Of a DNA stretch of 64,000 nt, positions 1-64,000 are shown piece after piece. Location of the stretch: IMG/VR virus record IMGVR_UViG_3300017728_000002, positions 1-64,000 of that record. One strand, given 5' to 3'. The notes under the pieces are model-generated. The model was given only the letters and a program-made list of their open reading frames with translations, ran no database searches and was not told the origin of the DNA. Position 1 is the first letter of the stretch. Every line of letters starts with the position of its first letter. The stretch is from a virus. The position numbers and the translations under genes were made by a program.

Positions 1-2781
1 GTCAGCGGCTAAAAAGCCAGAATACACCGTGAGAACGGCAATCTCTTCTTGGTAACCGCCTGCTTCAAACGCGTATGTAGTAGAAGTTCCACCTGCGTCA
101 ATAGAAGTAAGCGCAACGTCATAGGCCGAGCCTGTAGCATTGGTGTGAGGGTTAGTTAAGCCGCTGTTGTAAACCTCTAGCTCTACAAAATCCTCGTTGT
201 CTAGCCTTGTAATAGGCGCTCCGTATTCAGTAGGAGAGATGGTCCAATGCCAAGGGTCATTCCAAGTTGTTTCTGGGCTTTGCGCTACAGGAGCTTTTAC
301 GAATAGACGTGTCCATTCTCCAGGTAAATACTCTGGAGCAACTACAATGCGCAGAGAGTCAACGTTTTCGTTGAAACCTCTAGAGAAGGCTCCCACCATA
401 GTCTCTGCAACTTTGGTAGGGTTGTTGTTCAAGATGTAAAAAGCAGGGTTAACACCTACAGAGCTCTTGAATTGATTGGCAGTAGTGCCGTTGAAGTAAG
501 AATGGTAAGCCAGAGGAATGGTAGCCAGTCTGTAAGTCTCTCCAGCAGCGTTTTCGCCATGAAGTTCCAACAGGGTAACTACGTTCAAGCTGTCTAGACC
601 AGAGTATGAAAGTTCTTGTCCGTCGATAACGGGTGTTTGTTTAGACTCTACTACGCCATCAGCAGTAGCGTCCATTAGAACCATGGGCTGTTTGCCATAG
701 TCGTAAAAGTTTTCAATCACATCGGTAGCGTTGTATGCTATACCTGAGTATTCAGCTGGAGGATCTAAGACTTCAGCGCCCATGTTTTTGTAGGCAACTG
801 GCTTAGAAGCAGCACGGAGGTTTAGGTCTACCGAGCTCAAGTTGTAGCGTGCAGGATTGTATGGGTCTACATAGTTGAATCCTAGAATTCCATTGGGGTT
901 CATAAGCGAACCATGGCTAGCGTAGGTGTTGACCTGGGGAAATGTACCTGGGTTCAGGTTGAGCATGTCAAAAAACACCTCCCCATCGCCATAGGGTAGA
1001 GTGATGTAGTTGCTTACGATAGGAAGGGTAAGGTTCCGCTCTTCGTGGAAGACCTGTGTTGCAGGGATGTTTTGATCGTATTGAATGGCGTCGTACGCTT
1101 CAATCTCTCGCTTACTCATCACAGAAGGCAAGCCACTTACGTCATAAAATGCAAGCTGGCTGTAAGGAGCTTGTGTATGCACTTGCAGCGCTAGATCATG
1201 CAGGTTCAAAAAGTTTTGCGTCTTGTTCTGAATGAGGTTCAGTCCAGTAACGTCAATGAAGTGGTAGGCATACGATTCCTCGTTTGCATTGGCATTGATG
1301 TTTTGTACTTCAAGTTGGCTTACCCCTAGGATCGCTGGAGGGTTGACGTAATTGTTGATGTCAAAGTATCCGCTAGCTTCTACATACGTGTGATACATCG
1401 TGTCTCGGTAGTAGGTGCCTTCGTGGTCTTTGACATCGTCAGTCATGCGGTCAGTGTTGACCAATGTTTGCATGTATGTACCATCGTAGTTTCCTTCAAA
1501 ACTGAATGTGAAAGCAGTGTCTTCTGCAATGACCGCAGTAGGAATGTCAGTGATGTGGGTCATCCACGGCATGTGGATTTCACTGGTAGCGATAAGGTTT
1601 TGATACTCATCGGTACCTCCTGTGGCTCCGGTAGCCAGCTTTAAGAGCCTTTGGTCTGCGAACAGGTCGCTTAGTGTGTTGTCGTTGTTGCTATACAAAG
1701 GCATAGTTGCAACACCCATTTGCTTGTCAAAACCATACAATCCAATGGTTGGAATTCGCTTTTCAATTGAAATCTGTGATGATTCAAGGGTGAAGATGCC
1801 ACCTCCATCTAGCGCAACAGGACCTCCCCAATACTGATAAGAATCGTAATCAGGGTTAATGTGAGTGTCTTCAATGTCGTCAAACAGGGCTTGATAGGCC
1901 TGAAAGTTGGTTGGCTTCATGTAGGCGTTGTGTGCCAAGTACCCAAAGTCTTCTACCAAATCTTCTGCGTGTCCCCACGTAGACATTTGTATGGTAGGTC
2001 GTTCAGTGCTGCCATCAAAGTAGCTGATGCCAATGGTGTCTTGGATCATCTTGGTGGCTTGGTGCATGTTTACGTTGACCAGTCCAGTAGTAAACGGAAA
2101 GGCCAAGCTTCGGGCTTGACTTGATACAGCGCCATTCCAAGCTGCACTGTAGTCAGCTGCTCGGTAAATTTCTCGAGTTACTGTTCCGGTAATCTCTCCA
2201 CCTTTATCGTCGATGACGCAGGTATGATCAGCGCTGGCACTCAGAATCAAAGTGCCTCCAGGTTCAACGTTGATCGTGGAGTAAGAGTTGAGTACAAGAC
2301 CGTAGTTGACGGTGACCGTAGCGCCATCCGCAATGGTAATTGTAGTGCCTTCGTCAGCGAGCATGTAATCAAACTCAAACTGACCCAACCTAAACTTAAA
2401 CTCAGGCTGTTCCGGGTTTTGGAGCTTGTCAGGGTTGATTTGCATATGTGTCTCAAACACAACAGCGTTCAACGCAGGGTTACTAGGGTGGTTGCCAATG
2501 CCTCCGTGACCTTTCAACCCGTAGGTAAACTTGGTTAGGTCATGACCAGAAGGAATGGTGATGTCCAAAGAGTATGGCTGCTCTTCGCCCCAATAAGCAA
2601 ACGAAGCAGAGTCTGTCTCGAAATCTGAACACAGCTGCCCATTTATCAAGATGTAAGCATTGTCTCCAGGCAGACCTAAGCCTGACCAAGAAGACAAATT
2701 ATTACATGATGAATTAATGTCAGGCTGTGCGCTTGCGCCTACTATTAATAAAAGCGCAATACTTGTAAATAGATGCTTCAT
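1..2781 (-). CDS. Large secreted-type protein with signal peptide (>927 aa, truncated at window start); resembles Bacteroidota exported/T9SS-cargo-like proteins
   Basis: Manual translation from ATG 2781: MKHLFTSIALLLIVGASAQPDINSSC..., a Sec-type signal with an A-S-A|Q cleavage site. The frame was open wherever checked. It is absent from the ORF track because no stop lies in the window. Confidence 0.8.
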   Translation of the reverse strand, partial: MKHLFTSIALLLIVGASAQPDINSSCNNLSSWSGLGLPGDNAYILINGQLCSDFETDSASFAYWGEEQPYSLDITIPSGHDLTKFTYGLKGHGGIGNHPSNPALNAVVFETHMQINPDKLQNPEQPEFKFRLGQFEFDYMLADEGTTITIADGATVTVNYGLVLNSYSTINVEPGGTLILSASADHTCVIDDKGGEITGTVTREIYRAADYSAAWNGAVSSQARSLAFPFTTGLVNVNMHQATKMIQDTIGISYFDGSTERPTIQMSTWGHAEDLVEDFGYLAHNAYMKPTNFQAYQALFDDIEDTHINPDYDSYQYWGGPVALDGGGIFTLESSQISIEKRIPTIGLYGFDKQMGVATMPLYSNNDNTLSDLFADQRLLKLATGATGGTDEYQNLIATSEIHMPWMTHITDIPTAVIAEDTAFTFSFEGNYDGTYMQTLVNTDRMTDDVKDHEGTYYRDTMYHTYVEASGYFDINNYVNPPAILGVSQLEVQNINANANEESYAYHFIDVTGLNLIQNKTQNFLNLHDLALQVHTQAPYSQLAFYDVSGLPSVMSKREIEAYDAIQYDQNIPATQVFHEERNLTLPIVSNYITLPYGDGEVFFDMLNLNPGTFPQVNTYASHGSLMNPNGILGFNYVDPYNPARYNLSSVDLNLRAASKPVAYKNMGAEVLDPPAEYSGIAYNATDVIENFYDYGKQPMVLMDATADGVVESKQTPVIDGQELSYSGLDSLNVVTLLELHGENAAGETYRLATIPLAYHSYFNGTTANQFKSSVGVNPAFYILNNNPTKVAETMVGAFSRGFNENVDSLRIVVAPEYLPGEWTRLFVKAPVAQSPETTWNDPWHWTISPTEYGAPITRLDNEDFVELEVYNSGLTNPHTNATGSAYDVALTSIDAGGTSTTYAFEAGGYQEEIAVLTVYSGFLAAD

Positions 2782-2856
2782 TACAGAAGAATTAGGAAGG
2801 TATGCGCTCTTTAATGTAACGCATACCCTCCATATTCCAAATAATGTTTTGAGATA

Positions 2857-3105
2857 TCAGTAGTCTTTAGGGTCTGATATATAGTCTATTTCAAAAACTA
2901 CATCGGTGTGCTCATTGGCGTCAACAGCGTTACTGATGATTTGCTTTTGACATTCTTTTACGATGGCTTCTGCATCGTTTTCAGAAGTAGCAGACACAGA
3001 TGTAGTGTGTACGTAGGTAACCGTAACTGAAACCTGTACTTGATACTCATACTCATCCACTTCAGGAGGAGCCAAGTATTTGTCGTTATCTAGATCTAAA
3101 GGCAT
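2857..3105 (-). CDS. Hypothetical acidic phage protein (82 aa)
   Basis: ORF coupled to the upstream gene by a stop/start overlap at 3105. Confidence 0.7.
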   Translation of the reverse strand: MPLDLDNDKYLAPPEVDEYEYQVQVSVTVTYVHTTSVSATSENDAEAIVKECQKQIISNAVDANEHTDVVFEIDYISDPKDY

Positions 3106-3500
3106 TAGAGAGTTTCTTCATCCCAGGTGATGGTGGGTTTAATCACAGTGATTTTATTCTCTATGACTTTCAGCTTACCAAAGTCTAAAGGGTCTTCTCC
3201 ATCCCATGTCATGGTTCCGGTGACCTTCAGGTTGTATGGCTTGAGCCTTCTAGAAATTAGAATCTTCAGCCATTTACCTACGCTGTGTGCTTTCTCTCCA
3301 TGAATCTCAAGTTGATACTCTGAGATGTCTGTTGTGAAGTATTGGTTTTGGCGTTGTACGATTGTCCAAGGGCAATACATACTTGGCGTAACCGTAGAAG
3401 CATGTTCTTTATGTATGAACTCCTCTATTCGTTTTATCTCCTTTGGAAGTGGGGTAGGAGAGATTACTAAACCTCCACTCCAGTGTACGTTGTATCCCAT
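3105..3500 (-). CDS. Hypothetical phage protein (131 aa)
   Basis: Coupled to the polymerase stop; MGY..W.G start and W.GED..D.G end seen in small phage proteins. Confidence 0.75.
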   Translation of the reverse strand: MGYNVHWSGGLVISPTPLPKEIKRIEEFIHKEHASTVTPSMYCPWTIVQRQNQYFTTDISEYQLEIHGEKAHSVGKWLKILISRRLKPYNLKVTGTMTWDGEDPLDFGKLKVIENKITVIKPTITWDEETL

Positions 3501-5413
3501 TATTTTTCCCAGGCGTTTGCTGTAGTTGTATCGGCTTTGAGTAAGCCGTTGGTGATGATGGACTTGCCTGCTGCCTCCATATGGACAGTGATACGCTTGG
3601 AGTAGTGGGATATGCGATCAGTCTTGACGATAAAGTCAATTTGATCATGAACCACCATCACCATTTGTATGTCAGGGTCGCCTTGAAATTCTTGTCTGCA
3701 TCTGATCATTGCTTCTTTGGTCATGTCTCCTGCAGTTCCTTGAATGGGAGTGTTGCGAGACATGCGGTCAATCTTTCCTAGTTCTACTTTGGCTGTAGCG
3801 CGCCCTTTCCATTCCGGGAAGTAGCGAATGCGCTTGTACGGATCCATGGTACGGATGTAGCCCTTCTTCTTTCCGTCAGTTGCATTGCCGTCGAGGTATG
3901 CTTTGATGGAAGGAAAGACTTTGAAGTACTGCTGGATTAGTTCTTCTGCTTCTTTGACGTCTATCTGTAGCTGTGCCGAGAGCTTATTGGGTCCCATGCC
4001 GTAGGCCAGACCGAAGTTGATGCTCTTGACGGCTGTCCTTAAGGTTTTGTGTTTGGGACAGCTGCACTTTTGTTTGCTCTCAACGTACTCGCACCCGGGT
4101 CCCGCAGCTGCTCTCCACTCATCACCGTAGACGAGATCCGCACAGACTGAGTGAAGGTCTTCTCCTCTTTCAAGCGCGGCGAGCCAAACAGGATCTTGCG
4201 AACCATACGCGATAATGCAGAGTTCTTGAGACGAGAAGTCCGACGAGATGTACGACCACCCTTCAGGGCAGATAAAACAGTTGCGATATTCATTGTTGCT
4301 AGGTATTTGTTGCATGTTGGGACTGGCACTGCTGACCCGTCCCGTTCTAAGAATTTGTTGAAAGCGTGTGTGGACTTTGCCATCTGACTTGACGTATTTG
4401 TTAAGCCACTCCTCGCCAAATGCAGAAGAGAGCTTGGCACTTTCTCGATAGCTGATGTACATATCGATTAAGTCATGATCTGACCGGTGTGCCGTAGCCA
4501 AGAACTTGGTGTCGCAGTTCTCAAGCTTTGGAATAACAGTCTGCAGGATCGGCAGCACTTGCGCAGGGCTAGACCAATTGATGTCTACTGAAGCATTTAA
4601 GTCTTCTTCAGCAGTTCCAAATAGGGTAGTTTGATATGCGTGTGGTGCAAACCCAGCAAAAGTTGGATCTCGTAAGATGATGCCGTCCATGCATGCACTG
4701 AACATAAGTGCCTTAAGCTCTTGTGTACGTGCCAAAGCTGCCCAACCTTCAGTATCTACTAGCATGCCGTTGTACTCGATGTCACCGAATGCCAGGCAAG
4801 CTCCGTTTTCCAGCTTTGCACAATGCAGCAAATCACTTTGCTTTAGGTGTGCAATCTGTCCAAGTCGTACTTGTTCTAGGTATTGAACGTCAGCTGCTGC
4901 GTACAGCAATTGATCATACGTGAATTCAGTACTGTTGAAGTTGATGAAGCTGGTTTGCTGTGCTTTGGAGATTTCATTGCCTGTGTAGCGTTGGATTACG
5001 CCACTGAGCTTGTAAAATCCTTTCGGTACAACTTCACCATTGTGCAAAAGCTTTTCAATGAGCATGGTGTCCCACACGTTGTTGAGCACCACCCCTGCTT
5101 TCTTCAAAAACTTGTAGTCAAACACTGCGTTGTGCAAGAGCTTCATGCGCTTGTCAGTGAGCAACACTCCAATCTCTGGGTACATCGTTTGACGTACATC
5201 AAAGATGACCTGGTCGGTGGCGTTGCCCACTTGCACAAGCAGCAAAGAGTCTTCAATAAAGTCTAACCCAGTAGTCTCGCAGTCCAGTTGTAGAAAAGGA
5301 CTTTGACTCAAGACATCTAGGGCTTGGCTTGCAGTGATGTGTGTGATTTGACCTTGGTAGTCAAGTCTGTTTTGGGCAGTTACCAAGTAAATCATAGAGG
5401 AACCGAGTTCCAT
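3500..5413 (-). CDS. polA: Family A DNA polymerase with 3'-5' exonuclease domain
   Basis: Exo motifs LDCETTG, HNAVFD, YAAAD; polymerase motifs TGRVSSASPNMQQIP, DFSSQEL, KSINFGLAYG, NTPIQGTAGD, VHDQ. Confidence 0.97.
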   Translation of the reverse strand: MELGSSMIYLVTAQNRLDYQGQITHITASQALDVLSQSPFLQLDCETTGLDFIEDSLLLVQVGNATDQVIFDVRQTMYPEIGVLLTDKRMKLLHNAVFDYKFLKKAGVVLNNVWDTMLIEKLLHNGEVVPKGFYKLSGVIQRYTGNEISKAQQTSFINFNSTEFTYDQLLYAAADVQYLEQVRLGQIAHLKQSDLLHCAKLENGACLAFGDIEYNGMLVDTEGWAALARTQELKALMFSACMDGIILRDPTFAGFAPHAYQTTLFGTAEEDLNASVDINWSSPAQVLPILQTVIPKLENCDTKFLATAHRSDHDLIDMYISYRESAKLSSAFGEEWLNKYVKSDGKVHTRFQQILRTGRVSSASPNMQQIPSNNEYRNCFICPEGWSYISSDFSSQELCIIAYGSQDPVWLAALERGEDLHSVCADLVYGDEWRAAAGPGCEYVESKQKCSCPKHKTLRTAVKSINFGLAYGMGPNKLSAQLQIDVKEAEELIQQYFKVFPSIKAYLDGNATDGKKKGYIRTMDPYKRIRYFPEWKGRATAKVELGKIDRMSRNTPIQGTAGDMTKEAMIRCRQEFQGDPDIQMVMVVHDQIDFIVKTDRISHYSKRITVHMEAAGKSIITNGLLKADTTTANAWEK

Positions 5414-5820
5414 TCAGATCGTGGCCGTTGCACAGAGATGTAATACTGCCAGTGTGGGGCAGATTCTGTCCAAAAGTCACGCTCTTTGTACCGCCAAAAG
5501 TTGTATTTGAAACCGTCTTTGGCTTTGACAGTATACCTAAAGCGTCCTTCGAGTTCGAAGTACATAGGCCTACCGCTGATGTTTGCCCAAAGCTGCAATG
5601 CGTCGTCTTTGAGGTCTGTACTCCACATCCAACCATAGCGAGACTCATACCAAGTAGAGCACTCATAAGGGCCGTTGTAGTTGTATGTCCCAGCGGGGAC
5701 AGGGTCATGAACATATGCTGGACATAGTTCACGGTTTAAATAGCATCCGCTTAGCAAACAGATCGCTCCAAGAGCAATGCTTCCCCTAAAAACTTCTGCT
5801 GTACATCGAATGAAGGACAT
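5392..5820 (-). CDS. Putative lipoprotein (142 aa)
   Basis: Hydrophobic stretch plus lipobox-like LLSGC; fills the gap between amidase and polA; start uncertain. Confidence 0.55.
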   Translation of the reverse strand: MSFIRCTAEVFRGSIALGAICLLSGCYLNRELCPAYVHDPVPAGTYNYNGPYECSTWYESRYGWMWSTDLKDDALQLWANISGRPMYFELEGRFRYTVKAKDGFKYNFWRYKERDFWTESAPHWQYYISVQRPRSEWNSVPL

Positions 5821-6203
5821 GCTTTGTTTGAGATTTGATTGTGTCCAATAACCTTTAGGGGTTGCTGTAGAATGGTTCCTAAAGACAGGATCAACGCACT
5901 CATTGCAGTGTGTTGCTTTTCATTTAAAGTGTCTTTAGGGTTCATTGCTGCATCGCATCCTCCAGCATAACAAATGCCTATGCTTTGGCCGTTGTGTCCT
6001 TGCGCATGGGCTCCGACTTTGTCAATGTGCCGTCCGATATGAACGTTACCGTCTAGATCTATGAAATAGTGGTATCCCACCATATCAAAATCACGTGCTT
6101 TGTGCCACCTGTCGATGTCTTCGATGGTGACTTCACGGTTTTCAGGAGTGGCTGAGCAATGGATAACAATGGTGTGTATTGTAGAGAGTGGTCTTGTAGC
6201 CAT
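5751..6203 (-). CDS. N-acetylmuramoyl-L-alanine amidase (T7 lysozyme/Amidase_2 type endolysin)
   Basis: IVIHCSAT, GYHYFI, GAHAQGHN..SIGICYAGG, GH..KACPSFD Zn ligands; likely start MATRP at 6203 (track start 6260). Confidence 0.93.
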   Translation of the reverse strand: MATRPLSTIHTIVIHCSATPENREVTIEDIDRWHKARDFDMVGYHYFIDLDGNVHIGRHIDKVGAHAQGHNGQSIGICYAGGCDAAMNPKDTLNEKQHTAMSALILSLGTILQQPLKVIGHNQISNKACPSFDVQQKFLGEALLLERSVC

Positions 6204-6207
6204 AGAA

Positions 6208-6501
6208 TTAATAGAGATGAATGGTTTCAAAATCTGGACATTCATTTGTCCAGCAGTCACCTTGGAACATTAAGCTGTCCCAGTTTGAACTTGCTTCTTC
6301 GATGATCATGCCATCGATGGTTGCAGAAACGATAGACTGAACTTTGTCACAGCACTTGGCGTCACATTGAGTCCAGTCTAAATAGTGGGCAACACCGTCT
6401 TTGTAGCCCCAGGTGTATAGATCCATCTGGATTGTAGGTCCAGTGCATGCCGTTGGTGTAAGCAACAGGGCGAGTAAAAAAAGGGTTATGCCGCGATACA
6501 T
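6208..6501 (-). CDS. Putative small lipoprotein (97 aa)
   Basis: Signal-like MYRGITLFLLALLLTPTAC; Cys-rich mature part. Confidence 0.6.
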   Translation of the reverse strand: MYRGITLFLLALLLTPTACTGPTIQMDLYTWGYKDGVAHYLDWTQCDAKCCDKVQSIVSATIDGMIIEEASSNWDSLMFQGDCWTNECPDFETIHLY

Positions 6502-6741
6502 AGAGATAGAGAGTAGAGAAGGAAGGCGTAAAGAGCAACCAGAGCCCAGGAGAGTTTAGTCTCACGAGGTAGATGCCATAAACGGGAGAGAGTTCCGCTG
6601 AACATACAAAAGATTTAGCTGTAATAGTAAGTGACGGGGGTTAATCGTCTTTGCTATGCGCAATAAAAACCTGTAAAACCCTACTGAGGGAGAGAACCAC
6701 CTTCGTCCTCCCCCCTTTCGAGTTTTTCGCTATGAAAAATG

Positions 6742-7377
6742 CTATCTGTACTGCTTGTTTACAGCAGTTTCTGTAATAGACATGATGTCTTCACAGCGTG
6801 CTTTCATGTCATCAGTGACATAGTCACCTTCTAAGAAATTGCGCAAGTCTGCGTTGTTCTCAACTGCCAGTTGAAACTCGCTAACCCAAGCGTCTTCTCC
6901 GAAGATAGAATAAATGGCTTTATTCATGTCTTCCTCACGAGTGCAGATATATTCCTTGTTGATGTGGCCGTTGATGATGGTGGTTATGCCAGCATACATG
7001 TAGCATTCGTCAAGGTATCTAATGGTAGAATCTACCTTGTGGTCTTTGCTCAGTTCAATTAAAGCTTGGATGCAAGGGTTCCATGCAGTGTGCCACTTGC
7101 ATGTCAAAATACTGTCAGCAGCAAATCCGGCATGTTCCGGCACCATTTGAGTGTGCACGTCACGAACGTAATAGACATCCCACTTGGTTCCCCAAGCTTG
7201 GACTCTACGAGAGTTTAGCTCCTTAGCATAATTCTCGTTTGGATCACCTACAAAGGTTTTGAGAAACCCTGGGTGTTTACTGTGGTTGGTTGCAATGGCT
7301 TTGAGAAGCTCGCCCATCTTGTCTATGATAGGCGTTGGTCCTTGCAACCGTACTTCGGTGTAGGTATTGTTTGGCAT
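6742..7377 (-). CDS. DUF1281/YubB-like ferredoxin-fold phage protein
   Basis: MPN start, WGTKWD and TAW.P motifs characteristic of the family. Confidence 0.75.
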   Translation of the reverse strand: MPNNTYTEVRLQGPTPIIDKMGELLKAIATNHSKHPGFLKTFVGDPNENYAKELNSRRVQAWGTKWDVYYVRDVHTQMVPEHAGFAADSILTCKWHTAWNPCIQALIELSKDHKVDSTIRYLDECYMYAGITTIINGHINKEYICTREEDMNKAIYSIFGEDAWVSEFQLAVENNADLRNFLEGDYVTDDMKARCEDIMSITETAVNKQYR

Positions 7378-7465
7378 AACAATAGGAAGAAGGCGTGAGC
7401 TAGCAGAACCGTAACTGCTATGACAAACTCGGTTTTTGATTAGCTCACTAAGCCTTCAATCAGCT

Positions 7466-7954
7466 TTAGACGTCAAGCGTAGCGCCTTTAGTGACTGTAG
7501 CTTCTTCTCCGGTAGTCTCCACAATGGAAACCGGAAGGACCATTTCGCCGCCTGGCTTGTAGCCATCCCAACGCATCATGGTAGCCAAAGACTTAGCCCA
7601 TGTAGCGCTGCCTTCGAAGTCTGGGACAAACAACGTAGCGGAAGTGTACGACTTGCCCTTGATGTCGTATGGCTGTACGTCACAACGCATAGGCTGGCCC
7701 ATAACGGGAGCGCCAATTGCCATTGGGAACAAGTGGTTCCATGGGCTGTCTACTCCGTCCTTCCATGAGTTGACTACAAAAGTCTTGCTCTTGGATACCA
7801 CCACTTCTTCGGTGCTGGTAATGGGGTTAAACCGAGTCACTGCTTGTTGAGCTGTGATGGTGATGGTGGCATATTCGTGGCCTTTGATGTCCGTTTTAGT
7901 GTCGGAGCGGTCTGTAATGGCTGCGAACCATTCGTTCTGTGATGCTGTAGGCAT
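7466..7954 (-). CDS. Hypothetical protein, possibly ssDNA-binding (beta-rich)
   Basis: 162-aa ORF in the replication arm; function inferred from composition and context only. Confidence 0.5.
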   Translation of the reverse strand: MPTASQNEWFAAITDRSDTKTDIKGHEYATITITAQQAVTRFNPITSTEEVVVSKSKTFVVNSWKDGVDSPWNHLFPMAIGAPVMGQPMRCDVQPYDIKGKSYTSATLFVPDFEGSATWAKSLATMMRWDGYKPGGEMVLPVSIVETTGEEATVTKGATLDV

Positions 7955-7972
7955 ATCTGTATTGTTTAATGT

Positions 7973-8197
7973 TTAGAGAGTTGTGTCTATTTGAAAGGCT
8001 GACACAGCCGTGTAGAGAGTTGCTATCATTTCTTCATCGCGAAACACATAAAATGCTTCGTGAATCTGCTGCTGATAGCGCGCAGGGAGGGTGCCAGTGA
8101 GGAATTCGTAACGCAGTTGATTGGATGGTGACAGGAATAGTAAAAAGTCACCTCGGTTGATAGCGGCGTTCAATTGCTTTGGCTTTCTCAAGTTCAT
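7973..8197 (-). CDS. Hypothetical protein (74 aa)
   Basis: ORF in a tightly packed minus-strand operon. Confidence 0.55.
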   Translation of the reverse strand: MNLRKPKQLNAAINRGDFLLFLSPSNQLRYEFLTGTLPARYQQQIHEAFYVFRDEEMIATLYTAVSAFQIDTTL

Positions 8198-8498
8198 CTT
8201 CTGTAAGAGTTAGTATGCGTATATGGGTTTGCTTTATGAGGTCCTGGCAAAGTGCGCAGTCCTCATATTGTTCTGTTTCTAGGTAAGCTTCAATGGCATG
8301 CTTGAGCGCCCAAGGCCATTGAGTGATTGAGTATTCGACGCTGAATGGGTCGCTTAAAGTCAACACGTGGATGTTGTTCTTTAAGCACTGTTGTACACCT
8401 TTGACTACGTACTGGATCCACTTGGTGCGGAGCCGCTGAGCAGTCTTAGGTTTAGGAGCATCTTGCTGATCGTCGTGATCAGGACTTAGAGTTTCCAT
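8148..8498 (-). CDS. Hypothetical protein with UVR-like (UvrB/UvrC) motif
   Basis: AIEAYLETEQYEDCALCQDLI resembles the UVR coiled-coil motif (A...E.YE.AA..RD.I). Confidence 0.6.
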   Translation of the reverse strand: METLSPDHDDQQDAPKPKTAQRLRTKWIQYVVKGVQQCLKNNIHVLTLSDPFSVEYSITQWPWALKHAIEAYLETEQYEDCALCQDLIKQTHIRILTLTEDELEKAKAIERRYQPR

Positions 8499-8991
8499 GG
8501 TTGATGTCAGATTCCGCTACATTCAAAGCATCCTCGAGAACCTGTACCGTAAAGAGCTTGCGCTGTTGTGGGTCGTTGGTAGCAGGAGCTTCAGACTGTT
8601 CCCACAGATCAAGGTCATCTTCGGTCAAGTCTGGTGGAGGCGGAGGTGGAGGAGAGTGCTTGAGAGACTCTATCTCTGCTTCTAATGCTGCTATGGCTCT
8701 GTGACTGAGTTCAAGATGATGCTCTAAGTCTTGGCCTGTTTCTAGCAAGCCATCGATAGAGTTCTTTAAGTCACGCTTGACAGCAATATGAAGCCGACCT
8801 TCCTTACGGATGGTGTTCAGGTCTTTGCGAAGCTTCTTGTTGACCTCGGAGAGCTCATTGATGTAGTCATCAATAGCTACGTAGCCGTCAGACTCCGCTT
8901 TAACGCGTTGCCGGTGTGCGAAATATGAAGCTGTTGCAGCTAGAATGACGCAAATGGACAAGATGATGCCCAAGTAAAACATGTTAATCAT
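8479..8991 (-). CDS. Membrane-anchored coiled-coil protein with poly-Pro
   Basis: N-terminal TM segment, heptad region, PPPPPPP run. Confidence 0.7.
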   Translation of the reverse strand: MINMFYLGIILSICVILAATASYFAHRQRVKAESDGYVAIDDYINELSEVNKKLRKDLNTIRKEGRLHIAVKRDLKNSIDGLLETGQDLEHHLELSHRAIAALEAEIESLKHSPPPPPPPDLTEDDLDLWEQSEAPATNDPQQRKLFTVQVLEDALNVAESDINHGNSKS

Positions 8992-9205
8992 GGTGTAAAG
9001 AATTAGAGAGTTTTAGTGTTTGAATGTTTATGCCTTGTGCTGTGGCATTAGGCTCAATACGGAACTCGTTGAACATGTACTGTCCGACGATGTCCTTAGC
9101 TTCAGTTGGGTCGGTAGCCCATACTATTAAACCGGTGGGGAGATTGTTTGTGATGATTGAATAAGCCTGCTTAGCAGACCGAATGCGTGTAGAGAGTAGA
9201 GACAT
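8984..9205 (-). CDS. Hypothetical early protein
   Basis: Likely start MSLLSTR at 9205, just downstream of the promoter motif at 9243-9255. Confidence 0.6.
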   Translation of the reverse strand: MSLLSTRIRSAKQAYSIITNNLPTGLIVWATDPTEAKDIVGQYMFNEFRIEPNATAQGINIQTLKLSNSLHHD

Positions 9206-9259
9206 GGTGTAGAGAAATGAAGGAACGCTACCCCACACCATAGTCTTCTTTTTACGATA

Positions 9260-10490
9260 TGGCGCGCATAGCGTATCGGGTGCTACTCAAAGGCAGCTAC
9301 ATTGTTTTTGCACCCTTATACAAGGGCTGTTCATGAGGAGTGTAAAAGGGGACGCCTTTGCGCCCCCTTCCACCTAACGACTTCGACCAATGACGACGAA
9401 GCCTACCTTTACCATGAGGGTGGAGAAAGAAGTAACTAAGCTATCAACACACCTATAGGGAGCTATCCTATAGTAACCTCGTGGTATACTGTGTGTCTTG
9501 CATGTGCACATACTGCTCTCCCAGTGACGTAAGCCCTGTTGTTATTGGAAAGCATACTTAGTTACTTCATTTGTATCTGTCGTAGCGTGCCTCGTCAGGT
9601 TTGCTACTAGTATTTCTAAGGTCTTCACCATTAAATAGATTTAAGCACATGCGTCCATGCACCGAGACGGTCAGTTATCTAAGCTGTTATCATTAGCTTG
9701 GTCACTAAATCCGGTTGTGTGACTCGCGGTCGTCAACCCGCCCAACAATGTCTATTCTACTTTGGTTGAAGAGGCCGATGTTGGACTGCCCCTGATGCTG
9801 TATGTAAAGGCAGCACGGCGAAACACCGCACTATATCTTCTATCAGTACTGCGTAGAGTACATCGTTGTTTCTCAGAGCTGCTAATCCTTAGGTTTGAAT
9901 AGAGCTATCTATTCCTAACTAGCATAACGTAAAACGATTGAAGACTGCCTATTCATGTTCCTTCAGCATTTGTGCGGGAGAGTGTACTGTGTCCGTAGAC
10001 GTCATAAACAGCTACACTCTCCCTAACCTGGTATACGTCAGGCTGACGTAGCAATCGAATAGATTCAGACATGAGAAGCGATTGCACCTCACATGTCCTA
10101 ATAGATAATGCACCCGAAGGCGACTTTTAGAATATGGACTGAATTGGATAACAAGGCACAGTCAAACCCCGTTTTTATAGACTTACACTATCAACACGCC
10201 TTCGAGTGATCAACTCTCCGTACCTATAATGGCAAACCCCTACTTTATCGGAGCTCCTGTCATGTCTTGCATCTAGAATACTGCTGGTCTTGGCTATATC
10301 CAGCACGTGTAAGTCCTGCCTTGTAGTAAGGCAGTTGTCGACGCAACCTCTGAATGACTTTAGAGAGTCAAACAGAGGCCACTTGTACGTTCAGGTACCA
10401 TTAGGTGATGGTTAATTTGGCTAACATCACCGACAAACCAAGAGGTGGCATAGCCTCTTATGCGTGTTTAAGTCCTGTCTAGACTACTCT
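9260..10490 (-). ncRNA. Candidate large structured non-coding RNA (or cluster of structured RNAs), family unrecognised
   Basis: ~1.2 kb with no ORF >=60 aa on either strand. More than 15 inverted-repeat stems (e.g. 9429-9440/9557-9568, 12 bp; 9976-9986/10013-10023, 11 bp), two pseudoknots and repeated motifs. Strand is inferred from arm orientation and a C.A mismatch that becomes G.U on the minus strand. Confidence 0.6.
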
Positions 10491-10507
10491 CAGTTGACTG
10501 ACTCTAA

Positions 10508-11200
10508 TCAGTCGGTTGAGAGCGTGGGGTACTCATCGGAGTCACTAACATGGTCAGTGTCTTGCCGATGGGAATCCTCTTTATCAAGTTCAGCTTGAAG
10601 CTGTCTATTTAGCGCCTCGTCACGTTCTGCTTCGACTGCGTTGTCTAAGCGGTGCTCCATCATAGCTTCGTTAAGCAGCCTGTCCTCCTCAAGGGCCTCA
10701 GCAACAGAAAGAGTAGTATCCTCATAGAAGGGAGTAACATTACCTTGCCTATCAAGAGACAAACAAAACCTATCATGCATCTTGTCTATAGTAGAGGAAG
10801 GAACATCATGGACAGAGATACCATCATGTCTGTTCTCCATGATGATGGTATGAATACGAAACTGCTGATCAGGTAGAAGCTCTTCATTGACTCGATTAGT
10901 GAAGTCAACGTAAGGCCACATCTCTTCAGTAGTGGTATTGGTGTTGTCTACAATGATGATACCGTCTGTATGCTTCATGTGCTTCATTTCATGAAGAGCA
11001 CAGATGAAGTCAGCTTGAGCTTGGGTATGGCAAGCAGCAAGCTTGGTAGCATCAAAGCAGTAGTTGCCAAAGTCATCAGTCATGAAGGTGTCAGCACTGA
11101 CGACACGCACGAAGCCCGGTGTGGACATGGCAACTAAGGTTTGAGCGAATGTGGATTTGCCTGAGCCAGGTAAACCGCGTAGGATGATTACTGTATTCAT
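10508..11200 (-). CDS. P-loop NTPase / polynucleotide-kinase-like (AAA_33, N4BP2-type) with acidic tail
   Basis: ILRGLPGSGKST Walker A, SAD.F, IIVDNTN, H.VP...I..M motifs. Confidence 0.85.
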   Translation of the reverse strand: MNTVIILRGLPGSGKSTFAQTLVAMSTPGFVRVVSADTFMTDDFGNYCFDATKLAACHTQAQADFICALHEMKHMKHTDGIIIVDNTNTTTEEMWPYVDFTNRVNEELLPDQQFRIHTIIMENRHDGISVHDVPSSTIDKMHDRFCLSLDRQGNVTPFYEDTTLSVAEALEEDRLLNEAMMEHRLDNAVEAERDEALNRQLQAELDKEDSHRQDTDHVSDSDEYPTLSTD

Positions 11201-11594
11201 ATGTTAAGGGTTAGAGAGTTGTATCTGAATGGGTATTGTATGGTGTAGAATTGTAATGCAGCATGTCAAAGAGCGGGTTGCTAAGTTGCATAATACAGAG
11301 TATTGTTTGGCTTGAGGTGCTTGCTAAGAAGGGGTGAAACAGGGTGTATATTGCTGCAACACACTCACAACCAATCAGTTAGGATGTGCATAACTCGTTA
11401 GCTTAAGCGGTATAGGCTTCTGTATAAGACTGCACCCCCCAAGCAAAGTCTTCTTTTAAAACCAGCAGTGCTTGGCAGCGTTTGGTAGTGCTTGTCAGGG
11501 CTTGCAGAGTAGTGCTTGCTAGGCCTTGCATGGGCTGGGCAGGGCTGAGCCTGGGCTACGCGAGGCTGGCTGTGTTCTTTTTAGCAACGCTAAA

Positions 11595-11620
11595 CAGGCC
11601 ACCCGGTTAGGGGTGACCTG
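11595..11620 (-). terminator. Hairpin after ORF 11648-11986
   Basis: caggccaccc-ggttag-gggtgacctg inverted repeat. Confidence 0.55.
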
Positions 11621-11647
11621 CGTAACGTGGCAAGAGCCGGAAGAACC

Positions 11648-11986
11648 TCAATCCGGCAAATCTATTGTTTTGACCTCGCGTTCATCAAACCACAAACGGT
11701 AATCAGAACCATCCTCGGCCGCAAATGCAGTGCACTGGCTGAGAATCCTCTTTTTACCGAGGGCTGTGTGAACCGGGTTGTTCAGGTCCAACATAGAAAT
11801 CCTCACAAGTTCCTCACTCACTACACCATTCTCTCCTGTTACGGAGAATCTAGCATAGCTCGTGCTCTTTGTGGGGTCTTTTGTGTTGACCTTCTCGCAA
11901 AAGTCTATCACAGTGGTAGGACAATGGCGTGTTGGAACCTTGGCAGTAGGCTGCTGGTCCACTTGGGGAGCAATTTGGTCGCTCAT
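11648..11986 (-). CDS. Hypothetical early protein
   Basis: Start revised to MSDQ (11986, TACCATG context) because promoter motifs at 12043 and 12091 lie inside the longer track ORF. Confidence 0.65.
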   Translation of the reverse strand: MSDQIAPQVDQQPTAKVPTRHCPTTVIDFCEKVNTKDPTKSTSYARFSVTGENGVVSEELVRISMLDLNNPVHTALGKKRILSQCTAFAAEDGSDYRLWFDEREVKTIDLPD

Positions 11987-12177
11987 GGTAGTTGGGTGTG
12001 CCATTGGGATAGGTTTGCCCAAAGCACACGCTCCTGCACAGAAAAGTCTTCTTTTTAGACATCCAGTTACGTCTTTGAGAATCAAGCCACGTCTTCTTTT
12101 TACAACAGGTCGTCTTTGCCTCCATTGGGCTGGCGCCCGTGGTTGCTGCTCGGCTCTTAGCACGAGTGTGCTGCTTA

Positions 12178-12203
12178 CCCCCACCACCCGAAGGTGGCAG
12201 GGG
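12178..12203 (-). terminator. UUCG-tetraloop hairpin after ORF 12242-12526
   Basis: Minus strand CCACC-TTCG-GGTGG. Confidence 0.55.
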
Positions 12204-12241
12204 ATCGCGGCTACGAACATGGCAATCACTCTAATACGATT

Positions 12242-12526
12242 TTAGTTCACCCTCACGTACTGTAAAGTCTCACTATTCTTGATACGCAGCTTCAGAATAT
12301 CCAAGTCCTTATTGGAGATGGTCGCAGACCACATAGTATCACTAAGGGTATCATAGTCCTCATTCTGAATGACGCGCTCAATCTCAAGCTTTACAATTTG
12401 TGTACCTGCCAGCTTAGTACAAGAAACACTCCAAGAGGCTTTACTGGGAAGCATTGACTGCAACATGCCAATCTGATGTATGACATCGTCATGGGTTACA
12501 TGGTCTATTTCGTTGTTGCTCTTCAT
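12242..12526 (-). CDS. Hypothetical early protein (94 aa)
   Basis: Preceded by the motif at 12572, TACCATG start context, followed by a hairpin. Confidence 0.7.
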   Translation of the reverse strand: MKSNNEIDHVTHDDVIHQIGMLQSMLPSKASWSVSCTKLAGTQIVKLEIERVIQNEDYDTLSDTMWSATISNKDLDILKLRIKNSETLQYVRVN

Positions 12527-12603
12527 GGTAAAAGGTTAACAGGAGCGACGTTGCCCCTGCTATCCCCGAGCAAAGCCATCTTTTTAGACATCCTATAAAG
12601 GGA

Positions 12604-12635
12604 GGAAACACAGGGAGCCGAAGCCCCCTGTTTCC
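12604..12635 (-). terminator. UUCG-tetraloop hairpin after ORF 12651-12869
   Basis: Minus strand GGAAACAGGGGGC-TTCG-GCTCCCTGTGTTTCC. Confidence 0.6.
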
Positions 12636-12650
12636 ATGTGTGTTGTACAA

Positions 12651-12869
12651 TTAGCGAAATGGGATCACGCGGTCAACGATGCGGCAAAGCATCAGACCGA
12701 CGTGGCCGTAGTGGTGTTCCAGGTTGTCCTGGATGTGACCGCACATCTCGGCGTAAGCCTCAAAGTGCTTACCGCCGGAGTGGTAGTCGCGATGCATGGC
12801 GCGATGCATGCGTGCGTACTCTTGGAGACCGCGGTACAGGTTGGTGATATGTTTAATCATAGCTAGCAC
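12651..12869 (-). CDS. Hypothetical His-rich early protein (~70 aa)
   Basis: Lies between the motif at 12875 and the hairpin at 12604. Confidence 0.6.
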   Translation of the reverse strand: MLAMIKHITNLYRGLQEYARMHRAMHRDYHSGGKHFEAYAEMCGHIQDNLEHHYGHVGLMLCRIVDRVIPFR

Positions 12870-12943
12870 CTATTAAAGCCTTCTTTTTAGACACCCTACA
12901 ACGTCTTTGCTGTGTTTGCTACGCACTCTCCATCCCACCCAAG

Positions 12944-12975
12944 CTGCCACTGACATGGGTTACATGTCAGGGCAG
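12944..12975 (-). terminator. Hairpin after ORF 12992-13318
   Basis: ctgcc-a-ctgacatg-ggtta-catgtcag-ggcag. Confidence 0.55.
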
Positions 12976-12991
12976 TCAAGGGCAGAATCAT

Positions 12992-13318
12992 TCAGGTCAA
13001 GCCCATGCCAAGCTCGGCACACGGCTGTGGCTCTGCTTCCTCTGGCTCAACTTCGACTACTTCAGCCGGAGCAAAGAAGATTCCACGCTTCCGCAGATTA
13101 GGGATGACAAATAGCATCATCATGTTGTCGCACTCGAGAAGACGCTTACCACGTCCCAAAGCAGGATGGTGTGCGTAAATCTCTGTGCGACGTGTGGTCA
13201 TGTTCGTGACACACTGCAAACTGTGAAAGCTTCCGCGCAAAACAGTATCTGCATGCTCCTTAGCTGTGGCCATTTTTTGTTCAAGGGGCAGGCTCTTCCC
13301 GGTTACATCTTCACTCAT
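12992..13318 (-). CDS. Hypothetical early protein
   Basis: Likely start MSEDV at 13318 (TTTTACCATG context) after the motif at 13368. Confidence 0.65.
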   Translation of the reverse strand: MSEDVTGKSLPLEQKMATAKEHADTVLRGSFHSLQCVTNMTTRRTEIYAHHPALGRGKRLLECDNMMMLFVIPNLRKRGIFFAPAEVVEVEPEEAEPQPCAELGMGLT

Positions 13319-13453
13319 GGTAAAAGAGTTGGCGCAAGCAACAGTGCTCACACACGCTCATCTCCATAAAAGCCATCTTTTTAGACACCCTCATAGGTGT
13401 CTTTGCTCTTCAGCCTCAGCACCCAAGTCGTATGGGAGCCGGCAGCACCCAAT

Positions 13454-13495
13454 AAAAAGGTAGAATCTCACCTACCCCGAAGGGCAGGTGGATTC
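13454..13495 (-). terminator. Rho-independent terminator with UUCG loop
   Basis: Minus strand GAATCCACCTGCCC-TTCG-GGGTAGGTGAGATTC followed by a T-tract. Confidence 0.65.
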
Positions 13496-13504
13496 CAGTT
13501 TAGG

Positions 13505-13891
13505 TCAGAAGTCCAGTTCATCACTCATGTGATCCAACCATTCCTGTTCCTCTCGGTCCAGGTCCTCCCGTTCAGGGAAGATGATAACCTCACGAGGCTT
13601 ATCCGTACAGTTCCATGTTACGGTTACTCCAAGTTCCCGCTCAATCATCAGCACATCCTCATAGCAGATGAGCATACTCTCAAGAGAACGACCCCTGAAA
13701 CGGGCCATCGGCTCACTGATAGAGGTGACATGAACATTGTCCATACGCACCTCAAACAAATAATTGTACCTATAGTTTCCATCCTCATCAGGCGTGGGGA
13801 AAGCGACCAGTACATTAGCATCCTTACCTGTGAGGGTAGGATTCAAGAGCTGGGCCGAGACGTACTCGGCCATTTCTGTTATATGTTCCAT
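13505..13891 (-). CDS. Hypothetical acidic early protein (128 aa), first gene of the left arm
   Basis: Preceded by the motif at 13907, followed by a terminator. Confidence 0.7.
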   Translation of the reverse strand: MEHITEMAEYVSAQLLNPTLTGKDANVLVAFPTPDEDGNYRYNYLFEVRMDNVHVTSISEPMARFRGRSLESMLICYEDVLMIERELGVTVTWNCTDKPREVIIFPEREDLDREEQEWLDHMSDELDF

Positions 13892-14136
13892 AGCTCATCC
13901 CAACCGAAGTGCTCTTTTAACCCCAGGGGGTATCTGATGCTCCTCGCACTTGCGGGGGGCTTGATTCTAAGTGGTCCTCACACTCACTATTTTGAACTAC
14001 TCCCCCATTATTTTGAAGGGGGCTTTATATGTGTGTAAGAATCAAGGGGGTAGGGGGTACTTAAAGTCCTACGTATACGCCTACAAAACGTTGAATAAAA
14101 GAGCTGTATTACGTAATTGCGTGTTTTATGCGGAGT

Positions 14137-14144
14137 TATATTTG
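14137..14144 (+). promoter_or_regulatory. Bacteroidota sigma-A -7 element TATATTTG
   Basis: Matches TAnnTTTG with an upstream TTG (~14117), directly before ATG 14148. Confidence 0.5.
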
Positions 14145-14147
14145 GAC

Positions 14148-14393
14148 ATGCCTGCTTCGTCAATTATCCTTCCTAAGGAGTTGAGCCATTACAGTGTTGA
14201 AACTGTAGGTCTCGTTATTGAAGCCATTAAGTTGTACGGTTACAACACTGCCATCGGCAAGTTTGTCCTAGCTGGTTTTAATGACAGTATTGAGATCGCT
14301 TATGTCTTTTCTAAAGACAAGGATCTTCTTGAAACTGTTATGCAGCTGTTTGAAGAAAGGAAAAAAGGATCACTACTGTTACAGAACGTGTAG
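14148..14393 (+). CDS. Hypothetical protein (81 aa)
   Basis: Likely start MPASS after the host-type promoter. Confidence 0.55.
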   Translation: MPASSIILPKELSHYSVETVGLVIEAIKLYGYNTAIGKFVLAGFNDSIEIAYVFSKDKDLLETVMQLFEERKKGSLLLQNV

Positions 14394-14556
14394 CGAGTAG
14401 AAGATGGCTGTAAGCTCTTTGTCTTCTATCTAATTCTTCTTTGTACTCTTTCAAGAGTTGTAGCAAGTTGGTTACTTGTTGTTCTTGTATTTGGTACTTC
14501 TTTTCAAGTACTTCAATCCTGTTCAGGATCTCTTGGCGGATACGGCGAGAGTACAT
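14338..14556 (-). CDS. Small coiled-coil protein
   Basis: Heptad-rich ORF; overlaps the 3' end of the convergent gene. Confidence 0.45.
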   Translation of the reverse strand: MYSRRIRQEILNRIEVLEKKYQIQEQQVTNLLQLLKEYKEELDRRQRAYSHLLLATRSVTVVILFSFLQTAA

Positions 14557-14835
14557 TATGACAGAAGACAGACGTTAGATGTGGCTTCGTCTAAACTTTC
14601 AAAACTTAGCAGCGTCACTATCGTTCCTCGCGAAGGCTACGCCTTCATTTTGGTTAAGAGAAAAGAATTAGTCTATGCTAACGCACGTAGAAGCTACGTG
14701 TAATATTTGACAATAGCAACCATTGTTTAAAATATTATTTTGCATAGGAATGGTTTAGGTTCAATCACACCCTTTAGTACAGAATCCTAAGTGGTTTTGT
14801 TTGCCAGGAGAGTACATGCCTCTTACAATAGAGAC

Positions 14836-15012
14836 ATGGAGAGTTACTCCGAATATCTAGGCGTAGGGACTAAGGTCTACAGTGTATTCCACTGTGACCT
14901 CTATACGATCAGCATTGTCCAGGACGGACAAGGCGAGCTTTTAGAAGTGAGTTGTGAGACGGATCTGCCTGTGGGAGTTAGCCCCAAGGAGTTTGACCCT
15001 TTCGAAGAGTAG
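14836..15012 (+). CDS. Hypothetical small protein
   Basis: ATG-started part of track ORF 14791-15012. Confidence 0.4.
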   Translation: MESYSEYLGVGTKVYSVFHCDLYTISIVQDGQGELLEVSCETDLPVGVSPKEFDPFEE

Positions 15013-15358
15013 GGATCTCTACTTCTTTGCCATTCACCATTAAGGTATGCTTGGCTTTTCCGTGGTGCTGGTTGTAGTTGTTTTTCCAGCGTGCCACTTC
15101 TTGCTTCTTGTGCAAGTACTCTGCTGCCATCTTAGATCGGTAGTCAACCAGGCTACTCATGATCATTTCTCCTTCTTCATAGAAGATGGTAAGATCTCCC
15201 CACGCCACTTTTGCTCTTACGATACACGAAGTGTCTGACCGGTTCTCCACTTCCATGGATTCGATTAAGTCAGCAGGTACACCATTTTGTCTGCACCCTT
15301 CTTCAAGGATCTGTTCAATGGCGTATGACTCGTTGGTTGCAAGCGCTTTAGAAGGCAT
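14978..15358 (-). CDS. Hypothetical protein (126 aa), divergent from the integrase
   Basis: ORF track; protein-like composition. Confidence 0.6.
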   Translation of the reverse strand: MPSKALATNESYAIEQILEEGCRQNGVPADLIESMEVENRSDTSCIVRAKVAWGDLTIFYEEGEMIMSSLVDYRSKMAAEYLHKKQEVARWKNNYNQHHGKAKHTLMVNGKEVEIPTLRKGQTPWG

Positions 15359-15454
15359 ATAGCTAAGATACAGAAGAACCTTCTGTTATAGTGAGGTGTT
15401 TTGTAGACGAGATTTCAATAAGTGTGCGTTACCTTCGCATCCCGAGTCACTGGG

Positions 15455-15716
15455 AAAAGTTCCACGGTTATTCCAAAAAGTTCCTAGAATTCATTTGAAA
15501 CGAACCTGGAACTTATTTAACCCAGCGGCAGAGGAAGCGTAAGTAAAGTGTCTAAGTTGTTGAAATACAGGATGTAACACACACCCTGCGAGAATAGCTC
15601 AGTTGGTAGAGCACAACCTTGCCAAGGTTGTAGTACAGATAACCTAAGAGATTCAATAAGAGACACATACAGAAACAGCGATTTTACTCCATACCCTAAA
15701 GTTCCCAAAAAGTACC
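15455..15716. mobile_element. Putative attP site with arm-type repeats
   Basis: AAAAGTTCC-like repeats at 15455, 15476, 15508 (inverted), 15698 and 15708 flank a tRNA fragment directly upstream of the integrase. Confidence 0.7.
15588..15630 (+). pseudogene. 5' fragment (43 nt) of tRNA-Gly(GCC), att core
   Basis: GCGAGAATAGCTCAGTTGGTAGAGCACAACCTTGCCAAGGTTG gives the acceptor 5' strand, D arm and anticodon arm; no T arm or 3' acceptor strand follows. Confidence 0.85.
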
Positions 15717-16790
15717 ATGCTTACGGTGTCAGAACCTTCTAAAGGAAAGCGTTGGAAAATTCGGATTACGGATATGGAAACCAAGAAATCCGTGGTTTTT
15801 GTGAGTGGCAGAGTCGTAGGTGACACCACCCGCCCCCAAGATTTAAGCGAAGACGGCAAGGAGAAGTACTTCTACTGGCTCAAACGCGCGCTAGAAACTC
15901 GTATTTCCACCGGCTGGACTCCTAAACAGTTTGCAGGAAAGCCTAAAAAGTCTGTTCAACGCACAGCCTGGGAGCTTGCAGTGGATCAAACTTTGAAGAC
16001 GATCAAAGGATTAGATCCTTGGTATGTGAAGCAAGTCCATCGACACGTAAATAGGATGATGGAAGACTTTGAAACGTTTCCTTCTCAAGACGAGTTTACT
16101 CGATTCATCAAAAAGCGTTTCAATACAGGCCGAACAACCATGCACATGGCCAAGCGTCGCTTCAGTGCGTTCTTCACCCATATGATCGATATGGAGTTGA
16201 TTGACTACAATCCTGCAGAGAAGATCAAAGTCAGAACTCCGCAACCCACACGCAACCATGTTTACACCAAACAACAGCTCAGGGATCTCTTTGCTTATTT
16301 AAAAGAGCACAGGCCTACCTTATATGTATGCTGCTACCTCACTTACAAACTTTTCCTACGGCCCCACAAAGAGATTCGGCTTTTGAGGTGGGAATACTTT
16401 GATTGGGACAACGAAACAGTAAACATCCCTCCTAAGTATTCTAAGAACCGCAAGCCTCGTACTCTCCCATTAGACCAGGAGACCATATATGAGTTAAAGT
16501 GGTGGGGAGTAGAAACCGAAGGCTTTGTTATGGGAAGGGAGTTCAACCCAGACTACTTTAAAACTCAGTGGGGCAGGTTACGCAAGACATATAAGCTTGA
16601 ACCCTACCAAACATTGTATAGTGTTCGGCACACTGCAGCTTGTTTGTTCTACAACGAACACAAGAACATCCATCAGTTAATGTTGGTTATGGGGCATGCC
16701 AGTACAGCCAGTACGTTGAATTACTTAAAAAATGCTCCTGTCCAACAGGCCGGCGTAGATGAGCTGAAAGTATTGAGCTTAAAGGAATAG
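15717..16790 (+). CDS. int: Tyrosine recombinase / phage integrase
   Basis: Catalytic R (LRPHKEI), K (SKNRK), YSVRHTAA, MGH and Y; core-binding NPA motif; 357 aa. Confidence 0.92.
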   Translation: MLTVSEPSKGKRWKIRITDMETKKSVVFVSGRVVGDTTRPQDLSEDGKEKYFYWLKRALETRISTGWTPKQFAGKPKKSVQRTAWELAVDQTLKTIKGLDPWYVKQVHRHVNRMMEDFETFPSQDEFTRFIKKRFNTGRTTMHMAKRRFSAFFTHMIDMELIDYNPAEKIKVRTPQPTRNHVYTKQQLRDLFAYLKEHRPTLYVCCYLTYKLFLRPHKEIRLLRWEYFDWDNETVNIPPKYSKNRKPRTLPLDQETIYELKWWGVETEGFVMGREFNPDYFKTQWGRLRKTYKLEPYQTLYSVRHTAACLFYNEHKNIHQLMLVMGHASTASTLNYLKNAPVQQAGVDELKVLSLKE

Positions 16791-16898
16791 TTCATTTTAA
16801 TATCCATAAATTTTTCGACGCCTTTAAACGTCGTTTATTTGGCATAGGGTTGCATATGTGCATTACATACGTTACGTTAACCAAATAATCTATGGAAT

Positions 16899-17204
16899 AT
16901 GCAGTCTACCAACCCGGGTGTAGCATACCGGCTTTTCAATTTTAAGAGCGAGCAGTATCAAGAAGTTTTGTTTACCACCAAGGTAGATGGGCAATATGTT
17001 CCTGGTACGACCAATGAAGAGGTGATTGAAATGATGATCGACCGCTTTTATGAGCTAAACAAAAAGAGTTTTAGTTCAGAGAATCAGGTTGTTATCCTTT
17101 TGCTCAAAATCATTCGTCAGCAGCTGAGCAAAAGACTCAGTCGCAAAATTGAAAACGTCAAAAACTATGAGCAAAGTACAGGCCAGCGTAACCCTGAGGG
17201 ATGA
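16899..17204 (+). CDS. Hypothetical protein (101 aa)
   Basis: GTTNEEVI..MIDR..LN..FS..EN pattern seen in small phage proteins. Confidence 0.7.
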   Translation: MQSTNPGVAYRLFNFKSEQYQEVLFTTKVDGQYVPGTTNEEVIEMMIDRFYELNKKSFSSENQVVILLLKIIRQQLSKRLSRKIENVKNYEQSTGQRNPEG

Positions 17205-17517
17205 TGCGCTGGGGTACTTAGAGGATTATCTCCGGTTGCTGAATGGGCTGTTGAAGCTTACAGGAACTGAGCTCAAAGTACTTGCAGCGTTTTTAGATTA
17301 CGACAGTAGGATTTGTGCGACTCAACGGGCTCGCAAAATTGTAGCTGAAAAACTGCTAATGAAGAATGTAGCAGTCTTGAACAATTACGTGAAAGCATTA
17401 AAAGACAAGGGGTGCATCTATAAAGACGCTTCTGGCTTTTACCGCTACAACGCAATTGTTAGTCCTAAAGAAAACATTACGTCAATTGAATTCTTGCTGA
17501 AAGGCGCTGATGATTGA
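17167..17517 (+). CDS. Winged-helix DNA-binding protein (putative regulator)
   Basis: LT..ELKVL...RKIVAEKL...VLNNYVKALKDKG.I wHTH pattern. Confidence 0.65.
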   Translation: MSKVQASVTLRDDALGYLEDYLRLLNGLLKLTGTELKVLAAFLDYDSRICATQRARKIVAEKLLMKNVAVLNNYVKALKDKGCIYKDASGFYRYNAIVSPKENITSIEFLLKGADD

Positions 17518-17791
17518 AATAACCTTTCAATTTCCCAAAGAACTTGATTTGGCTTTTGAGTATTTGAATTACCAGTTCAAAAGGTTTCAAGAAGAATCTA
17601 TTGCATTACCTCAGCACGAAATAGCAATAGGAGACGAGGAGATTAGTATTCTAATGTGGTATGAAGATGATGAAGACTCTGATGAAGGAGGGTCAGATGA
17701 TGATGATCCAATATGGCCATTGCCTCCAGAGCTTCCCTCTCCCATAAGCATGACGGAAATAGTGCCTAATTGGATTCAAACATGGACATAA
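17510..17791 (+). CDS. Acidic hypothetical protein
   Basis: Overlap-coupled ORF with a D/E-rich tract. Confidence 0.55.
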   Translation: MIEITFQFPKELDLAFEYLNYQFKRFQEESIALPQHEIAIGDEEISILMWYEDDEDSDEGGSDDDDPIWPLPPELPSPISMTEIVPNWIQTWT

Positions 17792-17842
17792 CATATAGCC
17801 GGTATTATGTACTAAGGTTAATGTTATTAGCAATAATGTGCA

Positions 17843-18097
17843 TTGGCTAAGAATAGATTAAAGCATGAGATAGCGAAAGAGATTCAACAAGAGATTGGAG
17901 GAGATCTCGGTCCTATTCAAGAGGTTATAGAAAGCCAGTTTGCTTTCGTTAAGTACACCCTAGAGAAAGGGTGGTTTGATAGCGTGCGCTTGCCCTATTT
18001 CGGTAAGTTTTTCGTGAATCCTTATCGATTAAGAAAGCTCAACATATCCATTAATAACTACCGCAGTAGAAAACAAAATGAGTCTATTTCGAACTGA
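17843..18097 (+). CDS. HU/IHF-like DNA-binding protein
   Basis: EIAKE...VIESQF...SVRLPYFGKF HU-type motif; typical position before crAss terminase genes. Confidence 0.7.
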   Translation: MAKNRLKHEIAKEIQQEIGGDLGPIQEVIESQFAFVKYTLEKGWFDSVRLPYFGKFFVNPYRLRKLNISINNYRSRKQNESISN

Positions 18098-18650
18098 AGG
18101 CTTTCAAGTCGTTGTAGACCTCGAACTCAGAATCATTAGAGAGTTCAGAGAATTGATTGCAGAAGACAAGCACCGAGATAAGAAAAACGCTTTGATGTGG
18201 TTCGCCTACATCTACCATATGCACGACTACAAGAGTCCATATCAGCTATATGATGAATCTGAGCGGCACTTGCGTGTAGTCAAGGACATTTCATTGCCTG
18301 CAGACTTTAAGTTGACCAAACGTTTAAAGGCAGCCATTGTCAAATACGAGGAGTTGCAGACAACCCCTGCGGTTAAAACCCTCATTACAACCAAGCAGGC
18401 TTTGACCAGTGCTGAAAAAGCCATCGGTGCTTTAACACGGAAGATTGAGCTGTTGCTAGCTGAAGGTGACGACGATGAAAAAGACACCGTTGGCGACGCT
18501 GTCAAGAATGTGACCAAGCTGTTAGAGCTGGCAGAGCGGTTGCCCAAGATGACCGATGTGATCAATGGGCTTGAAGACCGAGTTAAAAAAGAGCAGTCAG
18601 GAGAATCGAAGCTTCGCGGAGGCGGAACCAAAGGAATGTTCGAGGACTGA
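18078..18650 (+). CDS. Putative terminase small subunit
   Basis: Helical 190-aa protein immediately upstream of, and coupled to, TerL; crAss-like synteny. Confidence 0.55.
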   Translation: MSLFRTEGFQVVVDLELRIIREFRELIAEDKHRDKKNALMWFAYIYHMHDYKSPYQLYDESERHLRVVKDISLPADFKLTKRLKAAIVKYEELQTTPAVKTLITTKQALTSAEKAIGALTRKIELLLAEGDDDEKDTVGDAVKNVTKLLELAERLPKMTDVINGLEDRVKKEQSGESKLRGGGTKGMFED

Positions 18651-20677
18651 TGCTTGTTAATACCCAGTTGTTTCGTGAGCCAGCCAATTGTTTCCTTAAA
18701 AAGGGCTGGTACACAGATGCACCTCCGGGTAGCCAAGAGTTCTACAACTATTGGACTCAAGAGTTAGAACGGTGTCGCAATGGATATACCGTGGGTGGAA
18801 CCTCTATTACAGGACACCACTATTTCTACTTGAACTACTGCCAGATCAAGCTGACTGAACAAGTCAAAGGCACAAGCGCTACCAAAAGCATTGCTTTCCC
18901 GCACTTCTGGGATGGCGACTACGAGTACTTCTGGCTTATGGACATTGCCCGTAAAGGCATTACTCCAGCTCGCTTAAAGAAGTTGGGGTTGAGTACATCT
19001 ATTGAAGATCGATGGTTGAATGGTGGCCATCATCTGATTGTGTCTAAAGCGCGTCGTAAAGGATTCTCCTACAAGAACGCCGCCATTACAACCAACACCT
19101 ACAACACGGTTCGAAACAGCTACACGTTGCTGTGCGCATTTGACAAGAAGTACCTGTACCCCAAAGGGATCATGACCATGGCAGCAGCCAACATGGATTT
19201 CTTAAACGAACATACCGGATGGTCTAAAAGGCGCAGTCAGATTGACAAGCAGAACCACAAGAAAGCTTCTTACCTGGAATACATCAACAATCAAGGTGTA
19301 GAGAAAGGATACAAAAGTGAGGTGGAGGCAATCACCTTTAAAGACAACCCAGACGCAGCTCGTGGTAAAGACGCTACCCTGGTGATTTTCGAAGAAGCAG
19401 GCGCTTTCTCCAACCTAAAAAACACCTTTATGGCTACCCGTCCTACCGTAGAAGACGGTGGAATCACAACGGGACAGATGATCATCTTCGGTACAGGTGG
19501 TGACATGGATGGAGGCACGATTGACTTCGAGTCTATGTTCTACAACCCTACGCCTTACAACCTGCTTCCAGTAAACAACATCTGGGACGACGGGGGAGAC
19601 GGCACCCACTGCGGGTGGTTCTTTCCTTCCTATCGTAACAAAGTAGGATTTATGGATAAGGATGGAAACAGCTTATCCGACAAAGCTCAATTTCACGAGG
19701 AGAATGAGCGTGAACGCATAAAAACAGAGTCAAAAGATGCAAGAGTTTATGATAAACACATTACTGAATATCCTTGGAAACCTCGAGAAGCTTTCCTCCA
19801 AACTAGCAGCAATGTGTTCCCAACTGCTGCTTTAGTAGAACACCGAGGCAATTTGGTGCGGTCTAAAAAACTAGACAGTGTTGGTACACCTGGGTACATC
19901 CTAGAAACAAGCGAAGGTTTAAAGTTCCGTCCGTCTGACAAAGTCAGGCCCATCACCAAGTTTCCGCATCAAAAAGGGGACGACATCACCGGATGTGTGG
20001 TCATGTATCAAAGTCCTTATCGAGACTCTGATGGTCAGATCCCCAACAACCTGTATTTCATAGCCCATGACCCCTACGCTCATGACACCTCCACAGGCAA
20101 CAGTCTAGGATCGGCCTATGTATTCAAGCGCCCTAATCCTTTTAGTAAGCCTGATGACATGATTGTGGCCAGCTATGTAGGGAGACCAGAGACTCAAGAT
20201 GATTACAACAGCACCTTGTTTCTTCTATCAGAGTACTACAACGCGCGCATTGGGTTTGAGAACGACCGAGGTGAAGTCATCCCGTATGCCAAGCGAACCA
20301 AAAGCCTGCATCGTCTTATGGAAGAGGTGGAGCTTTTTGACAGGTCCAATGGGTTTAAAGCCAAAAGTTTAGGTAGAAACTATGGCTTGAGTATGGGTTC
20401 TAAGCAACGCAAGAGCCAAGCCGTGTTGTACCTGCGCGACTGGCTTAAAGAAAAGCGATCAAAAAACGCAACCGGGGAGTGGAAGCTCAACCTGCACAAC
20501 ATCTACGACATAGCTCTCATTGACGAGCTCATCAAGTGGAACGACCAAGGAAACTTTGACCGGGCTTCAGCCTTGCTGATAGGGATGTTCTTCATGATGG
20601 ACCTCTACGATAAGCCGGTAGAACAACAATCTGAAACCATTGATACGGGCTTTTTCTCCCGTGAACTCTTTGTCTAA
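18650..20677 (+). CDS. terL: Terminase large subunit
   Basis: Walker A KARRKGFSY, Walker B VIFEEAG, GTGG, nuclease HDPY...NFDR. Confidence 0.95.
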   Translation: MLVNTQLFREPANCFLKKGWYTDAPPGSQEFYNYWTQELERCRNGYTVGGTSITGHHYFYLNYCQIKLTEQVKGTSATKSIAFPHFWDGDYEYFWLMDIARKGITPARLKKLGLSTSIEDRWLNGGHHLIVSKARRKGFSYKNAAITTNTYNTVRNSYTLLCAFDKKYLYPKGIMTMAAANMDFLNEHTGWSKRRSQIDKQNHKKASYLEYINNQGVEKGYKSEVEAITFKDNPDAARGKDATLVIFEEAGAFSNLKNTFMATRPTVEDGGITTGQMIIFGTGGDMDGGTIDFESMFYNPTPYNLLPVNNIWDDGGDGTHCGWFFPSYRNKVGFMDKDGNSLSDKAQFHEENERERIKTESKDARVYDKHITEYPWKPREAFLQTSSNVFPTAALVEHRGNLVRSKKLDSVGTPGYILETSEGLKFRPSDKVRPITKFPHQKGDDITGCVVMYQSPYRDSDGQIPNNLYFIAHDPYAHDTSTGNSLGSAYVFKRPNPFSKPDDMIVASYVGRPETQDDYNSTLFLLSEYYNARIGFENDRGEVIPYAKRTKSLHRLMEEVELFDRSNGFKAKSLGRNYGLSMGSKQRKSQAVLYLRDWLKEKRSKNATGEWKLNLHNIYDIALIDELIKWNDQGNFDRASALLIGMFFMMDLYDKPVEQQSETIDTGFFSRELFV

Positions 20678-22821
20678 TGTCAAAAAATCACATCCCTAAA
20701 CAAAAGGTCTCTCGCGCGAAGAAGACCAAAACCTGGGGCATCAATTCCGTAAAAGGATTCATCCAAGAATCCAACTTCAACATGACGGGTAAGCACGACT
20801 TACTCAAGTTCTATGAAGCTTACAACGGACACATGAACGAAGGTGACTACAACTATGTCACCAACCCTTATAACACGCCAGGTAAGCAAAAGAATTTTCC
20901 GGCTAAGCTTCGCAACTACAACATTATTAAACCAGTCATTGACTTGTTGCTTGGAGAAAAGACTTCTCGTCCCAGCAACTTTATGGTGACCGTGTCTAAT
21001 GATGATGCAGTAACCAAAATGGCTGAGGAGCAAAAGGAGATGGTTCTTCAAAACCTCCGGCAGCTCTTTGTAAATACCTTAAACCAGCAAGGTGTTGATA
21101 CAGGTCAGCCTAATCAAGAAGCCAAGACTCCTGCTCAAGTAGAGGAGTATATGAATACAAGCTACCAAGATGGTAGAGCCATTGTAGGGCAGCAGGTCTT
21201 GAACTACTTGCGGGACAACTTAGATATGGAAGACAAGCTTATGCGCGGCTTCTTTGACTGGCTTTGTAGTGGTTATGTATACAGCTACAAAGGGGTGTGT
21301 ATGGATGACGTCGAGTATGAGGTTGTAAGCCCTTTGGATATCGACTACTCTATGTCACCTGACCTGGAGTTTATTGAAGATGGTGATTGGGTAGTACGCA
21401 GGCAGTTGATGAGCGTCAATGCAGTGGTTGATCAGTTCTATGACTTGCTGTCAGAGCAAGAGATTGATCAGCTCGAAGACCACAGCCGAAACAACTCTAC
21501 TTCCTTTTCCATCCCGTTTCTACAACGTGTGGAAAACGACTTTGGAGACAAGGGCCGCTTTGTAGAAGTCATGCATGTTTGCTGGAAGAGCTTTCGCAAG
21601 GTGGGTGTGCTCAGTTACATCGATGAGTTTGGTGTAAAGCAAATGAGTTTGGTAAGCGATTCCTACAAAACAGATCGCGAAAACGGAGAAGAGACTGAGT
21701 GGTATTGGATCAACGAGGTTTGGGAAGGGTATCAAATTGACAATGACATCTATGTCGGGATCAACCCTATGGAAGGCCAGCGCACTTCTATCTCCAATAT
21801 CTCTAAGTGCAAGCTTCCCTACAACGGTAGAGCTTACTCCAATAGGCATTCAGAAAACGTCAGTGTAGTGTCTTTAGGCATGCCCTATCAGATCCTGTAC
21901 AACGTATTCCACTACCGGTTGGAACTGACCATTGCTAAAAACAAGGACAAGATTGCTTTGATTGAGATGAACACCATTCCCAAGCGTCATGGTTGGGACG
22001 AAGAGAAGTTCATGTATTACGCAGACGCTATGGGCTTTGCGTTTATCGACTCTACAGCTGAGGGTAAAAACAACGAGCGTGTATCCTTTAACCAGTACCA
22101 AGTATTGGACATGTCTTTAGGTCAGTATATGGCTCAGCAAATTGAGCTGTTGCGTGCTATCAAAGAAGAGTGGGAAGAGTTGTTGGGAATCTCTAGGCAA
22201 CGCAAAGGCCAAGTCATGGCTTCAGACGGTACTGGTTCTACTAAAAGTGCCATTGCTCAGAGTACTGCCATCACCGAAGAGATCTTCAGGAAGTTCGAGA
22301 AGTTTGAACAGAAAGAGATGCAAGGGCTGCTTGACATCTCTAAGCACGCATTTAGAGATGGCAAGAAGGTGCAGTACATCACAGATGACTACCGCAACGC
22401 TTGGCTAGACATTGAAGGCGTCTCTTACCAGGAGAGTGAGTTTGGAATTTTTGCTAAGAATTCTGCTCAAGAAAATCAGAAGATGGAGCAGATGCGAGGC
22501 CTGCTTCAAGCCATGGCTCAAAATGGCGTTGGACCTAAATCCATTGCAGAGATTCTTGATGCAGACAACTTCTCAAGGATCAAGCAGCTCGCTGACAAAG
22601 TAGAGCAAAAGCAAGCTGAGATGGGTCAAGCTGCTCAGAAGTCAGAGGAGAAGAAAGAGCATGGGAAGCTTCAATTGGAATTGCAAAAGCTTCAAGCAGA
22701 ACAATCTCATGAAGCTCAACAAAACGAAATGGACCGTCAGACCAAACTTGAAGTGGCTCATATCCAAGCTTCTAGTAAGGATACGGACCACAATAACGAT
22801 GGAAAAACGGATAACAAATAA
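20677..22821 (+). CDS. Portal protein
   Basis: 714 aa directly after TerL; NYNIIKPVIDLLLGE and C-terminal coiled coil typical of crAss-like portals. Confidence 0.9.
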   Translation: MSKNHIPKQKVSRAKKTKTWGINSVKGFIQESNFNMTGKHDLLKFYEAYNGHMNEGDYNYVTNPYNTPGKQKNFPAKLRNYNIIKPVIDLLLGEKTSRPSNFMVTVSNDDAVTKMAEEQKEMVLQNLRQLFVNTLNQQGVDTGQPNQEAKTPAQVEEYMNTSYQDGRAIVGQQVLNYLRDNLDMEDKLMRGFFDWLCSGYVYSYKGVCMDDVEYEVVSPLDIDYSMSPDLEFIEDGDWVVRRQLMSVNAVVDQFYDLLSEQEIDQLEDHSRNNSTSFSIPFLQRVENDFGDKGRFVEVMHVCWKSFRKVGVLSYIDEFGVKQMSLVSDSYKTDRENGEETEWYWINEVWEGYQIDNDIYVGINPMEGQRTSISNISKCKLPYNGRAYSNRHSENVSVVSLGMPYQILYNVFHYRLELTIAKNKDKIALIEMNTIPKRHGWDEEKFMYYADAMGFAFIDSTAEGKNNERVSFNQYQVLDMSLGQYMAQQIELLRAIKEEWEELLGISRQRKGQVMASDGTGSTKSAIAQSTAITEEIFRKFEKFEQKEMQGLLDISKHAFRDGKKVQYITDDYRNAWLDIEGVSYQESEFGIFAKNSAQENQKMEQMRGLLQAMAQNGVGPKSIAEILDADNFSRIKQLADKVEQKQAEMGQAAQKSEEKKEHGKLQLELQKLQAEQSHEAQQNEMDRQTKLEVAHIQASSKDTDHNNDGKTDNK

Positions 22822-22872
22822 CGAGTTCTGTTTTTCTTGGAATAATATTCCATATAACCTACATTCAATACG

Positions 22873-23979
22873 ATGGCCGAAAGTAAAGAGTTGGGCTTAG
22901 ATAGCCTTAAAGGAGTAGACTGGCTGAACGATTCAGCGCCTGCACCTCCAGCACCTCCAGAATCTTCAGCGGAAGTTCCTGCTGAAAATTTAGAAGAATC
23001 TTCTGTTATGGAGCAACCTGAGGTGGCCCCCGATACGCAAGTTCAGGAGCCTGTAGCAGAAGTTGAAGAACCGGTAGATGCGCCGGAAGAACCTGTAGAA
23101 CCTATTGCCGCAGCACCCCCAGCGGAAGCTGAGGAAGAGCCAGGGGTAATTCAAACCCTGACTCAGCGGTTGGGTTATGAAGTAGAAGGGGACTTTTCTG
23201 ATGACTACGATGGTCTAGAAAAGTATACTGCTGCTGTAGCAAGCAAGATTGCTGAAGAGCAACTTGGTAATATTTTCAATCAGTACCCTGACGTACGAGA
23301 ATACTTTCAGTACCGCAGTAACAATGGAGATCCATTAAAGTATTTCCAAGCACAACAAGCGGAGATGGACTACGGCGCTATGGCTGTAGATGACAACGTT
23401 GCTACTCAAAGGCGCGTTGTACAAGATGGTATGCGGTCTCAAGGTTTTGGAGATGAAGACATCTCTAAAATGATGGACGCATATGAAGATGCAGGCATTC
23501 TAAAAGACAATGCCGAAGTCTACCTAGGCCATCTCCAGCGCAATCAAACTGCTCAAAAGCAAACCCTTTTGCAGCAGCAAGAAGCGCAAGCGGCACAACA
23601 ACGTGCCGAAGCCGAACAATACTGGCAACAAGTGTCTAAGACTGTTGATTCTGGCGAGCTCAAAGGCCTGCAGATTCCTCAAAGACAACGCAAACAGTTT
23701 TACGACTGGATGACATTACCGGTAGATCAAAAAGGAGCGACTCAACGCGACGTAGACCGAAGTCAACTTGATACCGAAACAGCACTAGCTCTAGAATATT
23801 TGATTTATCAAGGATTTGATTTAACGAAGCTTTCCCGCAACGTAGCCAAAACCAAAACAACTCAAAGCTTGAAAGCCAAGCTTCAAAGTTCTCCATCCGC
23901 TTCGACTAGGATGAAGTCACGTAGCAAGTCGACTGTAACCAAGGCATCACCCCTTCCTTCACTTCGGGACTTGCTATAA
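22873..23979 (+). CDS. Scaffold-like/head protein
   Basis: Acidic Pro-rich N-terminus, coiled coil, located between portal and MCP. Confidence 0.7.
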   Translation: MAESKELGLDSLKGVDWLNDSAPAPPAPPESSAEVPAENLEESSVMEQPEVAPDTQVQEPVAEVEEPVDAPEEPVEPIAAAPPAEAEEEPGVIQTLTQRLGYEVEGDFSDDYDGLEKYTAAVASKIAEEQLGNIFNQYPDVREYFQYRSNNGDPLKYFQAQQAEMDYGAMAVDDNVATQRRVVQDGMRSQGFGDEDISKMMDAYEDAGILKDNAEVYLGHLQRNQTAQKQTLLQQQEAQAAQQRAEAEQYWQQVSKTVDSGELKGLQIPQRQRKQFYDWMTLPVDQKGATQRDVDRSQLDTETALALEYLIYQGFDLTKLSRNVAKTKTTQSLKAKLQSSPSASTRMKSRSKSTVTKASPLPSLRDLL

Positions 23980-23998
23980 CCTTTAATCTGACTAATCT

Positions 23999-25426
23999 AT
24001 GTCTGACAATTTGAAAAAGTTGCGTCTTTACGAAGACGTATTTAATTCTGATGGGATGACCGACGAGAACTCGTTGGCCAATGCTCTGATGACCCAACCG
24101 GATGTTCTTTCTCCGGTAATCACGCACCTTTCTGGGCGCGAAGACAAGCGTTTCCCACTCTCCTTCCTTACCGAGGGTATGGGCAACGTGAAGTACATCA
24201 ATGATGTTGAGTATGACTACCCTGTTATGGGGCGCTTGAACAAAAGCGTTCCGTGCGTTGGGAATGGTACAATCTCTGTCAATGGAGGTACTGTCTCTTT
24301 CACTGATCGTTGGTTTGTTAAGAACTACATCATTGAGTTCGGTGATACTAACAACACCCAGGTTCGTTTGACCGGGGACCCCGTGCAGACTGCCGGTGGT
24401 TGGAAGTACAACTGTGAGTTGGTAACCAGTGACAACACAATTACTGTAGGCTCCAGCAATTTGGCTGGTAAGCTGGCTGTTCAGCTCTTTGCTGCTAACG
24501 CGTTCTCCGGATCACGTGGTAACGAGAGCAACTGGGTCGCGCCATCCAAAATGCGCAACCAGATCAGCTTGATTCGTAAGTCATACCGCTACGAGGGTAA
24601 CATGCCCGACCGTGTGGTGAACTTCGAATTCAACGTCGGTGGCCGTTCAACCAACTTGTGGTACGACTTTGAGGAGTACCAGCACATGTTGCGTTGGAAG
24701 GAGGAGACTGAGCTTGCTATGTGGTACTCACGTTACAACCGTGATTCTGACGGACTCATTCACCTTCGTGATGAGAACGGCAAGGTTATTCCTTTGGGCA
24801 GCGGTGTGATCGAGCAGATCCCGAACGTAGACACATACTCTGTGTTGACGGCAGCCAAGCTGAAGGGTGTGGTTCGTGATGCTCTGTATGGTGCGTCTGA
24901 TGCTTCCGACATGAACATTGTTCTCTTCACCGGCCTCGGTGGAATGGAAGAGTTTGACAACGCCATGAAGGATGAGCTTTCTAGCCAGACTTACATCAAG
25001 AACACCGATCCCGGATCGTTCGTTGGTGGAAGTGGTCGGAACCTTTCCTTGGGTGGTTTCTTCACTCAGTACCAGCACATCGATGGTCACACCATCACTG
25101 TGCGTCACTTGCCCTTGTTTGATCACGGTGCACGTGCTCTTGCTAGTGAGCGTCACCCTGTTACGGGTCTCCCACTTGAGAGCTACCGCATGATCTTCTT
25201 GGACATGAGCACATACGACGGAGAGAACAACGTCAGCATGATTACCCGGAAGAACCGTGAGTTGGTTCGTTGGGCAGTCGCTGGTGCTTCTGTTCCTCCT
25301 GGGTTTGCAGGAAACGCCTTGCGCGCGACCGACGTAGACGGATCTGCAGTGCACTTCCTTAAGGAGTGTGGTATCAGCATCCGCCGTGCTACGAATTGCT
25401 TGCACCTGGAGTGCGTGCGTAGCTAA
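23999..25426 (+). CDS. Major capsid protein (crAss-like HK97 fold)
   Basis: 475 aa; MTDENSL..AL, FPL.FLTEG, G.G..EQI, LFTG.GG..EFD motifs; strongly biased codons; followed by a terminator. Confidence 0.9.
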   Translation: MSDNLKKLRLYEDVFNSDGMTDENSLANALMTQPDVLSPVITHLSGREDKRFPLSFLTEGMGNVKYINDVEYDYPVMGRLNKSVPCVGNGTISVNGGTVSFTDRWFVKNYIIEFGDTNNTQVRLTGDPVQTAGGWKYNCELVTSDNTITVGSSNLAGKLAVQLFAANAFSGSRGNESNWVAPSKMRNQISLIRKSYRYEGNMPDRVVNFEFNVGGRSTNLWYDFEEYQHMLRWKEETELAMWYSRYNRDSDGLIHLRDENGKVIPLGSGVIEQIPNVDTYSVLTAAKLKGVVRDALYGASDASDMNIVLFTGLGGMEEFDNAMKDELSSQTYIKNTDPGSFVGGSGRNLSLGGFFTQYQHIDGHTITVRHLPLFDHGARALASERHPVTGLPLESYRMIFLDMSTYDGENNVSMITRKNRELVRWAVAGASVPPGFAGNALRATDVDGSAVHFLKECGISIRRATNCLHLECVRS

Positions 25427-25435
25427 ACAATTTAA

Positions 25436-25471
25436 GATAGGGGGAGGGTCAAACAGGCTCTCCCCTATATC
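25436..25471 (+). terminator. Hairpin after MCP
   Basis: ataggggagggtc-aaaca-ggctctcccctat. Confidence 0.6.
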
Positions 25472-25485
25472 TAACAATCTATTTC

Positions 25486-25650
25486 ATGGCTGTACGTAAA
25501 GGCTTGTGGGCGAACATTCACGCAAAAAGAAAGCGCATTGCTAGCGGTTCTGGAGAACGGATGCGCGCAGCGGGTAGTAAAGGCGCGCCTACAACAGCAG
25601 CTATGAAAGCATCTAAAAGCAAGAAAAAAAGCCGCAAAAAACGGAAGTGA
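25486..25650 (+). CDS. Small basic protein (54 aa)
   Basis: Manual translation MAVRKGLWANIHAKRKRIASGSGERMRAAGSKGAPT...; stop overlaps the next start. Confidence 0.7.
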   Translation: MAVRKGLWANIHAKRKRIASGSGERMRAAGSKGAPTTAAMKASKSKKKSRKKRK

Positions 25651-25955
25651 TGCCTGTCAAGAAAAAAAGACAAGCTTCCATTCGGCGCACTACACGTGGT
25701 AAAGGGGCCAACTACCGCTCTACCAAGTCTGGTGCTGGTATGACTAAAAAGGGCGTTGCTGCCCATCGAAGAGCTAACCCAGGGTCCAAGCTAAAAACAG
25801 CTGTTACGGGTAAAGTAAAGAAGGGATCAAAATCGGCTAAACGCCGCAAGTCGTATTGCGCTCGCTCACTGGGACAGCTTAAAAGAAGCAGCGCTAAAAC
25901 TCGTAATAATCCTAACTCACGTATTCGTCAAGCACGAAGACGTTGGAAATGCTAA
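25647..25955 (+). CDS. Basic protein, DUF6321-like
   Basis: GMT.KGV...NPGSKLK...RRKSYCARS.GQ...ARRRWKC pattern common in aquatic phages. Confidence 0.7.
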   Translation: MMPVKKKRQASIRRTTRGKGANYRSTKSGAGMTKKGVAAHRRANPGSKLKTAVTGKVKKGSKSAKRRKSYCARSLGQLKRSSAKTRNNPNSRIRQARRRWKC

Positions 25956-25958
25956 GTC

Positions 25959-26747
25959 ATGCCCTACAAAACATCTAAGAAATCCAAGAAGCGCATTATG
26001 CGTGCTGGGGGTACTTCTCCAGTAAGTACTCGTCCTGCACCGAAAAACCGGTACGAACGGGATAAGCAGCAAGAGCTAAAAGGTAAAGCAGAAGCTGAGA
26101 TCAAAAAGCAGAATGCAGCTTTGACTAAAAAACGCGCTGCCGCTAAAGCCAAAAAAGCAGCAGAAGCTAAAGTGGCTAAAGGGAAAGCTGCTGGCAAAAC
26201 CATTGCAGCAACCAATATCAATGCTAAAGGAGTTAGAAAAGCTTTGGGTAAAGGCACTGTAGGAGCAGGGAAGGTTAATTTGTCTCGGCCTAAAACTCCT
26301 CCTAAGCCTAAAAGCGCATATGCATCAGCCAAGAAAAAAGTTAGCAATCTTGATTCGCTAGTTTCTCGTCGTAATAAATTGACCAAAGGCACTCCTGAAT
26401 ACAATCGGGTTCAGAACAAGATTAACTCTGCATACGGTAAAGGCCCGCAGCGTGACGCTTCTATTAAAAAGGCAACTGCTAAGAAAGCAGGCCCTGTGTC
26501 TTCTGGAAAAAAGCCTACGTTGAAACTGGCAAAGGCTCCTGCTAAGCCAACTCAAACACCTGCACAAAAGCGTAAGGCCGCTGCTGCAAAAAGGAAGACC
26601 GGTCGTAAAGCTACTAGTGCTAGTCGTAAAACAGCAAGCAAGGCTAAACGCGGTTTGGCTAAGTCTAATCGCGAGATTAAGTCTATTGCTAACAAGGCCA
26701 GCAAAGCTCGTAAGAAGGCTGCTATCCGTCGTATTCGCAAAGGATGA
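25959..26747 (+). CDS. Lys/Ala-rich histone-H1-like basic protein
   Basis: Extremely K/A/R-rich, 262 aa. Confidence 0.7.
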   Translation: MPYKTSKKSKKRIMRAGGTSPVSTRPAPKNRYERDKQQELKGKAEAEIKKQNAALTKKRAAAKAKKAAEAKVAKGKAAGKTIAATNINAKGVRKALGKGTVGAGKVNLSRPKTPPKPKSAYASAKKKVSNLDSLVSRRNKLTKGTPEYNRVQNKINSAYGKGPQRDASIKKATAKKAGPVSSGKKPTLKLAKAPAKPTQTPAQKRKAAAAKRKTGRKATSASRKTASKAKRGLAKSNREIKSIANKASKARKKAAIRRIRKG

Positions 26748-26872
26748 ACGAGGAAGACGACATCAGCTTCTTGAATCCAAAACGGGTTAAGAAGACTGAA
26801 GACAAGATGGAAAGCGGAGAGCTGACCTGCAACATTGACAATCCCGAAGAGTGCGAAAGCTGTAGTGGATGA
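26744..26872 (+). CDS. 42-aa peptide ending in CNIDNPEECESCSG
   Basis: Manual translation; ATGA overlaps with both neighbours. Confidence 0.7.
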   Translation: MNEEDDISFLNPKRVKKTEDKMESGELTCNIDNPEECESCSG

Positions 26873-27036
26873 AGAAGTTTAACGGACATCGTTGCGAAAA
26901 GCGCAACCTGCCGGAAGCTGTTCTAGGCGTAAGATTCAATTCTCTAGGGCAGGGGACACGCGTGCAGTCAAACAAAACAAAGGTGGCTGCACGCCCCAAG
27001 AATTACGTAGAAACCCCCAACCATATAAATAAGTAA
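26869..27036 (+). CDS. Small basic hypothetical protein (55 aa)
   Basis: ATGA and TAATG overlaps with neighbours. Confidence 0.55.
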   Translation: MKKFNGHRCEKRNLPEAVLGVRFNSLGQGTRVQSNKTKVAARPKNYVETPNHINK

Positions 27037-27842
27037 TGAGCGAAAAGATTGTTTACCTGTTGCGTCGTGACAACACCACAAACTTGCCCGATGACGTATA
27101 TGTAGACGCTAAGCGTCGTGTAGGTAGTGTCTTTGACAAGAACGGCAACCTTGTAAAAGGATTGAGCCTTCAAGAGCAAAAGTCTATCCTGCCTCACATC
27201 ATTGGTATGGAGAACAACGATCCTGGATGGAACAACGCAGTGCGTAGGTTTTATGCAGAGATGAGCATTGAAGTTCCTCAGAAGGGAGTGGAGTTTGACA
27301 TTTCAACTGAGGAAGATGGCCGTCCTAATAATCCTATGGATTACGTCAAGTTTCGTTTTGCGATTAACCACCCGCACGTAGCCGAAGAAGAAGACAAGGA
27401 CATCAACGGTACTCGGTACTACTTCTTTGATCCAAAGCAAGACGAGCAAGAGCGTGTGGCTGAAACGCGTCAGCGTAAGGATGCTTACAAGAACTTGATC
27501 TTAATCTGTGAGGATGAAGCCCGTATGGACGTTGTAATGAAAGCCAATGGGGAGTCTGTAACTGACTTGACCAAAGACCAAAAAGAACTGGCGTTAGAAG
27601 AAATGATGGAAGCAGATCCTGCTGAATTTATCCGTATCGCCAACGACAAAGACTTGGAGACAATCGCTTTGATTAAAGAGTGTTTGGACTGCAGTGTTTT
27701 GCGTAAAAGCGGCAACACCTATTTGTATGGTGATGAAGTTCTGGGAGAAGACATGGAACAAACCATTCGTGCTCTGAAGCTTAAGCGCAACAGTGGCATG
27801 CTACAAGACATCAAATCCAAACTTCAAGCCTTTCAATCATGA
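27036..27842 (+). CDS. Conserved crAss-like virion-module protein
   Basis: 268 aa downstream of MCP; ends with G..Y.YG...LG typical of this gene. Confidence 0.7.
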   Translation: MSEKIVYLLRRDNTTNLPDDVYVDAKRRVGSVFDKNGNLVKGLSLQEQKSILPHIIGMENNDPGWNNAVRRFYAEMSIEVPQKGVEFDISTEEDGRPNNPMDYVKFRFAINHPHVAEEEDKDINGTRYYFFDPKQDEQERVAETRQRKDAYKNLILICEDEARMDVVMKANGESVTDLTKDQKELALEEMMEADPAEFIRIANDKDLETIALIKECLDCSVLRKSGNTYLYGDEVLGEDMEQTIRALKLKRNSGMLQDIKSKLQAFQS

Positions 27843-28951
27843 ATCGACGTAGACGCACTAAAGGCTCTTTTCAAACCGACTCTGGTCGGATTGAAGTAGA
27901 GTCACCGCAATTGGCAGACTTTCTAGCCAACCTTTCTGCAGGGGGTGGATCTGGGGTTTTAGAAGAAGACCTTACGGTAACCTTTGATGGGGGCGTAGGG
28001 GCTGCAGGTGAAGGCCAGGTGTTTGAAGCAGGAACCAGCTTAGAAGAAGTTCTGCGCACCATTTGCACCGGCGCTACTGCAACTCCTTCACTGCAAGGGT
28101 TAGAGCTTTTTAGCCCAACTAATGTTTTGCTTACTTCGGGTCTGGGTCAGACGTTCTTGTTTGAAGCCGGTACAGAAGTTATTGCTGCTTCGTATGATGT
28201 AACCTTGGTAAGCCCAGAGAGCTTTGAGCCAGCTGTTAATTCACTTAGCGTAATCCAGGGAGGTACTACATATAACGTAGACGAGAACGAAACAGTCAAT
28301 ACTACAACGTCTGAAATTTCAGGTGATTTTGATGTTACTACATCTCTAGTAGTTGTTGCCAATCAGGTTTCAATGGGGGCAAATGCATCAGGAGACTTTC
28401 CGTTCACCTTTGGAGGCGCCAATACATCTCAAACGGTAACCTTTACTGCTTCTGCTAATTTGCTGGGCGGAGGATCTGAAACTGACACGGTAAAAATGGA
28501 ACATGTGTTGCCCGCGTTTGTGTTGAATCTTAGTGACGCTGAGTGGACAGGCTTGGTGATATACCTTGAAAATGCGCCATCGGCTGTTTCAACTGTAATT
28601 CCAACTTTGGGAACTATTCAGTGTACCAAGCAGACTTTACAGAGCAAAGCTAATTACGACGGAGAGCCATTTAACAATGAAGGGTATGTGGATGCTGCAT
28701 CCCAAGTTCATGTATTGTGCGTGCCGTCAAACACATATCACACAGGAACTCCGGAGGTTGTAAGTATTTCAGGTATAGGGAGTAATGTGGTGTCAGGTGG
28801 GATTAGTCAAGTGTATTCAAATGTTTCTTTGCCTATAGGACCTGCTGGTTTAAACATGATTAGCGTAGATGCCAATCAGGATTACAATTTGTATCGTTTT
28901 GTTAATGTGTCTTCTTTCGTGGAAGACACCCTCACTTTGAACTTCTCGTAA
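27839..28951 (+). CDS. Putative structural/fibre protein (beta-rich)
   Basis: S/T/V/G-rich, 370 aa, in the virion module. Confidence 0.6.
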   Translation: MNRRRRTKGSFQTDSGRIEVESPQLADFLANLSAGGGSGVLEEDLTVTFDGGVGAAGEGQVFEAGTSLEEVLRTICTGATATPSLQGLELFSPTNVLLTSGLGQTFLFEAGTEVIAASYDVTLVSPESFEPAVNSLSVIQGGTTYNVDENETVNTTTSEISGDFDVTTSLVVVANQVSMGANASGDFPFTFGGANTSQTVTFTASANLLGGGSETDTVKMEHVLPAFVLNLSDAEWTGLVIYLENAPSAVSTVIPTLGTIQCTKQTLQSKANYDGEPFNNEGYVDAASQVHVLCVPSNTYHTGTPEVVSISGIGSNVVSGGISQVYSNVSLPIGPAGLNMISVDANQDYNLYRFVNVSSFVEDTLTLNFS

Positions 28952-28954
28952 ATC

Positions 28955-30091
28955 ATGCCTATTAATCTCGTTGACACTCTTGCAACCAGTCAGTTTGCAG
29001 AGCATAACCTTCTAGACCTGTCAGCTAACAACGTCAAGGGAATTGGGTTTTATGACACCTTAAGTGATGTCTTTAATCAAAGATCCAATCAACGTTGCTT
29101 AGGGTTTTTGGCATGTGTATCTGGAACTGAGTCACAAGCTGTGTATCAATACACGGCTACAACACTAGACACTTGGACCAGTCCTGACAGTTGGACTCAG
29201 TTAGGAGGGGCTGTTTCAGAAAGTTCTGATACAGGGTTGTCGCCGTACACAATGGACTTAAAGACCACCACGTCTTTAGCCGGAAAATACGATATAGCTT
29301 TAGCTCCTTTCTATACAGATTTTTCTAAAGTTCCTACCACGTTTGAGCTGCGGTTTGACAGCAAAAATAGCTTTCCGTATGACATCAATACGCGAGGCTT
29401 GCATTCAGAAGCGCCTCAGTACGCTGAGCGGTGGACGCACTCTACAGGACCTTTTGTAGGTAAATTATCTTCAGATGTGTTGCCTGGACAAGTGTTTGTT
29501 AAAATGCGTGCAAGCTGGGGCACTGAGTTCAATGATTTGACTCACTCAGGAACTGTCGGGTGGAACGGATTAAGTGGAGACGCTTTGTCTCAAGCAGCTA
29601 CAGGAACTTGGGTAGCATCTGGCGGTACAGCCGCAGAGATAGAGCTTAGAGCTTTTCTAGAAGGGCTACCTCCGGTAAAGGATACTTTGCACTGGTTGTA
29701 CATAGGAGACTATCTAAGTTCTCCCTTGTACCTCCTTCATGATCCAAGTGCAGGAGCTCAATCTGGAACTCAAGACATCAGTAGCATAGCAGCTAAGTGG
29801 ACGCCTGTGAATGCGGCTTTGATGAGTTTGAATGTAACTCGAGCTGCTTCAGGGGGCGCTGTAACTCCTGATACAAGTAGCAATTTTCAAATCACTTACC
29901 CGGACACTAAGCGTGCAAGCTTGTTGACTGTTGGCACAAGTCGCGAAAATGGTTTTTCTACTGTTGATGACTTGTTAAACATGCGTATGGTCATTACGCT
30001 GAATCCTATTTTCCAAACGTTTGCAGAAAACTACTTGGCAACTGCATTTCCGCAGATTGAGTTTGATGCACAGATCTACGTGGAACTGTGA
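28955..30091 (+). CDS. Putative structural/fibre-associated protein
   Basis: 378 aa in the virion module. Confidence 0.6.
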   Translation: MPINLVDTLATSQFAEHNLLDLSANNVKGIGFYDTLSDVFNQRSNQRCLGFLACVSGTESQAVYQYTATTLDTWTSPDSWTQLGGAVSESSDTGLSPYTMDLKTTTSLAGKYDIALAPFYTDFSKVPTTFELRFDSKNSFPYDINTRGLHSEAPQYAERWTHSTGPFVGKLSSDVLPGQVFVKMRASWGTEFNDLTHSGTVGWNGLSGDALSQAATGTWVASGGTAAEIELRAFLEGLPPVKDTLHWLYIGDYLSSPLYLLHDPSAGAQSGTQDISSIAAKWTPVNAALMSLNVTRAASGGAVTPDTSSNFQITYPDTKRASLLTVGTSRENGFSTVDDLLNMRMVITLNPIFQTFAENYLATAFPQIEFDAQIYVEL

Positions 30092-30777
30092 CTGTTCAAG
30101 AACTTCACTACGCCATAGATCAAGGTTTGCAAAAAGTAGGCAGCTATGCCTATGACAACTTTTTAGCAGACGAGATTGACTTTTGGTTGAACAGGGCTCA
30201 AGAGCGGTTTATTAAAGACCGGGCTTTTGCGCACTCAGACCTAAAGCAATTGGGGTTTGTAGCCAATCAAAAACGGTTAGACGACTTGCGTCAAATCCTT
30301 GCAATTGATTATGTAGATACAGCGCCTGCTTCAGCTGGTGTAGAGTTTCAGGTATATGATTTGCCTGTAGACTACATGTACATGGTCAACATCAGGGCTC
30401 AGATCCGCAAGGATGCATGTGAACCTGCAACCCTAGCTAGTGCGGCAGATACTGTACCTGTTAGGGTTGTAGACAACAGTGAAGTTTATTTTCTACAACA
30501 AGATCCTTTTGCTCGAAGTCAGGTTAGTACACCCCTGGCTATCCTTAATCAGTTGGATATCAAGGTATTTCAAGACAACGAAAGTTTCATATTAGAAGGG
30601 ATTTCACTCGATTACATTAGGGTGCCTCAGGAAATTGACTTACAATTAAATCAGACCAGCGAGTTGGCGGAGCATACTCATCAAGAGATAGTAGACATTG
30701 CTACCAAAAACATTTTAGAAGCAATTGAGTCGCCACGCTATCAGAGCAACACCAACGAGCTAAACACTTCTGAATAA
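30088..30777 (+). CDS. Tail ring / head-tail adaptor protein
   Basis: EIDFWLNRAQ..F, Y.R.P and L.EHTHQEIVD.A motifs of crAss ring proteins. Confidence 0.75.
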   Translation: MTVQELHYAIDQGLQKVGSYAYDNFLADEIDFWLNRAQERFIKDRAFAHSDLKQLGFVANQKRLDDLRQILAIDYVDTAPASAGVEFQVYDLPVDYMYMVNIRAQIRKDACEPATLASAADTVPVRVVDNSEVYFLQQDPFARSQVSTPLAILNQLDIKVFQDNESFILEGISLDYIRVPQEIDLQLNQTSELAEHTHQEIVDIATKNILEAIESPRYQSNTNELNTSE

Positions 30778-30795
30778 CCCCTAACTCTCTACACC

Positions 30796-31590
30796 ATGGC
30801 TAACACCAAACGCACTGTGTTGATCTGTCCAACCGCAAAGCTGGATCAATGTGTCAACGTTAAAAACCAAGCAGCTCCCATTACCCTCGAGGAAATGGGC
30901 GTACCTGCTGCAGAAATTACATCCGATGAAGTAAACACTACTTCATCGTATGCTTCAAATCAAGTTGATGATGAGTACAATCTAGGTACTGCAGGCTACA
31001 CAGATGTTGATTTTAGTGCTCTTGTAGCTAGTAATTTTACTGGCGACTTTGAGATCTTGATTATTGACATGACTGAAGGTCGTGAGGCATTTCCTCGCCG
31101 GACTTACACAGCTGCAACTTTGGCTGATCTTCAAACTGTTATCCAAAATTCTACCTTGGAAGCTGGAGATGGTAAGACGTACACAGCAACGCTTGACAAT
31201 TCAAACAACACGATTAGAGTAACATACCCCTTGGGTGTGATTGCTAAAGTCGCTGCAAGCGATGGTGCTGCTTTGACTGCAGCTGCAGCAACGCTGCCTG
31301 CAGGTTACACTACAGTGACTGCAATGGCATATTTGAAAGATGCCATTACCGATCAGTACGGACGTACTAACCGGATCAAGTTTCCTGTAATTGAGCCGGA
31401 TGTAGCTGTAGCGTTGACTGAGGCAAACGCAGCTGCTTCAGGTGCTAGCACTTGGGATTTGCACGTTTTCACAAAAGTGAGTGAGGTCAAGTTTGACAAG
31501 AACACGGCTAACAGCTACCAAGACGTAGAGACGTTTGAAATCTTGGTTCCTGCTGGTCTTGCTCTTCCTTTCGGAAACGTGACTGTATAA
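30796..31590 (+). CDS. Putative auxiliary capsid/structural protein
   Basis: Ala/Thr-rich, highly biased codons, own terminator. Confidence 0.55.
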   Translation: MANTKRTVLICPTAKLDQCVNVKNQAAPITLEEMGVPAAEITSDEVNTTSSYASNQVDDEYNLGTAGYTDVDFSALVASNFTGDFEILIIDMTEGREAFPRRTYTAATLADLQTVIQNSTLEAGDGKTYTATLDNSNNTIRVTYPLGVIAKVAASDGAALTAAAATLPAGYTTVTAMAYLKDAITDQYGRTNRIKFPVIEPDVAVALTEANAAASGASTWDLHVFTKVSEVKFDKNTANSYQDVETFEILVPAGLALPFGNVTV

Positions 31591-31614
31591 ACCTTAAGGT
31601 TGTTTTCAATTGCA

Positions 31615-31648
31615 AAGGGGGTGGGGGAGACTCTGCCCCTTTTTATTT
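31615..31648 (+). terminator. Rho-independent terminator
   Basis: aagggggtgg...ctgcccctt followed by a T-tract. Confidence 0.65.
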
Positions 31649-31657
31649 TAATCTACA

Positions 31658-32263
31658 ATGGGACAGACATACACTCGGTGGAGTAAAAACACCACTTCGA
31701 TTACAGGGTCACTGCACATTCAGGCGCAAGACTCTTTTCAAGCACCCAACTTTGTATTCGTCTTTCCCAACGGGGATTACTTCTCACAAACCAGTGCGCA
31801 GGCTTCAAACGAAACATACATTTTAGCAGGCACTCAAGCGTTGTTTGTAGTGAATGCACCTCTGCTAGTACAGAATGATACTTACCCTGCAGACAACGGA
31901 GAGTTCTTTAATGCTTTAGATGAAACCATTGCATTCACGCGTACAACCATTGAGCAGGGCGTGTACTACTTCTCAGCTACTCAAGGGTCTGACATAGAGC
32001 AGCAGTACGTAATCATGATGCCTGACATTGAAGAGGCTATGGTTACGCTTGCACAAAAGCTTTTGGATACCCAATGTGCATGCCAAATGAACCGAAGTGT
32101 AATGGACAACTACATTAAGGCAAAAGCCATGCAGCAGTTGATCTATTCTAAAGTTGCCGATCAAGGGGTAACGTTGAGCACTACGTTCTTAGCTGATGTG
32201 AATGCGGATGTAACTGTTTTGCATGACTTTATGCAAGGCACAAGCGAGATTTGCGGATGTTGA
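31658..32263 (+). CDS. Putative tail hub/structural protein
   Basis: C.C motif and C-terminal CGC as in crAss tail hub proteins. Confidence 0.55.
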   Translation: MGQTYTRWSKNTTSITGSLHIQAQDSFQAPNFVFVFPNGDYFSQTSAQASNETYILAGTQALFVVNAPLLVQNDTYPADNGEFFNALDETIAFTRTTIEQGVYYFSATQGSDIEQQYVIMMPDIEEAMVTLAQKLLDTQCACQMNRSVMDNYIKAKAMQQLIYSKVADQGVTLSTTFLADVNADVTVLHDFMQGTSEICGC

Positions 32264-32445
32264 TGTATCCAGGCGCAGACCATTACGCTGAAAGTCAAGT
32301 TGCTCAATCTGCACGAGCCGTAGTAAAACTTGATTTGCCGGAAAAGTCATTTATGATTGGCCTCTTGGCAGACATTGAACAGGCCCAGGGAAGCTTGTCG
32401 TTGAAGGTTAATGAGATCAATTCACAGGATATCTTAAACCCGTAA
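32263..32445 (+). CDS. Hypothetical protein (60 aa)
   Basis: TGATG overlap with the upstream stop. Confidence 0.5.
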   Translation: MYPGADHYAESQVAQSARAVVKLDLPEKSFMIGLLADIEQAQGSLSLKVNEINSQDILNP

Positions 32446-32483
32446 GGCTTTATACCTTATATTAAAGTGAGCTTAAAGCTCAC

Positions 32484-33731
32484 ATGACACTAACAGATAT
32501 CATTAAGCGATACGTCGCTGATTGGCCAAACGACAGCAATCGCAAGTTGGCCAGTATGATTTTAGAATTAGAAGATTCAGTAGAACTGAAGCACCGAACT
32601 CTACGGCGCAAGATCTCTGAGTACAAAGCAGCCAGTACCAACCCTCAGCATCGCATGCACCATCAGGTGTCACGCACTGATTCAGGGGGTAAGCAAGAGT
32701 TGTCTTACCGAGGCTCTCGAAGCATAAGCAGCTTAGAAGAAGCAATTGAGTTCTTTGATGTAGATACCACTCAGTGGGAAGTTGCCAGTTGGACAGCCAA
32801 TAGCTGGGATACAGGCGACTCGACAAACTACCAAGTCAAGCTCAAGCTGACTCCGCGACAAACCCTGCACAGCACTACTGCGGAGGTTCTTCTAGAATCT
32901 TATCGCAAGAGTATTCAAGAGTTTCAACCGCGCATAGTCAAAGGCAGCGGAACCGGCGTTTTAGTTCTGGCAGACTTTCATATAGGCAGCAAAGTCCAAG
33001 GACTTAAGCTGACTGATGATTTTGGGTACGATGTAATCATTGACCGGTTGGACCAGGCGGCGAGGCAAATGAATAGACTTCAATACGAAGCCGTCGAGAT
33101 CGTAATGCTTGGGGATTTCATTGAAAGCTTTACCGGCTTGAACCATCCGAACAGCTGGCAAGAACTCGAGTACGGCGGCTATGGCTCCAATATCGTAATT
33201 CTGGCTTACAAGATCCTCCGGGACTTTATGGATAAGGTCCACAACCTCTCTGCGGTTAGCATAGTAAGCGGAAATCATGATCGAACAAGCATCAAGACCG
33301 ACCTCGATGCGAAAGGCGGCGTTGCTCAGCTTTTGTCTTTTATGCTGAAAGAGAGTAATCCGATGTTGGCTGTAGAGTGGGATCCGCTCATCCTCTCTAA
33401 ACAGATTGATGGTATTCAATACATCATGTCGCACAACCATCAGGGTATTACGAAAAACGATATGACTAAAGTCTTTTGGGAGCATGGGGTTCAGGGTAAT
33501 TACAATATGCTGCTAGGAGGGCATTGGCACAGTCGCCGGAGTAAAAAGCAATTCCGTACAGAAGACACCATCCACTGGGATCAAGCTAACTATCGAGCTT
33601 TGAGTGTAGCACCTCTCTTTACAGGAAATTTTTACAGCGAGTCTAACGGATGGTCAAGTTCTAGTGGTATAACAATTATTGAAAACAACGGCGCTGGAAA
33701 GCCCAATGTTTACGACATAACACTTACGTAA
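32484..33731 (+). CDS. Calcineurin-like metallophosphoesterase with N-terminal extension
   Basis: DFH, GD, GNHD, H and GHWH motifs. Confidence 0.85.
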   Translation: MTLTDIIKRYVADWPNDSNRKLASMILELEDSVELKHRTLRRKISEYKAASTNPQHRMHHQVSRTDSGGKQELSYRGSRSISSLEEAIEFFDVDTTQWEVASWTANSWDTGDSTNYQVKLKLTPRQTLHSTTAEVLLESYRKSIQEFQPRIVKGSGTGVLVLADFHIGSKVQGLKLTDDFGYDVIIDRLDQAARQMNRLQYEAVEIVMLGDFIESFTGLNHPNSWQELEYGGYGSNIVILAYKILRDFMDKVHNLSAVSIVSGNHDRTSIKTDLDAKGGVAQLLSFMLKESNPMLAVEWDPLILSKQIDGIQYIMSHNHQGITKNDMTKVFWEHGVQGNYNMLLGGHWHSRRSKKQFRTEDTIHWDQANYRALSVAPLFTGNFYSESNGWSSSSGITIIENNGAGKPNVYDITLT

Positions 33732-34096
33732 TGGCTGCAGGCAAGTACAATATCCAAGCTGAAAAAAACGAAGCCCTGGTTATCCTTATGACTTATAAGG
33801 ATGATGCAGACCAGCCGTTAGACTTGACTGACACTGTTGTGTATTTGACTTTAAAAAGCAACACTGCAGATCCTCTAGGAGTGGTCACTACTGAAGCTTC
33901 TTTTAATCCTATGACGCTGTTGATTACAGACGCTCTAAACGGTGAGTTTAAGATTGACCTTAACAAGACTATTATAAACTCTATTCCTTTTAGTCAAGGA
34001 ATCTACTACATTGATTTAGAGGGAAGTGCGCCAACAAGTTTAAACACTCGACTGGTTGAAGGTAAGTTTCAAATCGTAGCCAATAGCTCGTACTAA
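33731..34096 (+). CDS. Fibre base/adaptor protein (Ig-like)
   Basis: MAAGKYNI...PLDLT...Y.IDL...RLVEGKF.I pattern found before tail fibres. Confidence 0.6.
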   Translation: MAAGKYNIQAEKNEALVILMTYKDDADQPLDLTDTVVYLTLKSNTADPLGVVTTEASFNPMTLLITDALNGEFKIDLNKTIINSIPFSQGIYYIDLEGSAPTSLNTRLVEGKFQIVANSSY

Positions 34097-36030
34097 TGTC
34101 TAGTCTAACCATTACTCAACTTAGTCCAGCACCTAACGCTGTTGTGGTGCAAGGAGTCATCACAAACAATACCGTGGTGATCAACCCTTTGTCTGTCACC
34201 AATTACCTAGAGGCCATTCCTGGTCCTGTTGGTGCTGAAGGGCCACAAGGTGTTCAAGGTCCAATAGGCAATACAGGTCCTGCAGGTCCTACATACACGG
34301 TGTCTTGTGTAGATGGAGACAATTTAGATGAAGAGAAAATCCGTTTGACCGCAAGCACTGGTGATACTGATGACGTGGTTTTAGAGGCTGGGACAGGTTT
34401 GAGTATTGCTCGTAATTCAGACAAGATTACGTTGACTCTAGATACGTCATCAGGACTAAATGTGACAGGAGACATTGTGGTTTCAGGAACTGTTGACGGA
34501 GTTAATGTTGCTACAGATGTTGCTGCCAACACCGCTAAAGTGAGTGCGGACGGCTTGGTCACTACGCACAATGATGTCAGCGATGCAGGCAGTGGAGCCA
34601 TTATTACAGACCTTGAGCGTACCAAGTTGAATGGCGTTGAGGCCGCAGCTACTGCAGACCAGACGGGAGCTGAGATTAAGACTTCTTACGAGGCAGAGAC
34701 AAAAGCTTTTACGGACGCTCAGTTCGACAAGCTTGCTGGGGTTGCAGACAACGCGACAGCGAACCAAACGGACGCCCACTTGCTGGCACGTGTTAACCAC
34801 ACCGGAACACAACTTGCTTCAACGATCAGTGACTTTGACTCTGCAGTTGCTGCCAACACAGATGTTGCGGCAAATACTGCAAAGACAGGCATAAGCTCAG
34901 GACAAGCAAGCGAGATTACAGCGAACACAGCTAAGGTTACTTTCCCAGGATTTGGAACAACGTCGGGTACGGCGTTAGAGGGAGATACATCACTGTTTAG
35001 TGGTGCATACGCAGACCTAACAGGAAAACCGTCGTTGTTTGACGGGTCGTATGCAAGCCTGACCTCAGTTCCTAGCACATTTAATCCTGCCGCTCATAGC
35101 CACGCAATATCTGAAATCACATCTCTGCAAACCACTCTTAATGGCCTTATACCTTATTCAGGGGCTTCTTCAAATGTTAACTTAAATTCTAAGACGCTAA
35201 CTGGGGTAAGCAGCATTACTTCAAGTTCGGCTCTTTTTGGAGCATCTCCTGCCAGCCTTAGGGCCTTTAATATTAAGGGAACGGGTCTAGACGGAAGACT
35301 GTCACTACAAGGTGGTTCTGGTGATTTTCCAGGCCTAGAGATGACAACAAACGGCAATGCTTCCAGGGTGTTGCTTAGGATGGCTGAAATTGGAACTGAC
35401 GGCACGTCCTTACAAATCTTTACGGAGCCAGAGGGAGGGGGTATAGCAAAACACTTAGAGGTTGACGACGATGGTACGCTATATGTTTTTCCATCAGGAA
35501 CCGCAGCAGCCACGGCAGGTGATGCAGGTTTTAAGAATAACTCAGGAACTATGCAGTTCAAGAACTCTAGCGGGTCTTGGACAGACATTCCTTCTAGTGG
35601 TGGGTCTACTAACGAACTAGACGGTCAGTCAATAGAAATTATCACTAGGAGCAGTGCTTATGCCAACAACACTTGGGAAGGCGAGGTCGTGAAATTTGGA
35701 AGTGACACTTTAGTTCAGAACAAATTTTACGTTCATACTTCTTCTGGCTGGGTCACTGCTGACGCAGATGTCGAAGCTAACACCAAAGGTTTGTTTGGCA
35801 TTGCATTGGGGACTTCGTCAGCTACTGATGGCCTTCTTGTCAAAGGCATACACTCAAGCAACGCTCATGCATTTTCAGCTGGAGACACATTGTATGTAGG
35901 AACAACAGAAGGTACTGTAACGACTACCGTTCCTTCAACTCCTGGTGAATATGTAAGAGTTGTAGGTTACGTCTTGTCTAGCTCTTACATCTACATAAAC
36001 CCGTCACCTGACTATATCGAGATTGCTTAA
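34096..36030 (+). CDS. Tail fibre protein with short collagen-like segment
   Basis: GPVGAEGPQGVQGPIGNTGPAGP, repeated ANTAK, KL.G..A.A fibre repeats. Confidence 0.8.
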   Translation: MSSLTITQLSPAPNAVVVQGVITNNTVVINPLSVTNYLEAIPGPVGAEGPQGVQGPIGNTGPAGPTYTVSCVDGDNLDEEKIRLTASTGDTDDVVLEAGTGLSIARNSDKITLTLDTSSGLNVTGDIVVSGTVDGVNVATDVAANTAKVSADGLVTTHNDVSDAGSGAIITDLERTKLNGVEAAATADQTGAEIKTSYEAETKAFTDAQFDKLAGVADNATANQTDAHLLARVNHTGTQLASTISDFDSAVAANTDVAANTAKTGISSGQASEITANTAKVTFPGFGTTSGTALEGDTSLFSGAYADLTGKPSLFDGSYASLTSVPSTFNPAAHSHAISEITSLQTTLNGLIPYSGASSNVNLNSKTLTGVSSITSSSALFGASPASLRAFNIKGTGLDGRLSLQGGSGDFPGLEMTTNGNASRVLLRMAEIGTDGTSLQIFTEPEGGGIAKHLEVDDDGTLYVFPSGTAAATAGDAGFKNNSGTMQFKNSSGSWTDIPSSGGSTNELDGQSIEIITRSSAYANNTWEGEVVKFGSDTLVQNKFYVHTSSGWVTADADVEANTKGLFGIALGTSSATDGLLVKGIHSSNAHAFSAGDTLYVGTTEGTVTTTVPSTPGEYVRVVGYVLSSSYIYINPSPDYIEIA

Positions 36031-38561
36031 TGGCTGATATAAGCAAAGTAAACGGGGTTGCTTTTTCTTCGATAGGGGGTATGAATGGCGTTGCTAAAGC
36101 AAGCATAGCAAGCCTTAATGGTCTTTCCGCTCCTTCAAGTACGGTTGCGCCTGTTGTTTTCTATGACGCAAAAAATGCTTCAAGCTACGGGGGATCAGGA
36201 ACGACATGGTCTGATTTGAAGTCGGGAGGTTATGATATGACTCTGACCAACGGACCCGTTTTCACTTCGGGCACTCCAGATCACTTTGATTTTGATGGTG
36301 TCAATGACATAGCTGTAAACAACAGCAACGGGCCGCAGATATTTGGGGCATCCAGTGCATACAGCTTCGAGGCTTGGGTAAGGTTGGATGGGTTGTTAAG
36401 CGCGTCAAGTACCACACCGATCTATTCTATCGCAAGTAAGTCGTCTAATAGCAACGCGCTTCCAGGTTGGAAGTGGACGCTTAGAAGCGGTTATTTTAAT
36501 GGCATGATGTTGCGGCTCGGAGAATCGGGTGCTACTGTTGACATAACACCAAGCAGTTCAGACTTTCTAACCGCTATAAACGACACAACGGACTTTCACC
36601 AAGTGGTCATTACAGTTGATGAGTCTACTGCTACTGCTTTTGTCTATGCTGACGGTACTCAATACTCTACGACTGTCATTAGTTATAGCGGCGGGACTTT
36701 AGGTCAGAACCGAAACAACACGAACAAATTGTGTTTAGCGCGTTATGCCGACGCAAGCTCGTCGTTTGAGTTTAATGGAGACATCAGCGAAGTTGCCATC
36801 TATGACAAGGTGCTTAGTCAAGCTGAAGTGACCGCGCTGTACAACGCAAAAGCAGCGAGCTTCGGAATATCTGTTTCCTCTTTTTCAGGTATTCTAGACA
36901 CTTACACGGGTTCGGCGGCGGCTTACTCTACGCGGCGCCTTGCAATCGCTACCACAATACTCATGCGTGTTCGCAGGGACAGCGACGATGCAGAATTAGA
37001 CATTGGCTTTGACTCAAACGGAGACCTAGATTCTTCAGCTATCGCCACCTTCGCAGGCAGTGCAAACGCTTTTGTGGTCACTTGGACGGACCAATCTGGA
37101 AACAGCAACAACGCTACGCAAAGCACGTCAGGCAGTCAGCCCAAGATTTATGACGGGTCGGCTGTGATTACAGAGAACGGCAAGCCAGCTTTAGACTTTG
37201 ATGGTACTATGGGTTTCGCAGTAAATCTGACTGCAACCTTTACCAACATAGGTATTTGGTCAGTGCATGCGGGAACAGACGGGGGAATGTTCGGAAGCTA
37301 TCCAGGTTCCTTTCCACGTCATTTTGTATCTCATGCCATGCAAAGTGGTTTTTACCGCAGCCGAATAAGAAATACAGCAAAGGCTATGCGAACCGTAGAC
37401 GTAGGCACAACAATTGACACGCAAGTATTACAGCATCTACACTATGACCGAACAAATTTAGGCGTAAGTATTGACGGTGGAACCTTGCAAACTATTACCG
37501 CAACAGTTGGGGATATTGCGACTTCAAGCAATGGTTTTAGGGTAGGTGGAAGTCCTAATGCATTTAGTCTAAATGGAAGCCTGCAAGAGCTTTTAGTTTG
37601 GAACGCTGACCAATCCAGCAACCGCAGCGCGATAGAAGGTAACATCAACGCTCACTATCAAATCGGAAACTTCGGTACGCCTACGTCTGGATTGCTTGCT
37701 ACCTACACAGGGGCTGCCGTAGCATACTCCGTGAGACAGTTAGCAAACACTGCTACTAAATCTATGCGTATTGTAGTAGATAGCGCATCCTCAGTAGGTA
37801 CTGTAAATTCTAGTGATCCACAATACGACATTGGGTTTGACGCTAACGGAGACTTAGACACGGCTGCCATTGTAACTGCGTGTAACAACCCGTCAGGAAC
37901 TAACTATGATGCTTACGTAGTAAAATGGTATGATCAAGCTAGCGTAGGCGGGACAAACGATGCGGCAAACTCAGGTTACACTACCCTGCCTAAAATAGCA
38001 GAGGCGGGAGTAGTAATTACTGAAAATGGAGAGCCCGCTATTGAATTTGGGGAAGGAGGTAACGCTAAGATTCTAGAGTTTGATGCTAACATGGCCGTTA
38101 GCCTTTATTACTCTGTTTTTGCCGTGAGGAAAGGCACGACTGCAAATGGTCAAATGTTTTTAGCCACTCAGGATGATAACAGATACTGGGCCGACCTTGG
38201 ATTAAGCGGGAACGACAAGCACCTTATGGATGGCTTTAATGGAGACAACGGAGACTACACTAACGAGTGGGCTCGGTATCGAAAAAATGGCTCTGCTGCT
38301 TTTTCAGGAATTACCACTCGATCAACGTATAAAAGCACATTCTATAACAACAATCAGTTGTTGATGTCATTTCTTACGGAGGGGACTGCTTTAAATAGGT
38401 CGGCAGTAACCGAGTTTTGTATTGGTGCATACCAAGGATTAATCCTTCCATTCCAAGGTACTTGTCAAGAGTTTATAATGTGGCAAGATTCTAGTAGCAA
38501 TCAGAGTAGTAACGCTTCGTCTATTGAAAGCAATATGACGACCCACTTTTCAATTTCATAA
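36030..38561 (+). CDS. Receptor-binding protein with LamG/concanavalin-A-like domains and a duplicated lectin-like module
   Basis: YDA.N.SSY.GSG.TW.DL, FDFDG.ND, F.G.ISEV.IYDK.LS..EV..LYN; two A.AAYS.R.L...IGFD.NGDLD modules. Confidence 0.8.
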   Translation: MADISKVNGVAFSSIGGMNGVAKASIASLNGLSAPSSTVAPVVFYDAKNASSYGGSGTTWSDLKSGGYDMTLTNGPVFTSGTPDHFDFDGVNDIAVNNSNGPQIFGASSAYSFEAWVRLDGLLSASSTTPIYSIASKSSNSNALPGWKWTLRSGYFNGMMLRLGESGATVDITPSSSDFLTAINDTTDFHQVVITVDESTATAFVYADGTQYSTTVISYSGGTLGQNRNNTNKLCLARYADASSSFEFNGDISEVAIYDKVLSQAEVTALYNAKAASFGISVSSFSGILDTYTGSAAAYSTRRLAIATTILMRVRRDSDDAELDIGFDSNGDLDSSAIATFAGSANAFVVTWTDQSGNSNNATQSTSGSQPKIYDGSAVITENGKPALDFDGTMGFAVNLTATFTNIGIWSVHAGTDGGMFGSYPGSFPRHFVSHAMQSGFYRSRIRNTAKAMRTVDVGTTIDTQVLQHLHYDRTNLGVSIDGGTLQTITATVGDIATSSNGFRVGGSPNAFSLNGSLQELLVWNADQSSNRSAIEGNINAHYQIGNFGTPTSGLLATYTGAAVAYSVRQLANTATKSMRIVVDSASSVGTVNSSDPQYDIGFDANGDLDTAAIVTACNNPSGTNYDAYVVKWYDQASVGGTNDAANSGYTTLPKIAEAGVVITENGEPAIEFGEGGNAKILEFDANMAVSLYYSVFAVRKGTTANGQMFLATQDDNRYWADLGLSGNDKHLMDGFNGDNGDYTNEWARYRKNGSAAFSGITTRSTYKSTFYNNNQLLMSFLTEGTALNRSAVTEFCIGAYQGLILPFQGTCQEFIMWQDSSSNQSSNASSIESNMTTHFSIS

Positions 38562-38986
38562 TGGCAAAAATTTATCTGCCTGTACAAGCTACAGAAGACA
38601 TGACCTCTGAAGAAAGGGCTATTGCAATCAACACTGAAGTGTATAGCCTTCGCAGACCTGATTCAATGAAGAATCCCGATGACGTTACGTTGATGTATTA
38701 CGGAACCATTACACACCCTGTAACAAATCAAGTGGCGCTGATTACCGATTCTGCAGATATGATTCGAATTCATCCTGAAGTAGACCTTACGGTTATGCTG
38801 TCACTAATGCCTGAGATTCCTCAAAATGAAAAGGACCAACTGTCGGCATACATTAACGCCAATCGTGGTGGGTCGGTTCCGTTTGGAACGTTTATCCCTA
38901 CAACTTCAGTGCAGTTGACAGAAGAAGAAGCTGATGCTGCGGGATGGATTCCTAGTCCAGACATGCTAAATCCTGAAAATTTTTAA
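38561..38986 (+). CDS. Hypothetical protein (fibre-associated)
   Basis: Coupled ORF, 141 aa. Confidence 0.65.
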   Translation: MAKIYLPVQATEDMTSEERAIAINTEVYSLRRPDSMKNPDDVTLMYYGTITHPVTNQVALITDSADMIRIHPEVDLTVMLSLMPEIPQNEKDQLSAYINANRGGSVPFGTFIPTTSVQLTEEEADAAGWIPSPDMLNPENF

Positions 38987-38989
38987 GAT

Positions 38990-39247
38990 ATGCGGGGTCA
39001 AGACAATAGGAACTATGTCATTGTAGGGTCTGTAGACATTGGGCTCATAGACTTCAGTGAAGTCATGGAAGACCCTAACTACTTGAAGTACTCTCTTGAC
39101 GGCACTCGGTTTATCGTAAAGTACGATGGGTCAATGCCGTTCAGCATTTCCTACTTGCCCAGCGCTTCTTATGAGTTTACTCATAGTGAGATTTTATCTG
39201 AAATAGCGACTGACTTTTGGCAACCTGACATTGACCCTGTTGAGTAA
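38990..39247 (+). CDS. Hypothetical protein (fibre-associated)
   Basis: IDFSEV.E....YSLDG..F.VKY.G..P...THSEIL......W pattern common in aquatic phages. Confidence 0.7.
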   Translation: MRGQDNRNYVIVGSVDIGLIDFSEVMEDPNYLKYSLDGTRFIVKYDGSMPFSISYLPSASYEFTHSEILSEIATDFWQPDIDPVE

Positions 39248-39483
39248 TGAATAAAGTAACATCTACTGTTCATTACACTTGGTTAGGAACTGATCCTAAA
39301 AAGACTTACATTATTCTAAGTCTTTATGACTCTAGTAAAGTAGAAGCTCCAAAGCGTAAAACTGAAGAGCTAGTTAAGAAGTACAGCGCCCGGATAGCCG
39401 GATTTATTGCAGCCATGTATTTCACAAACAATGAGGCAGCCCAAGAATGGTTGCGCGCATTGGCATATCTACTTCAACCATGA
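39247..39483 (+). CDS. Small membrane-associated protein
   Basis: Coupled ORF with a hydrophobic C-terminal segment. Confidence 0.5.
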   Translation: MNKVTSTVHYTWLGTDPKKTYIILSLYDSSKVEAPKRKTEELVKKYSARIAGFIAAMYFTNNEAAQEWLRALAYLLQP

Positions 39484-39638
39484 ACATCATTAACGGGTGG
39501 AAAAACGCGAACAAGCAATCTGACAAGTTTCAAGTCAAGTTGCGTTTAGGCCGTGTCACGGTATATGACTTTTTCTATGACACCTCTGATCGCAAAGGGG
39601 GATTGACCTTTATGAACTTTTCAATGAAGTTGGGATGA
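39480..39638 (+). CDS. Small hypothetical protein
   Basis: MNIINGWK... with ATGA overlaps. Confidence 0.55.
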   Translation: MNIINGWKNANKQSDKFQVKLRLGRVTVYDFFYDTSDRKGGLTFMNFSMKLG

Positions 39639-39763
39639 AGCGTGTAGGACAAGAATTGCTCTACAATTTTATTCTGGGGTTTTGTGTCTGCAGTGCTGTA
39701 ATCAATGTAATGCCTACAGGCAACGCTGCTTTGTCTAACCCTGTTTCAACCCTTCAGTTATGA
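39635..39763 (+). CDS. Small TM peptide (42 aa)
   Basis: Manual translation MKRVGQELLYNFILGFCVCSAVINV...; ATGA overlaps on both sides. Confidence 0.45.
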   Translation: MKRVGQELLYNFILGFCVCSAVINVMPTGNAALSNPVSTLQL

Positions 39764-40236
39764 CCGATAAAAAAGAGTGGTCAGAACGTCGCTTGGTAAA
39801 GTGGTTTTCTGACAACAAAGATGTTTTAGGCAAGTTTGCTACTGCTGCTTTGTCTGCTATTCCAGGAGGCGGTGCTGTTGCTAGCATTGCTTCAGAAGTG
39901 CTTGAAGCTAAAATTCTTTCTGACCAGAAGCATTATGAGTTAGAGAGTATGATGCTTAAGTACAAGACAGATGTAGAACGAAACACTACTCTGCGGTGGC
40001 AAAGCGACAACATGACTTCAGAGCGCTTGACCAAATTGGTTCGTCCGCTTAGTCTGCTTACGCTGTTAGGTACAATTGTGTTATTCACCTTTCTTGATGG
40101 ATGGACCTCGTGGGGATTTGATGTACCACAGTCATATACGGATATGATTCAATCTCTTGCACTGCTGGCCTTTGGTGCATACTTCGGGGGTCGGACAGTA
40201 GAAAAAATTCAAGACTTGCGCAATGCCAACTCTTAA
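39760..40236 (+). CDS. Holin (3TM/GTA-holin-like)
   Basis: RW..D....L.K.VRP, two TM helices, YFGGRTVEK ending. Confidence 0.8.
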   Translation: MTDKKEWSERRLVKWFSDNKDVLGKFATAALSAIPGGGAVASIASEVLEAKILSDQKHYELESMMLKYKTDVERNTTLRWQSDNMTSERLTKLVRPLSLLTLLGTIVLFTFLDGWTSWGFDVPQSYTDMIQSLALLAFGAYFGGRTVEKIQDLRNANS

Positions 40237-40855
40237 CCAGATCGCATACAACATCGCAGGCGCTGCAGACAAGAACACAGACACTGTGTTTATCAATCGC
40301 TTGAAGTTTCAAATTGAATACTTCCGGGCGTTGTTCTTGCGTCGGGATGCTCAGTCTAACATGAGCATTCCAGATGCTGTCATTCAAACGCGCATCATCG
40401 ATATGGAATGGGTTCCTGCAGTAGAAGCTTGTGGAGTAAGCCTCCCGTGTAAGATTCTTAAAAGCAAGGAAAAGCTGTGTGCTCCGATCAATCTAAAAGG
40501 GCAGACTGGGTTTGTCTATGTCGGAGCTGTAGGAGGCAGTTTAAGCTATCAATACGTTACTCCCGAACAGGTTGTGTATGCATTGAGCTCTAAGTGGACT
40601 GCAGGTCAGCCTAAGTACTTCTTTAAGGACAGGTACCTCTACGTAACGGAAGGAGCTCCCATGTGCCTTGAAGTACGCATGGCGTGTGAATCTCCTGCCA
40701 CCGGCGGCGAAGAAGGTGTCGATGGGTTAGGCTGTTTAGATCACGACGCTGAGTACCCAATCTCTATGGACATGGTTCAGCGGATTACAGAAGCCATCCT
40801 AGGACAACTTCAAGCAGACTCTCTACAAGACAATGGGCAAATTGAAATTGAATGA
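40223..40855 (+). CDS. Tail ring protein
   Basis: TLNQIAYNI...YR...; D..YPIS.DM...I, crAss ring pattern. Confidence 0.7.
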   Translation: MPTLNQIAYNIAGAADKNTDTVFINRLKFQIEYFRALFLRRDAQSNMSIPDAVIQTRIIDMEWVPAVEACGVSLPCKILKSKEKLCAPINLKGQTGFVYVGAVGGSLSYQYVTPEQVVYALSSKWTAGQPKYFFKDRYLYVTEGAPMCLEVRMACESPATGGEEGVDGLGCLDHDAEYPISMDMVQRITEAILGQLQADSLQDNGQIEIE

Positions 40856-41294
40856 ACAACGTTATGGTGCAAAGGACATGTACCAGGCGTTTGTAAAGAA
40901 GAACCCAGACACAGACATTACTTACCCTTTGTATCGAACGATACTAGAGAAGTTCAATGTCAAAGTAGCCGACCGCATCTTAGATGGAGAGGTGTTTAAC
41001 CTCGGTCATAGGCTTGGCATCATCTTCATTAAGAAGATTCGTAGAGCGCCTAAAAGCAAGGTGATCAATTGGAACGAGACTCACTTGATGTGGGAAGAGC
41101 AAGGAGAGAAGAAAGGCTTTGTCTACTATACAGATGATTTCTACTTCCGGTGGAATTGGGAGAAGCGTAAGGCTCAAGTCAAGAACAAGTCAGTGTACAA
41201 GTTTCAGCCTACAGGAGGGAAGATTGGATTGAAGAAAAAATTGGTGGAACGCTTAAGAAGCAACCCGTTTGCCGCAACCAACTACGCGTCATGA
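40833..41294 (+). CDS. HU/IHF-like protein of the crAss tail module
   Basis: G..FNLG.RLG.I.I.K and INW.ET motifs; typical position between ring genes. Confidence 0.65.
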   Translation: MGKLKLNEQRYGAKDMYQAFVKKNPDTDITYPLYRTILEKFNVKVADRILDGEVFNLGHRLGIIFIKKIRRAPKSKVINWNETHLMWEEQGEKKGFVYYTDDFYFRWNWEKRKAQVKNKSVYKFQPTGGKIGLKKKLVERLRSNPFAATNYAS

Positions 41295-42073
41295 ACTACC
41301 TACACATCTCTTCTAAAGCTGTCATTGCTAAGGTCTTCCGTGATCTTAAACCAGGAGACTCTTCCTGGACAATGGATGCAATAGAATGGCTGGGAGAGGC
41401 TTTAGATTTTATTGGGTTCCACGGAGTCTTTGATCATAAGGCTGCAGCACTTACAGTTAAGGATCACAAGACCGCTTTGCCCTGTGACCTATATCAACTC
41501 ATTCAAGTGGCGCATAATGGATGCGCTTTGGTATACGGCACTGATACCACTGGTTATACTGCAGATCATCGCGTTGCGTCTCCCGGAAATTCTGGTGGTC
41601 CTGTATATACTTCAGCAGTAGGCACTACAGTACCTACGGACGATCACAGCTCACCGGCTTTTACTTTAAAGTTTACCAAAGACCGAGGTACGTCAAACGA
41701 TTATTACCTCCTAAACGGAGGCAACCTGGTAACCAGCTTTGAGGAAGGTGAGGTTACTCTGTATTACACTGCATACCTCACCGATACCGATGGGTTCCCT
41801 TTGGTCCCTGACAACATTTACGTAAAGCAAGCACTAGAATGGTACATCATTCGACAGATGATGATGGGAGGCTTTGTCCATCCTGTATTCAATTGGGAAG
41901 TAGCCGATACCAAGTGGGGTCACTACTGTGTAGCTGCTCAAAACGACCTGAGTTTCCCGAGCATAGACAAGATGGAGACGATGAAGAACATGTTTGTTCG
42001 GATGGTGCCAAACATCAATCGTCACTCAGATTTCTTTATTGGGAATGAATCACAGGAGCGCCTGAAGAGATGA
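41291..42073 (+). CDS. Tail ring/tubular protein
   Basis: IEW.GEAL..IG, LPCDL, TSF..G.V.LYY.AY.TD.DG.P.VPD. Confidence 0.75.
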   Translation: MNYLHISSKAVIAKVFRDLKPGDSSWTMDAIEWLGEALDFIGFHGVFDHKAAALTVKDHKTALPCDLYQLIQVAHNGCALVYGTDTTGYTADHRVASPGNSGGPVYTSAVGTTVPTDDHSSPAFTLKFTKDRGTSNDYYLLNGGNLVTSFEEGEVTLYYTAYLTDTDGFPLVPDNIYVKQALEWYIIRQMMMGGFVHPVFNWEVADTKWGHYCVAAQNDLSFPSIDKMETMKNMFVRMVPNINRHSDFFIGNESQERLKR

Positions 42074-45000
42074 AGTTTTACAAGGGCCTCCGTACTGATA
42101 CTGCTCATGTAGATCAGCCGCAAGACAGTTACCGACGCGCACGTAACATCTTGCTAGACCACACTACGATGAGTGTGCGCACTGAAGGTGCTTTAAGTAA
42201 TGTGCCAGCTTTAGACCAGGCATACAACTTAGGACAAGACACCAACACCAACACGCTGTGTGGTCTAATCAGTTTGCCTCAAGATCGTCAGCTTGCCATT
42301 ATTCATGATGAGACATCAGGCAATCATGACCTGGTGATGGTAACCACTGACGACTACGCCTTGATTCAAACCGTGTCAGGTTATAGCTGGAGCGGTGCCA
42401 ACCCCATTAAAGGCGTTGCATATGAAGATGCTCGTGGTGATGTCATTGCTGTTTGGACAGATGGAGTTAACCGTCCGGTATACTCAAACCTAAACGCATC
42501 TGCCGTACAGGTTTATGACTTGTTTCCAACTGCCAACTTTCCCAACGCTATATCCCTCCCAACGGCTGGAGATCTGACAGGTACAATACCTAACGGAACG
42601 TATAGCTTCTTCATCGCTTATGAGGTAGACCTAGACAACATCACTACGTTTTCTCCTAGCTATGGCGTCTACAAGATTGGCCATGGCAGAGACAACAAAG
42701 ACATTAACACCACCATAGGACTTCGCTTTCAAGGGCTCGATACCAGCTATTCTAACTATCGCATCTATGCCATTCATGAACGCAATGGCGTGCGCAATGG
42801 TTACTACTTAGCAAAGCAGTCTACAAATGAGTCGGAGTTTAAATGGCATGGCGAAATCTTGTCTACAGATGTCAGCATTGATCAGCTTACGATCCCGCCT
42901 GGGTGGTATACTAAAGCTGAAACTTTAGCTGCACTAGATGACCGCCTGTACTTAGCGGGTTTAGAACGTACCGACACATTTGACGGTCAGTCTATTGCCG
43001 ATGCTATTACCATGCATTGGACCATTGACGGACAGCATCGCTATGATGGTGCCCCTCAATATGACCATGCGTGGAACAAGCAGTGGGGGTTGGCATTTCC
43101 TAACTTCCTAGTATCTGAAATTGACAAGCAGCGCAGTGTGTCCAGTCCCGAACATTACGGCACGGCAATGGGGTTTATGCCTGGTTGTGCCTATGCTTTT
43201 TACATTGCTTTTCTCCTCAAAGACGGCACGTGGAGCGAAGGGTATCCTATTTCTGCGGGTGCAAGTAATGCAGATCCTACCCTAGACTTGAGTCAAAATC
43301 CAGATACCATTTCTGACTCTAGCGTCTATTTAAATGGAGCTTTAGGTAGCCAGAGTAATGGGGCAGGCAGTTACTTGCATGTTATGCCTTCAGTGGAACA
43401 AGTGCATGATGCTTGGGACCATTACGCAGGAGATTCAAACGCGTGGGCTGCAGCTAACATTGGTATTGCAGGACGAAACGTAAGCATTCCGAGTGATGTC
43501 CAAGATTTAATTCAAGGGTACAGCTTCTTTTATGCTAAGCCCAATGCCAATACTCGCAATGTATTGGCTTATACCATGCTTGGTGATGTAGTGGATTCTG
43601 CAGTTTCTTACGATGTATATCTAGAAGCCAATAAGCCTACGTTCAATAGCGGAAAGCTTACGTGTGTGTACAGGGGTAACAATGGGTACTATAGTCCTAC
43701 AGTTAATCAGACCACCTATGACATTGATCAAGTAGAATACCTTCCGGGTAATGCTGCAGGAGTGGAAAATGACAATGACAATCGAGAAAACCGGCATTTC
43801 TTTTCTACAGACCCTGTGTTTAATGACAATACAGGTTTTAGTTCGTCTGTATTTGGGAGTGGTCAAGAAGGAAGCGAATTGAAATTTGGAACTACTCCGA
43901 ATGAAAAATGGACAGGGTATCCTTCTATGGCTTCTGCTGGTACCTCGTTTGAGAATGGGTATTGGAAAGTTTCTCAAACACCCGCCAATTGGTATGATAA
44001 CCTAGAGCAGCAGGAGCTTGTTGCATGCAGTCATATAGAGCGGTCTTTTACCTCGAGTCAAGGTCGTATTAGCTGGGGAGGGGATTGCGTAATTACTCCA
44101 AACAGGTATCGTGTATTGTCTATAACTGGAACGGCTGCTAACTCTCTTTCACCTGCTACCGGCGTTATTAAAAAAGCTTACTTCACATATAGCTACGCGC
44201 TTCAAGAGTTTGAGGATTTAACAGATCCCAATATTTTGTTAGAGCAACAGCAGTTGCTGTATGAAACAGAATCGACTTTAAACTATGCAGGATCTCCAGA
44301 GATCATGAACCCTGCACAAATACCAGGGCATATCTACAAGAAGAACGTAGATAAAAGTGCTTTTGCTACCACTAACGATACTCCAGTTAGTCAGTTTCCA
44401 AACCGCGTCACACGCAGTGCTAAGCAGAACTACGAATCCAACGCAATACAATGGCGCACGTTTGCTGTAGCAGACTACTATGACAACGCGCTGAATAAAG
44501 GGCCGATTAAAAACATCGAGTCTTATGCCGGAGAGCTTATCATCCACCACACTGACGGTCTATTTAAAACCACAGGTAAAGAGACCTTGGATACCTCTGC
44601 TGCTTCAGTCTTTGTAGGAAGTGGAGACATCTTTCGCACAGCACCGACAGATATACTTCCTACCGAAGAAGGTTATGCTGGACTGGCTAAACACTCTGAC
44701 GCTATGCTCACCAAGGGTGGCTATGTCTTTGTAGATGCAGTAGCCGGTAAGGTCTTTAAGCTTGACAGTCAGCTAAGCGACTTAAGCGCTAAAGGCATGC
44801 GCAAGTACTTTAGAGAGTCGTTCTCAATTGACCTTAACTCTACACATAGCCCTTTTACTCTAAACGGCTATGCCATCGGCTATGATCCAGTGTTTGATCG
44901 CGTGATCCTTACATGCTTACAGGGTAGTACAGACTTTCAAACCATTAGCTACAGCATCTTGCATGATTGCTGGGCTTCTCACCACACTTATAACATGCAA

Positions 45001-45507
45001 GCGTACGCCACCAACCGAACGAGCGTAATCGGATGGACAGGGGCTAGGTTCTCTACTATCAACGTAGGAGACAATCAAGCAGGCGCTTACATCGAGCCTA
45101 TTTTCAATCAAGGCGGGACTACATCTAAGATCTTTCAATCCTTTCAATGGACTACGCGTAGTACCGAAGGCGAAGGCGATTGGAATGCGAGTACGTTTGA
45201 TCAAGCTATTGTATACAATGATCGTGGCTTTAGTGGGGTCAAAGAGCTCAACGACAACATAAGGTGGGTAGAGGAGGGCTGGAACTTTAATGATTTTAGA
45301 AATCTTGTTCCTGATGCAAACCAAGGAGATCCCTTCTTTGATCAAGCTGGAAATGTTATAGCAACAATAGATATAAACAAGCCTTGGTACTCGCAACAGC
45401 GCATTCGTGGTGGGTATGCGGGTATACGTTTAATCGTTTTGCCAAGTGCAGGAACTACCTTATATTTAATTGAGGCACTAGCAAAGGTTAGAACTTCATA
45501 CAGGTAA
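42070..45507 (+). CDS. Tail muzzle/stabilisation protein (P22 gp10-like)
   Basis: 1145 aa; KGL.TD...YR.A.N, WTDG.N.P, GYDP...R, W.S.H.Y, RIRG.Y. Confidence 0.8.
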   Translation: MKFYKGLRTDTAHVDQPQDSYRRARNILLDHTTMSVRTEGALSNVPALDQAYNLGQDTNTNTLCGLISLPQDRQLAIIHDETSGNHDLVMVTTDDYALIQTVSGYSWSGANPIKGVAYEDARGDVIAVWTDGVNRPVYSNLNASAVQVYDLFPTANFPNAISLPTAGDLTGTIPNGTYSFFIAYEVDLDNITTFSPSYGVYKIGHGRDNKDINTTIGLRFQGLDTSYSNYRIYAIHERNGVRNGYYLAKQSTNESEFKWHGEILSTDVSIDQLTIPPGWYTKAETLAALDDRLYLAGLERTDTFDGQSIADAITMHWTIDGQHRYDGAPQYDHAWNKQWGLAFPNFLVSEIDKQRSVSSPEHYGTAMGFMPGCAYAFYIAFLLKDGTWSEGYPISAGASNADPTLDLSQNPDTISDSSVYLNGALGSQSNGAGSYLHVMPSVEQVHDAWDHYAGDSNAWAAANIGIAGRNVSIPSDVQDLIQGYSFFYAKPNANTRNVLAYTMLGDVVDSAVSYDVYLEANKPTFNSGKLTCVYRGNNGYYSPTVNQTTYDIDQVEYLPGNAAGVENDNDNRENRHFFSTDPVFNDNTGFSSSVFGSGQEGSELKFGTTPNEKWTGYPSMASAGTSFENGYWKVSQTPANWYDNLEQQELVACSHIERSFTSSQGRISWGGDCVITPNRYRVLSITGTAANSLSPATGVIKKAYFTYSYALQEFEDLTDPNILLEQQQLLYETESTLNYAGSPEIMNPAQIPGHIYKKNVDKSAFATTNDTPVSQFPNRVTRSAKQNYESNAIQWRTFAVADYYDNALNKGPIKNIESYAGELIIHHTDGLFKTTGKETLDTSAASVFVGSGDIFRTAPTDILPTEEGYAGLAKHSDAMLTKGGYVFVDAVAGKVFKLDSQLSDLSAKGMRKYFRESFSIDLNSTHSPFTLNGYAIGYDPVFDRVILTCLQGSTDFQTISYSILHDCWASHHTYNMQAYATNRTSVIGWTGARFSTINVGDNQAGAYIEPIFNQGGTTSKIFQSFQWTTRSTEGEGDWNASTFDQAIVYNDRGFSGVKELNDNIRWVEEGWNFNDFRNLVPDANQGDPFFDQAGNVIATIDINKPWYSQQRIRGGYAGIRLIVLPSAGTTLYLIEALAKVRTSYR

Positions 45508-45521
45508 TATAAATTACAAGT

Positions 45522-45668
45522 ATGGGTCGACCCAATCCTCGGCACGGTAGGGGACGTGGTAGGTTAAAAGCTAAGCCACAAAAGTCCAAGCGTGTCAAAC
45601 AGCAAATCAACAGCAGTACAGAACTCACTGTAACTCCATGGTTTCCTGAAGATGAGGAAGAAGATTAA
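45522..45668 (+). CDS. Small basic peptide with acidic tail (48 aa)
   Basis: Manual translation MGRPNPRHGRGRGRLKAK...EDEEED. Confidence 0.4.
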   Translation: MGRPNPRHGRGRGRLKAKPQKSKRVKQQINSSTELTVTPWFPEDEEED

Positions 45669-47400
45669 AAAGATGAACGCTGGGGGCATTCCTCCAGGGT
45701 TTAATCCCGACGCATTGTTTTCATATCTGCAAGGTCAAATGGGGACTGGAGGGTCTGGTATGGGTCAGCTAATGCCAGAGCTGCAACAGCAGAATGAGTT
45801 TGATCAAGCTGCAACTCGCCTAAACCAGCTAGAAAAAGCTAAGCAAGGCATTATGACTGGTAAGCAGTTGGTACAAACTGCGCGTGGAATTAAGAAAGGA
45901 GCAGACCTAGCTTCTGCGAGTAAAACTTCTGCAGACCTATTAGGCAAGCTTGGGCAAGGAACCACTACAGCTGCTTTGCCTACGGCAGCTACTGAAGTTG
46001 CCAAGCAAGGGATTCAGAATGGAGGGCTGGCATCTTTTCTAAAAACAGGTGCAGGAGGTTTTGCTTCTGCAGGTCTTGGTATTGGCGGTAAGCTTATTCA
46101 AGAGATTGACAAGAAAGATGGCAACTATAGTACAGCTGGAGCTATGGGTGGTGGCGCTATGCAAGGTGCTGCTATGGGGGCAGCTCTTGGACCATTAGGT
46201 ATGATTGCCGGTGGTGCTATTGGTGCAGGTGTAGGGTACATGCAAAAGGGTAAGTTTGAAGCCAATGCGCGTGCGGAAGAGTTGACTAAGAAAACAGATT
46301 TAGCGCGTGAGTCTGCACAAAAACAACTGGCAGGTCGTGCTATCCTTAAGACTTTTCCTGTAGAAGGAATCAAGAATCAGATCTACGCTAAGGGAGGAGA
46401 GACTGACCCTAAAAACCCCAGTACACGGGGCATCATAAATGCTCAAAACTTCTTAAGACAGCAAGGCGTTGAAATGCCGGCAGATGGCAAATGGAGTGAT
46501 GAGTGGGAACAAGCATACACTGACTACCTAGATGCGTCAGACAGTTCAATGTTTGAACCAATGGATGATCAAAATGCTACAAACACCAAGGAATTTGGTC
46601 GTGTTCTTCCATTGAATGCATCTATGCTGGTCCAAGATGTATTTGACAATCAGCTTGAAAAGCTTACTGGATACGACCGACGAAAAGCTCCTGGTGCTCC
46701 AGCTTACACTAAAGCGGAAAAAGAGGCAATGGATGCTATTGTCCAACGCAATCTAGAAAAAGGCAAGTACCACATTGAATATGGTGATTACAACACTGGA
46801 ACTACTTACGGAGATGTAGGTGGCGGTAGCTCTACCATAGATGTTGCAAAAAAATCTTACAGCGATGCCTACAACCTAAAAACTACGTTTGGGCAAGCTA
46901 TGATTGGAGAGATTCCAGCATGGAATGATCGTCCGGCTGATACCATGGTGTACGATACTTACGACTTTAACAATGCCCAAGACAAGCCATTAACAGACTT
47001 TTCTGGATGGAAAAGCGTAGGTGGTGCGTTGCTTACCGGAAACTTGTATGGAGCTGCTAGAGCTTTGGGTACTGAGTTTGGTAGTAAGGATGGAAAAGGT
47101 CGCACCAACACTATGATTACCAATCGTGCGCATGGAGGACCAACGCATCCAACAGTTCAGACTTCGCCTGACTATATCGCAGAGGGTGGGGAGATGATTC
47201 AGCATGCTCCTGGAGACCTTCCAGCAACAGACAGAAACGGCAGCGTTAAGCCTATTACAGAAACCATCGCTCGTATTGAAGGCGACAAGCACATTGCCAA
47301 AAGCGGTGGCGTGGGTATGTCAGGAGACAAACCTGCACGAATCTATTCTGATCAGTTGCACGTGCCAGCTGATGTTTTGAAACAACTAATGAAACTCTAA
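45652..47400 (+). CDS. Internal virion/ejection (cargo) protein with glycine-zipper segment
   Basis: GGAMQGAAMGAALGPLGMIAGGAIGAGVG, AEGGE motif, possible PG-binding-like segment. Confidence 0.7.
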   Translation: MRKKIKKMNAGGIPPGFNPDALFSYLQGQMGTGGSGMGQLMPELQQQNEFDQAATRLNQLEKAKQGIMTGKQLVQTARGIKKGADLASASKTSADLLGKLGQGTTTAALPTAATEVAKQGIQNGGLASFLKTGAGGFASAGLGIGGKLIQEIDKKDGNYSTAGAMGGGAMQGAAMGAALGPLGMIAGGAIGAGVGYMQKGKFEANARAEELTKKTDLARESAQKQLAGRAILKTFPVEGIKNQIYAKGGETDPKNPSTRGIINAQNFLRQQGVEMPADGKWSDEWEQAYTDYLDASDSSMFEPMDDQNATNTKEFGRVLPLNASMLVQDVFDNQLEKLTGYDRRKAPGAPAYTKAEKEAMDAIVQRNLEKGKYHIEYGDYNTGTTYGDVGGGSSTIDVAKKSYSDAYNLKTTFGQAMIGEIPAWNDRPADTMVYDTYDFNNAQDKPLTDFSGWKSVGGALLTGNLYGAARALGTEFGSKDGKGRTNTMITNRAHGGPTHPTVQTSPDYIAEGGEMIQHAPGDLPATDRNGSVKPITETIARIEGDKHIAKSGGVGMSGDKPARIYSDQLHVPADVLKQLMKL

Positions 47401-49001
47401 TGGGTAAGAAGACTTACGCAGCTGTAATGGACGACATGTCCAAAAAGCTCAATTCTTATGAGAAGCGATTGGCTGATGCTAAACGGCGCGGAGATATGGT
47501 GGGTATCCAAGACTTTGGTCGTCGGGTAGAACGGATGAATGCAGGTATTAATACTCTGTTCCAAACTCAAGAATCCAATAAGCCTGCAATGGGTCATGGT
47601 GGTAAAACCCATTATGCTGAGGGTGGTGTGGTTGGAGTTGATGGGATGGTCCATATCGGAGGAGTTGATGGTCCTGTTGCGTATGACAATACAGGACAAC
47701 CTGTTATGGCTGGTAACAATGCTCCAGGCACAGCTTGGGACAGTCCTATGTTGTTGTTTGACGAAGCGGGTACACCTATGGCTGATGTTGTTGTAGGTCC
47801 AGAAAACACGAGCTCTACTATTGGTCAAGCTGCAACAACTCGAGAAGAGTATGATGCGCTTATGGCCAATGCTCAAGCTAGAGAAGCTGCTGCTGCTCAA
47901 TCTCAATCACAGCTAAGTGCGCCTACCAGTCCTATAGGTCCGCCAAACTTGACAGTCACTCCAGACCCTAGAAGAGTTCCGGTAGGGCAACAGCTTCCGC
48001 GTGAACGTCCTATGGTAGGGTCAAGCTTGCAAGAGTTTAACAATGCAATGAATTCTCAGGTTATGTCTGGAGGTGTGGATGAAACCGCAGCACCAAATGT
48101 GCAAAGGTTTGGTCCGTTAGATGGGACGCAGTACCCACCGCATAACCCAGTCAACACTCCAGCTGCATCAAGTACATCAAGTACAGCTGGAGCGGCTGTT
48201 GCCTCTGCGCCACAACCTGCACAACCTGCACAACCTGCACAGTCAATGCAGCCATTGCAGGCAAGACAAGCGGTTCAACCAAGTAGTGGTGTGATGAACC
48301 CTGGAGCTAATCCTAACGCTACCATTAAAACAGCGTCAGATCCAGCGGCTGTAGGTGCTACAAGTCCACCTACTCAAGGACAACCGCAAGGAGGTATGCA
48401 GGACTTCTTGAATATGCTTGCTCCAGAGCCTAATAAGCTTGCTCAATACGGACAGTACTTGCCTGATCTGTATTCAATGTATCAGATGAATCAAACGCAA
48501 GGTCCAATTAATATGCCCTCTCAAACGATGGCTCGGCAGAACACAGACTTGAATTACAATTCAGTCTATGCTGGGGCTCGTCAAAACGTAGCTGCTCAAG
48601 AAGCATCGTTGGATAGAAACATTTCCAACCCTGTAGTTCGAGCAGCTATGAAGCGTTCTGCACGGAATCAACAGCAACAGCAGATGGGTCAAACCATGAC
48701 CAATGAAATAAACCAAGAGCGTCAACTACAAAATCAGTACGCTCAGTCTATTGCAAACAACCAGAATGTCAATCGGCAGATTGCTACTCAGAACCAACAG
48801 CGTCAACTTGATTTTGCCAATGAGCGTAAGGCAGCCAATGCCAGCTTAGCGCAAGGGCTTGGTACTAAAATGTCCCAGCAATACGGAGAAAATCAAAACA
48901 GAAATTTAGATCTGCAAAAAATGGGCATATCTGCTTTACAGTACGACGGTGACTTGATGCAACGCATGCAACAGAACCTAACCAACATCTTCAACTTATG
49001 A
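47400..49001 (+). CDS. Internal virion/cargo protein (Gln/Pro-rich)
   Basis: Low complexity, QPA repeats, coiled-coil C-terminus, precedes the RNAP cluster. Confidence 0.7.
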   Translation: MGKKTYAAVMDDMSKKLNSYEKRLADAKRRGDMVGIQDFGRRVERMNAGINTLFQTQESNKPAMGHGGKTHYAEGGVVGVDGMVHIGGVDGPVAYDNTGQPVMAGNNAPGTAWDSPMLLFDEAGTPMADVVVGPENTSSTIGQAATTREEYDALMANAQAREAAAAQSQSQLSAPTSPIGPPNLTVTPDPRRVPVGQQLPRERPMVGSSLQEFNNAMNSQVMSGGVDETAAPNVQRFGPLDGTQYPPHNPVNTPAASSTSSTAGAAVASAPQPAQPAQPAQSMQPLQARQAVQPSSGVMNPGANPNATIKTASDPAAVGATSPPTQGQPQGGMQDFLNMLAPEPNKLAQYGQYLPDLYSMYQMNQTQGPINMPSQTMARQNTDLNYNSVYAGARQNVAAQEASLDRNISNPVVRAAMKRSARNQQQQQMGQTMTNEINQERQLQNQYAQSIANNQNVNRQIATQNQQRQLDFANERKAANASLAQGLGTKMSQQYGENQNRNLDLQKMGISALQYDGDLMQRMQQNLTNIFNL

Positions 49002-51187
49002 GCATTTTTGACAAGTTCAAGGTCAACCCTTACATCAGTACGTATGCAGGGGCTCCTATTGGTGAGTTTAATCAGACGGCTGGCACGTTGCAACAACGTA
49101 TGCTGTCTAACATCTCTAAAAGCAATGAGATTGAGCTGGCTATGGATCGATTACAGGCCAGTGGAGTAGATGAAGAGTTTAAGCGTCAGAAGATAGCGGA
49201 GTATGAAAAGCAGATTGATGAGATATCTGAAGCTCCAGAGTATGCTACTCAAAAAGTAATGGCTCTGGCACAGCGGTCTCAGATGGATGAGGACTTTAAG
49301 TTGATGGAAGCCAACGCAAAGCAAAAAGCAGCCATTGAAGCTGAAATGGCAGAAATGGATGTAACCGATCCACAGCGCTACAAGTACCAACAACTGCTTG
49401 ACAGCTACGAACAAGTTGATGAAGACGGAAAAGCAGGTGCTGCTGCAGGTCGCAAGTTTGGCTCAATCAATTTCTATGAAGAGCAAGTTCTGGGAGACTT
49501 GGTCGATGAGCGCGTAGATGGAATTCAAGCCATGAAAAGTGGATTTGCTACGATTCAAGATGATGGTACAATCCGTACAGACAAGGGTGAGATTATTACT
49601 CAAGAACGCGTTATGCAAAGTGCCATGGGAGTACTCTCAGACGAGGCTGTAAAACGGCAAGTATCTGATGAAGTGGCTTTCCGTATGCGCGATCAGCTAG
49701 AAGGGCTTAGTCCGCAGGCCAAGCAACAAGCAATTGCTGCAGCTATGCCTCAATACTTCTTTGATCAATACGTCCAAGGAGCCATATCTAAGTATGCTCG
49801 AAAAGACCACATGTTTGATCTTAAAGGAGGGCGTAAAGAATTGGCAAAAGGATACAGCACTTCTGCAACAGGTGCTCCTATGTACAGCTACGATTCTCAA
49901 GCTGTGGTGCAGAATCGATTAACGGATAAGGTCACAGATGCCAGGTCTTTTCTTGAAGAAGCTCTTGCTGTAGAAGAGCGTATGAATACACCGTCTATAG
50001 AGTACGCTTCTCATACAGATGTAGTAGCCGATGAAAACTATAAAGCGCAGCTCAACACTATTTATGATGAAATGATAGAAACGACTAAGGGGCTTTCTGG
50101 TCAATCTAAAAATGTCATGAGAAAGTTGTTTAGTGGGCCTGAGGGTTATCAAAAGTTGTATGATATGCAACGACAAGCCGGAAACGGTGCTCTTAGACAA
50201 TTAACTCCAGAGGAAGCAGAAAGTGTTGATGCATTTAATCCTTTAGGCGCGATGAAGATGGCAACTGTAGAATTAGAGGGCGGTCCTCAAGGATACGGTT
50301 TAGATGCTATATACAAGGATATTAAGGCAGCGTATGCCGACGAATTCACTGAAAAACAAATGGCAAATGCTACAAAAGAAATATACCGATGGAGTAGGGG
50401 TACTTGGTTGGGAGAAGACATGTCTAACCTAATTAAAAAAGGAGCAGGAGATGTCGCAATTGACTCTAAATATGTTACCCTGCCAGCCGAGCTTAATAAA
50501 GAATTGAATTTAGACGAATCTGCGCAAACCATATTTAATCAGTTTATAGCGGGCGACTTGGAAGGTGCTGTTTTACAGCAAGATATGGATTCAGGGCGTA
50601 TGGTTCCAGTGACTAAAGACGACATGAGCACATATGACATGGGTTCTATGAAAGTGACAGGTTTAAACAAAACAGGAGCCCCAGGAACAATTCAAATCAG
50701 CATTAATGAACACGCTGATACAGGTACAGGTCCTCAAAAAACAATGCTTGTGAATTTGAATCAGTTCAATACTGACTTGTCTGCAAAAATGGCCAATCAG
50801 TTTAAGAAGGAGTCAATGAACAAGGGAGAAAACCAACAGCTCTTTAGCACCTTGGCATTTAATTTTGGGGAGCAAGAGCTGTTTACTAGCGCTCAAAAAG
50901 CTGTTAATGATGTTGGATCTAGTAAAGAGCCAATTCCAATTGCAGGCAAAGAAGTTCAAGCTCAGTACGCAACGGCATTAGGAACTAGTGCTTTGTACTT
51001 GATGTACGACCAGCCAAAGGGTGAATATTATGTAAGAAAAGAAAACGGAGAAATAATTGGCACTGTGGGCAACCGAAAGTTTAATCATAAAGATCATGCC
51101 ATTTCTCATATGATTACAAAGGCTGGTGAAGCTTTGAATCCTAAGCCTAAAGGCAGGCAGAACAAAACCATAGTACCTAAAACCTGA
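48998..51187 (+). CDS. Internal virion/cargo protein
   Basis: PY.STY...P N-terminus and helical body typical of crAss ejection proteins. Confidence 0.7.
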   Translation: MSIFDKFKVNPYISTYAGAPIGEFNQTAGTLQQRMLSNISKSNEIELAMDRLQASGVDEEFKRQKIAEYEKQIDEISEAPEYATQKVMALAQRSQMDEDFKLMEANAKQKAAIEAEMAEMDVTDPQRYKYQQLLDSYEQVDEDGKAGAAAGRKFGSINFYEEQVLGDLVDERVDGIQAMKSGFATIQDDGTIRTDKGEIITQERVMQSAMGVLSDEAVKRQVSDEVAFRMRDQLEGLSPQAKQQAIAAAMPQYFFDQYVQGAISKYARKDHMFDLKGGRKELAKGYSTSATGAPMYSYDSQAVVQNRLTDKVTDARSFLEEALAVEERMNTPSIEYASHTDVVADENYKAQLNTIYDEMIETTKGLSGQSKNVMRKLFSGPEGYQKLYDMQRQAGNGALRQLTPEEAESVDAFNPLGAMKMATVELEGGPQGYGLDAIYKDIKAAYADEFTEKQMANATKEIYRWSRGTWLGEDMSNLIKKGAGDVAIDSKYVTLPAELNKELNLDESAQTIFNQFIAGDLEGAVLQQDMDSGRMVPVTKDDMSTYDMGSMKVTGLNKTGAPGTIQISINEHADTGTGPQKTMLVNLNQFNTDLSAKMANQFKKESMNKGENQQLFSTLAFNFGEQELFTSAQKAVNDVGSSKEPIPIAGKEVQAQYATALGTSALYLMYDQPKGEYYVRKENGEIIGTVGNRKFNHKDHAISHMITKAGEALNPKPKGRQNKTIVPKT

Positions 51188-51226
51188 CCACTCTCTACCA
51201 CCGGTCAATTCAGAAAAACTCTCTAC

Positions 51227-54200
51227 ATGTCTGAAAACAACACTACTCCTGATTCTTCTTTTGAATCTCGTCAGGAAGACGCAGGGCTTACGCCTAAATC
51301 CAACATCCGTTTTGGCTTAAAACAAGACCCGCTCTATCAAGAGCAAGGGATGTTTCAAAGCCGTATGACCGAAAATCCGCAGGTCAAAGGAATAGACGTA
51401 CAGAAGTATGCCCCTTACACAGGGTACATTACCCACCTTGGCACGCGTGATGCTATGCGGGCACGTGGTCAAAGCGTTGCAGAAAAGTGGGGCAATGGAA
51501 TTTATCAAGCTGTAGTAGGCGAAGTAGTTGGGGGCAGTCTTCAAGGCTTAGGAGCCTTAGGTATGCTGGTTGACAGTGAGAAGAACTTTCTTTATGAGCT
51601 AGGTGAAGCCATCAATGAAGGAGCAAGAGACGCTACTCCTATTTATAAGCATAGCGACAAAGCGTTTGCGTTCAATGATGCTGGTTGGTGGGCCAGTAAT
51701 CTGGGCAATATTCTTAGCACTGTAAGTATGTTGGTGCCAGGTATGGCAGTGTCCAAAGGTGCAAGTCTAGCTGCTCGAGGTCTTGTTGCAGCAGGTAAAG
51801 CTGGCAAGGCTGTTAAAGCAGGAAAAACCATTGGCAAAGCTGGAAAGGTTGCAGGTAAGGCTGCAGGTGAAGCTGCTGACGTTACTGCAGATGCTATGAA
51901 AGCTTCTGTGCGCGCACAGCGGCTAGAAAAAACCATGCAAACAGTTGCAGGTGGTTATGGCATGCGTCACGCTGAAAACATTCGTGAAGGCGTAGATGTC
52001 GCTGTCCAAGCTGAGGAAGAGTTTATGCAAGATGGGCGGGCTTTAGAAGATTTTAAAGGGACTGTTGCGTACGATCAATACCTCAAGGATCACGATCAGA
52101 AAGCGCCTATGAACAAGCAAGAGCTTGCTTCGTATGTCGGAGGTCAAGCAGCAGTGCGTTCGTATCAATTTAACATGTTGAATCTGGTATTTGATGTGTT
52201 TCAAATGGGTACAATTTTTAAGCCCTTTAAAGCTGTAACGCGCGGTCAAGGTGTAGGTAAAGTAGGAGCTGCAGCCGCTGGTAAAGCAGCCGCTGGATTG
52301 GATAAAGGAACGCGTGCTACTCGAGCTTTAGAGAAAAGCAAAGGATTCTTAACTGAAGTGGGCAAAGCTGCTACAGAGGGCATAGAAGAGTCAATCAACT
52401 TTATGGGAAGTGGCGAGGGCATGGCCCGTGCAGAATATTTAAGAGGGGTAGAGACTGGAAGCTTTGGAGAACGTCTTGACGATTACTTCCACGACTCGCA
52501 CTTGTATGAAAGTGCTTTCTGGGGTTTCCTTGGAGGAGGAGTGTTTCAAGGTCTTGGGTCCATTATGGGCAAGAAGCAAGATGCTGCTATGACTTCTTTG
52601 CTTCGCCAGCAAGAAACCTTGGTTCGCGAAAGCGCAGAACTAGCCAAGGCTGAGAAAAGTGGCGATACAGAAAAAGCCAATCAAATTCGAGCCAGGGTAA
52701 TGGCTGATTTGGGCATCCGTGCTAGCCAATCTGGACGTGTAGATCAATTGCTAGATCAGCTCAATAGCGATGACTTCATGAAGCAGCTCCAAGAGCAAGG
52801 TCTGTTGGGCGAAAAGAGCATTGAAGAAGCTCGTAATGAACTGATTGAAGGCGTATTAAAGCAAGAAAAAGACTACAAGAAGATTGCTGAAGTTGCGGAA
52901 GAATACGGGTTGAGTAGTCAGGAAATGTTTGTCTTGCTTAAACAGCAGAACTCGTATGATGCTGGGTTAAAAAGCATTGCTGAGAAGCTTGAAGCAATTG
53001 ACGATGCAAGCATTACTGAAGATCAAAAGCTTGCAGCTAAGTTTCAGCTGCGCGATTCGTTGGTTGAGCTTCAGAAGAAGGTAAAAAAGGAAAAGGGCAA
53101 AGACTCAAAGACTCCGTTTGGAGCAGAGTTAAAAGCGTTGCAGGAAGAGCTTAAAGACAAGGAGAAGCCTGCTGAGTTTGAGAAACTGCTGACCTACGAG
53201 GCTTTCAATCAAGCAAGGTTGTTGGCCGAACAAACCAGGTTAAAGCGAAAGCGTGCTGAGCTTACTACTGAACAGTCTCTTGCATATACTCGAACTACAG
53301 TAAATGCGTACAACAAGAATCAAGAAAAAGTCATTGCTGCTAGTTTCAAAAAGAGAGTTGCTGAAGAAGAAAATCTAGATATTCTCAATAAACTTCTTGA
53401 ACAGGCCAAACGAAATAAAGCTAAAGACCAGGAAATACTAATATCTGAGCGCATTGCTGAATTGAAAAAAACCAATGCTGACAAAACAGATGCAGACAAA
53501 GCTCAAGAGGAAAATGAAGAAGGAGGTACTCCTGTACCTAAAGATGACTCTACTGAAGAAAATGAGCCTCCTACAGAAAATGAACCTTCTAAAGAGAATG
53601 AGCCTCCTGAAGAGAATGATCCTGATGTAAGTGATGTTCTACCTGAAGGAGTAGTTCTCGAAGATGATGACGAGGTAGACTACACCCTTGCTTATAGAGA
53701 GCCTTACGCTGATGGTTCTCCTTTTGATTTTGGTTCATTAACCAATCAGGAACGAAGGTTTTTAGATGCTTTAGATAACTTAGATACCGCTGAAACAGTG
53801 GAGAAAGCTCAAGCCCTTGTTTCTTTTGTACGCAACTACATTTTAAAGCAGCAAGAAGAAGGGAAGCCAATTAAACGCAAGTTTGATGGTAAAGTGGTTG
53901 ACCAGGCTATTGCATATTTAGCAGAGGCTGAAAAAACTCCACCAGCTGCACCACAAGATTCTGCACCACAAGATTCTGCACCACAAGATCCTACTTCGGA
54001 CCCACCTACAGACCTACCTACAGATGACTTAGAGAATAGTACAGTCAAGGCTTTGAAAGCCATTGCTCGTCAAGAAGGGTTGACAGGTTATTCTAAGTTG
54101 AACAAGGCAGAGCTAGTTGCTGCTATTCGTGCACATCGTGAGCAAGCTACTTTGTTTCCTGAAAATAAAGTAACTCCACCTACAGATGAATCGCCTGCTG

Positions 54201-57200
54201 AAAAGAAACGGAGAGAATCGCAGCAAAACCGTGTTGAGAAGCACAGCAAAGAACTTTATGAAGCGTTAGAAAGCTATGCAGAAGCTGTAGCTAATAGAGA
54301 TGCACTTCAAGATTCTAAGAATGCAGATAGTAAGGAAGCTGTTGCTGCTGAACTAGCCGCAGACAAAGCGGCAATGAAAGTGTTAAATGCCTTAAATAAT
54401 CTTACTAGTCACAGTCTGTTGTCTCAACAGAACAAAGTAGAAAGCTACATCTCTTCAGACTTACGTGAGTATATGGAGCTAGCTACAGAGACTTTAGAAC
54501 AAGATGGTTACACTTCAGATCATGTAAAACCTGGTCAAGTATATGACGAAACGTTGTCGGTAGATGTGGAGATTGTTAACGACGAAACTTTAGAGCCAGG
54601 AGTAGAACTTATTCAAAAAATTAATCAACCCGAAATACGTAAAAAAGGAAAGGTGATACAGCGTGGCCAAGTTGTTGTTGTACAAGGGCCTTTGCTGAGT
54701 AAGCCAGTTATTGAACCAGAAACAGTTGAAGCTCCAGAAGGTCAGATCAAGATGATCATGAATGACTTGATGGAAGCGTTTTTGCAGCAGATGCAAATTC
54801 GCACAAGCGTAACCATGCCTACTACGCGTGTTAGGGAACACGCTCTTATTGAAGGGACTCGCTTGACTTTAGAAGGGCCGGTGGCAGAGCAGTATGAAGC
54901 GCTCATGTTTGCCTTGACTAACCCGTCAGCATCGGTTACAATTCGCATTTCAGACAATCAAGTAGAGGTCAAAAACCCCATTTACAAAACATCGGTAAAC
55001 AACAAGCTTGGGGTCAAATCTTTGACGCGAAAGACTGTTGGGTCAAAGACGTATACCTACGAAAACGAAGAAGACAACTCTCCTGACTACGAGGTTGTCG
55101 TTGAGTATCAGGGTAAAACTGTAGTCATTGGAAATGTACCTAGGGTGGGTACGTTGTTGAAGCAAGCTTCGCGTCTTCAAAATCAATACCGCAATCAGCC
55201 AACAGGCGATGACGCAGACGCAAACCCATACTGGAGAAACGCATATGCAGATGCCAACCTCAATGCATTGCAAGCCATTAGACATGCAGATGCGATAGCT
55301 CTATTTAGAAAATATCTGGATTCTCAAGACAGCGGATCTATCTCGTTTACTGGGTTGTCTGAGCAAATTGCCCTAGACGGCAGCTTTAAGCGCGGTAGTC
55401 TGCTTCGTCCTAGCGATCAAATGGATACGCTAAATATGCATCCAGAAGTCACAGATGCCATAGACGAACACGGGCTGTGCGTCATGATGACTGATCCTTC
55501 TAGTGGAGAGCCTTATCTGTTGAATCTAAAAACGGGTTTAAAGACTGCAGTACCATACCAAGATGGTGTGATGGCTATGAATGCTCAAGCAGGGACTTAT
55601 GCGTTTAAAAACCAGTCTAACAAGATCTCTAGTACCGGAGCAGTTTTCATTCCTATCCGAGATCCCAACTCACCTTTAAAGCCAATGTGGGTTCGCATGC
55701 CCGACATGACTTTGAAAGAGGCCAATCGTACCGACTTTGTAAGCAACATCTTGTACGGACCAGGCACTTCAGAACAAAAGTTTGAATTGCTTCGAAGTGT
55801 AATGTCTACACCGCCTCCAAGTGTGACATCTGAAAGTCAGATCATGGAAGGGTTCACAGGCGCAGCTTTTATAAGCGGACCGTCTAATGGACAACCTCGA
55901 TTGGTTATTCTCAAAGACAGGAAGATTGTCATGGACTTTAATCCAGATGGCACGCCTCGCACTGAGATTCAAAAAGCTGTTCTTGAGCAGCTGAAGTTTA
56001 GGCTAGATGCAAAATCGCCCGAGCTTGCCAGCTACGAAAAAGAAGGAAAACGAGACGAGGAAACTAGGCAAACTTTAAAGTCGTTAGCTCAAAGCATTAA
56101 GCAAAACGGTAGAATGCCTATTGCTCCCGTTGTTAAAAAAGACAGTGCGGGTAATGATGTAATCATAGGCTACCACCATCCTGTTCCTGCTGCACGATTT
56201 GAACGAGACAGAGAAGCGCAATCTCAAAACCAACTGTTCAACCCAGAGGCTCAGAGTACCATGCTGCCTATTGCCATTGATATGGCACGTCTTCAAGCTC
56301 AAAACCCAGAAGCTCCTGCATCACCAGATACAAAACCTACAGACACTTCTGATCCGAAGAAGTCCAACGAAAAAGGGGGGGAGTCGACTGATTTTTGGAA
56401 TGAATCAGATGACGGTGCAATGTTTATGACTGTAGAAAAGGCTTTAGCAAGCGACTTTTACGCCATGTCTACCTCTAAAGATCAGTTAGAAGCGGAGTTG
56501 TGGCTTGCTAAAAACCTGCCTCACGTTCCGTTTCGAAGAGTCAAGGGCCTTATTGAACGTGGCGGTGTTACCGCATACGGTATATGGGAACAGGGTATGA
56601 TCAGGGTCAGTGATATATCTGTAGTAGGTACAGAGTATCACGAAGCCTTGCACGCTGTAATGGACACATACCTTTCTCCTAAGCGAAGAGCAAAGATTAT
56701 GGCTGAAGCCCGTGCTAAGTATGGAGACTTAGGGCCTATCAAGCTAGAAGAAAAGATTGCTGAGGCTTTTCGAGAGTACATGCTAACGGAAGGAAAAAGC
56801 ATGACAGAGAAAAGTGCACTGCGCCGGTTTTTCTCTGAGATACTGGCATTGGTTCAAGCCATGTTCCAAGGACAATACCGTACTCGGCAGTTGATGCAAA
56901 ACATCAACAGAGGGAGGTATGCGTATAAGCCTAGCCAGCGCTCTAAAAACTTTCTGACTAAGTTCAGTAAGGTTCCTGCCTTTGATGCTGCTGAAATGAG
57001 CGAGCTAGAGCAGGTCATGCCTTTTTTGGTAAACTACATCCTTAAAGACATTCGTGAAGCATTTGTAGGGAACAATCCAAAAGACGTGCTTATGCGACGT
57101 TATGGAAGGGAAGAAGACGCCCAAGTACTTGAAGGATTGCTCCAAACGATAGCAGAGATTAAAGACTTGTCTGTAGAATCAGATGAAGACGGAAATACAA

Positions 57201-60200
57201 TAGAAATTCAGCGAGAGAAAAAGAAGCTCATAGCTGAAGGTATTATTCGCGTAATTTTTGATAGTCGTGGGTTGTTCCAATACATGATTAAGTCTTCAAG
57301 TAGAGCGTCTGAAGAAAGAAAACTAGAGATCTATGATCGGTTAGGTCATAACGAAGAAGTACTGGTTGAACACTTCAGTACAAACCCAAGAGTGCAGCGC
57401 ATGATTATGCAAGCAATTGCAATTGATGCCAGCACAGGTACCACGGACATAGAGCAGAACTTCTCTGCTAGCATAGCAGAAATCAATCCTATGGATAAGG
57501 TTCCTGCCAGTATCAAGAACTTGATTTCAAGAACCATTTACATCCCTGGAGACAGAAGTGGTCGCTTGATTGAAACAATCTTAGGTAATCAAGGTACCGA
57601 AGCAGCTCTTGAAGCCATTGCAGAAGTGTCAGGCACTGACGTAGATAAATCTGATGCCTTCAGTCGATTTGGCTTGCCTCGGTTTTTACAGTTTGAAACG
57701 GTGTATCCTTTCCTGTTAAACCAGTTGAGTTCGCTGCCTTCATACGAAGCTATGGAAACCCGGATGCTAGAGTTGAGCGTGTACAACCCAAGCTTGGCAT
57801 CTATTGTTTTGGCATTGCGTAAAGACGCTGAGCCAGGCACACTTACAGAACTGCAAAAACAATTCTATGTGGGCATGAAACGCGCAAGCTCAGAAGAGCT
57901 GAACGTTTCTTTGGAAACCCAGTATGATGAAAGAGTTGAACGGAAATTTCAAGTACCTGTAGTAAAAGATGAGTTCATTTATGAACCGGCCTGGCATTTG
58001 GTCCAACGTAACAAGGAGGCTGTTTACAACGCCATCCTTCAGTTTACTCCAGCGGAAAAGGAAAAGGTCCTAAATGCTTTAAGTGCGTTGGCAAAACAGC
58101 GTAACGAAACTCCTGAAGTAAGAGTTAAAACCATTAAAATTTTGGTTAGGACTTTTCAAAAACTTGAGTTTTCTACTATGGACCCTTCTGCATTGGCTAA
58201 CGCTATGCATGTTATGTCTAATAATGAATTAGGCGGGTTAGCTGATATGCTTGAACGTCTCATTCTTGCTGGAAATGAAGCGCAGACTTCAGCAATACTT
58301 AGGGAGGTGGTACGAATTATGAAGCTTGCTGACGCAGACATGGGCGCAGTTCAAAGCTCGTATATGTCTAATCTGAAAACCAAGTATGCTCACGTCAATC
58401 CTTCTTATTTAACCGAAGAATTAGACCGCTTAAAAAGCGCCTTTAAAGAAGAATACCTTAAAGAAAGGTTTGCCCACAATGCTCATTTAGAAGAGAGTAT
58501 GTGGCATATTATGTTGGATGAAGAGTCTTTAACCTATCGCAGGTTTGGACAACTGGGCCCGCATGCATACACCGATATGGATGTAGCGCAAAGGCTTGAG
58601 TATGACCTTCTAGCATTGTTTAGAATGGGTAAAAATGCTCAAGGACGTCAGATCAGAGTTACGGGGTACTCTGCAATCCCTACACCTAGCGATGCAACTG
58701 GATCGTTTATGGTCAGTAACGACTTTGTACATTATCCTGAAAACGTTAAAAACAGGATTTTAGCCAGTATCTACGACGCAGAGACACGTAAAGACGTAAC
58801 CCATATGTCTTTGCCTATTGATCGTAGTAAAGTAGACATCAATAGCATAGAGTCTAAAGCCGAGTATATGCGTGCTTTGCTAGAGCAAGAAGCCGCGGCA
58901 TTGCTGTCTATTCCAGAGTTCAAAGAAGTCATAGACAAGCTACAAGTTCCTTTAGGGTATGGACCAGTCGAGGGACGCAGTCGAGATGAGGGCCGCGTTA
59001 CGATGGTCAACTCATATGTAGCCGCTACATATGTATCCAATTGGAACGTGTCTAATTGGATGGGTGGAACCATTGATCACTTTGGAGGAGACGTTACCAA
59101 GTATCAAAAGCGTTTTAAGCAGATTATGAGCCCTGGGCAAACCAGCGCAGATAAAGGCACGTTTAGAAACGTAACCATTGAAGATCCCGTAGTTTTTGAA
59201 GACTGGGCAACAGAAGTAGAGTACTCTGACAATGGCAAACCGGTTAAGAACGCGGACGGAACTTACCGTCGTATTCCATCTGCCATTGATCGTGCTGATG
59301 CACAGAGCTATGTAACGCTAGACTTTTGGGAGCGGATGCTTTCTTCTCATGGAGAGCTTACAGACTATAAGAAAGCGGTCATAGAAAAAGCCCGTAAAGG
59401 AGAGGCTCTAAGTGTGTCTGAGCGTTCAGTATTTGCTCCATACAAGCCCTTCTACTTTGGATGGGTTCAAGGCCAGCCGCACCAACTTAAAAACTCTGTC
59501 ATCCCACTTTTACCACCGGTCAAAGGTCAAGCTCCCATTAGCGTAGAACTAGAGGCTATGCGTAAGTGGATGGTACACCCAGATAATAAAGTAGATCAAA
59601 TCACTTTGAAGTCTGCGCACAAGGTGGGTGTGACCAGCAAGGCTACTTCTATGTTTCAGGATGGCAAGTTCAAAGCACCAGAGCCTGGGTACACTCAGTA
59701 CGACTTGCCCATGGAGTTCCACCGCAATCAAGTGTCTATTACAGAACACAACAACCACAATGGAACAGTAGGCTTGGGTACTCAAACAGGTCCAATCATT
59801 ATGTCTAACCTCAGGAATTATGAGGGGTTAGGGGAAGTACACATCCAAAAGTTGCTTAAGACAGAGCAACGCATGATGAACATGAAACTCAAGGAGCTTA
59901 AAGGCAAGCTCTTTGTACAAGGCACAGAATTAGGCAAGAACGGCGAGGAAGATGTAAGCAAGCGCACAGTTCCAGACGTAGCTCGTGTACGGCAGTATGT
60001 GCTAGACAACGTGCGTGATGATGTGCATCCAGCAGTTCTGGAAATTCTAAGCTCTCCCTTGGCTTCAGCAGGACGCATTAGTCCTTTGGTTGCTTTTGCG
60101 GTAAACCAAACTTTAGCAGCTGCCGTTCAAAAGGACTTTAAGAAGCAGAAAGTAACAGGCGGTATGCAGGTACAAATCTCTGATCTAGGCCATACCAATC

Positions 60201-63200
60201 CTACCACAGATGCGGACTTAAAAGGCATGCGTGTAGTAGGAAGTCAGCAAGAAGTTGAAGGTCCTTACACTTGGGACGACTCTATGGCTACAGATTTAAT
60301 TGTGGGGATGAATAACCGAGAGTTTGTAGTTGTAAAACTTGGAGAATCCCCAAAAACAGGTCGAGAACTAAATGCTGATGATTTTTTAAATGGACTTAAA
60401 GAAGGTTTTGAAGTCATAGACATGCATGGTAAAAAGCCTATGACCGTAGGCTTAGATTCAGCCATGGCTTCGTTAATGAAGCGAGATTTTGAAAAATGGT
60501 TAACTACTAAGAAAAATCTTAAAACACGTCCACAATCATTAGTTACTCCAGAATATATCAGTGACTATTCAGACCCAAAGCGAGAGCTGGCTCGCTACGT
60601 AAAAGAGCGTCAAACGAATAGAAAAGACTTTGAAGTTGATCCTGAACTAGAGTTGGCTTATGAATACTATCGATCTAAAGAGATTGATTCAGATAGGAAT
60701 AACGAGGCTTTTACGTCTTCTTCTTCTTCTCTGCCTACAGGACCAGAAAAAGTTGTAATGGCCGAGGTCAAGATGAACAGAAAGTTCTTGCCTAAGCAAT
60801 ACAGGGAAATGAGCATTGAAGAGATTCGTGCCATTGACCCTACACTGCTTGAAGTCATGGTCTATCGTGTTCCTGCAGAAGGAAAGAATTCTATGGCCAT
60901 GTGTAAGGTGGTGCAGTTCTTGCCTTCAGGTCAAGACGGCATGGTCATCCCCGCAGCTTTTGTAGCTCAAATGGGATCAGACTTTGACATTGACAAGCTC
61001 TTTGTGAATTGGAAGAAGGTGCCTAGGGAAGGCAGAGAGCTCAATGCTTACGACCGAGCAGCCAATAAGTTTTTTGATTTACAGAAGGATGTGCTGATGA
61101 ATCCTGAAGTGGTAAAGACAGAAGTGCTTGTACCACAGGGCTTTGAAACCATTAAGGCGTTTCGTACGGAGATGGCTACTGCCCGCAGGAAAGGAGGGGT
61201 TTCAGACATTGATGTCTTTGCTCAAAGACGTCCGTATAGTGCTTTGACTCACTTGCAATTGTGGTCAGACAATGTAGCAGGCATTGGATTGAAAGGCATT
61301 GCTGCCAACAACAATACGTTTTGGATGAAAGTCCAACGTCACAACATGCAAGTGGAAGGAATTCCTATGAAGGATATGCCGCTTGAGTTGATGCAATGGA
61401 ATGCAGAAGCAGTAGCTGCTTCTATGGACGGCGCAAAAGACCCTGTCTGGGGTACTATGGGCATTGACCGCAAGAACTTCTCGTTCTTCATGTACGAGTG
61501 TACCATGGGGTACATGCGGGCAATGAAAGAGAACCCAAGTGCAGACAAGGTTAAAACCTTGAATAAAGCTCGAAATGAAGCATTAGCGGCAGCAACTGAT
61601 TCAGATGTTATGCAAGCCATGACCACACGGGTTAATGACTTTAATGCAGAAACAGAAAAGACAGACAACGTAAAACGGTATCAGGCTTATTTAAAGCAAG
61701 AGGCATACCGGGCGTTGAAAGACTTGACCCGTGTCAGTGAGATGAAAATCAATAAGGAGTTGATTGATCTTCTTGCAGCTAAAGAGCCCGTTCTAGATAA
61801 TTATAACCTTACTCTAGACGCTGAAGGCAATATTATTTTAGACAGCGATGGTAACCCAGAGTTGCAAGCGGTAAAAGACGCCAAAGGAAACACTCTTCCA
61901 ACCATGGGAAAGGCTTATGTCAATGCTCCTGTCATTAAAGGCGCTTTGGATATTGCCACTGCTTCAGAGTTGCTGATGAGTGGCGGTATGGGGATTCACT
62001 ATTACCGCACTGTAGGTCGTTATAACGGCATCAGTTTCCCGCAATACTGCGCGGTTCAAACCTTTAAAGCAGCTGATGAATTTGTAGAAGGCAAGCGCGC
62101 AGAGGTCATGGGTGAGAGAAGCGTCAGTGAGCGTTTTAGAGAAGTGGACCTAGAGGATGTTCAGTCTTGGAACATGCGTCATTGGATCGTTTGGTTGAAT
62201 ACATCTGACGAAGGCCGAGCAATTCGAGACGACAAAGACAACGCGTTCTTGCGTAAGATGCTCTTGCATATCACGGTAGGCCGAGCCTACGAAGTAAACT
62301 ACAATCGTTACGATCGGATAACGCCAATCCAGCTTAACGACCCTATCAAAGCAGAAGAGTTTCAAAAGGCTTGGGAAAACACATTGACTCCGCCTTTATC
62401 CTATGAAGGGTCTGTTCACTACCCTTCTGAGTTTGCCAAAGCCTTAGTTCGCTACGAAGCTGCACGCAGTGGGTGGAGACGAGGGTCTTCAACCTTCACG
62501 CAGTTCTTGCCTACGGAGATTGTAAAAAATGTAAGCGGAGAGGACGCTACATCCTTGCAGATTGCAGCTCATGCTGTGTTGGATTCTAGGGTAGAGTCCG
62601 GTACAGAAAAAATGGCTTTGCTCAGCAACAGGCCTATGCGCTATGGTAAGCACACTTACGTGACTTTGCCTGGCGAAAACAGGCGGACAAAAGTGACCAC
62701 TCCTGTTTTGATGCTTGGGTTCAGAGGCATGTCATCTATAGATGCTATTGCAGGTGAGTTGCAGGTCAACCAATCCACTGTAGAGGAAGAGATAGCTGAG
62801 TACAAAGCCAAGCAAAAGAAGAGTCAAAGCCTTGAAGCATTTGGAGATATTGCTTCATCTACTACTACTTCTGAGCGCATTGCTATGCTTCAGAGTCGGT
62901 TTGCTTCTTATGGTATTAAGGTAAGAGTGGAGTTTGATTCCACTTTAGAAGGTGCCGGTGATGTGCAGTACGATAAGGAGTCTGGGGTCATTCGACTCCA
63001 CCCTGATCGCATGAAAAGCGATACGGTCTTGCACGAGTTTGGTCACATCTACATTGAGATGTTGGGGTTTGAAAACCCTGCTGTTCAGCAAGCCATTGAA
63101 GAGTTGCGCAACACTGAGCTGTATCGAGAGGTAGCAGAGATGTATCCACACTTAAGTCAAAGAGACTTAGATATGGAGGTTTTGGCTACAGCTATAGGTC

Positions 63201-64000
63201 TTGAAGGAGACGCCATCTATGACAAGGCTAAGAACCCCAACAAGCTTCGTACCCTGATCAATAAACTCTTTAGGGCTTTAGGTAAGTTGTTTGGTATCCA
63301 GCCTAACACCGCTCGGGAGTTGGCACGTAAGATGATTGAAGGGTCTGATGTTAGGACCAACAACTTAAAGTCATTCCGTGCAGAGCAACGATTGAAGAAA
63401 GGTTTGGATGCTCAGACCCTAATGATTGAGGTAGCTGATGAGATTATGAACCGCATCGATCATATGCGGCGATTGGGTGCCACTACCGAGGAGCAGCAAG
63501 TGCTTCTAGACAGCTTGCAAGAGGACTCTAGTATGTTTAGAGAAGTAGCAGAAAGTGGAGCTACAGCTGTATTGGATTCTCTGGTGGTTGCAATGTCAGA
63601 CTACTTGCAAAAAACTACTGAGTTTATCTCTCATGCGGAAACATATGTAGACACTTCTTCAGCAGCCGGGCTTAAAAAGCAAGACACTGAATTGTTGAAC
63701 CAGGCGTATCAGCTGAGTCAAGTGCTGAATACGTTTTCTCAAACGTTTGCCAGCTTTGATAAAGACACTGTAGATGTAGATTTTGATCAGCAAGAGCGGT
63801 TTGCAACAACCAACAAAGCTTTTGTGGAAATGGCAGGTCCTGTTCAGGTTATGCAAACCCGCTTGACCAGCTTGGTACGTAAGATGCTGAACAAAAAGCT
63901 GGTGGCTAATTCTAGTAACCCTAGGATCAAAGAAGCCATGGAAGCAGGGTTGGACATTTTCTCTTTGGCTCAAACTGAATTTGGCGACATCACTACCGAT
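51227..64000 (+). CDS. Giant virion RNA polymerase polyprotein (>4258 aa, truncated at window end)
   Basis: ATG 51227 is in frame with DRADAQ, YKPF, YRVP.EGKNS, GSDFDIDK (60974-60997) and HExxH motifs at 56639 and 63032. The track lists no in-frame plus-strand ORF here, consistent with no stop before the window end. Confidence 0.92.
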   Translation, partial: MSENNTTPDSSFESRQEDAGLTPKSNIRFGLKQDPLYQEQGMFQSRMTENPQVKGIDVQKYAPYTGYITHLGTRDAMRARGQSVAEKWGNGIYQAVVGEVVGGSLQGLGALGMLVDSEKNFLYELGEAINEGARDATPIYKHSDKAFAFNDAGWWASNLGNILSTVSMLVPGMAVSKGASLAARGLVAAGKAGKAVKAGKTIGKAGKVAGKAAGEAADVTADAMKASVRAQRLEKTMQTVAGGYGMRHAENIREGVDVAVQAEEEFMQDGRALEDFKGTVAYDQYLKDHDQKAPMNKQELASYVGGQAAVRSYQFNMLNLVFDVFQMGTIFKPFKAVTRGQGVGKVGAAAAGKAAAGLDKGTRATRALEKSKGFLTEVGKAATEGIEESINFMGSGEGMARAEYLRGVETGSFGERLDDYFHDSHLYESAFWGFLGGGVFQGLGSIMGKKQDAAMTSLLRQQETLVRESAELAKAEKSGDTEKANQIRARVMADLGIRASQSGRVDQLLDQLNSDDFMKQLQEQGLLGEKSIEEARNELIEGVLKQEKDYKKIAEVAEEYGLSSQEMFVLLKQQNSYDAGLKSIAEKLEAIDDASITEDQKLAAKFQLRDSLVELQKKVKKEKGKDSKTPFGAELKALQEELKDKEKPAEFEKLLTYEAFNQARLLAEQTRLKRKRAELTTEQSLAYTRTTVNAYNKNQEKVIAASFKKRVAEEENLDILNKLLEQAKRNKAKDQEILISERIAELKKTNADKTDADKAQEENEEGGTPVPKDDSTEENEPPTENEPSKENEPPEENDPDVSDVLPEGVVLEDDDEVDYTLAYREPYADGSPFDFGSLTNQERRFLDALDNLDTAETVEKAQALVSFVRNYILKQQEEGKPIKRKFDGKVVDQAIAYLAEAEKTPPAAPQDSAPQDSAPQDPTSDPPTDLPTDDLENSTVKALKAIARQEGLTGYSKLNKAELVAAIRAHREQATLFPENKVTPPTDESPAEKKRRESQQNRVEKHSKELYEALESYAEAVANRDALQDSKNADSKEAVAAELAADKAAMKVLNALNNLTSHSLLSQQNKVESYISSDLREYMELATETLEQDGYTSDHVKPGQVYDETLSVDVEIVNDETLEPGVELIQKINQPEIRKKGKVIQRGQVVVVQGPLLSKPVIEPETVEAPEGQIKMIMNDLMEAFLQQMQIRTSVTMPTTRVREHALIEGTRLTLEGPVAEQYEALMFALTNPSASVTIRISDNQVEVKNPIYKTSVNNKLGVKSLTRKTVGSKTYTYENEEDNSPDYEVVVEYQGKTVVIGNVPRVGTLLKQASRLQNQYRNQPTGDDADANPYWRNAYADANLNALQAIRHADAIALFRKYLDSQDSGSISFTGLSEQIALDGSFKRGSLLRPSDQMDTLNMHPEVTDAIDEHGLCVMMTDPSSGEPYLLNLKTGLKTAVPYQDGVMAMNAQAGTYAFKNQSNKISSTGAVFIPIRDPNSPLKPMWVRMPDMTLKEANRTDFVSNILYGPGTSEQKFELLRSVMSTPPPSVTSESQIMEGFTGAAFISGPSNGQPRLVILKDRKIVMDFNPDGTPRTEIQKAVLEQLKFRLDAKSPELASYEKEGKRDEETRQTLKSLAQSIKQNGRMPIAPVVKKDSAGNDVIIGYHHPVPAARFERDREAQSQNQLFNPEAQSTMLPIAIDMARLQAQNPEAPASPDTKPTDTSDPKKSNEKGGESTDFWNESDDGAMFMTVEKALASDFYAMSTSKDQLEAELWLAKNLPHVPFRRVKGLIERGGVTAYGIWEQGMIRVSDISVVGTEYHEALHAVMDTYLSPKRRAKIMAEARAKYGDLGPIKLEEKIAEAFREYMLTEGKSMTEKSALRRFFSEILALVQAMFQGQYRTRQLMQNINRGRYAYKPSQRSKNFLTKFSKVPAFDAAEMSELEQVMPFLVNYILKDIREAFVGNNPKDVLMRRYGREEDAQVLEGLLQTIAEIKDLSVESDEDGNTIEIQREKKKLIAEGIIRVIFDSRGLFQYMIKSSSRASEERKLEIYDRLGHNEEVLVEHFSTNPRVQRMIMQAIAIDASTGTTDIEQNFSASIAEINPMDKVPASIKNLISRTIYIPGDRSGRLIETILGNQGTEAALEAIAEVSGTDVDKSDAFSRFGLPRFLQFETVYPFLLNQLSSLPSYEAMETRMLELSVYNPSLASIVLALRKDAEPGTLTELQKQFYVGMKRASSEELNVSLETQYDERVERKFQVPVVKDEFIYEPAWHLVQRNKEAVYNAILQFTPAEKEKVLNALSALAKQRNETPEVRVKTIKILVRTFQKLEFSTMDPSALANAMHVMSNNELGGLADMLERLILAGNEAQTSAILREVVRIMKLADADMGAVQSSYMSNLKTKYAHVNPSYLTEELDRLKSAFKEEYLKERFAHNAHLEESMWHIMLDEESLTYRRFGQLGPHAYTDMDVAQRLEYDLLALFRMGKNAQGRQIRVTGYSAIPTPSDATGSFMVSNDFVHYPENVKNRILASIYDAETRKDVTHMSLPIDRSKVDINSIESKAEYMRALLEQEAAALLSIPEFKEVIDKLQVPLGYGPVEGRSRDEGRVTMVNSYVAATYVSNWNVSNWMGGTIDHFGGDVTKYQKRFKQIMSPGQTSADKGTFRNVTIEDPVVFEDWATEVEYSDNGKPVKNADGTYRRIPSAIDRADAQSYVTLDFWERMLSSHGELTDYKKAVIEKARKGEALSVSERSVFAPYKPFYFGWVQGQPHQLKNSVIPLLPPVKGQAPISVELEAMRKWMVHPDNKVDQITLKSAHKVGVTSKATSMFQDGKFKAPEPGYTQYDLPMEFHRNQVSITEHNNHNGTVGLGTQTGPIIMSNLRNYEGLGEVHIQKLLKTEQRMMNMKLKELKGKLFVQGTELGKNGEEDVSKRTVPDVARVRQYVLDNVRDDVHPAVLEILSSPLASAGRISPLVAFAVNQTLAAAVQKDFKKQKVTGGMQVQISDLGHTNPTTDADLKGMRVVGSQQEVEGPYTWDDSMATDLIVGMNNREFVVVKLGESPKTGRELNADDFLNGLKEGFEVIDMHGKKPMTVGLDSAMASLMKRDFEKWLTTKKNLKTRPQSLVTPEYISDYSDPKRELARYVKERQTNRKDFEVDPELELAYEYYRSKEIDSDRNNEAFTSSSSSLPTGPEKVVMAEVKMNRKFLPKQYREMSIEEIRAIDPTLLEVMVYRVPAEGKNSMAMCKVVQFLPSGQDGMVIPAAFVAQMGSDFDIDKLFVNWKKVPREGRELNAYDRAANKFFDLQKDVLMNPEVVKTEVLVPQGFETIKAFRTEMATARRKGGVSDIDVFAQRRPYSALTHLQLWSDNVAGIGLKGIAANNNTFWMKVQRHNMQVEGIPMKDMPLELMQWNAEAVAASMDGAKDPVWGTMGIDRKNFSFFMYECTMGYMRAMKENPSADKVKTLNKARNEALAAATDSDVMQAMTTRVNDFNAETEKTDNVKRYQAYLKQEAYRALKDLTRVSEMKINKELIDLLAAKEPVLDNYNLTLDAEGNIILDSDGNPELQAVKDAKGNTLPTMGKAYVNAPVIKGALDIATASELLMSGGMGIHYYRTVGRYNGISFPQYCAVQTFKAADEFVEGKRAEVMGERSVSERFREVDLEDVQSWNMRHWIVWLNTSDEGRAIRDDKDNAFLRKMLLHITVGRAYEVNYNRYDRITPIQLNDPIKAEEFQKAWENTLTPPLSYEGSVHYPSEFAKALVRYEAARSGWRRGSSTFTQFLPTEIVKNVSGEDATSLQIAAHAVLDSRVESGTEKMALLSNRPMRYGKHTYVTLPGENRRTKVTTPVLMLGFRGMSSIDAIAGELQVNQSTVEEEIAEYKAKQKKSQSLEAFGDIASSTTTSERIAMLQSRFASYGIKVRVEFDSTLEGAGDVQYDKESGVIRLHPDRMKSDTVLHEFGHIYIEMLGFENPAVQQAIEELRNTELYREVAEMYPHLSQRDLDMEVLATAIGLEGDAIYDKAKNPNKLRTLINKLFRALGKLFGIQPNTARELARKMIEGSDVRTNNLKSFRAEQRLKKGLDAQTLMIEVADEIMNRIDHMRRLGATTEEQQVLLDSLQEDSSMFREVAESGATAVLDSLVVAMSDYLQKTTEFISHAETYVDTSSAAGLKKQDTELLNQAYQLSQVLNTFSQTFASFDKDTVDVDFDQQERFATTNKAFVEMAGPVQVMQTRLTSLVRKMLNKKLVANSSNPRIKEAMEAGLDIFSLAQTEFGDITTD
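53557..54025 (+). repeat. Short in-frame tandem repeats in the RNAP polyprotein linker
   Basis: ENEP-type 18-nt repeats x4 (~53557-53624) and CTGCACCACAAGATT x3 (53946-53990). Confidence 0.8.

Follow-up and report, generated by a model that had tools for sequence, protein, structure and literature searches.

An ORF-free stretch in a crAss-like phage genome is probably an island of small structured RNA genes

A gene-free gap of ~1.27 kb between two early genes of a crAss-like phage is probably a non-tRNA counterpart of the phage tRNA island, made up of at least six independent genes for small structured RNAs. The gap lies at 9242-10507 of the window, by which we mean the whole stretch of 64,000 nt that was analysed, taken from a complete viral genome of 85.5 kb with terminal repeats that was recovered from seawater or viral metagenomes (IMG/VR record IMGVR_UViG_3300017728_000002). 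The proposed modules, named A, C', B, D2, D1 and C in 5' to 3' order on the RNA strand, would be separate RNA genes of ~140-210 nt each on the minus strand (Table 1). The island is co-oriented with its flanking early genes, ends at a terminator-like hairpin and occupies the site where some related phages keep tRNA genes.

Table 1. Coordinates in the window of the island modules and neighbouring features, listed 5' to 3' on the RNA strand
Feature	Start	End	Strand	Description
P-loop kinase-like gene	10508	11200	-	Upstream of island; AAA_33 / polynucleotide-kinase-like; phrog_2071 ATPase (2e-26), phrog_505 polynucleotide kinase (3e-10), PF13671
Module A	10342	10525	-	~180 nt; predicted series of ~7 hairpins; 5' end overlaps last codons and stop of kinase gene
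Module C'	10178	10321	-	Diverged paralogue of C; predicted closing stem GACUUACAC/GUGUAAGUC
Module B	9965	10175	-	Conserved 5' hairpin (15-nt loop), variable middle, long 3' hairpin
Module D2	9804	9955	-	~150 nt; predicted closing stem AAGGCAG/CUGCCUU
Module D1	9590	9798	-	~205 nt; predicted to be closed by UCAGG/CCUGA
Module C	9427	9570	-	~140 nt; P1, P2, P3, P4 with small hairpin plus P6
Terminator-like hairpin	9343	9372	-	GC-rich hairpin followed by UUUU; probable 3' end of island transcript
85-aa gene	8984	9241	-	Downstream of island; shares 45% identity with the gene that follows the array of L042

The crAss-like affiliation of the phage, which was part of the original prediction, is borne out by its terminase, portal and capsid, all three of which were recognised by their PHROGs; the capsid is ~33% identical to capsids of crAss-like and Flavobacterium phages. 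The genome also contains a gene at 15717-16790 on the plus strand that matches the tyrosine integrases (phrog_1, E 1e-30), at the level of the family only. The gap had been described as the lone kilobase-scale ORF-free stretch, and indeed nowhere else in the 64-kb window is a 75-aa ORF lacking for 500 nt or more. Under table 11 none of the ORFs in its 1266 nt exceeds 46 aa, and no frame is open across the gap when TAG is read as glutamine, TGA as tryptophan (table 4) or TAA as glutamine. Hidden coding via recoded stops was therefore rejected, the gap being closed under all four genetic codes tried. Both flanking genes are on the minus strand, and the upstream one is a P-loop kinase as the original prediction had it. 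Direct repeats of 30-40 nt at 11430-13390 and 9225-9254 encode on the minus strand the N-termini (M/V-S-K-K-K/M-A/T...) of small early proteins that form a family of paralogues. In the copy at the 85-aa gene ATA replaces the start codon and there is one additional base, and the gene starts at an internal ATG. This repeat family was considered as the island promoter and rejected, since in frame it is the N-terminus of these paralogous proteins. Tandem or dispersed internal repeats were likewise rejected as the basis of the region, as there are only matches of 12-18 nt that come from the paralogy of C and C' and from shared loop motifs.

Searches against known sequences and RNA families agree with the earlier view that the region carries no familiar RNA signature. 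No DNA match to the gap was found among GenBank phages, nothing in the window attains the gathering score of an Rfam family, and there is no covariance-model match to group I or group II introns, RNase P, riboswitches or other Rfam families. ARAGORN finds neither tRNA nor tmRNA in the window and the Rfam tRNA model is also negative, while the same tools do detect tRNAs in related phages. When 9100-10650 was searched at E values up to 10, only chance-level matches and one weak match to the HDV-like ribozyme drz-agam-1 (RF01787) were obtained. The latter, of 24.8 bits, lies at 9366-9442 on the minus strand, directly 3' of module C, and its P1 strand is the 3' strand of the closing stem of that module. 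It resembles HDV-like ribozymes in having a plausible P2, P3 and P4, but by eye it differs from them in having no P1.1 (there is no GG after P1) and a long P3-P1 joiner. A ribozyme at this site was rejected, as the score falls short of the threshold of 37 bits and the match has no homologue in related phages.

The folding tests support a structured minus strand while tempering the initial description of its pairing. All ten of the stems first listed are 100% Watson-Crick. Compared with dinucleotide shuffles per strand, the 1266 nt give z = -5.57 on the minus strand and z = -3.06 on the plus strand, and seven coding controls of the same length range from +1.64 to -3.78 against such shuffles; judged by this range, the minus strand exceeds all the controls by a moderate margin, and the plus strand does not stand out. 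The statement that the stretch is almost continuously paired was too strong, since only some 200-nt windows beat their shuffles (~9200-9600, 9900-10100 and 10200-10600) and D1 on its own gives z = -0.36.

The case for separate genes comes from comparison with related phages. IMG/VR contigs were retrieved by means of the DNA polymerase gene, which is 4 kb from the gap. Comparison by nhmmer with one of these, L003, showed that only two pieces of the gap are held in common, and patterns drawn from conserved stretches then found L041/L042 (from metagenomes), L043/L044, L047/L048 and L049. The pattern TGAACGTACAAGTGGCC had its only true match in IMG/VR in the contig of L003 itself, four others being due to chance. 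Two cellular matches to a module C pattern (L045, L046) were also due to chance, with no homology beyond the pattern, and this search of cellular genomes gave no evidence of a host origin for the modules. Gene order is kept in L002 and L003 from the polymerase to the gene immediately downstream of the gap, and then breaks. Both of these phages carry an ORF-poor stretch at the syntenic place, and tRNA genes lie in or beside the gap of these relatives, on the strand of the genes.

Read 5' to 3' on the RNA strand, the window phage has A, C', B, D2, D1 and C followed by a unique tail of 185 nt (9242-9426), for which none of the loci has a homologue. In L003 the order is tRNA-Leu, tRNA-Arg, A, B; in L041/L042 it is C, A, B; in L047 it is C, D2, ~215 nt of other sequence, D1; in L048 it is B, D2; and in L049 it is C, D2, D1. 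L043/L044 have C alone in a divergent intergenic region. C' occurs between A and B only in the window phage, these two modules being abutted in L003 and L041, and C-type modules occupy four different positions across the loci. In L002, whose polymerase is the closest to that of the window phage (70%), the gap resembles none of the modules. The ORF-poor stretch of L002 (3569-4391) is of 620-820 nt, with a tRNA-Leu gene ~360 nt upstream. The ~215 nt of unrelated sequence between D2 and D1 of L047 (2140-2354) may be a further module family. Other ORF-free gaps, of 1.2-1.8 kb, were seen in the more distant relatives L009 (4715-5923), L010 (2329-3494), L011 (5535-7368) and L015 (1536-3031), situated 2.5-5 kb upstream of the polymerase (35-45% identical), and there is conservation of such gaps among L006, L009, L010 and L011.

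This distribution bears directly on the original prediction of one novel RNA class of ~1.2 kb. What stands is that the stretch does not code for protein, has structure on the minus strand and matches no Rfam family. A single RNA class is unsupported: the parts are found separately and in differing subsets among related phages, and C changes position. Each of the modules C, C', D2 and D1 has its own closing terminal stem (a short one is predicted by RNAalifold for A), and L002 has none of the modules. The rival explanation closest to the initial one takes the island as a whole for one functional transcript, with domains that fold apart and work together in the manner of GOLLD. A, B, D2 and D1 keep the same order in every locus mapped, which would fit a single modular transcript with optional domains, and the island has no internal terminator while its minus strand as a whole gives a z of -5.6. 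Set against this, the full set of modules is in no other phage among the loci mapped, A-B and D2-D1 occur in different phages, C can stand alone, and loci that lack a partner module have nothing to match the long-range pairs of the minimum free energy fold. Weighing both sides, we regard one large RNA as unlikely.

The modules are better conserved than the genes near them. Identity between phages is 79-96% for modules, as against ~65-78% for coding DNA when the same phages are paired; the highest values are those of D1 and D2 (93-96%), and C is 85-90% identical. This high identity could be due to a recent horizontal exchange and not to constraint. If it does reflect constraint, action in trans on conserved machinery would explain a conservation that is near to that of tRNAs.

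Module C provides the firmest evidence for a structured RNA gene. Four copies folded separately give the same plan, with a P1 of 10-13 bp, an invariant UGCA in the loop of P3 and a P6 with an invariant UAGCU, and the copy in the window has z = -5.0. A covariance model built from two copies (R1) matches six distinct strong copies with 66-169 bits, which fall into three sequence types. In these six copies, whose alignment was fitted to the model and so favours its structure, 98.8% of the cells are paired compared to 27-47% with slid partners, and 14 of the 49 pairs are compensated by changes on both sides, a count reached by one of 500 shuffles. The covariation score is 0.354 versus 0.144 in shuffles (0 of 500 reach it). 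The sequence of the closing stem P1 differs between types and lineages and its complementarity is kept. Such covariation beyond the controls is strong evidence that C is a structured RNA gene. Matches in L009 (22 bits) and L011 (17 bits) were excluded from the count, as a long closing stem inflates their scores; the gaps of these two phages hold a weak C-like closed module, the closing stem of which shares AUAACUACA with L043.

Module C' shares the four-way plan of C by eye and by alignment to the model, which matches it over its full length (25 bits, E 3.5e-5). Its own minimum free energy fold recovers only P2 and P3, and with z +0.87 it folds no better than shuffles. The loops of C at 9494-9497 and 9460-9464 are self-complementary (UGCA, and UAGCU or, in L051/L052, UAGCUA), and the hairpin loop of D2 at 9903-9910 has the same GAUAGCUC motif as is found in C; C adjoins D2 in L047 and L049. 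These shared loops could be kissing contacts or a common protein site. In a single large RNA, self-complementary loops common to C and D2 could mediate contacts between domains. They also enter a further possibility, that the modules are subunits of an RNA-only assembly of several small RNAs, a split, mix-and-match counterpart of the ROOL/GOLLD nanocage. In such an assembly, UGCA in P3 of C, UAGCU in P6 of C and the GAUAGCUC loop of D2 would act as kissing contacts, and phages would exchange the parts as cassettes. We consider this a long shot.

Covariation among homologues is weaker for the remaining modules. Module A is ~80% identical to L003 4549-4728 and L041 1011-1190, its RNAalifold structure has 54 pairs of which seven are compensated (three distinct sequences), and 200-nt windows here reach a z of -5.6. 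Module B has homologues at L003 4738-4947, L041 1200-1419 and L048 2973-3097, with 41 pairs and again seven compensated in three distinct sequences; its 3' hairpin is the 11-bp stem 9976-9986/10013-10023 already listed in the original prediction. In L003 (~4900-4965) the 3' hairpin of B runs into six U and looks like a terminator; the hairpin has no such U-run in W (the window phage) and L041. D2 is 93-96% identical in L047 and L048 and is present in L049 too, with 48 predicted pairs, two compensated and two broken, among four distinct sequences and a z of about -2. D1 is 95% identical in L047 and also present in L049, with 54 predicted pairs, two compensated and three broken, among three distinct sequences. 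As D1 has no excess of folding stability over shuffles, its case rests on conservation and not on an established fold. Taken over A, B, D2 and D1, the covariation (2-7 compensated pairs each, from 2-4 distinct sequences) is suggestive only.

A different class of explanation holds that the inverted repeats matter as DNA, the modules being mobile or recombinogenic cassettes, an origin or some other site. Near-identity between diverged phages together with shifting position does suggest horizontal movement, and C, C', D1 and D2 are flanked by terminal inverted repeats. The terminal repeats of C vary by lineage yet stay complementary, unlike the ends of transposons, and one-sided changes preserve G.U pairs on one strand only. 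One pair in P6 of C reads U-A, U.G and C-G on the minus strand, and the natural variant T>C at 9913 turns the minus-strand pair into G.U and its plus-strand equivalent into A.C. Across the modelled structures pairing falls from 97-99% as given to 84-91% on the opposite strand, a comparison that is biased in favour of the minus strand, for which the structures were predicted. Iterons, an AT-rich block and a skew switch are all absent, as is any transposase or endonuclease ORF. A role at the DNA level is to us the least probable of the explanations considered.

The modules could also act in cis within the mRNA of the early operon, as leaders, stabilisers or signals for processing. In L043/L044, 15 nt separate the end of C from the start codon of a gene that opens a transcription unit, module A begins within the 3' end of the kinase ORF, and in every locus the modules are co-oriented with the flanking genes. 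Against this, the adjacent genes vary among loci, the one that lies downstream of C in L043 being upstream of the array in L047 and L049, and the modules are therefore not the leaders of any one gene. A run of six elements within 1.1 kb, all of them better conserved than the genes, would also be unlike leaders. We judge such a role improbable. Both leaders acting in cis and cassettes acting as DNA are thus less likely than an island of RNA genes. The suggested partnership of the RNA with the adjacent kinase is likewise unsupported, a homologue of the kinase being near the array in only two of seven distinct phage loci (the window phage and L048). A search based on the kinase found no related loci in IMG/VR, its homologues are generic AAA_33 proteins, and a word search of a protein database gave no relatives of a neighbouring 162-aa protein.

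A transcript was sought in metatranscriptomes, and island sequence from D2 and D1 does turn up in contigs from RNA-type libraries. Contigs from four studies were compared with 8000-12000, bearing in mind that some DNA can be present in an RNA library. Their cover of the gap extends over 9577-10154 and, in three of the four runs, is confined to 9577-9971, with loose contig ends at 9577 and 9971, the module borders with C and B. One metatranscriptome contig of 151 nt (9807-9957) coincides with D2, contigs of this kind giving neither ends, strand nor level. The flanking genes are covered in just one run, which is probably DNA. A, C' and C are uncovered, and lack of cover is uninformative. These contigs are a weak hint of stable RNA from the island, and they show that the D modules occur in other sequence contexts as well. 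The probable 3' end of the island transcript is the terminator-like hairpin of Table 1; the fold of 9385-9325 on the minus strand has a 13-bp stem, -26.2 kcal/mol and z -3.5. The consensus terminator scan requires at least five T and missed this hairpin for that reason, and it found no terminator-like site inside the island. Sigma-70 scans for a promoter of the island gave nothing useful.

The known large RNAs of phages offer one point of comparison. GOLLD (RF01998) and ROOL (RF03087) are phage RNAs of unknown function, rich in helices and kissing loops, that are often found beside tRNA islands; GOLLD has a variable half and a linker that can carry tRNAs, a context that would suit a single large RNA here. 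The island is like them in being encoded by a phage, near the tRNA genes of relatives, and in total length. It differs in that neither model matches it, whether at gathering score in the window or at E values up to 10 in 9100-10650, which speaks against a large modular RNA of this kind. GOLLD and ROOL also have one conserved architecture of at least 500 nt, unlike the island, whose parts are separate, vary in subset and, in the case of C, shift in position. A second comparison is with phage T4, in which RNAC and RNAD are encoded among the clustered tRNA genes and are released from precursors that they share with the tRNAs. Similarly, the modules are on the same strand and at the locus of the tRNA-Leu and tRNA-Arg genes of relatives. 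The likeness is one of organisation and of location by synteny, and a relation in sequence or structure is not to be expected. RNAC and RNAD are small non-tRNA RNAs of a lytic phage and their function is unknown (PMC9697503). The island departs from the T4 case in consisting of six modules with no tRNA and in the exchange of modules between phages, and processing of its transcript is something we infer. Its organisation would thus seem closer to that of T4 RNAC and RNAD than to that of GOLLD or ROOL, which it would resemble in context. The RNA families of the modules appear to be new, while phage small RNAs beside tRNA genes are of a known kind.

A possible pathway for the island of small RNA genes would begin with one precursor transcript shared with the upstream early genes. 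Host RNases that process tRNA and rRNA could then cut this precursor beside the closing stems to give discrete stable RNAs, and these RNAs may act in trans on conserved machinery of the host or of the phage. The proposal of processing and of action in trans is based on the self-closure of the modules, their independent inheritance and a level of conservation like that of tRNAs.

crAss-like phages are among the most abundant phages known, and we know of no structured RNA genes that have been established in them. The modules described here would represent at least five RNA families absent from Rfam that occur together, are better kept than nearby genes and are swapped between marine phages as tRNA genes are. 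They are a testable set of candidates for the use of non-tRNA small RNAs by phages in early infection. Some kilobase-scale candidates for "giant RNA" in phages may also resolve into arrays of small units once relatives are compared.

Follow-up and report, generated by a model that had tools for sequence, protein, structure and literature searches.

A predicted family of small four-way-junction RNAs in a mosaic, gene-free island of a marine phage

Introduction

Because phage genomes are densely packed, a stretch of a kilobase that holds no gene comes at a cost and is probably under selection. The genome considered here has a single kilobase-scale stretch of this kind, a densely paired, ORF-free gap of 1.27 kb (9242-10507) between minus-strand genes, and a first-pass annotation of the sequence had drawn attention to a closed domain of 140 nt inside it that appeared to repeat five motifs from the rest of the gap. 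The questions raised by this locus are what the domain is, why parts of it recur, and what a gap of this kind may be doing in a phage genome.

All coordinates refer to the window, i.e., the whole stretch of DNA that was analysed (64,000 nt). It makes up the first 64 kb of a viral contig that is 85,481 bp long and carries direct terminal repeats. The large terminase and the major head protein encoded in the window match crAss-like families. Among cultured phages, the Flavobacterium phages of the FpV4 group come nearest (39% terminase identity), and the public runs that contain sequence of this phage are seawater or marine viromes.

The gap and its flanking genes

The gap is bordered on one side by a gene whose product matches both a P-loop kinase family and a PHROG annotated as polynucleotide kinase, making a link to RNA repair or processing conceivable, and on the other side by small minus-strand ORFs running from 9241 downward. 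A repeated motif of this early region, probably its promoter, is found upstream of small minus-strand ORFs. The features flanking the island are as follows.

10508-11200, minus strand: AAA_33 P-loop kinase-like gene (Pfam AAA_33, 4.9e-10), just upstream of the island
9243-9261, 11440-11465, 12038-12063 and 12083-12108, minus strand: repeated motif ..TAAAAAGAAGRCTTT.., upstream of small minus-strand ORFs
12567-12592, 12870-12896, 13364-13390 and 13901-13926, minus strand: further copies of the TAAAAAGAAGRCTTT motif, co-oriented

One copy of the motif sits just past the terminator-like hairpin that ends the island, and no copy lies within the gap itself, where a sigma-70 promoter scan also gave nothing useful and no promoter was recognised. 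A hidden gene, or one opened by stop-codon reassignment, can be set aside, since TAA, TAG and TGA are all present in every one of the six frames (9200-10550) and no recoding would open the gap. ARAGORN called no tRNA in the window, a comparison of the gap with GenBank phage DNA returned no match, and single-protein scans with the two flanking proteins found no relatives.

A closed domain with a four-way junction

The 12-bp closing stem and the closed domain of the first-pass annotation (9429-9568, here domain 1) are indeed present where it had placed them, and the fold is far above chance. On the minus strand the minimum free energy (MFE) is -51.5 kcal/mol (z -5.0), and on the plus strand -44.8 kcal/mol (z -3.5). 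The ends form a terminal inverted repeat of 15 nt, 93% complementary (9426-9440 / 9557-9571). In the predicted structure a closing stem of 12-13 bp, P1, leads into three arms, P2, P3 and P4, with two hairpins, P5a and P5b, carried within P4. The parts of the domain and the sequence behind it are listed here.

9429-9568, minus strand: domain 1, the four-way-junction RNA, 140 nt; RNA position i is window position 9569 - i
9556-9568, minus strand: 5' strand of P1, pairing with 9429-9441
9429-9441, minus strand: 3' strand of P1, pairing with 9556-9568
9514-9554, minus strand: arm P2 (UGCU../..AGCA) with its extension P2a, variable in length
9500-9513, minus strand: hairpin P3, GUAUG-UGCA-CAUGC, 5 bp, part of motif 4
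9446-9497, minus strand: helix P4 (GACACAC/GUGUGUU), enclosing P5a and P5b
9476-9485, minus strand: P5a, within P4
9453-9473, minus strand: P5b with the loop RUAGCUN, within P4; its G.U wobbles are A.C on the plus strand
9442-9445, minus strand: linker J4/1, GAUA (GAYA in the family), forming motif 1 with the 3' strand of P4
9372-9428, minus strand: 3' tail, a pyrimidine tract and ..AUGGUA.., with a small hairpin P6
9346-9369, minus strand: terminator-like G+C hairpin, perfect in the alignment, with UUUU behind it

The hairpin at 9346-9369 has too few T for a consensus terminator scan. A minus-strand ORF inside domain 1 (MCTCKTH..) is not coding, as it is truncated or frameshifted among the homologues described below.

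Homologues and covariation

Homologues were found by a pattern scan of viral and metagenome contigs with motif 4, one of the recurring motifs. Together with the window, the marine viral and metagenome contigs L039 (=L076), L053 (=L080), L059, L065, L066, L073, L079 (=L074) and L075 provide nine distinct domain 1 sequences, which represent only about six independent lineages. The homologues are 84-97% identical over the matched part, whereas the neighbouring genes, apart from a few distant shared ones, are for the most part unrelated between the contigs or alike at only about 50%; conservation of the domain thus far exceeds that of its surroundings. By its own MFE, each of the nine distinct sequences folds into the same architecture. 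This agreement of independent folds matters because an alignment fitted to a model leans towards that model. On a plain MAFFT alignment, RNAalifold recovered P1, P3, P4 and P5b, with seven compensated pairs.

The model-fitted alignment comprised eleven sequences including two paralogues, and 96.8% of its pair cells are paired. Both sides have changed in 25 of 49 pairs, against 11.0 +/- 2.1 in shuffles (0/500), and controls in which the partner was slid gave 2-4 such pairs. Among the homologues, 12 of the 13 pairs of P1 have changed on both sides, and the P1 sequence is wholly different yet still pairing in L079 (AGACCAAACACG / CAGUGUUGGUCU) and in the L039 group; for P2 the corresponding count is 4 of 8. 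P1 measures 10-13 bp across the homologues and is followed by one linker base before P2. The P2a extension is absent from L073 and the L039 group, and a short loop caps P2 in L073, L039, L053 and L075.

The interior of the domain is far more constant. The P3 stem is invariant in all type-1 homologues, with a single loop change in L066, and the linker AA joins P3 to P4, giving a nearly invariant junction core that reads AGCAG-P3-AA-GACA...UGUU-GAYAG. P4 is likewise invariant in the orthologues and covaries in the paralogues, so the covariation support for P3 and P4 comes only from the two paralogues. Behind most type-1 copies the sequence of the 3' tail is kept, and the short ORFs that start at its AUG vary in length and frame between relatives. 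Covariation between the loops of P5a and P2a, as a sign of a pseudoknot, was sought among the homologues and no pattern was found.

The two closest near-complete relatives of the phage by DNA polymerase, L003 and L004 (70% and 65%), are both without the domain, and no copy of the family occurs in the records L003, L004, L016 and L018. A covariance model, R2, run over 511 kb of loci returned none beyond the twelve hits known from an earlier model, R1, and four further contigs fetched with a pattern for module E (described below) contained no family copy. A pattern scan of bacterial genomes gave chance matches only, and R2 had no match in 151 sampled Bacteroidia genomes, a small sample that says little. 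Taking fold and comparison together, we conclude that 9429-9568 corresponds to a real, conserved and self-contained RNA domain of about 140 nt with a predicted four-way junction, encoded by the minus strand.

The coding strand, and a DNA-level alternative

The assignment to the minus strand rests on wobble pairs. In the alignment, G.U pairs that exist only on the minus strand occupy 55 cells in 15 pair columns, while A.C cells, which would be G.U if the plus strand were used, number 5 in 3 columns. This asymmetry indicates a minus-strand RNA. A U.G pair of P3 is likewise possible on the minus strand only, and the minus-strand reading agrees with the better fold, the flanking genes and the terminator-like hairpin. 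The plus-strand reading of the first-pass annotation is thus overturned, and its motifs as first written are the complements of the functional sequence. Assembled contigs from RNA libraries (X6, X18 and X20) span parts of 9577-10154, outside domain 1.

The same data bear on the idea that the stretch works as DNA, as a miniature inverted-repeat mobile element, a recombination cassette, an origin or an operator. Such a reading would suit the 15-nt terminal inverted repeats, a 10-bp palindrome in the domain (ATGTGCACAT), and the differing neighbourhoods and fairly sharp borders in related phages, as in the X18 relative, which joins 9577 onward to other sequence. However, conservation is lowest at the termini, which covary, and the interior is invariant, which is the opposite of what a mobile element would present; no target-site duplication is seen at the borders; and the family has only two copies per genome, both in the 85 kb of the window phage and in L073. 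The excess of 55 G.U over 5 A.C cells, moreover, has meaning only where one strand is read as RNA. On these grounds a miniature inverted-repeat mobile element was rejected, and we give hardly any credence to a DNA-level element as a whole.

A diverged second copy explains the recurring motifs

The first-pass annotation had listed five motif pairs shared between domain 1 and the rest of the gap, all in direct orientation and in a different order. All five pairs are present as listed, though not all of them exceed chance. Domain 1 has ten 8-mers in common with the rest of the gap, where 3.2 are expected (reached in 11 of 1000 dinucleotide shuffles), and two 10-mers, where 0.22 are expected (44 of 1000). 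When the gap is divided, the stretch 10177-10319 accounts for seven shared 8-mers, against 0.48 expected (1 of 2000), and the remaining 983 nt of the gap for three, against 2.68 expected, i.e., chance. As the excess lies entirely in 10177-10319, only motif 1 and motif 4 recur beyond chance, and by k-mer count motifs 2, 3 and 5 do not. In the fold, motif 1 (CTATCAACAC) is the end of P4 with J4/1, and motif 4 (TGTCTTGCAT-n5/6-ATACTGCT) is P3 with J3/4 and the start of P4.

The second copies of these two motifs lie 750 nt from domain 1 in a second domain.

10177-10319, minus strand: domain 2, a diverged four-way-junction paralogue, closed by 10179-10188 / 10307-10316

A perfect 9-bp stem (10180-10188 / 10307-10315) closes domain 2, whose own MFE structure has the same junction. 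A covariance model search retrieves it, along with the copies in L073: with R1, a model built from six type-1 orthologues only and with domain 2 left out, domain 1 scores 170 bits, and domain 2 matches over its full length with 22.9 bits (E 2.6e-5 in an unfiltered 2-kb search, E-values being rough as the models were short-calibrated). A second copy in L073, located right behind the first, scores 24 bits, and the best unrelated match in 332 kb of loci on both strands 10.6 bits. Domain 2 retains AGCAG, the base of the P3 stem, AA, GACA...UGUU and GAUAG, and its P1, P2 and the rest of P4 covary. P4 reads GACAUG/CGUGUU in domain 2 and GAAUCAG/CUGAUUU in the second L073 copy.

The sole reason for the recurrence of motifs 1 and 4 is therefore that 10177-10319 is a diverged paralogue. 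What the first-pass annotation took for recurrent modules or a compact paralogue is, for two of its motifs, the junction core of a fold that occurs twice. The second copy differs little in size from domain 1, so it is no larger fold of which domain 1 would be a compact version, and motifs 1 and 4 keep one and the same order in both places. Among the homologues, motifs 1 and 4 are invariant, as is the UAGCU loop of motif 2, which is found in all homologues. Motif 3 is kept in part, GGTATAC being replaced by GGATTCC in the L039 and L073 types, and motif 5 is not kept (TGACGTA appears as TGACATA, TGACAAAA and TGACTGAA). An AUAGCU loop also caps a hairpin of module C; with the sharing of motif 2 at chance level by k-mer count, a loop-loop contact between the two is just a possibility.

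Across eleven sequences including the two paralogues we thus find a common core (AGCAG / P3 / AA / GA..UU / GAYAG) together with covariation of the helices around it. Domains 1 and 2, as predicted from these comparisons, are members of a previously undescribed family of small RNAs with no Rfam match.

The gap as a mosaic of modules

Domains 1 and 2 are accompanied in the gap by further blocks that recur in relatives. In RNA orientation, the order in the window is E, domain 2, D, C, B, domain 1, tail and terminator-like hairpin.

10342-10516, minus strand: module E, a conserved non-coding block immediately behind the kinase-like gene's stop codon
9976-10023 (9978-10027 in the module order), minus strand: module D, a hairpin whose stem measures 11 bp, conserved in L004, L059 and L079
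9809-9949, minus strand: module C, a self-closed domain of about 140 nt (GGCAG...CUGCC), about 94% identical in L073
9577-9668, minus strand: module B, between C and domain 1 in RNA order
L059:585-669, plus strand: tRNA-like element with an 8-bp acceptor stem, a T-arm GUGG-UUCGAUU-CCAC (GGUUCGAUUCC) and an encoded CCA
L004:4204-4397 and 5838-5914, L003:3117-3205 and L059:4447-4743, on the strand of the RNA modules: tRNA-Leu(UAA), tRNA-Arg(UCU) and tRNA-Met(CAU) in or near the island of relatives

Module E is 77-80% identical to its counterparts in L004 and L079/L074, where the adjacent genes are not alike; it has several hairpins, some with compensated changes, and probably encodes another RNA of its own. 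It adjoins tRNA genes in L004 and domain 1 in L079. In module C, the hairpin 9897-9914 bears the AUAGCU loop, which is the second copy of motif 2, and relatives of the module with four changes are found in X20, from an RNA library, and in X18, labelled RNA-Seq, the RNA status of which is a guess. The change T9913C in these relatives keeps its pair as G.U on the minus strand only.

The surroundings of these modules differ from phage to phage. In L079, domain 1 is followed directly by E and D, and in L073 by the domain-2-like copy and then C. In L059, module D lies about 100 nt before domain 1, and right behind domain 1 stands the tRNA-like element, in which a long hairpin replaces the D and anticodon arms and which neither ARAGORN nor Rfam called. 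In the X18 relative, the segment corresponding to 9577-9668 is joined straight to a gene start, without domain 1. In L004, tRNA-Leu(UAA) and tRNA-Arg(UCU) precede E by 157 nt and tRNA-Met follows D, with one strand common to all of them, and L003 has a tRNA-Leu in the equivalent gap. On one side the island is bounded by a conserved gene, which in the window occupies 8479-8991 and is 32% identical to an ORF of L079. The 1.27-kb gap is thus a mosaic: its self-closed modules vary in order and content from one relative to another and, because the order differs, behave like interchangeable cassettes in a tRNA-type island.

This mosaic weighs on the proposal that domain 1 is only a part of a single ornate RNA of about 1.2 kb that covers the whole gap and works as one large particle, folded or multimeric, of the GOLLD or ROOL type. 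These are large phage and prophage RNAs of unknown function that are often found near tRNA islands (10.1101/2024.12.08.627333). That location, the dense pairing of the only kilobase-scale ORF-free stretch, and the AUAGCU loop common to the hairpins of domain 1 and module C would all accord with the proposal. The order of the modules, however, varies from E-dom2-D-C-B-dom1 in the window to dom1-E-D in L079 and dom1-dom2'-C in L073, and a single conserved tertiary architecture would not survive such shuffling. Each module, moreover, is closed by a terminal helix of its own, the domain is absent from L003 and L004, and the gap has no Rfam match to GOLLD or ROOL, so that we regard a single RNA of this kind as distinctly doubtful.

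Comparison with known RNA families

A search of the 64-kb window against Rfam 15 gave no match at gathering score, including GOLLD, ROOL, riboswitches, ribozymes, Y-like RNAs and tRNA. At E <= 10 there was nothing relevant, and only two models touch 9300-9620: STnc320, with 14.2 bits against a gathering score of 50, and the HDV-like drz-agam-1 (RF01787), with 24.8 bits against a gathering score of 37 for 9366-9442 on the minus strand. The domain is not a tRNA, given that there is neither an ARAGORN call nor an RF00005 match and that neither the lengths of its arms nor its loops resemble those of tRNA.

The drz-agam-1 match raises the possibility of a new self-cleaving or otherwise catalytic RNA in a tRNA-type island, which would cut the polycistronic transcript. 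Invariant junction nucleotides surrounded by covarying peripheral helices are what small ribozymes also present. The match itself, on the other hand, falls short of the gathering score and lies partly on P1, with which it competes. It does not recur in relatives either, as a search at E <= 1 turned up nothing HDV-like in L066, L065, L073, L059, L079, L075 and L039, and we consider it spurious. As no known ribozyme core was matched in Rfam either, a catalytic role appears very improbable.

The sequences next to the domain speak to a further alternative, in which it would be a cis-acting intercistronic element of a polycistronic minus-strand mRNA, i.e., an RNase III-type processing site, a stabiliser or a leader. 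In L065, L066, L073, L039 and L075, the domain starts a few bases past the upstream ORF, and the next ORF comes just after the conserved pyrimidine tract and hairpin that follow the domain; in L065, L039 and L075 it lies between two co-directional genes, a placement that suits a cis element; and P1 stacked on P2 would give a helix of about 20 bp. What follows the domain, though, differs: a terminator-like hairpin and no gene in the window, E and D in L079, the tRNA-like element in L059, and unrelated small ORFs in L065 and L039. There is accordingly no consistent adjoining gene, and a riboswitch or leader was rejected because the domain has no constant position before one gene family and the following sequence varies. 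The 29-nt invariant core and the invariant loop also exceed what a processing stem needs. A cis-acting element is, on balance, rather unlikely; were the domain just an mRNA processing element, it would be an ordinary one.

Discussion

We consider it reasonably probable that domain 1 belongs to a new family of small stable phage RNAs that reside in a tRNA-type island and have a specific partner in trans. With the early-region motif absent from the gap and a terminator-like hairpin placed after domain 1, we infer that the island would share a transcript with the minus-strand genes around it, one that extends from the kinase-like gene (10508-11200) to the hairpin (9346-9369). Each closed module could then be released, or persist, as a stable small RNA in the way that the tRNAs of such islands do. 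The RNA may act in trans, its invariant core and loop binding a specific partner, for which a protein and, through the self-complementary loop, another copy of the RNA would both be candidates.

A more specific proposal takes the island to be an array of interchangeable RNA cassettes occupying the slots of tRNA genes, with the four-way-junction family serving either as a decoy or inhibitor or in an RNA-only assembly. A decoy, encoded next to a polynucleotide-kinase-like gene, might occupy a host factor that attacks tRNAs or other phage RNAs, and an RNA-only assembly might form through the invariant self-complementary UAGCU loop and the GUGCAC hairpin. For a decoy or sponge, as suggested in the first-pass annotation, the analyses speak neither for nor against. 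We regard this proposal of cassettes as improbable; if true, it would give the GOLLD/ROOL class a counterpart that is small and modular.

Several known systems invite comparison with the family of small trans-acting RNAs that we favour. Like GOLLD and ROOL, domain 1 is a phage-encoded non-coding RNA, as predicted, with an elaborate covarying structure, a tRNA-gene island in relatives, and self-complementary hairpin loops that could kiss. Unlike them, it measures about 140 nt rather than more than 500 nt, has a simple four-way junction and no Rfam match, and comes as independent shuffled modules with two paralogous copies instead of one conserved giant fold. Among the tRNA genes of the lytic phage T4 are the small stable RNAs 'species 1' and 'species 2', of about 120-140 nt and unknown function, which are co-transcribed with these genes and processed by the tRNA machinery. 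Domain 1 resembles them as a small RNA in a tRNA-type phage island, a likeness drawn by description alone, and differs in that neither a CCA-like 3' end nor a T-arm is seen in it. The pRNA of phi29 is an RNA of about 120-170 nt whose 5' and 3' ends pair to close a multi-helix junction and whose copies engage in loop-loop pairing; it forms a three-way junction with two complementary loops and belongs to phages with a pRNA-dependent packaging motor. Domain 1 shares with it the small size and the multi-helix junction closed by the ends, but has a four-way junction, occurs in a phage with an ordinary large terminase, and bears no sequence relation to it. With the HDV-like drz-agam-1, the only likeness is the weak match directly behind the domain.

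Domain 1 represents a proposed new family within the broader kind of phage RNAs found at tRNA islands, and belongs to none of the systems compared. It is separated from GOLLD and ROOL by the lack of a covariance-model match, by its much smaller size and by its different fold. Its unusual feature is that it is one of several shuffled small modules. A gap that seemed empty resolves into discrete, conserved and covarying RNA modules that swap places and that in relatives stand among tRNA genes. The family adds a structured RNA to the Crassvirales of marine Bacteroidota, for which our literature search turned up no described non-coding RNA. Its 140-nt RNA, in which the junction core is defined and one loop is invariant, and of which natural paralogues exist, also offers a compact and testable system for the question posed by GOLLD, ROOL and the T4 RNAs, namely what the phage RNAs of tRNA islands do. 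If the function proved to be anti-defence or self-assembly, the interest would be wide.

Two observations concern the genome outside the island. The crAss-like genome encodes a tyrosine integrase at 15717-16790 on the plus strand (Pfam Phage_integrase, 6.3e-14). An ORF of more than 4258 codons occupies 51227-64000 on the plus strand and runs off the window; it presumably encodes a giant virion protein or RNA polymerase of the type typical of crAss-like phages.
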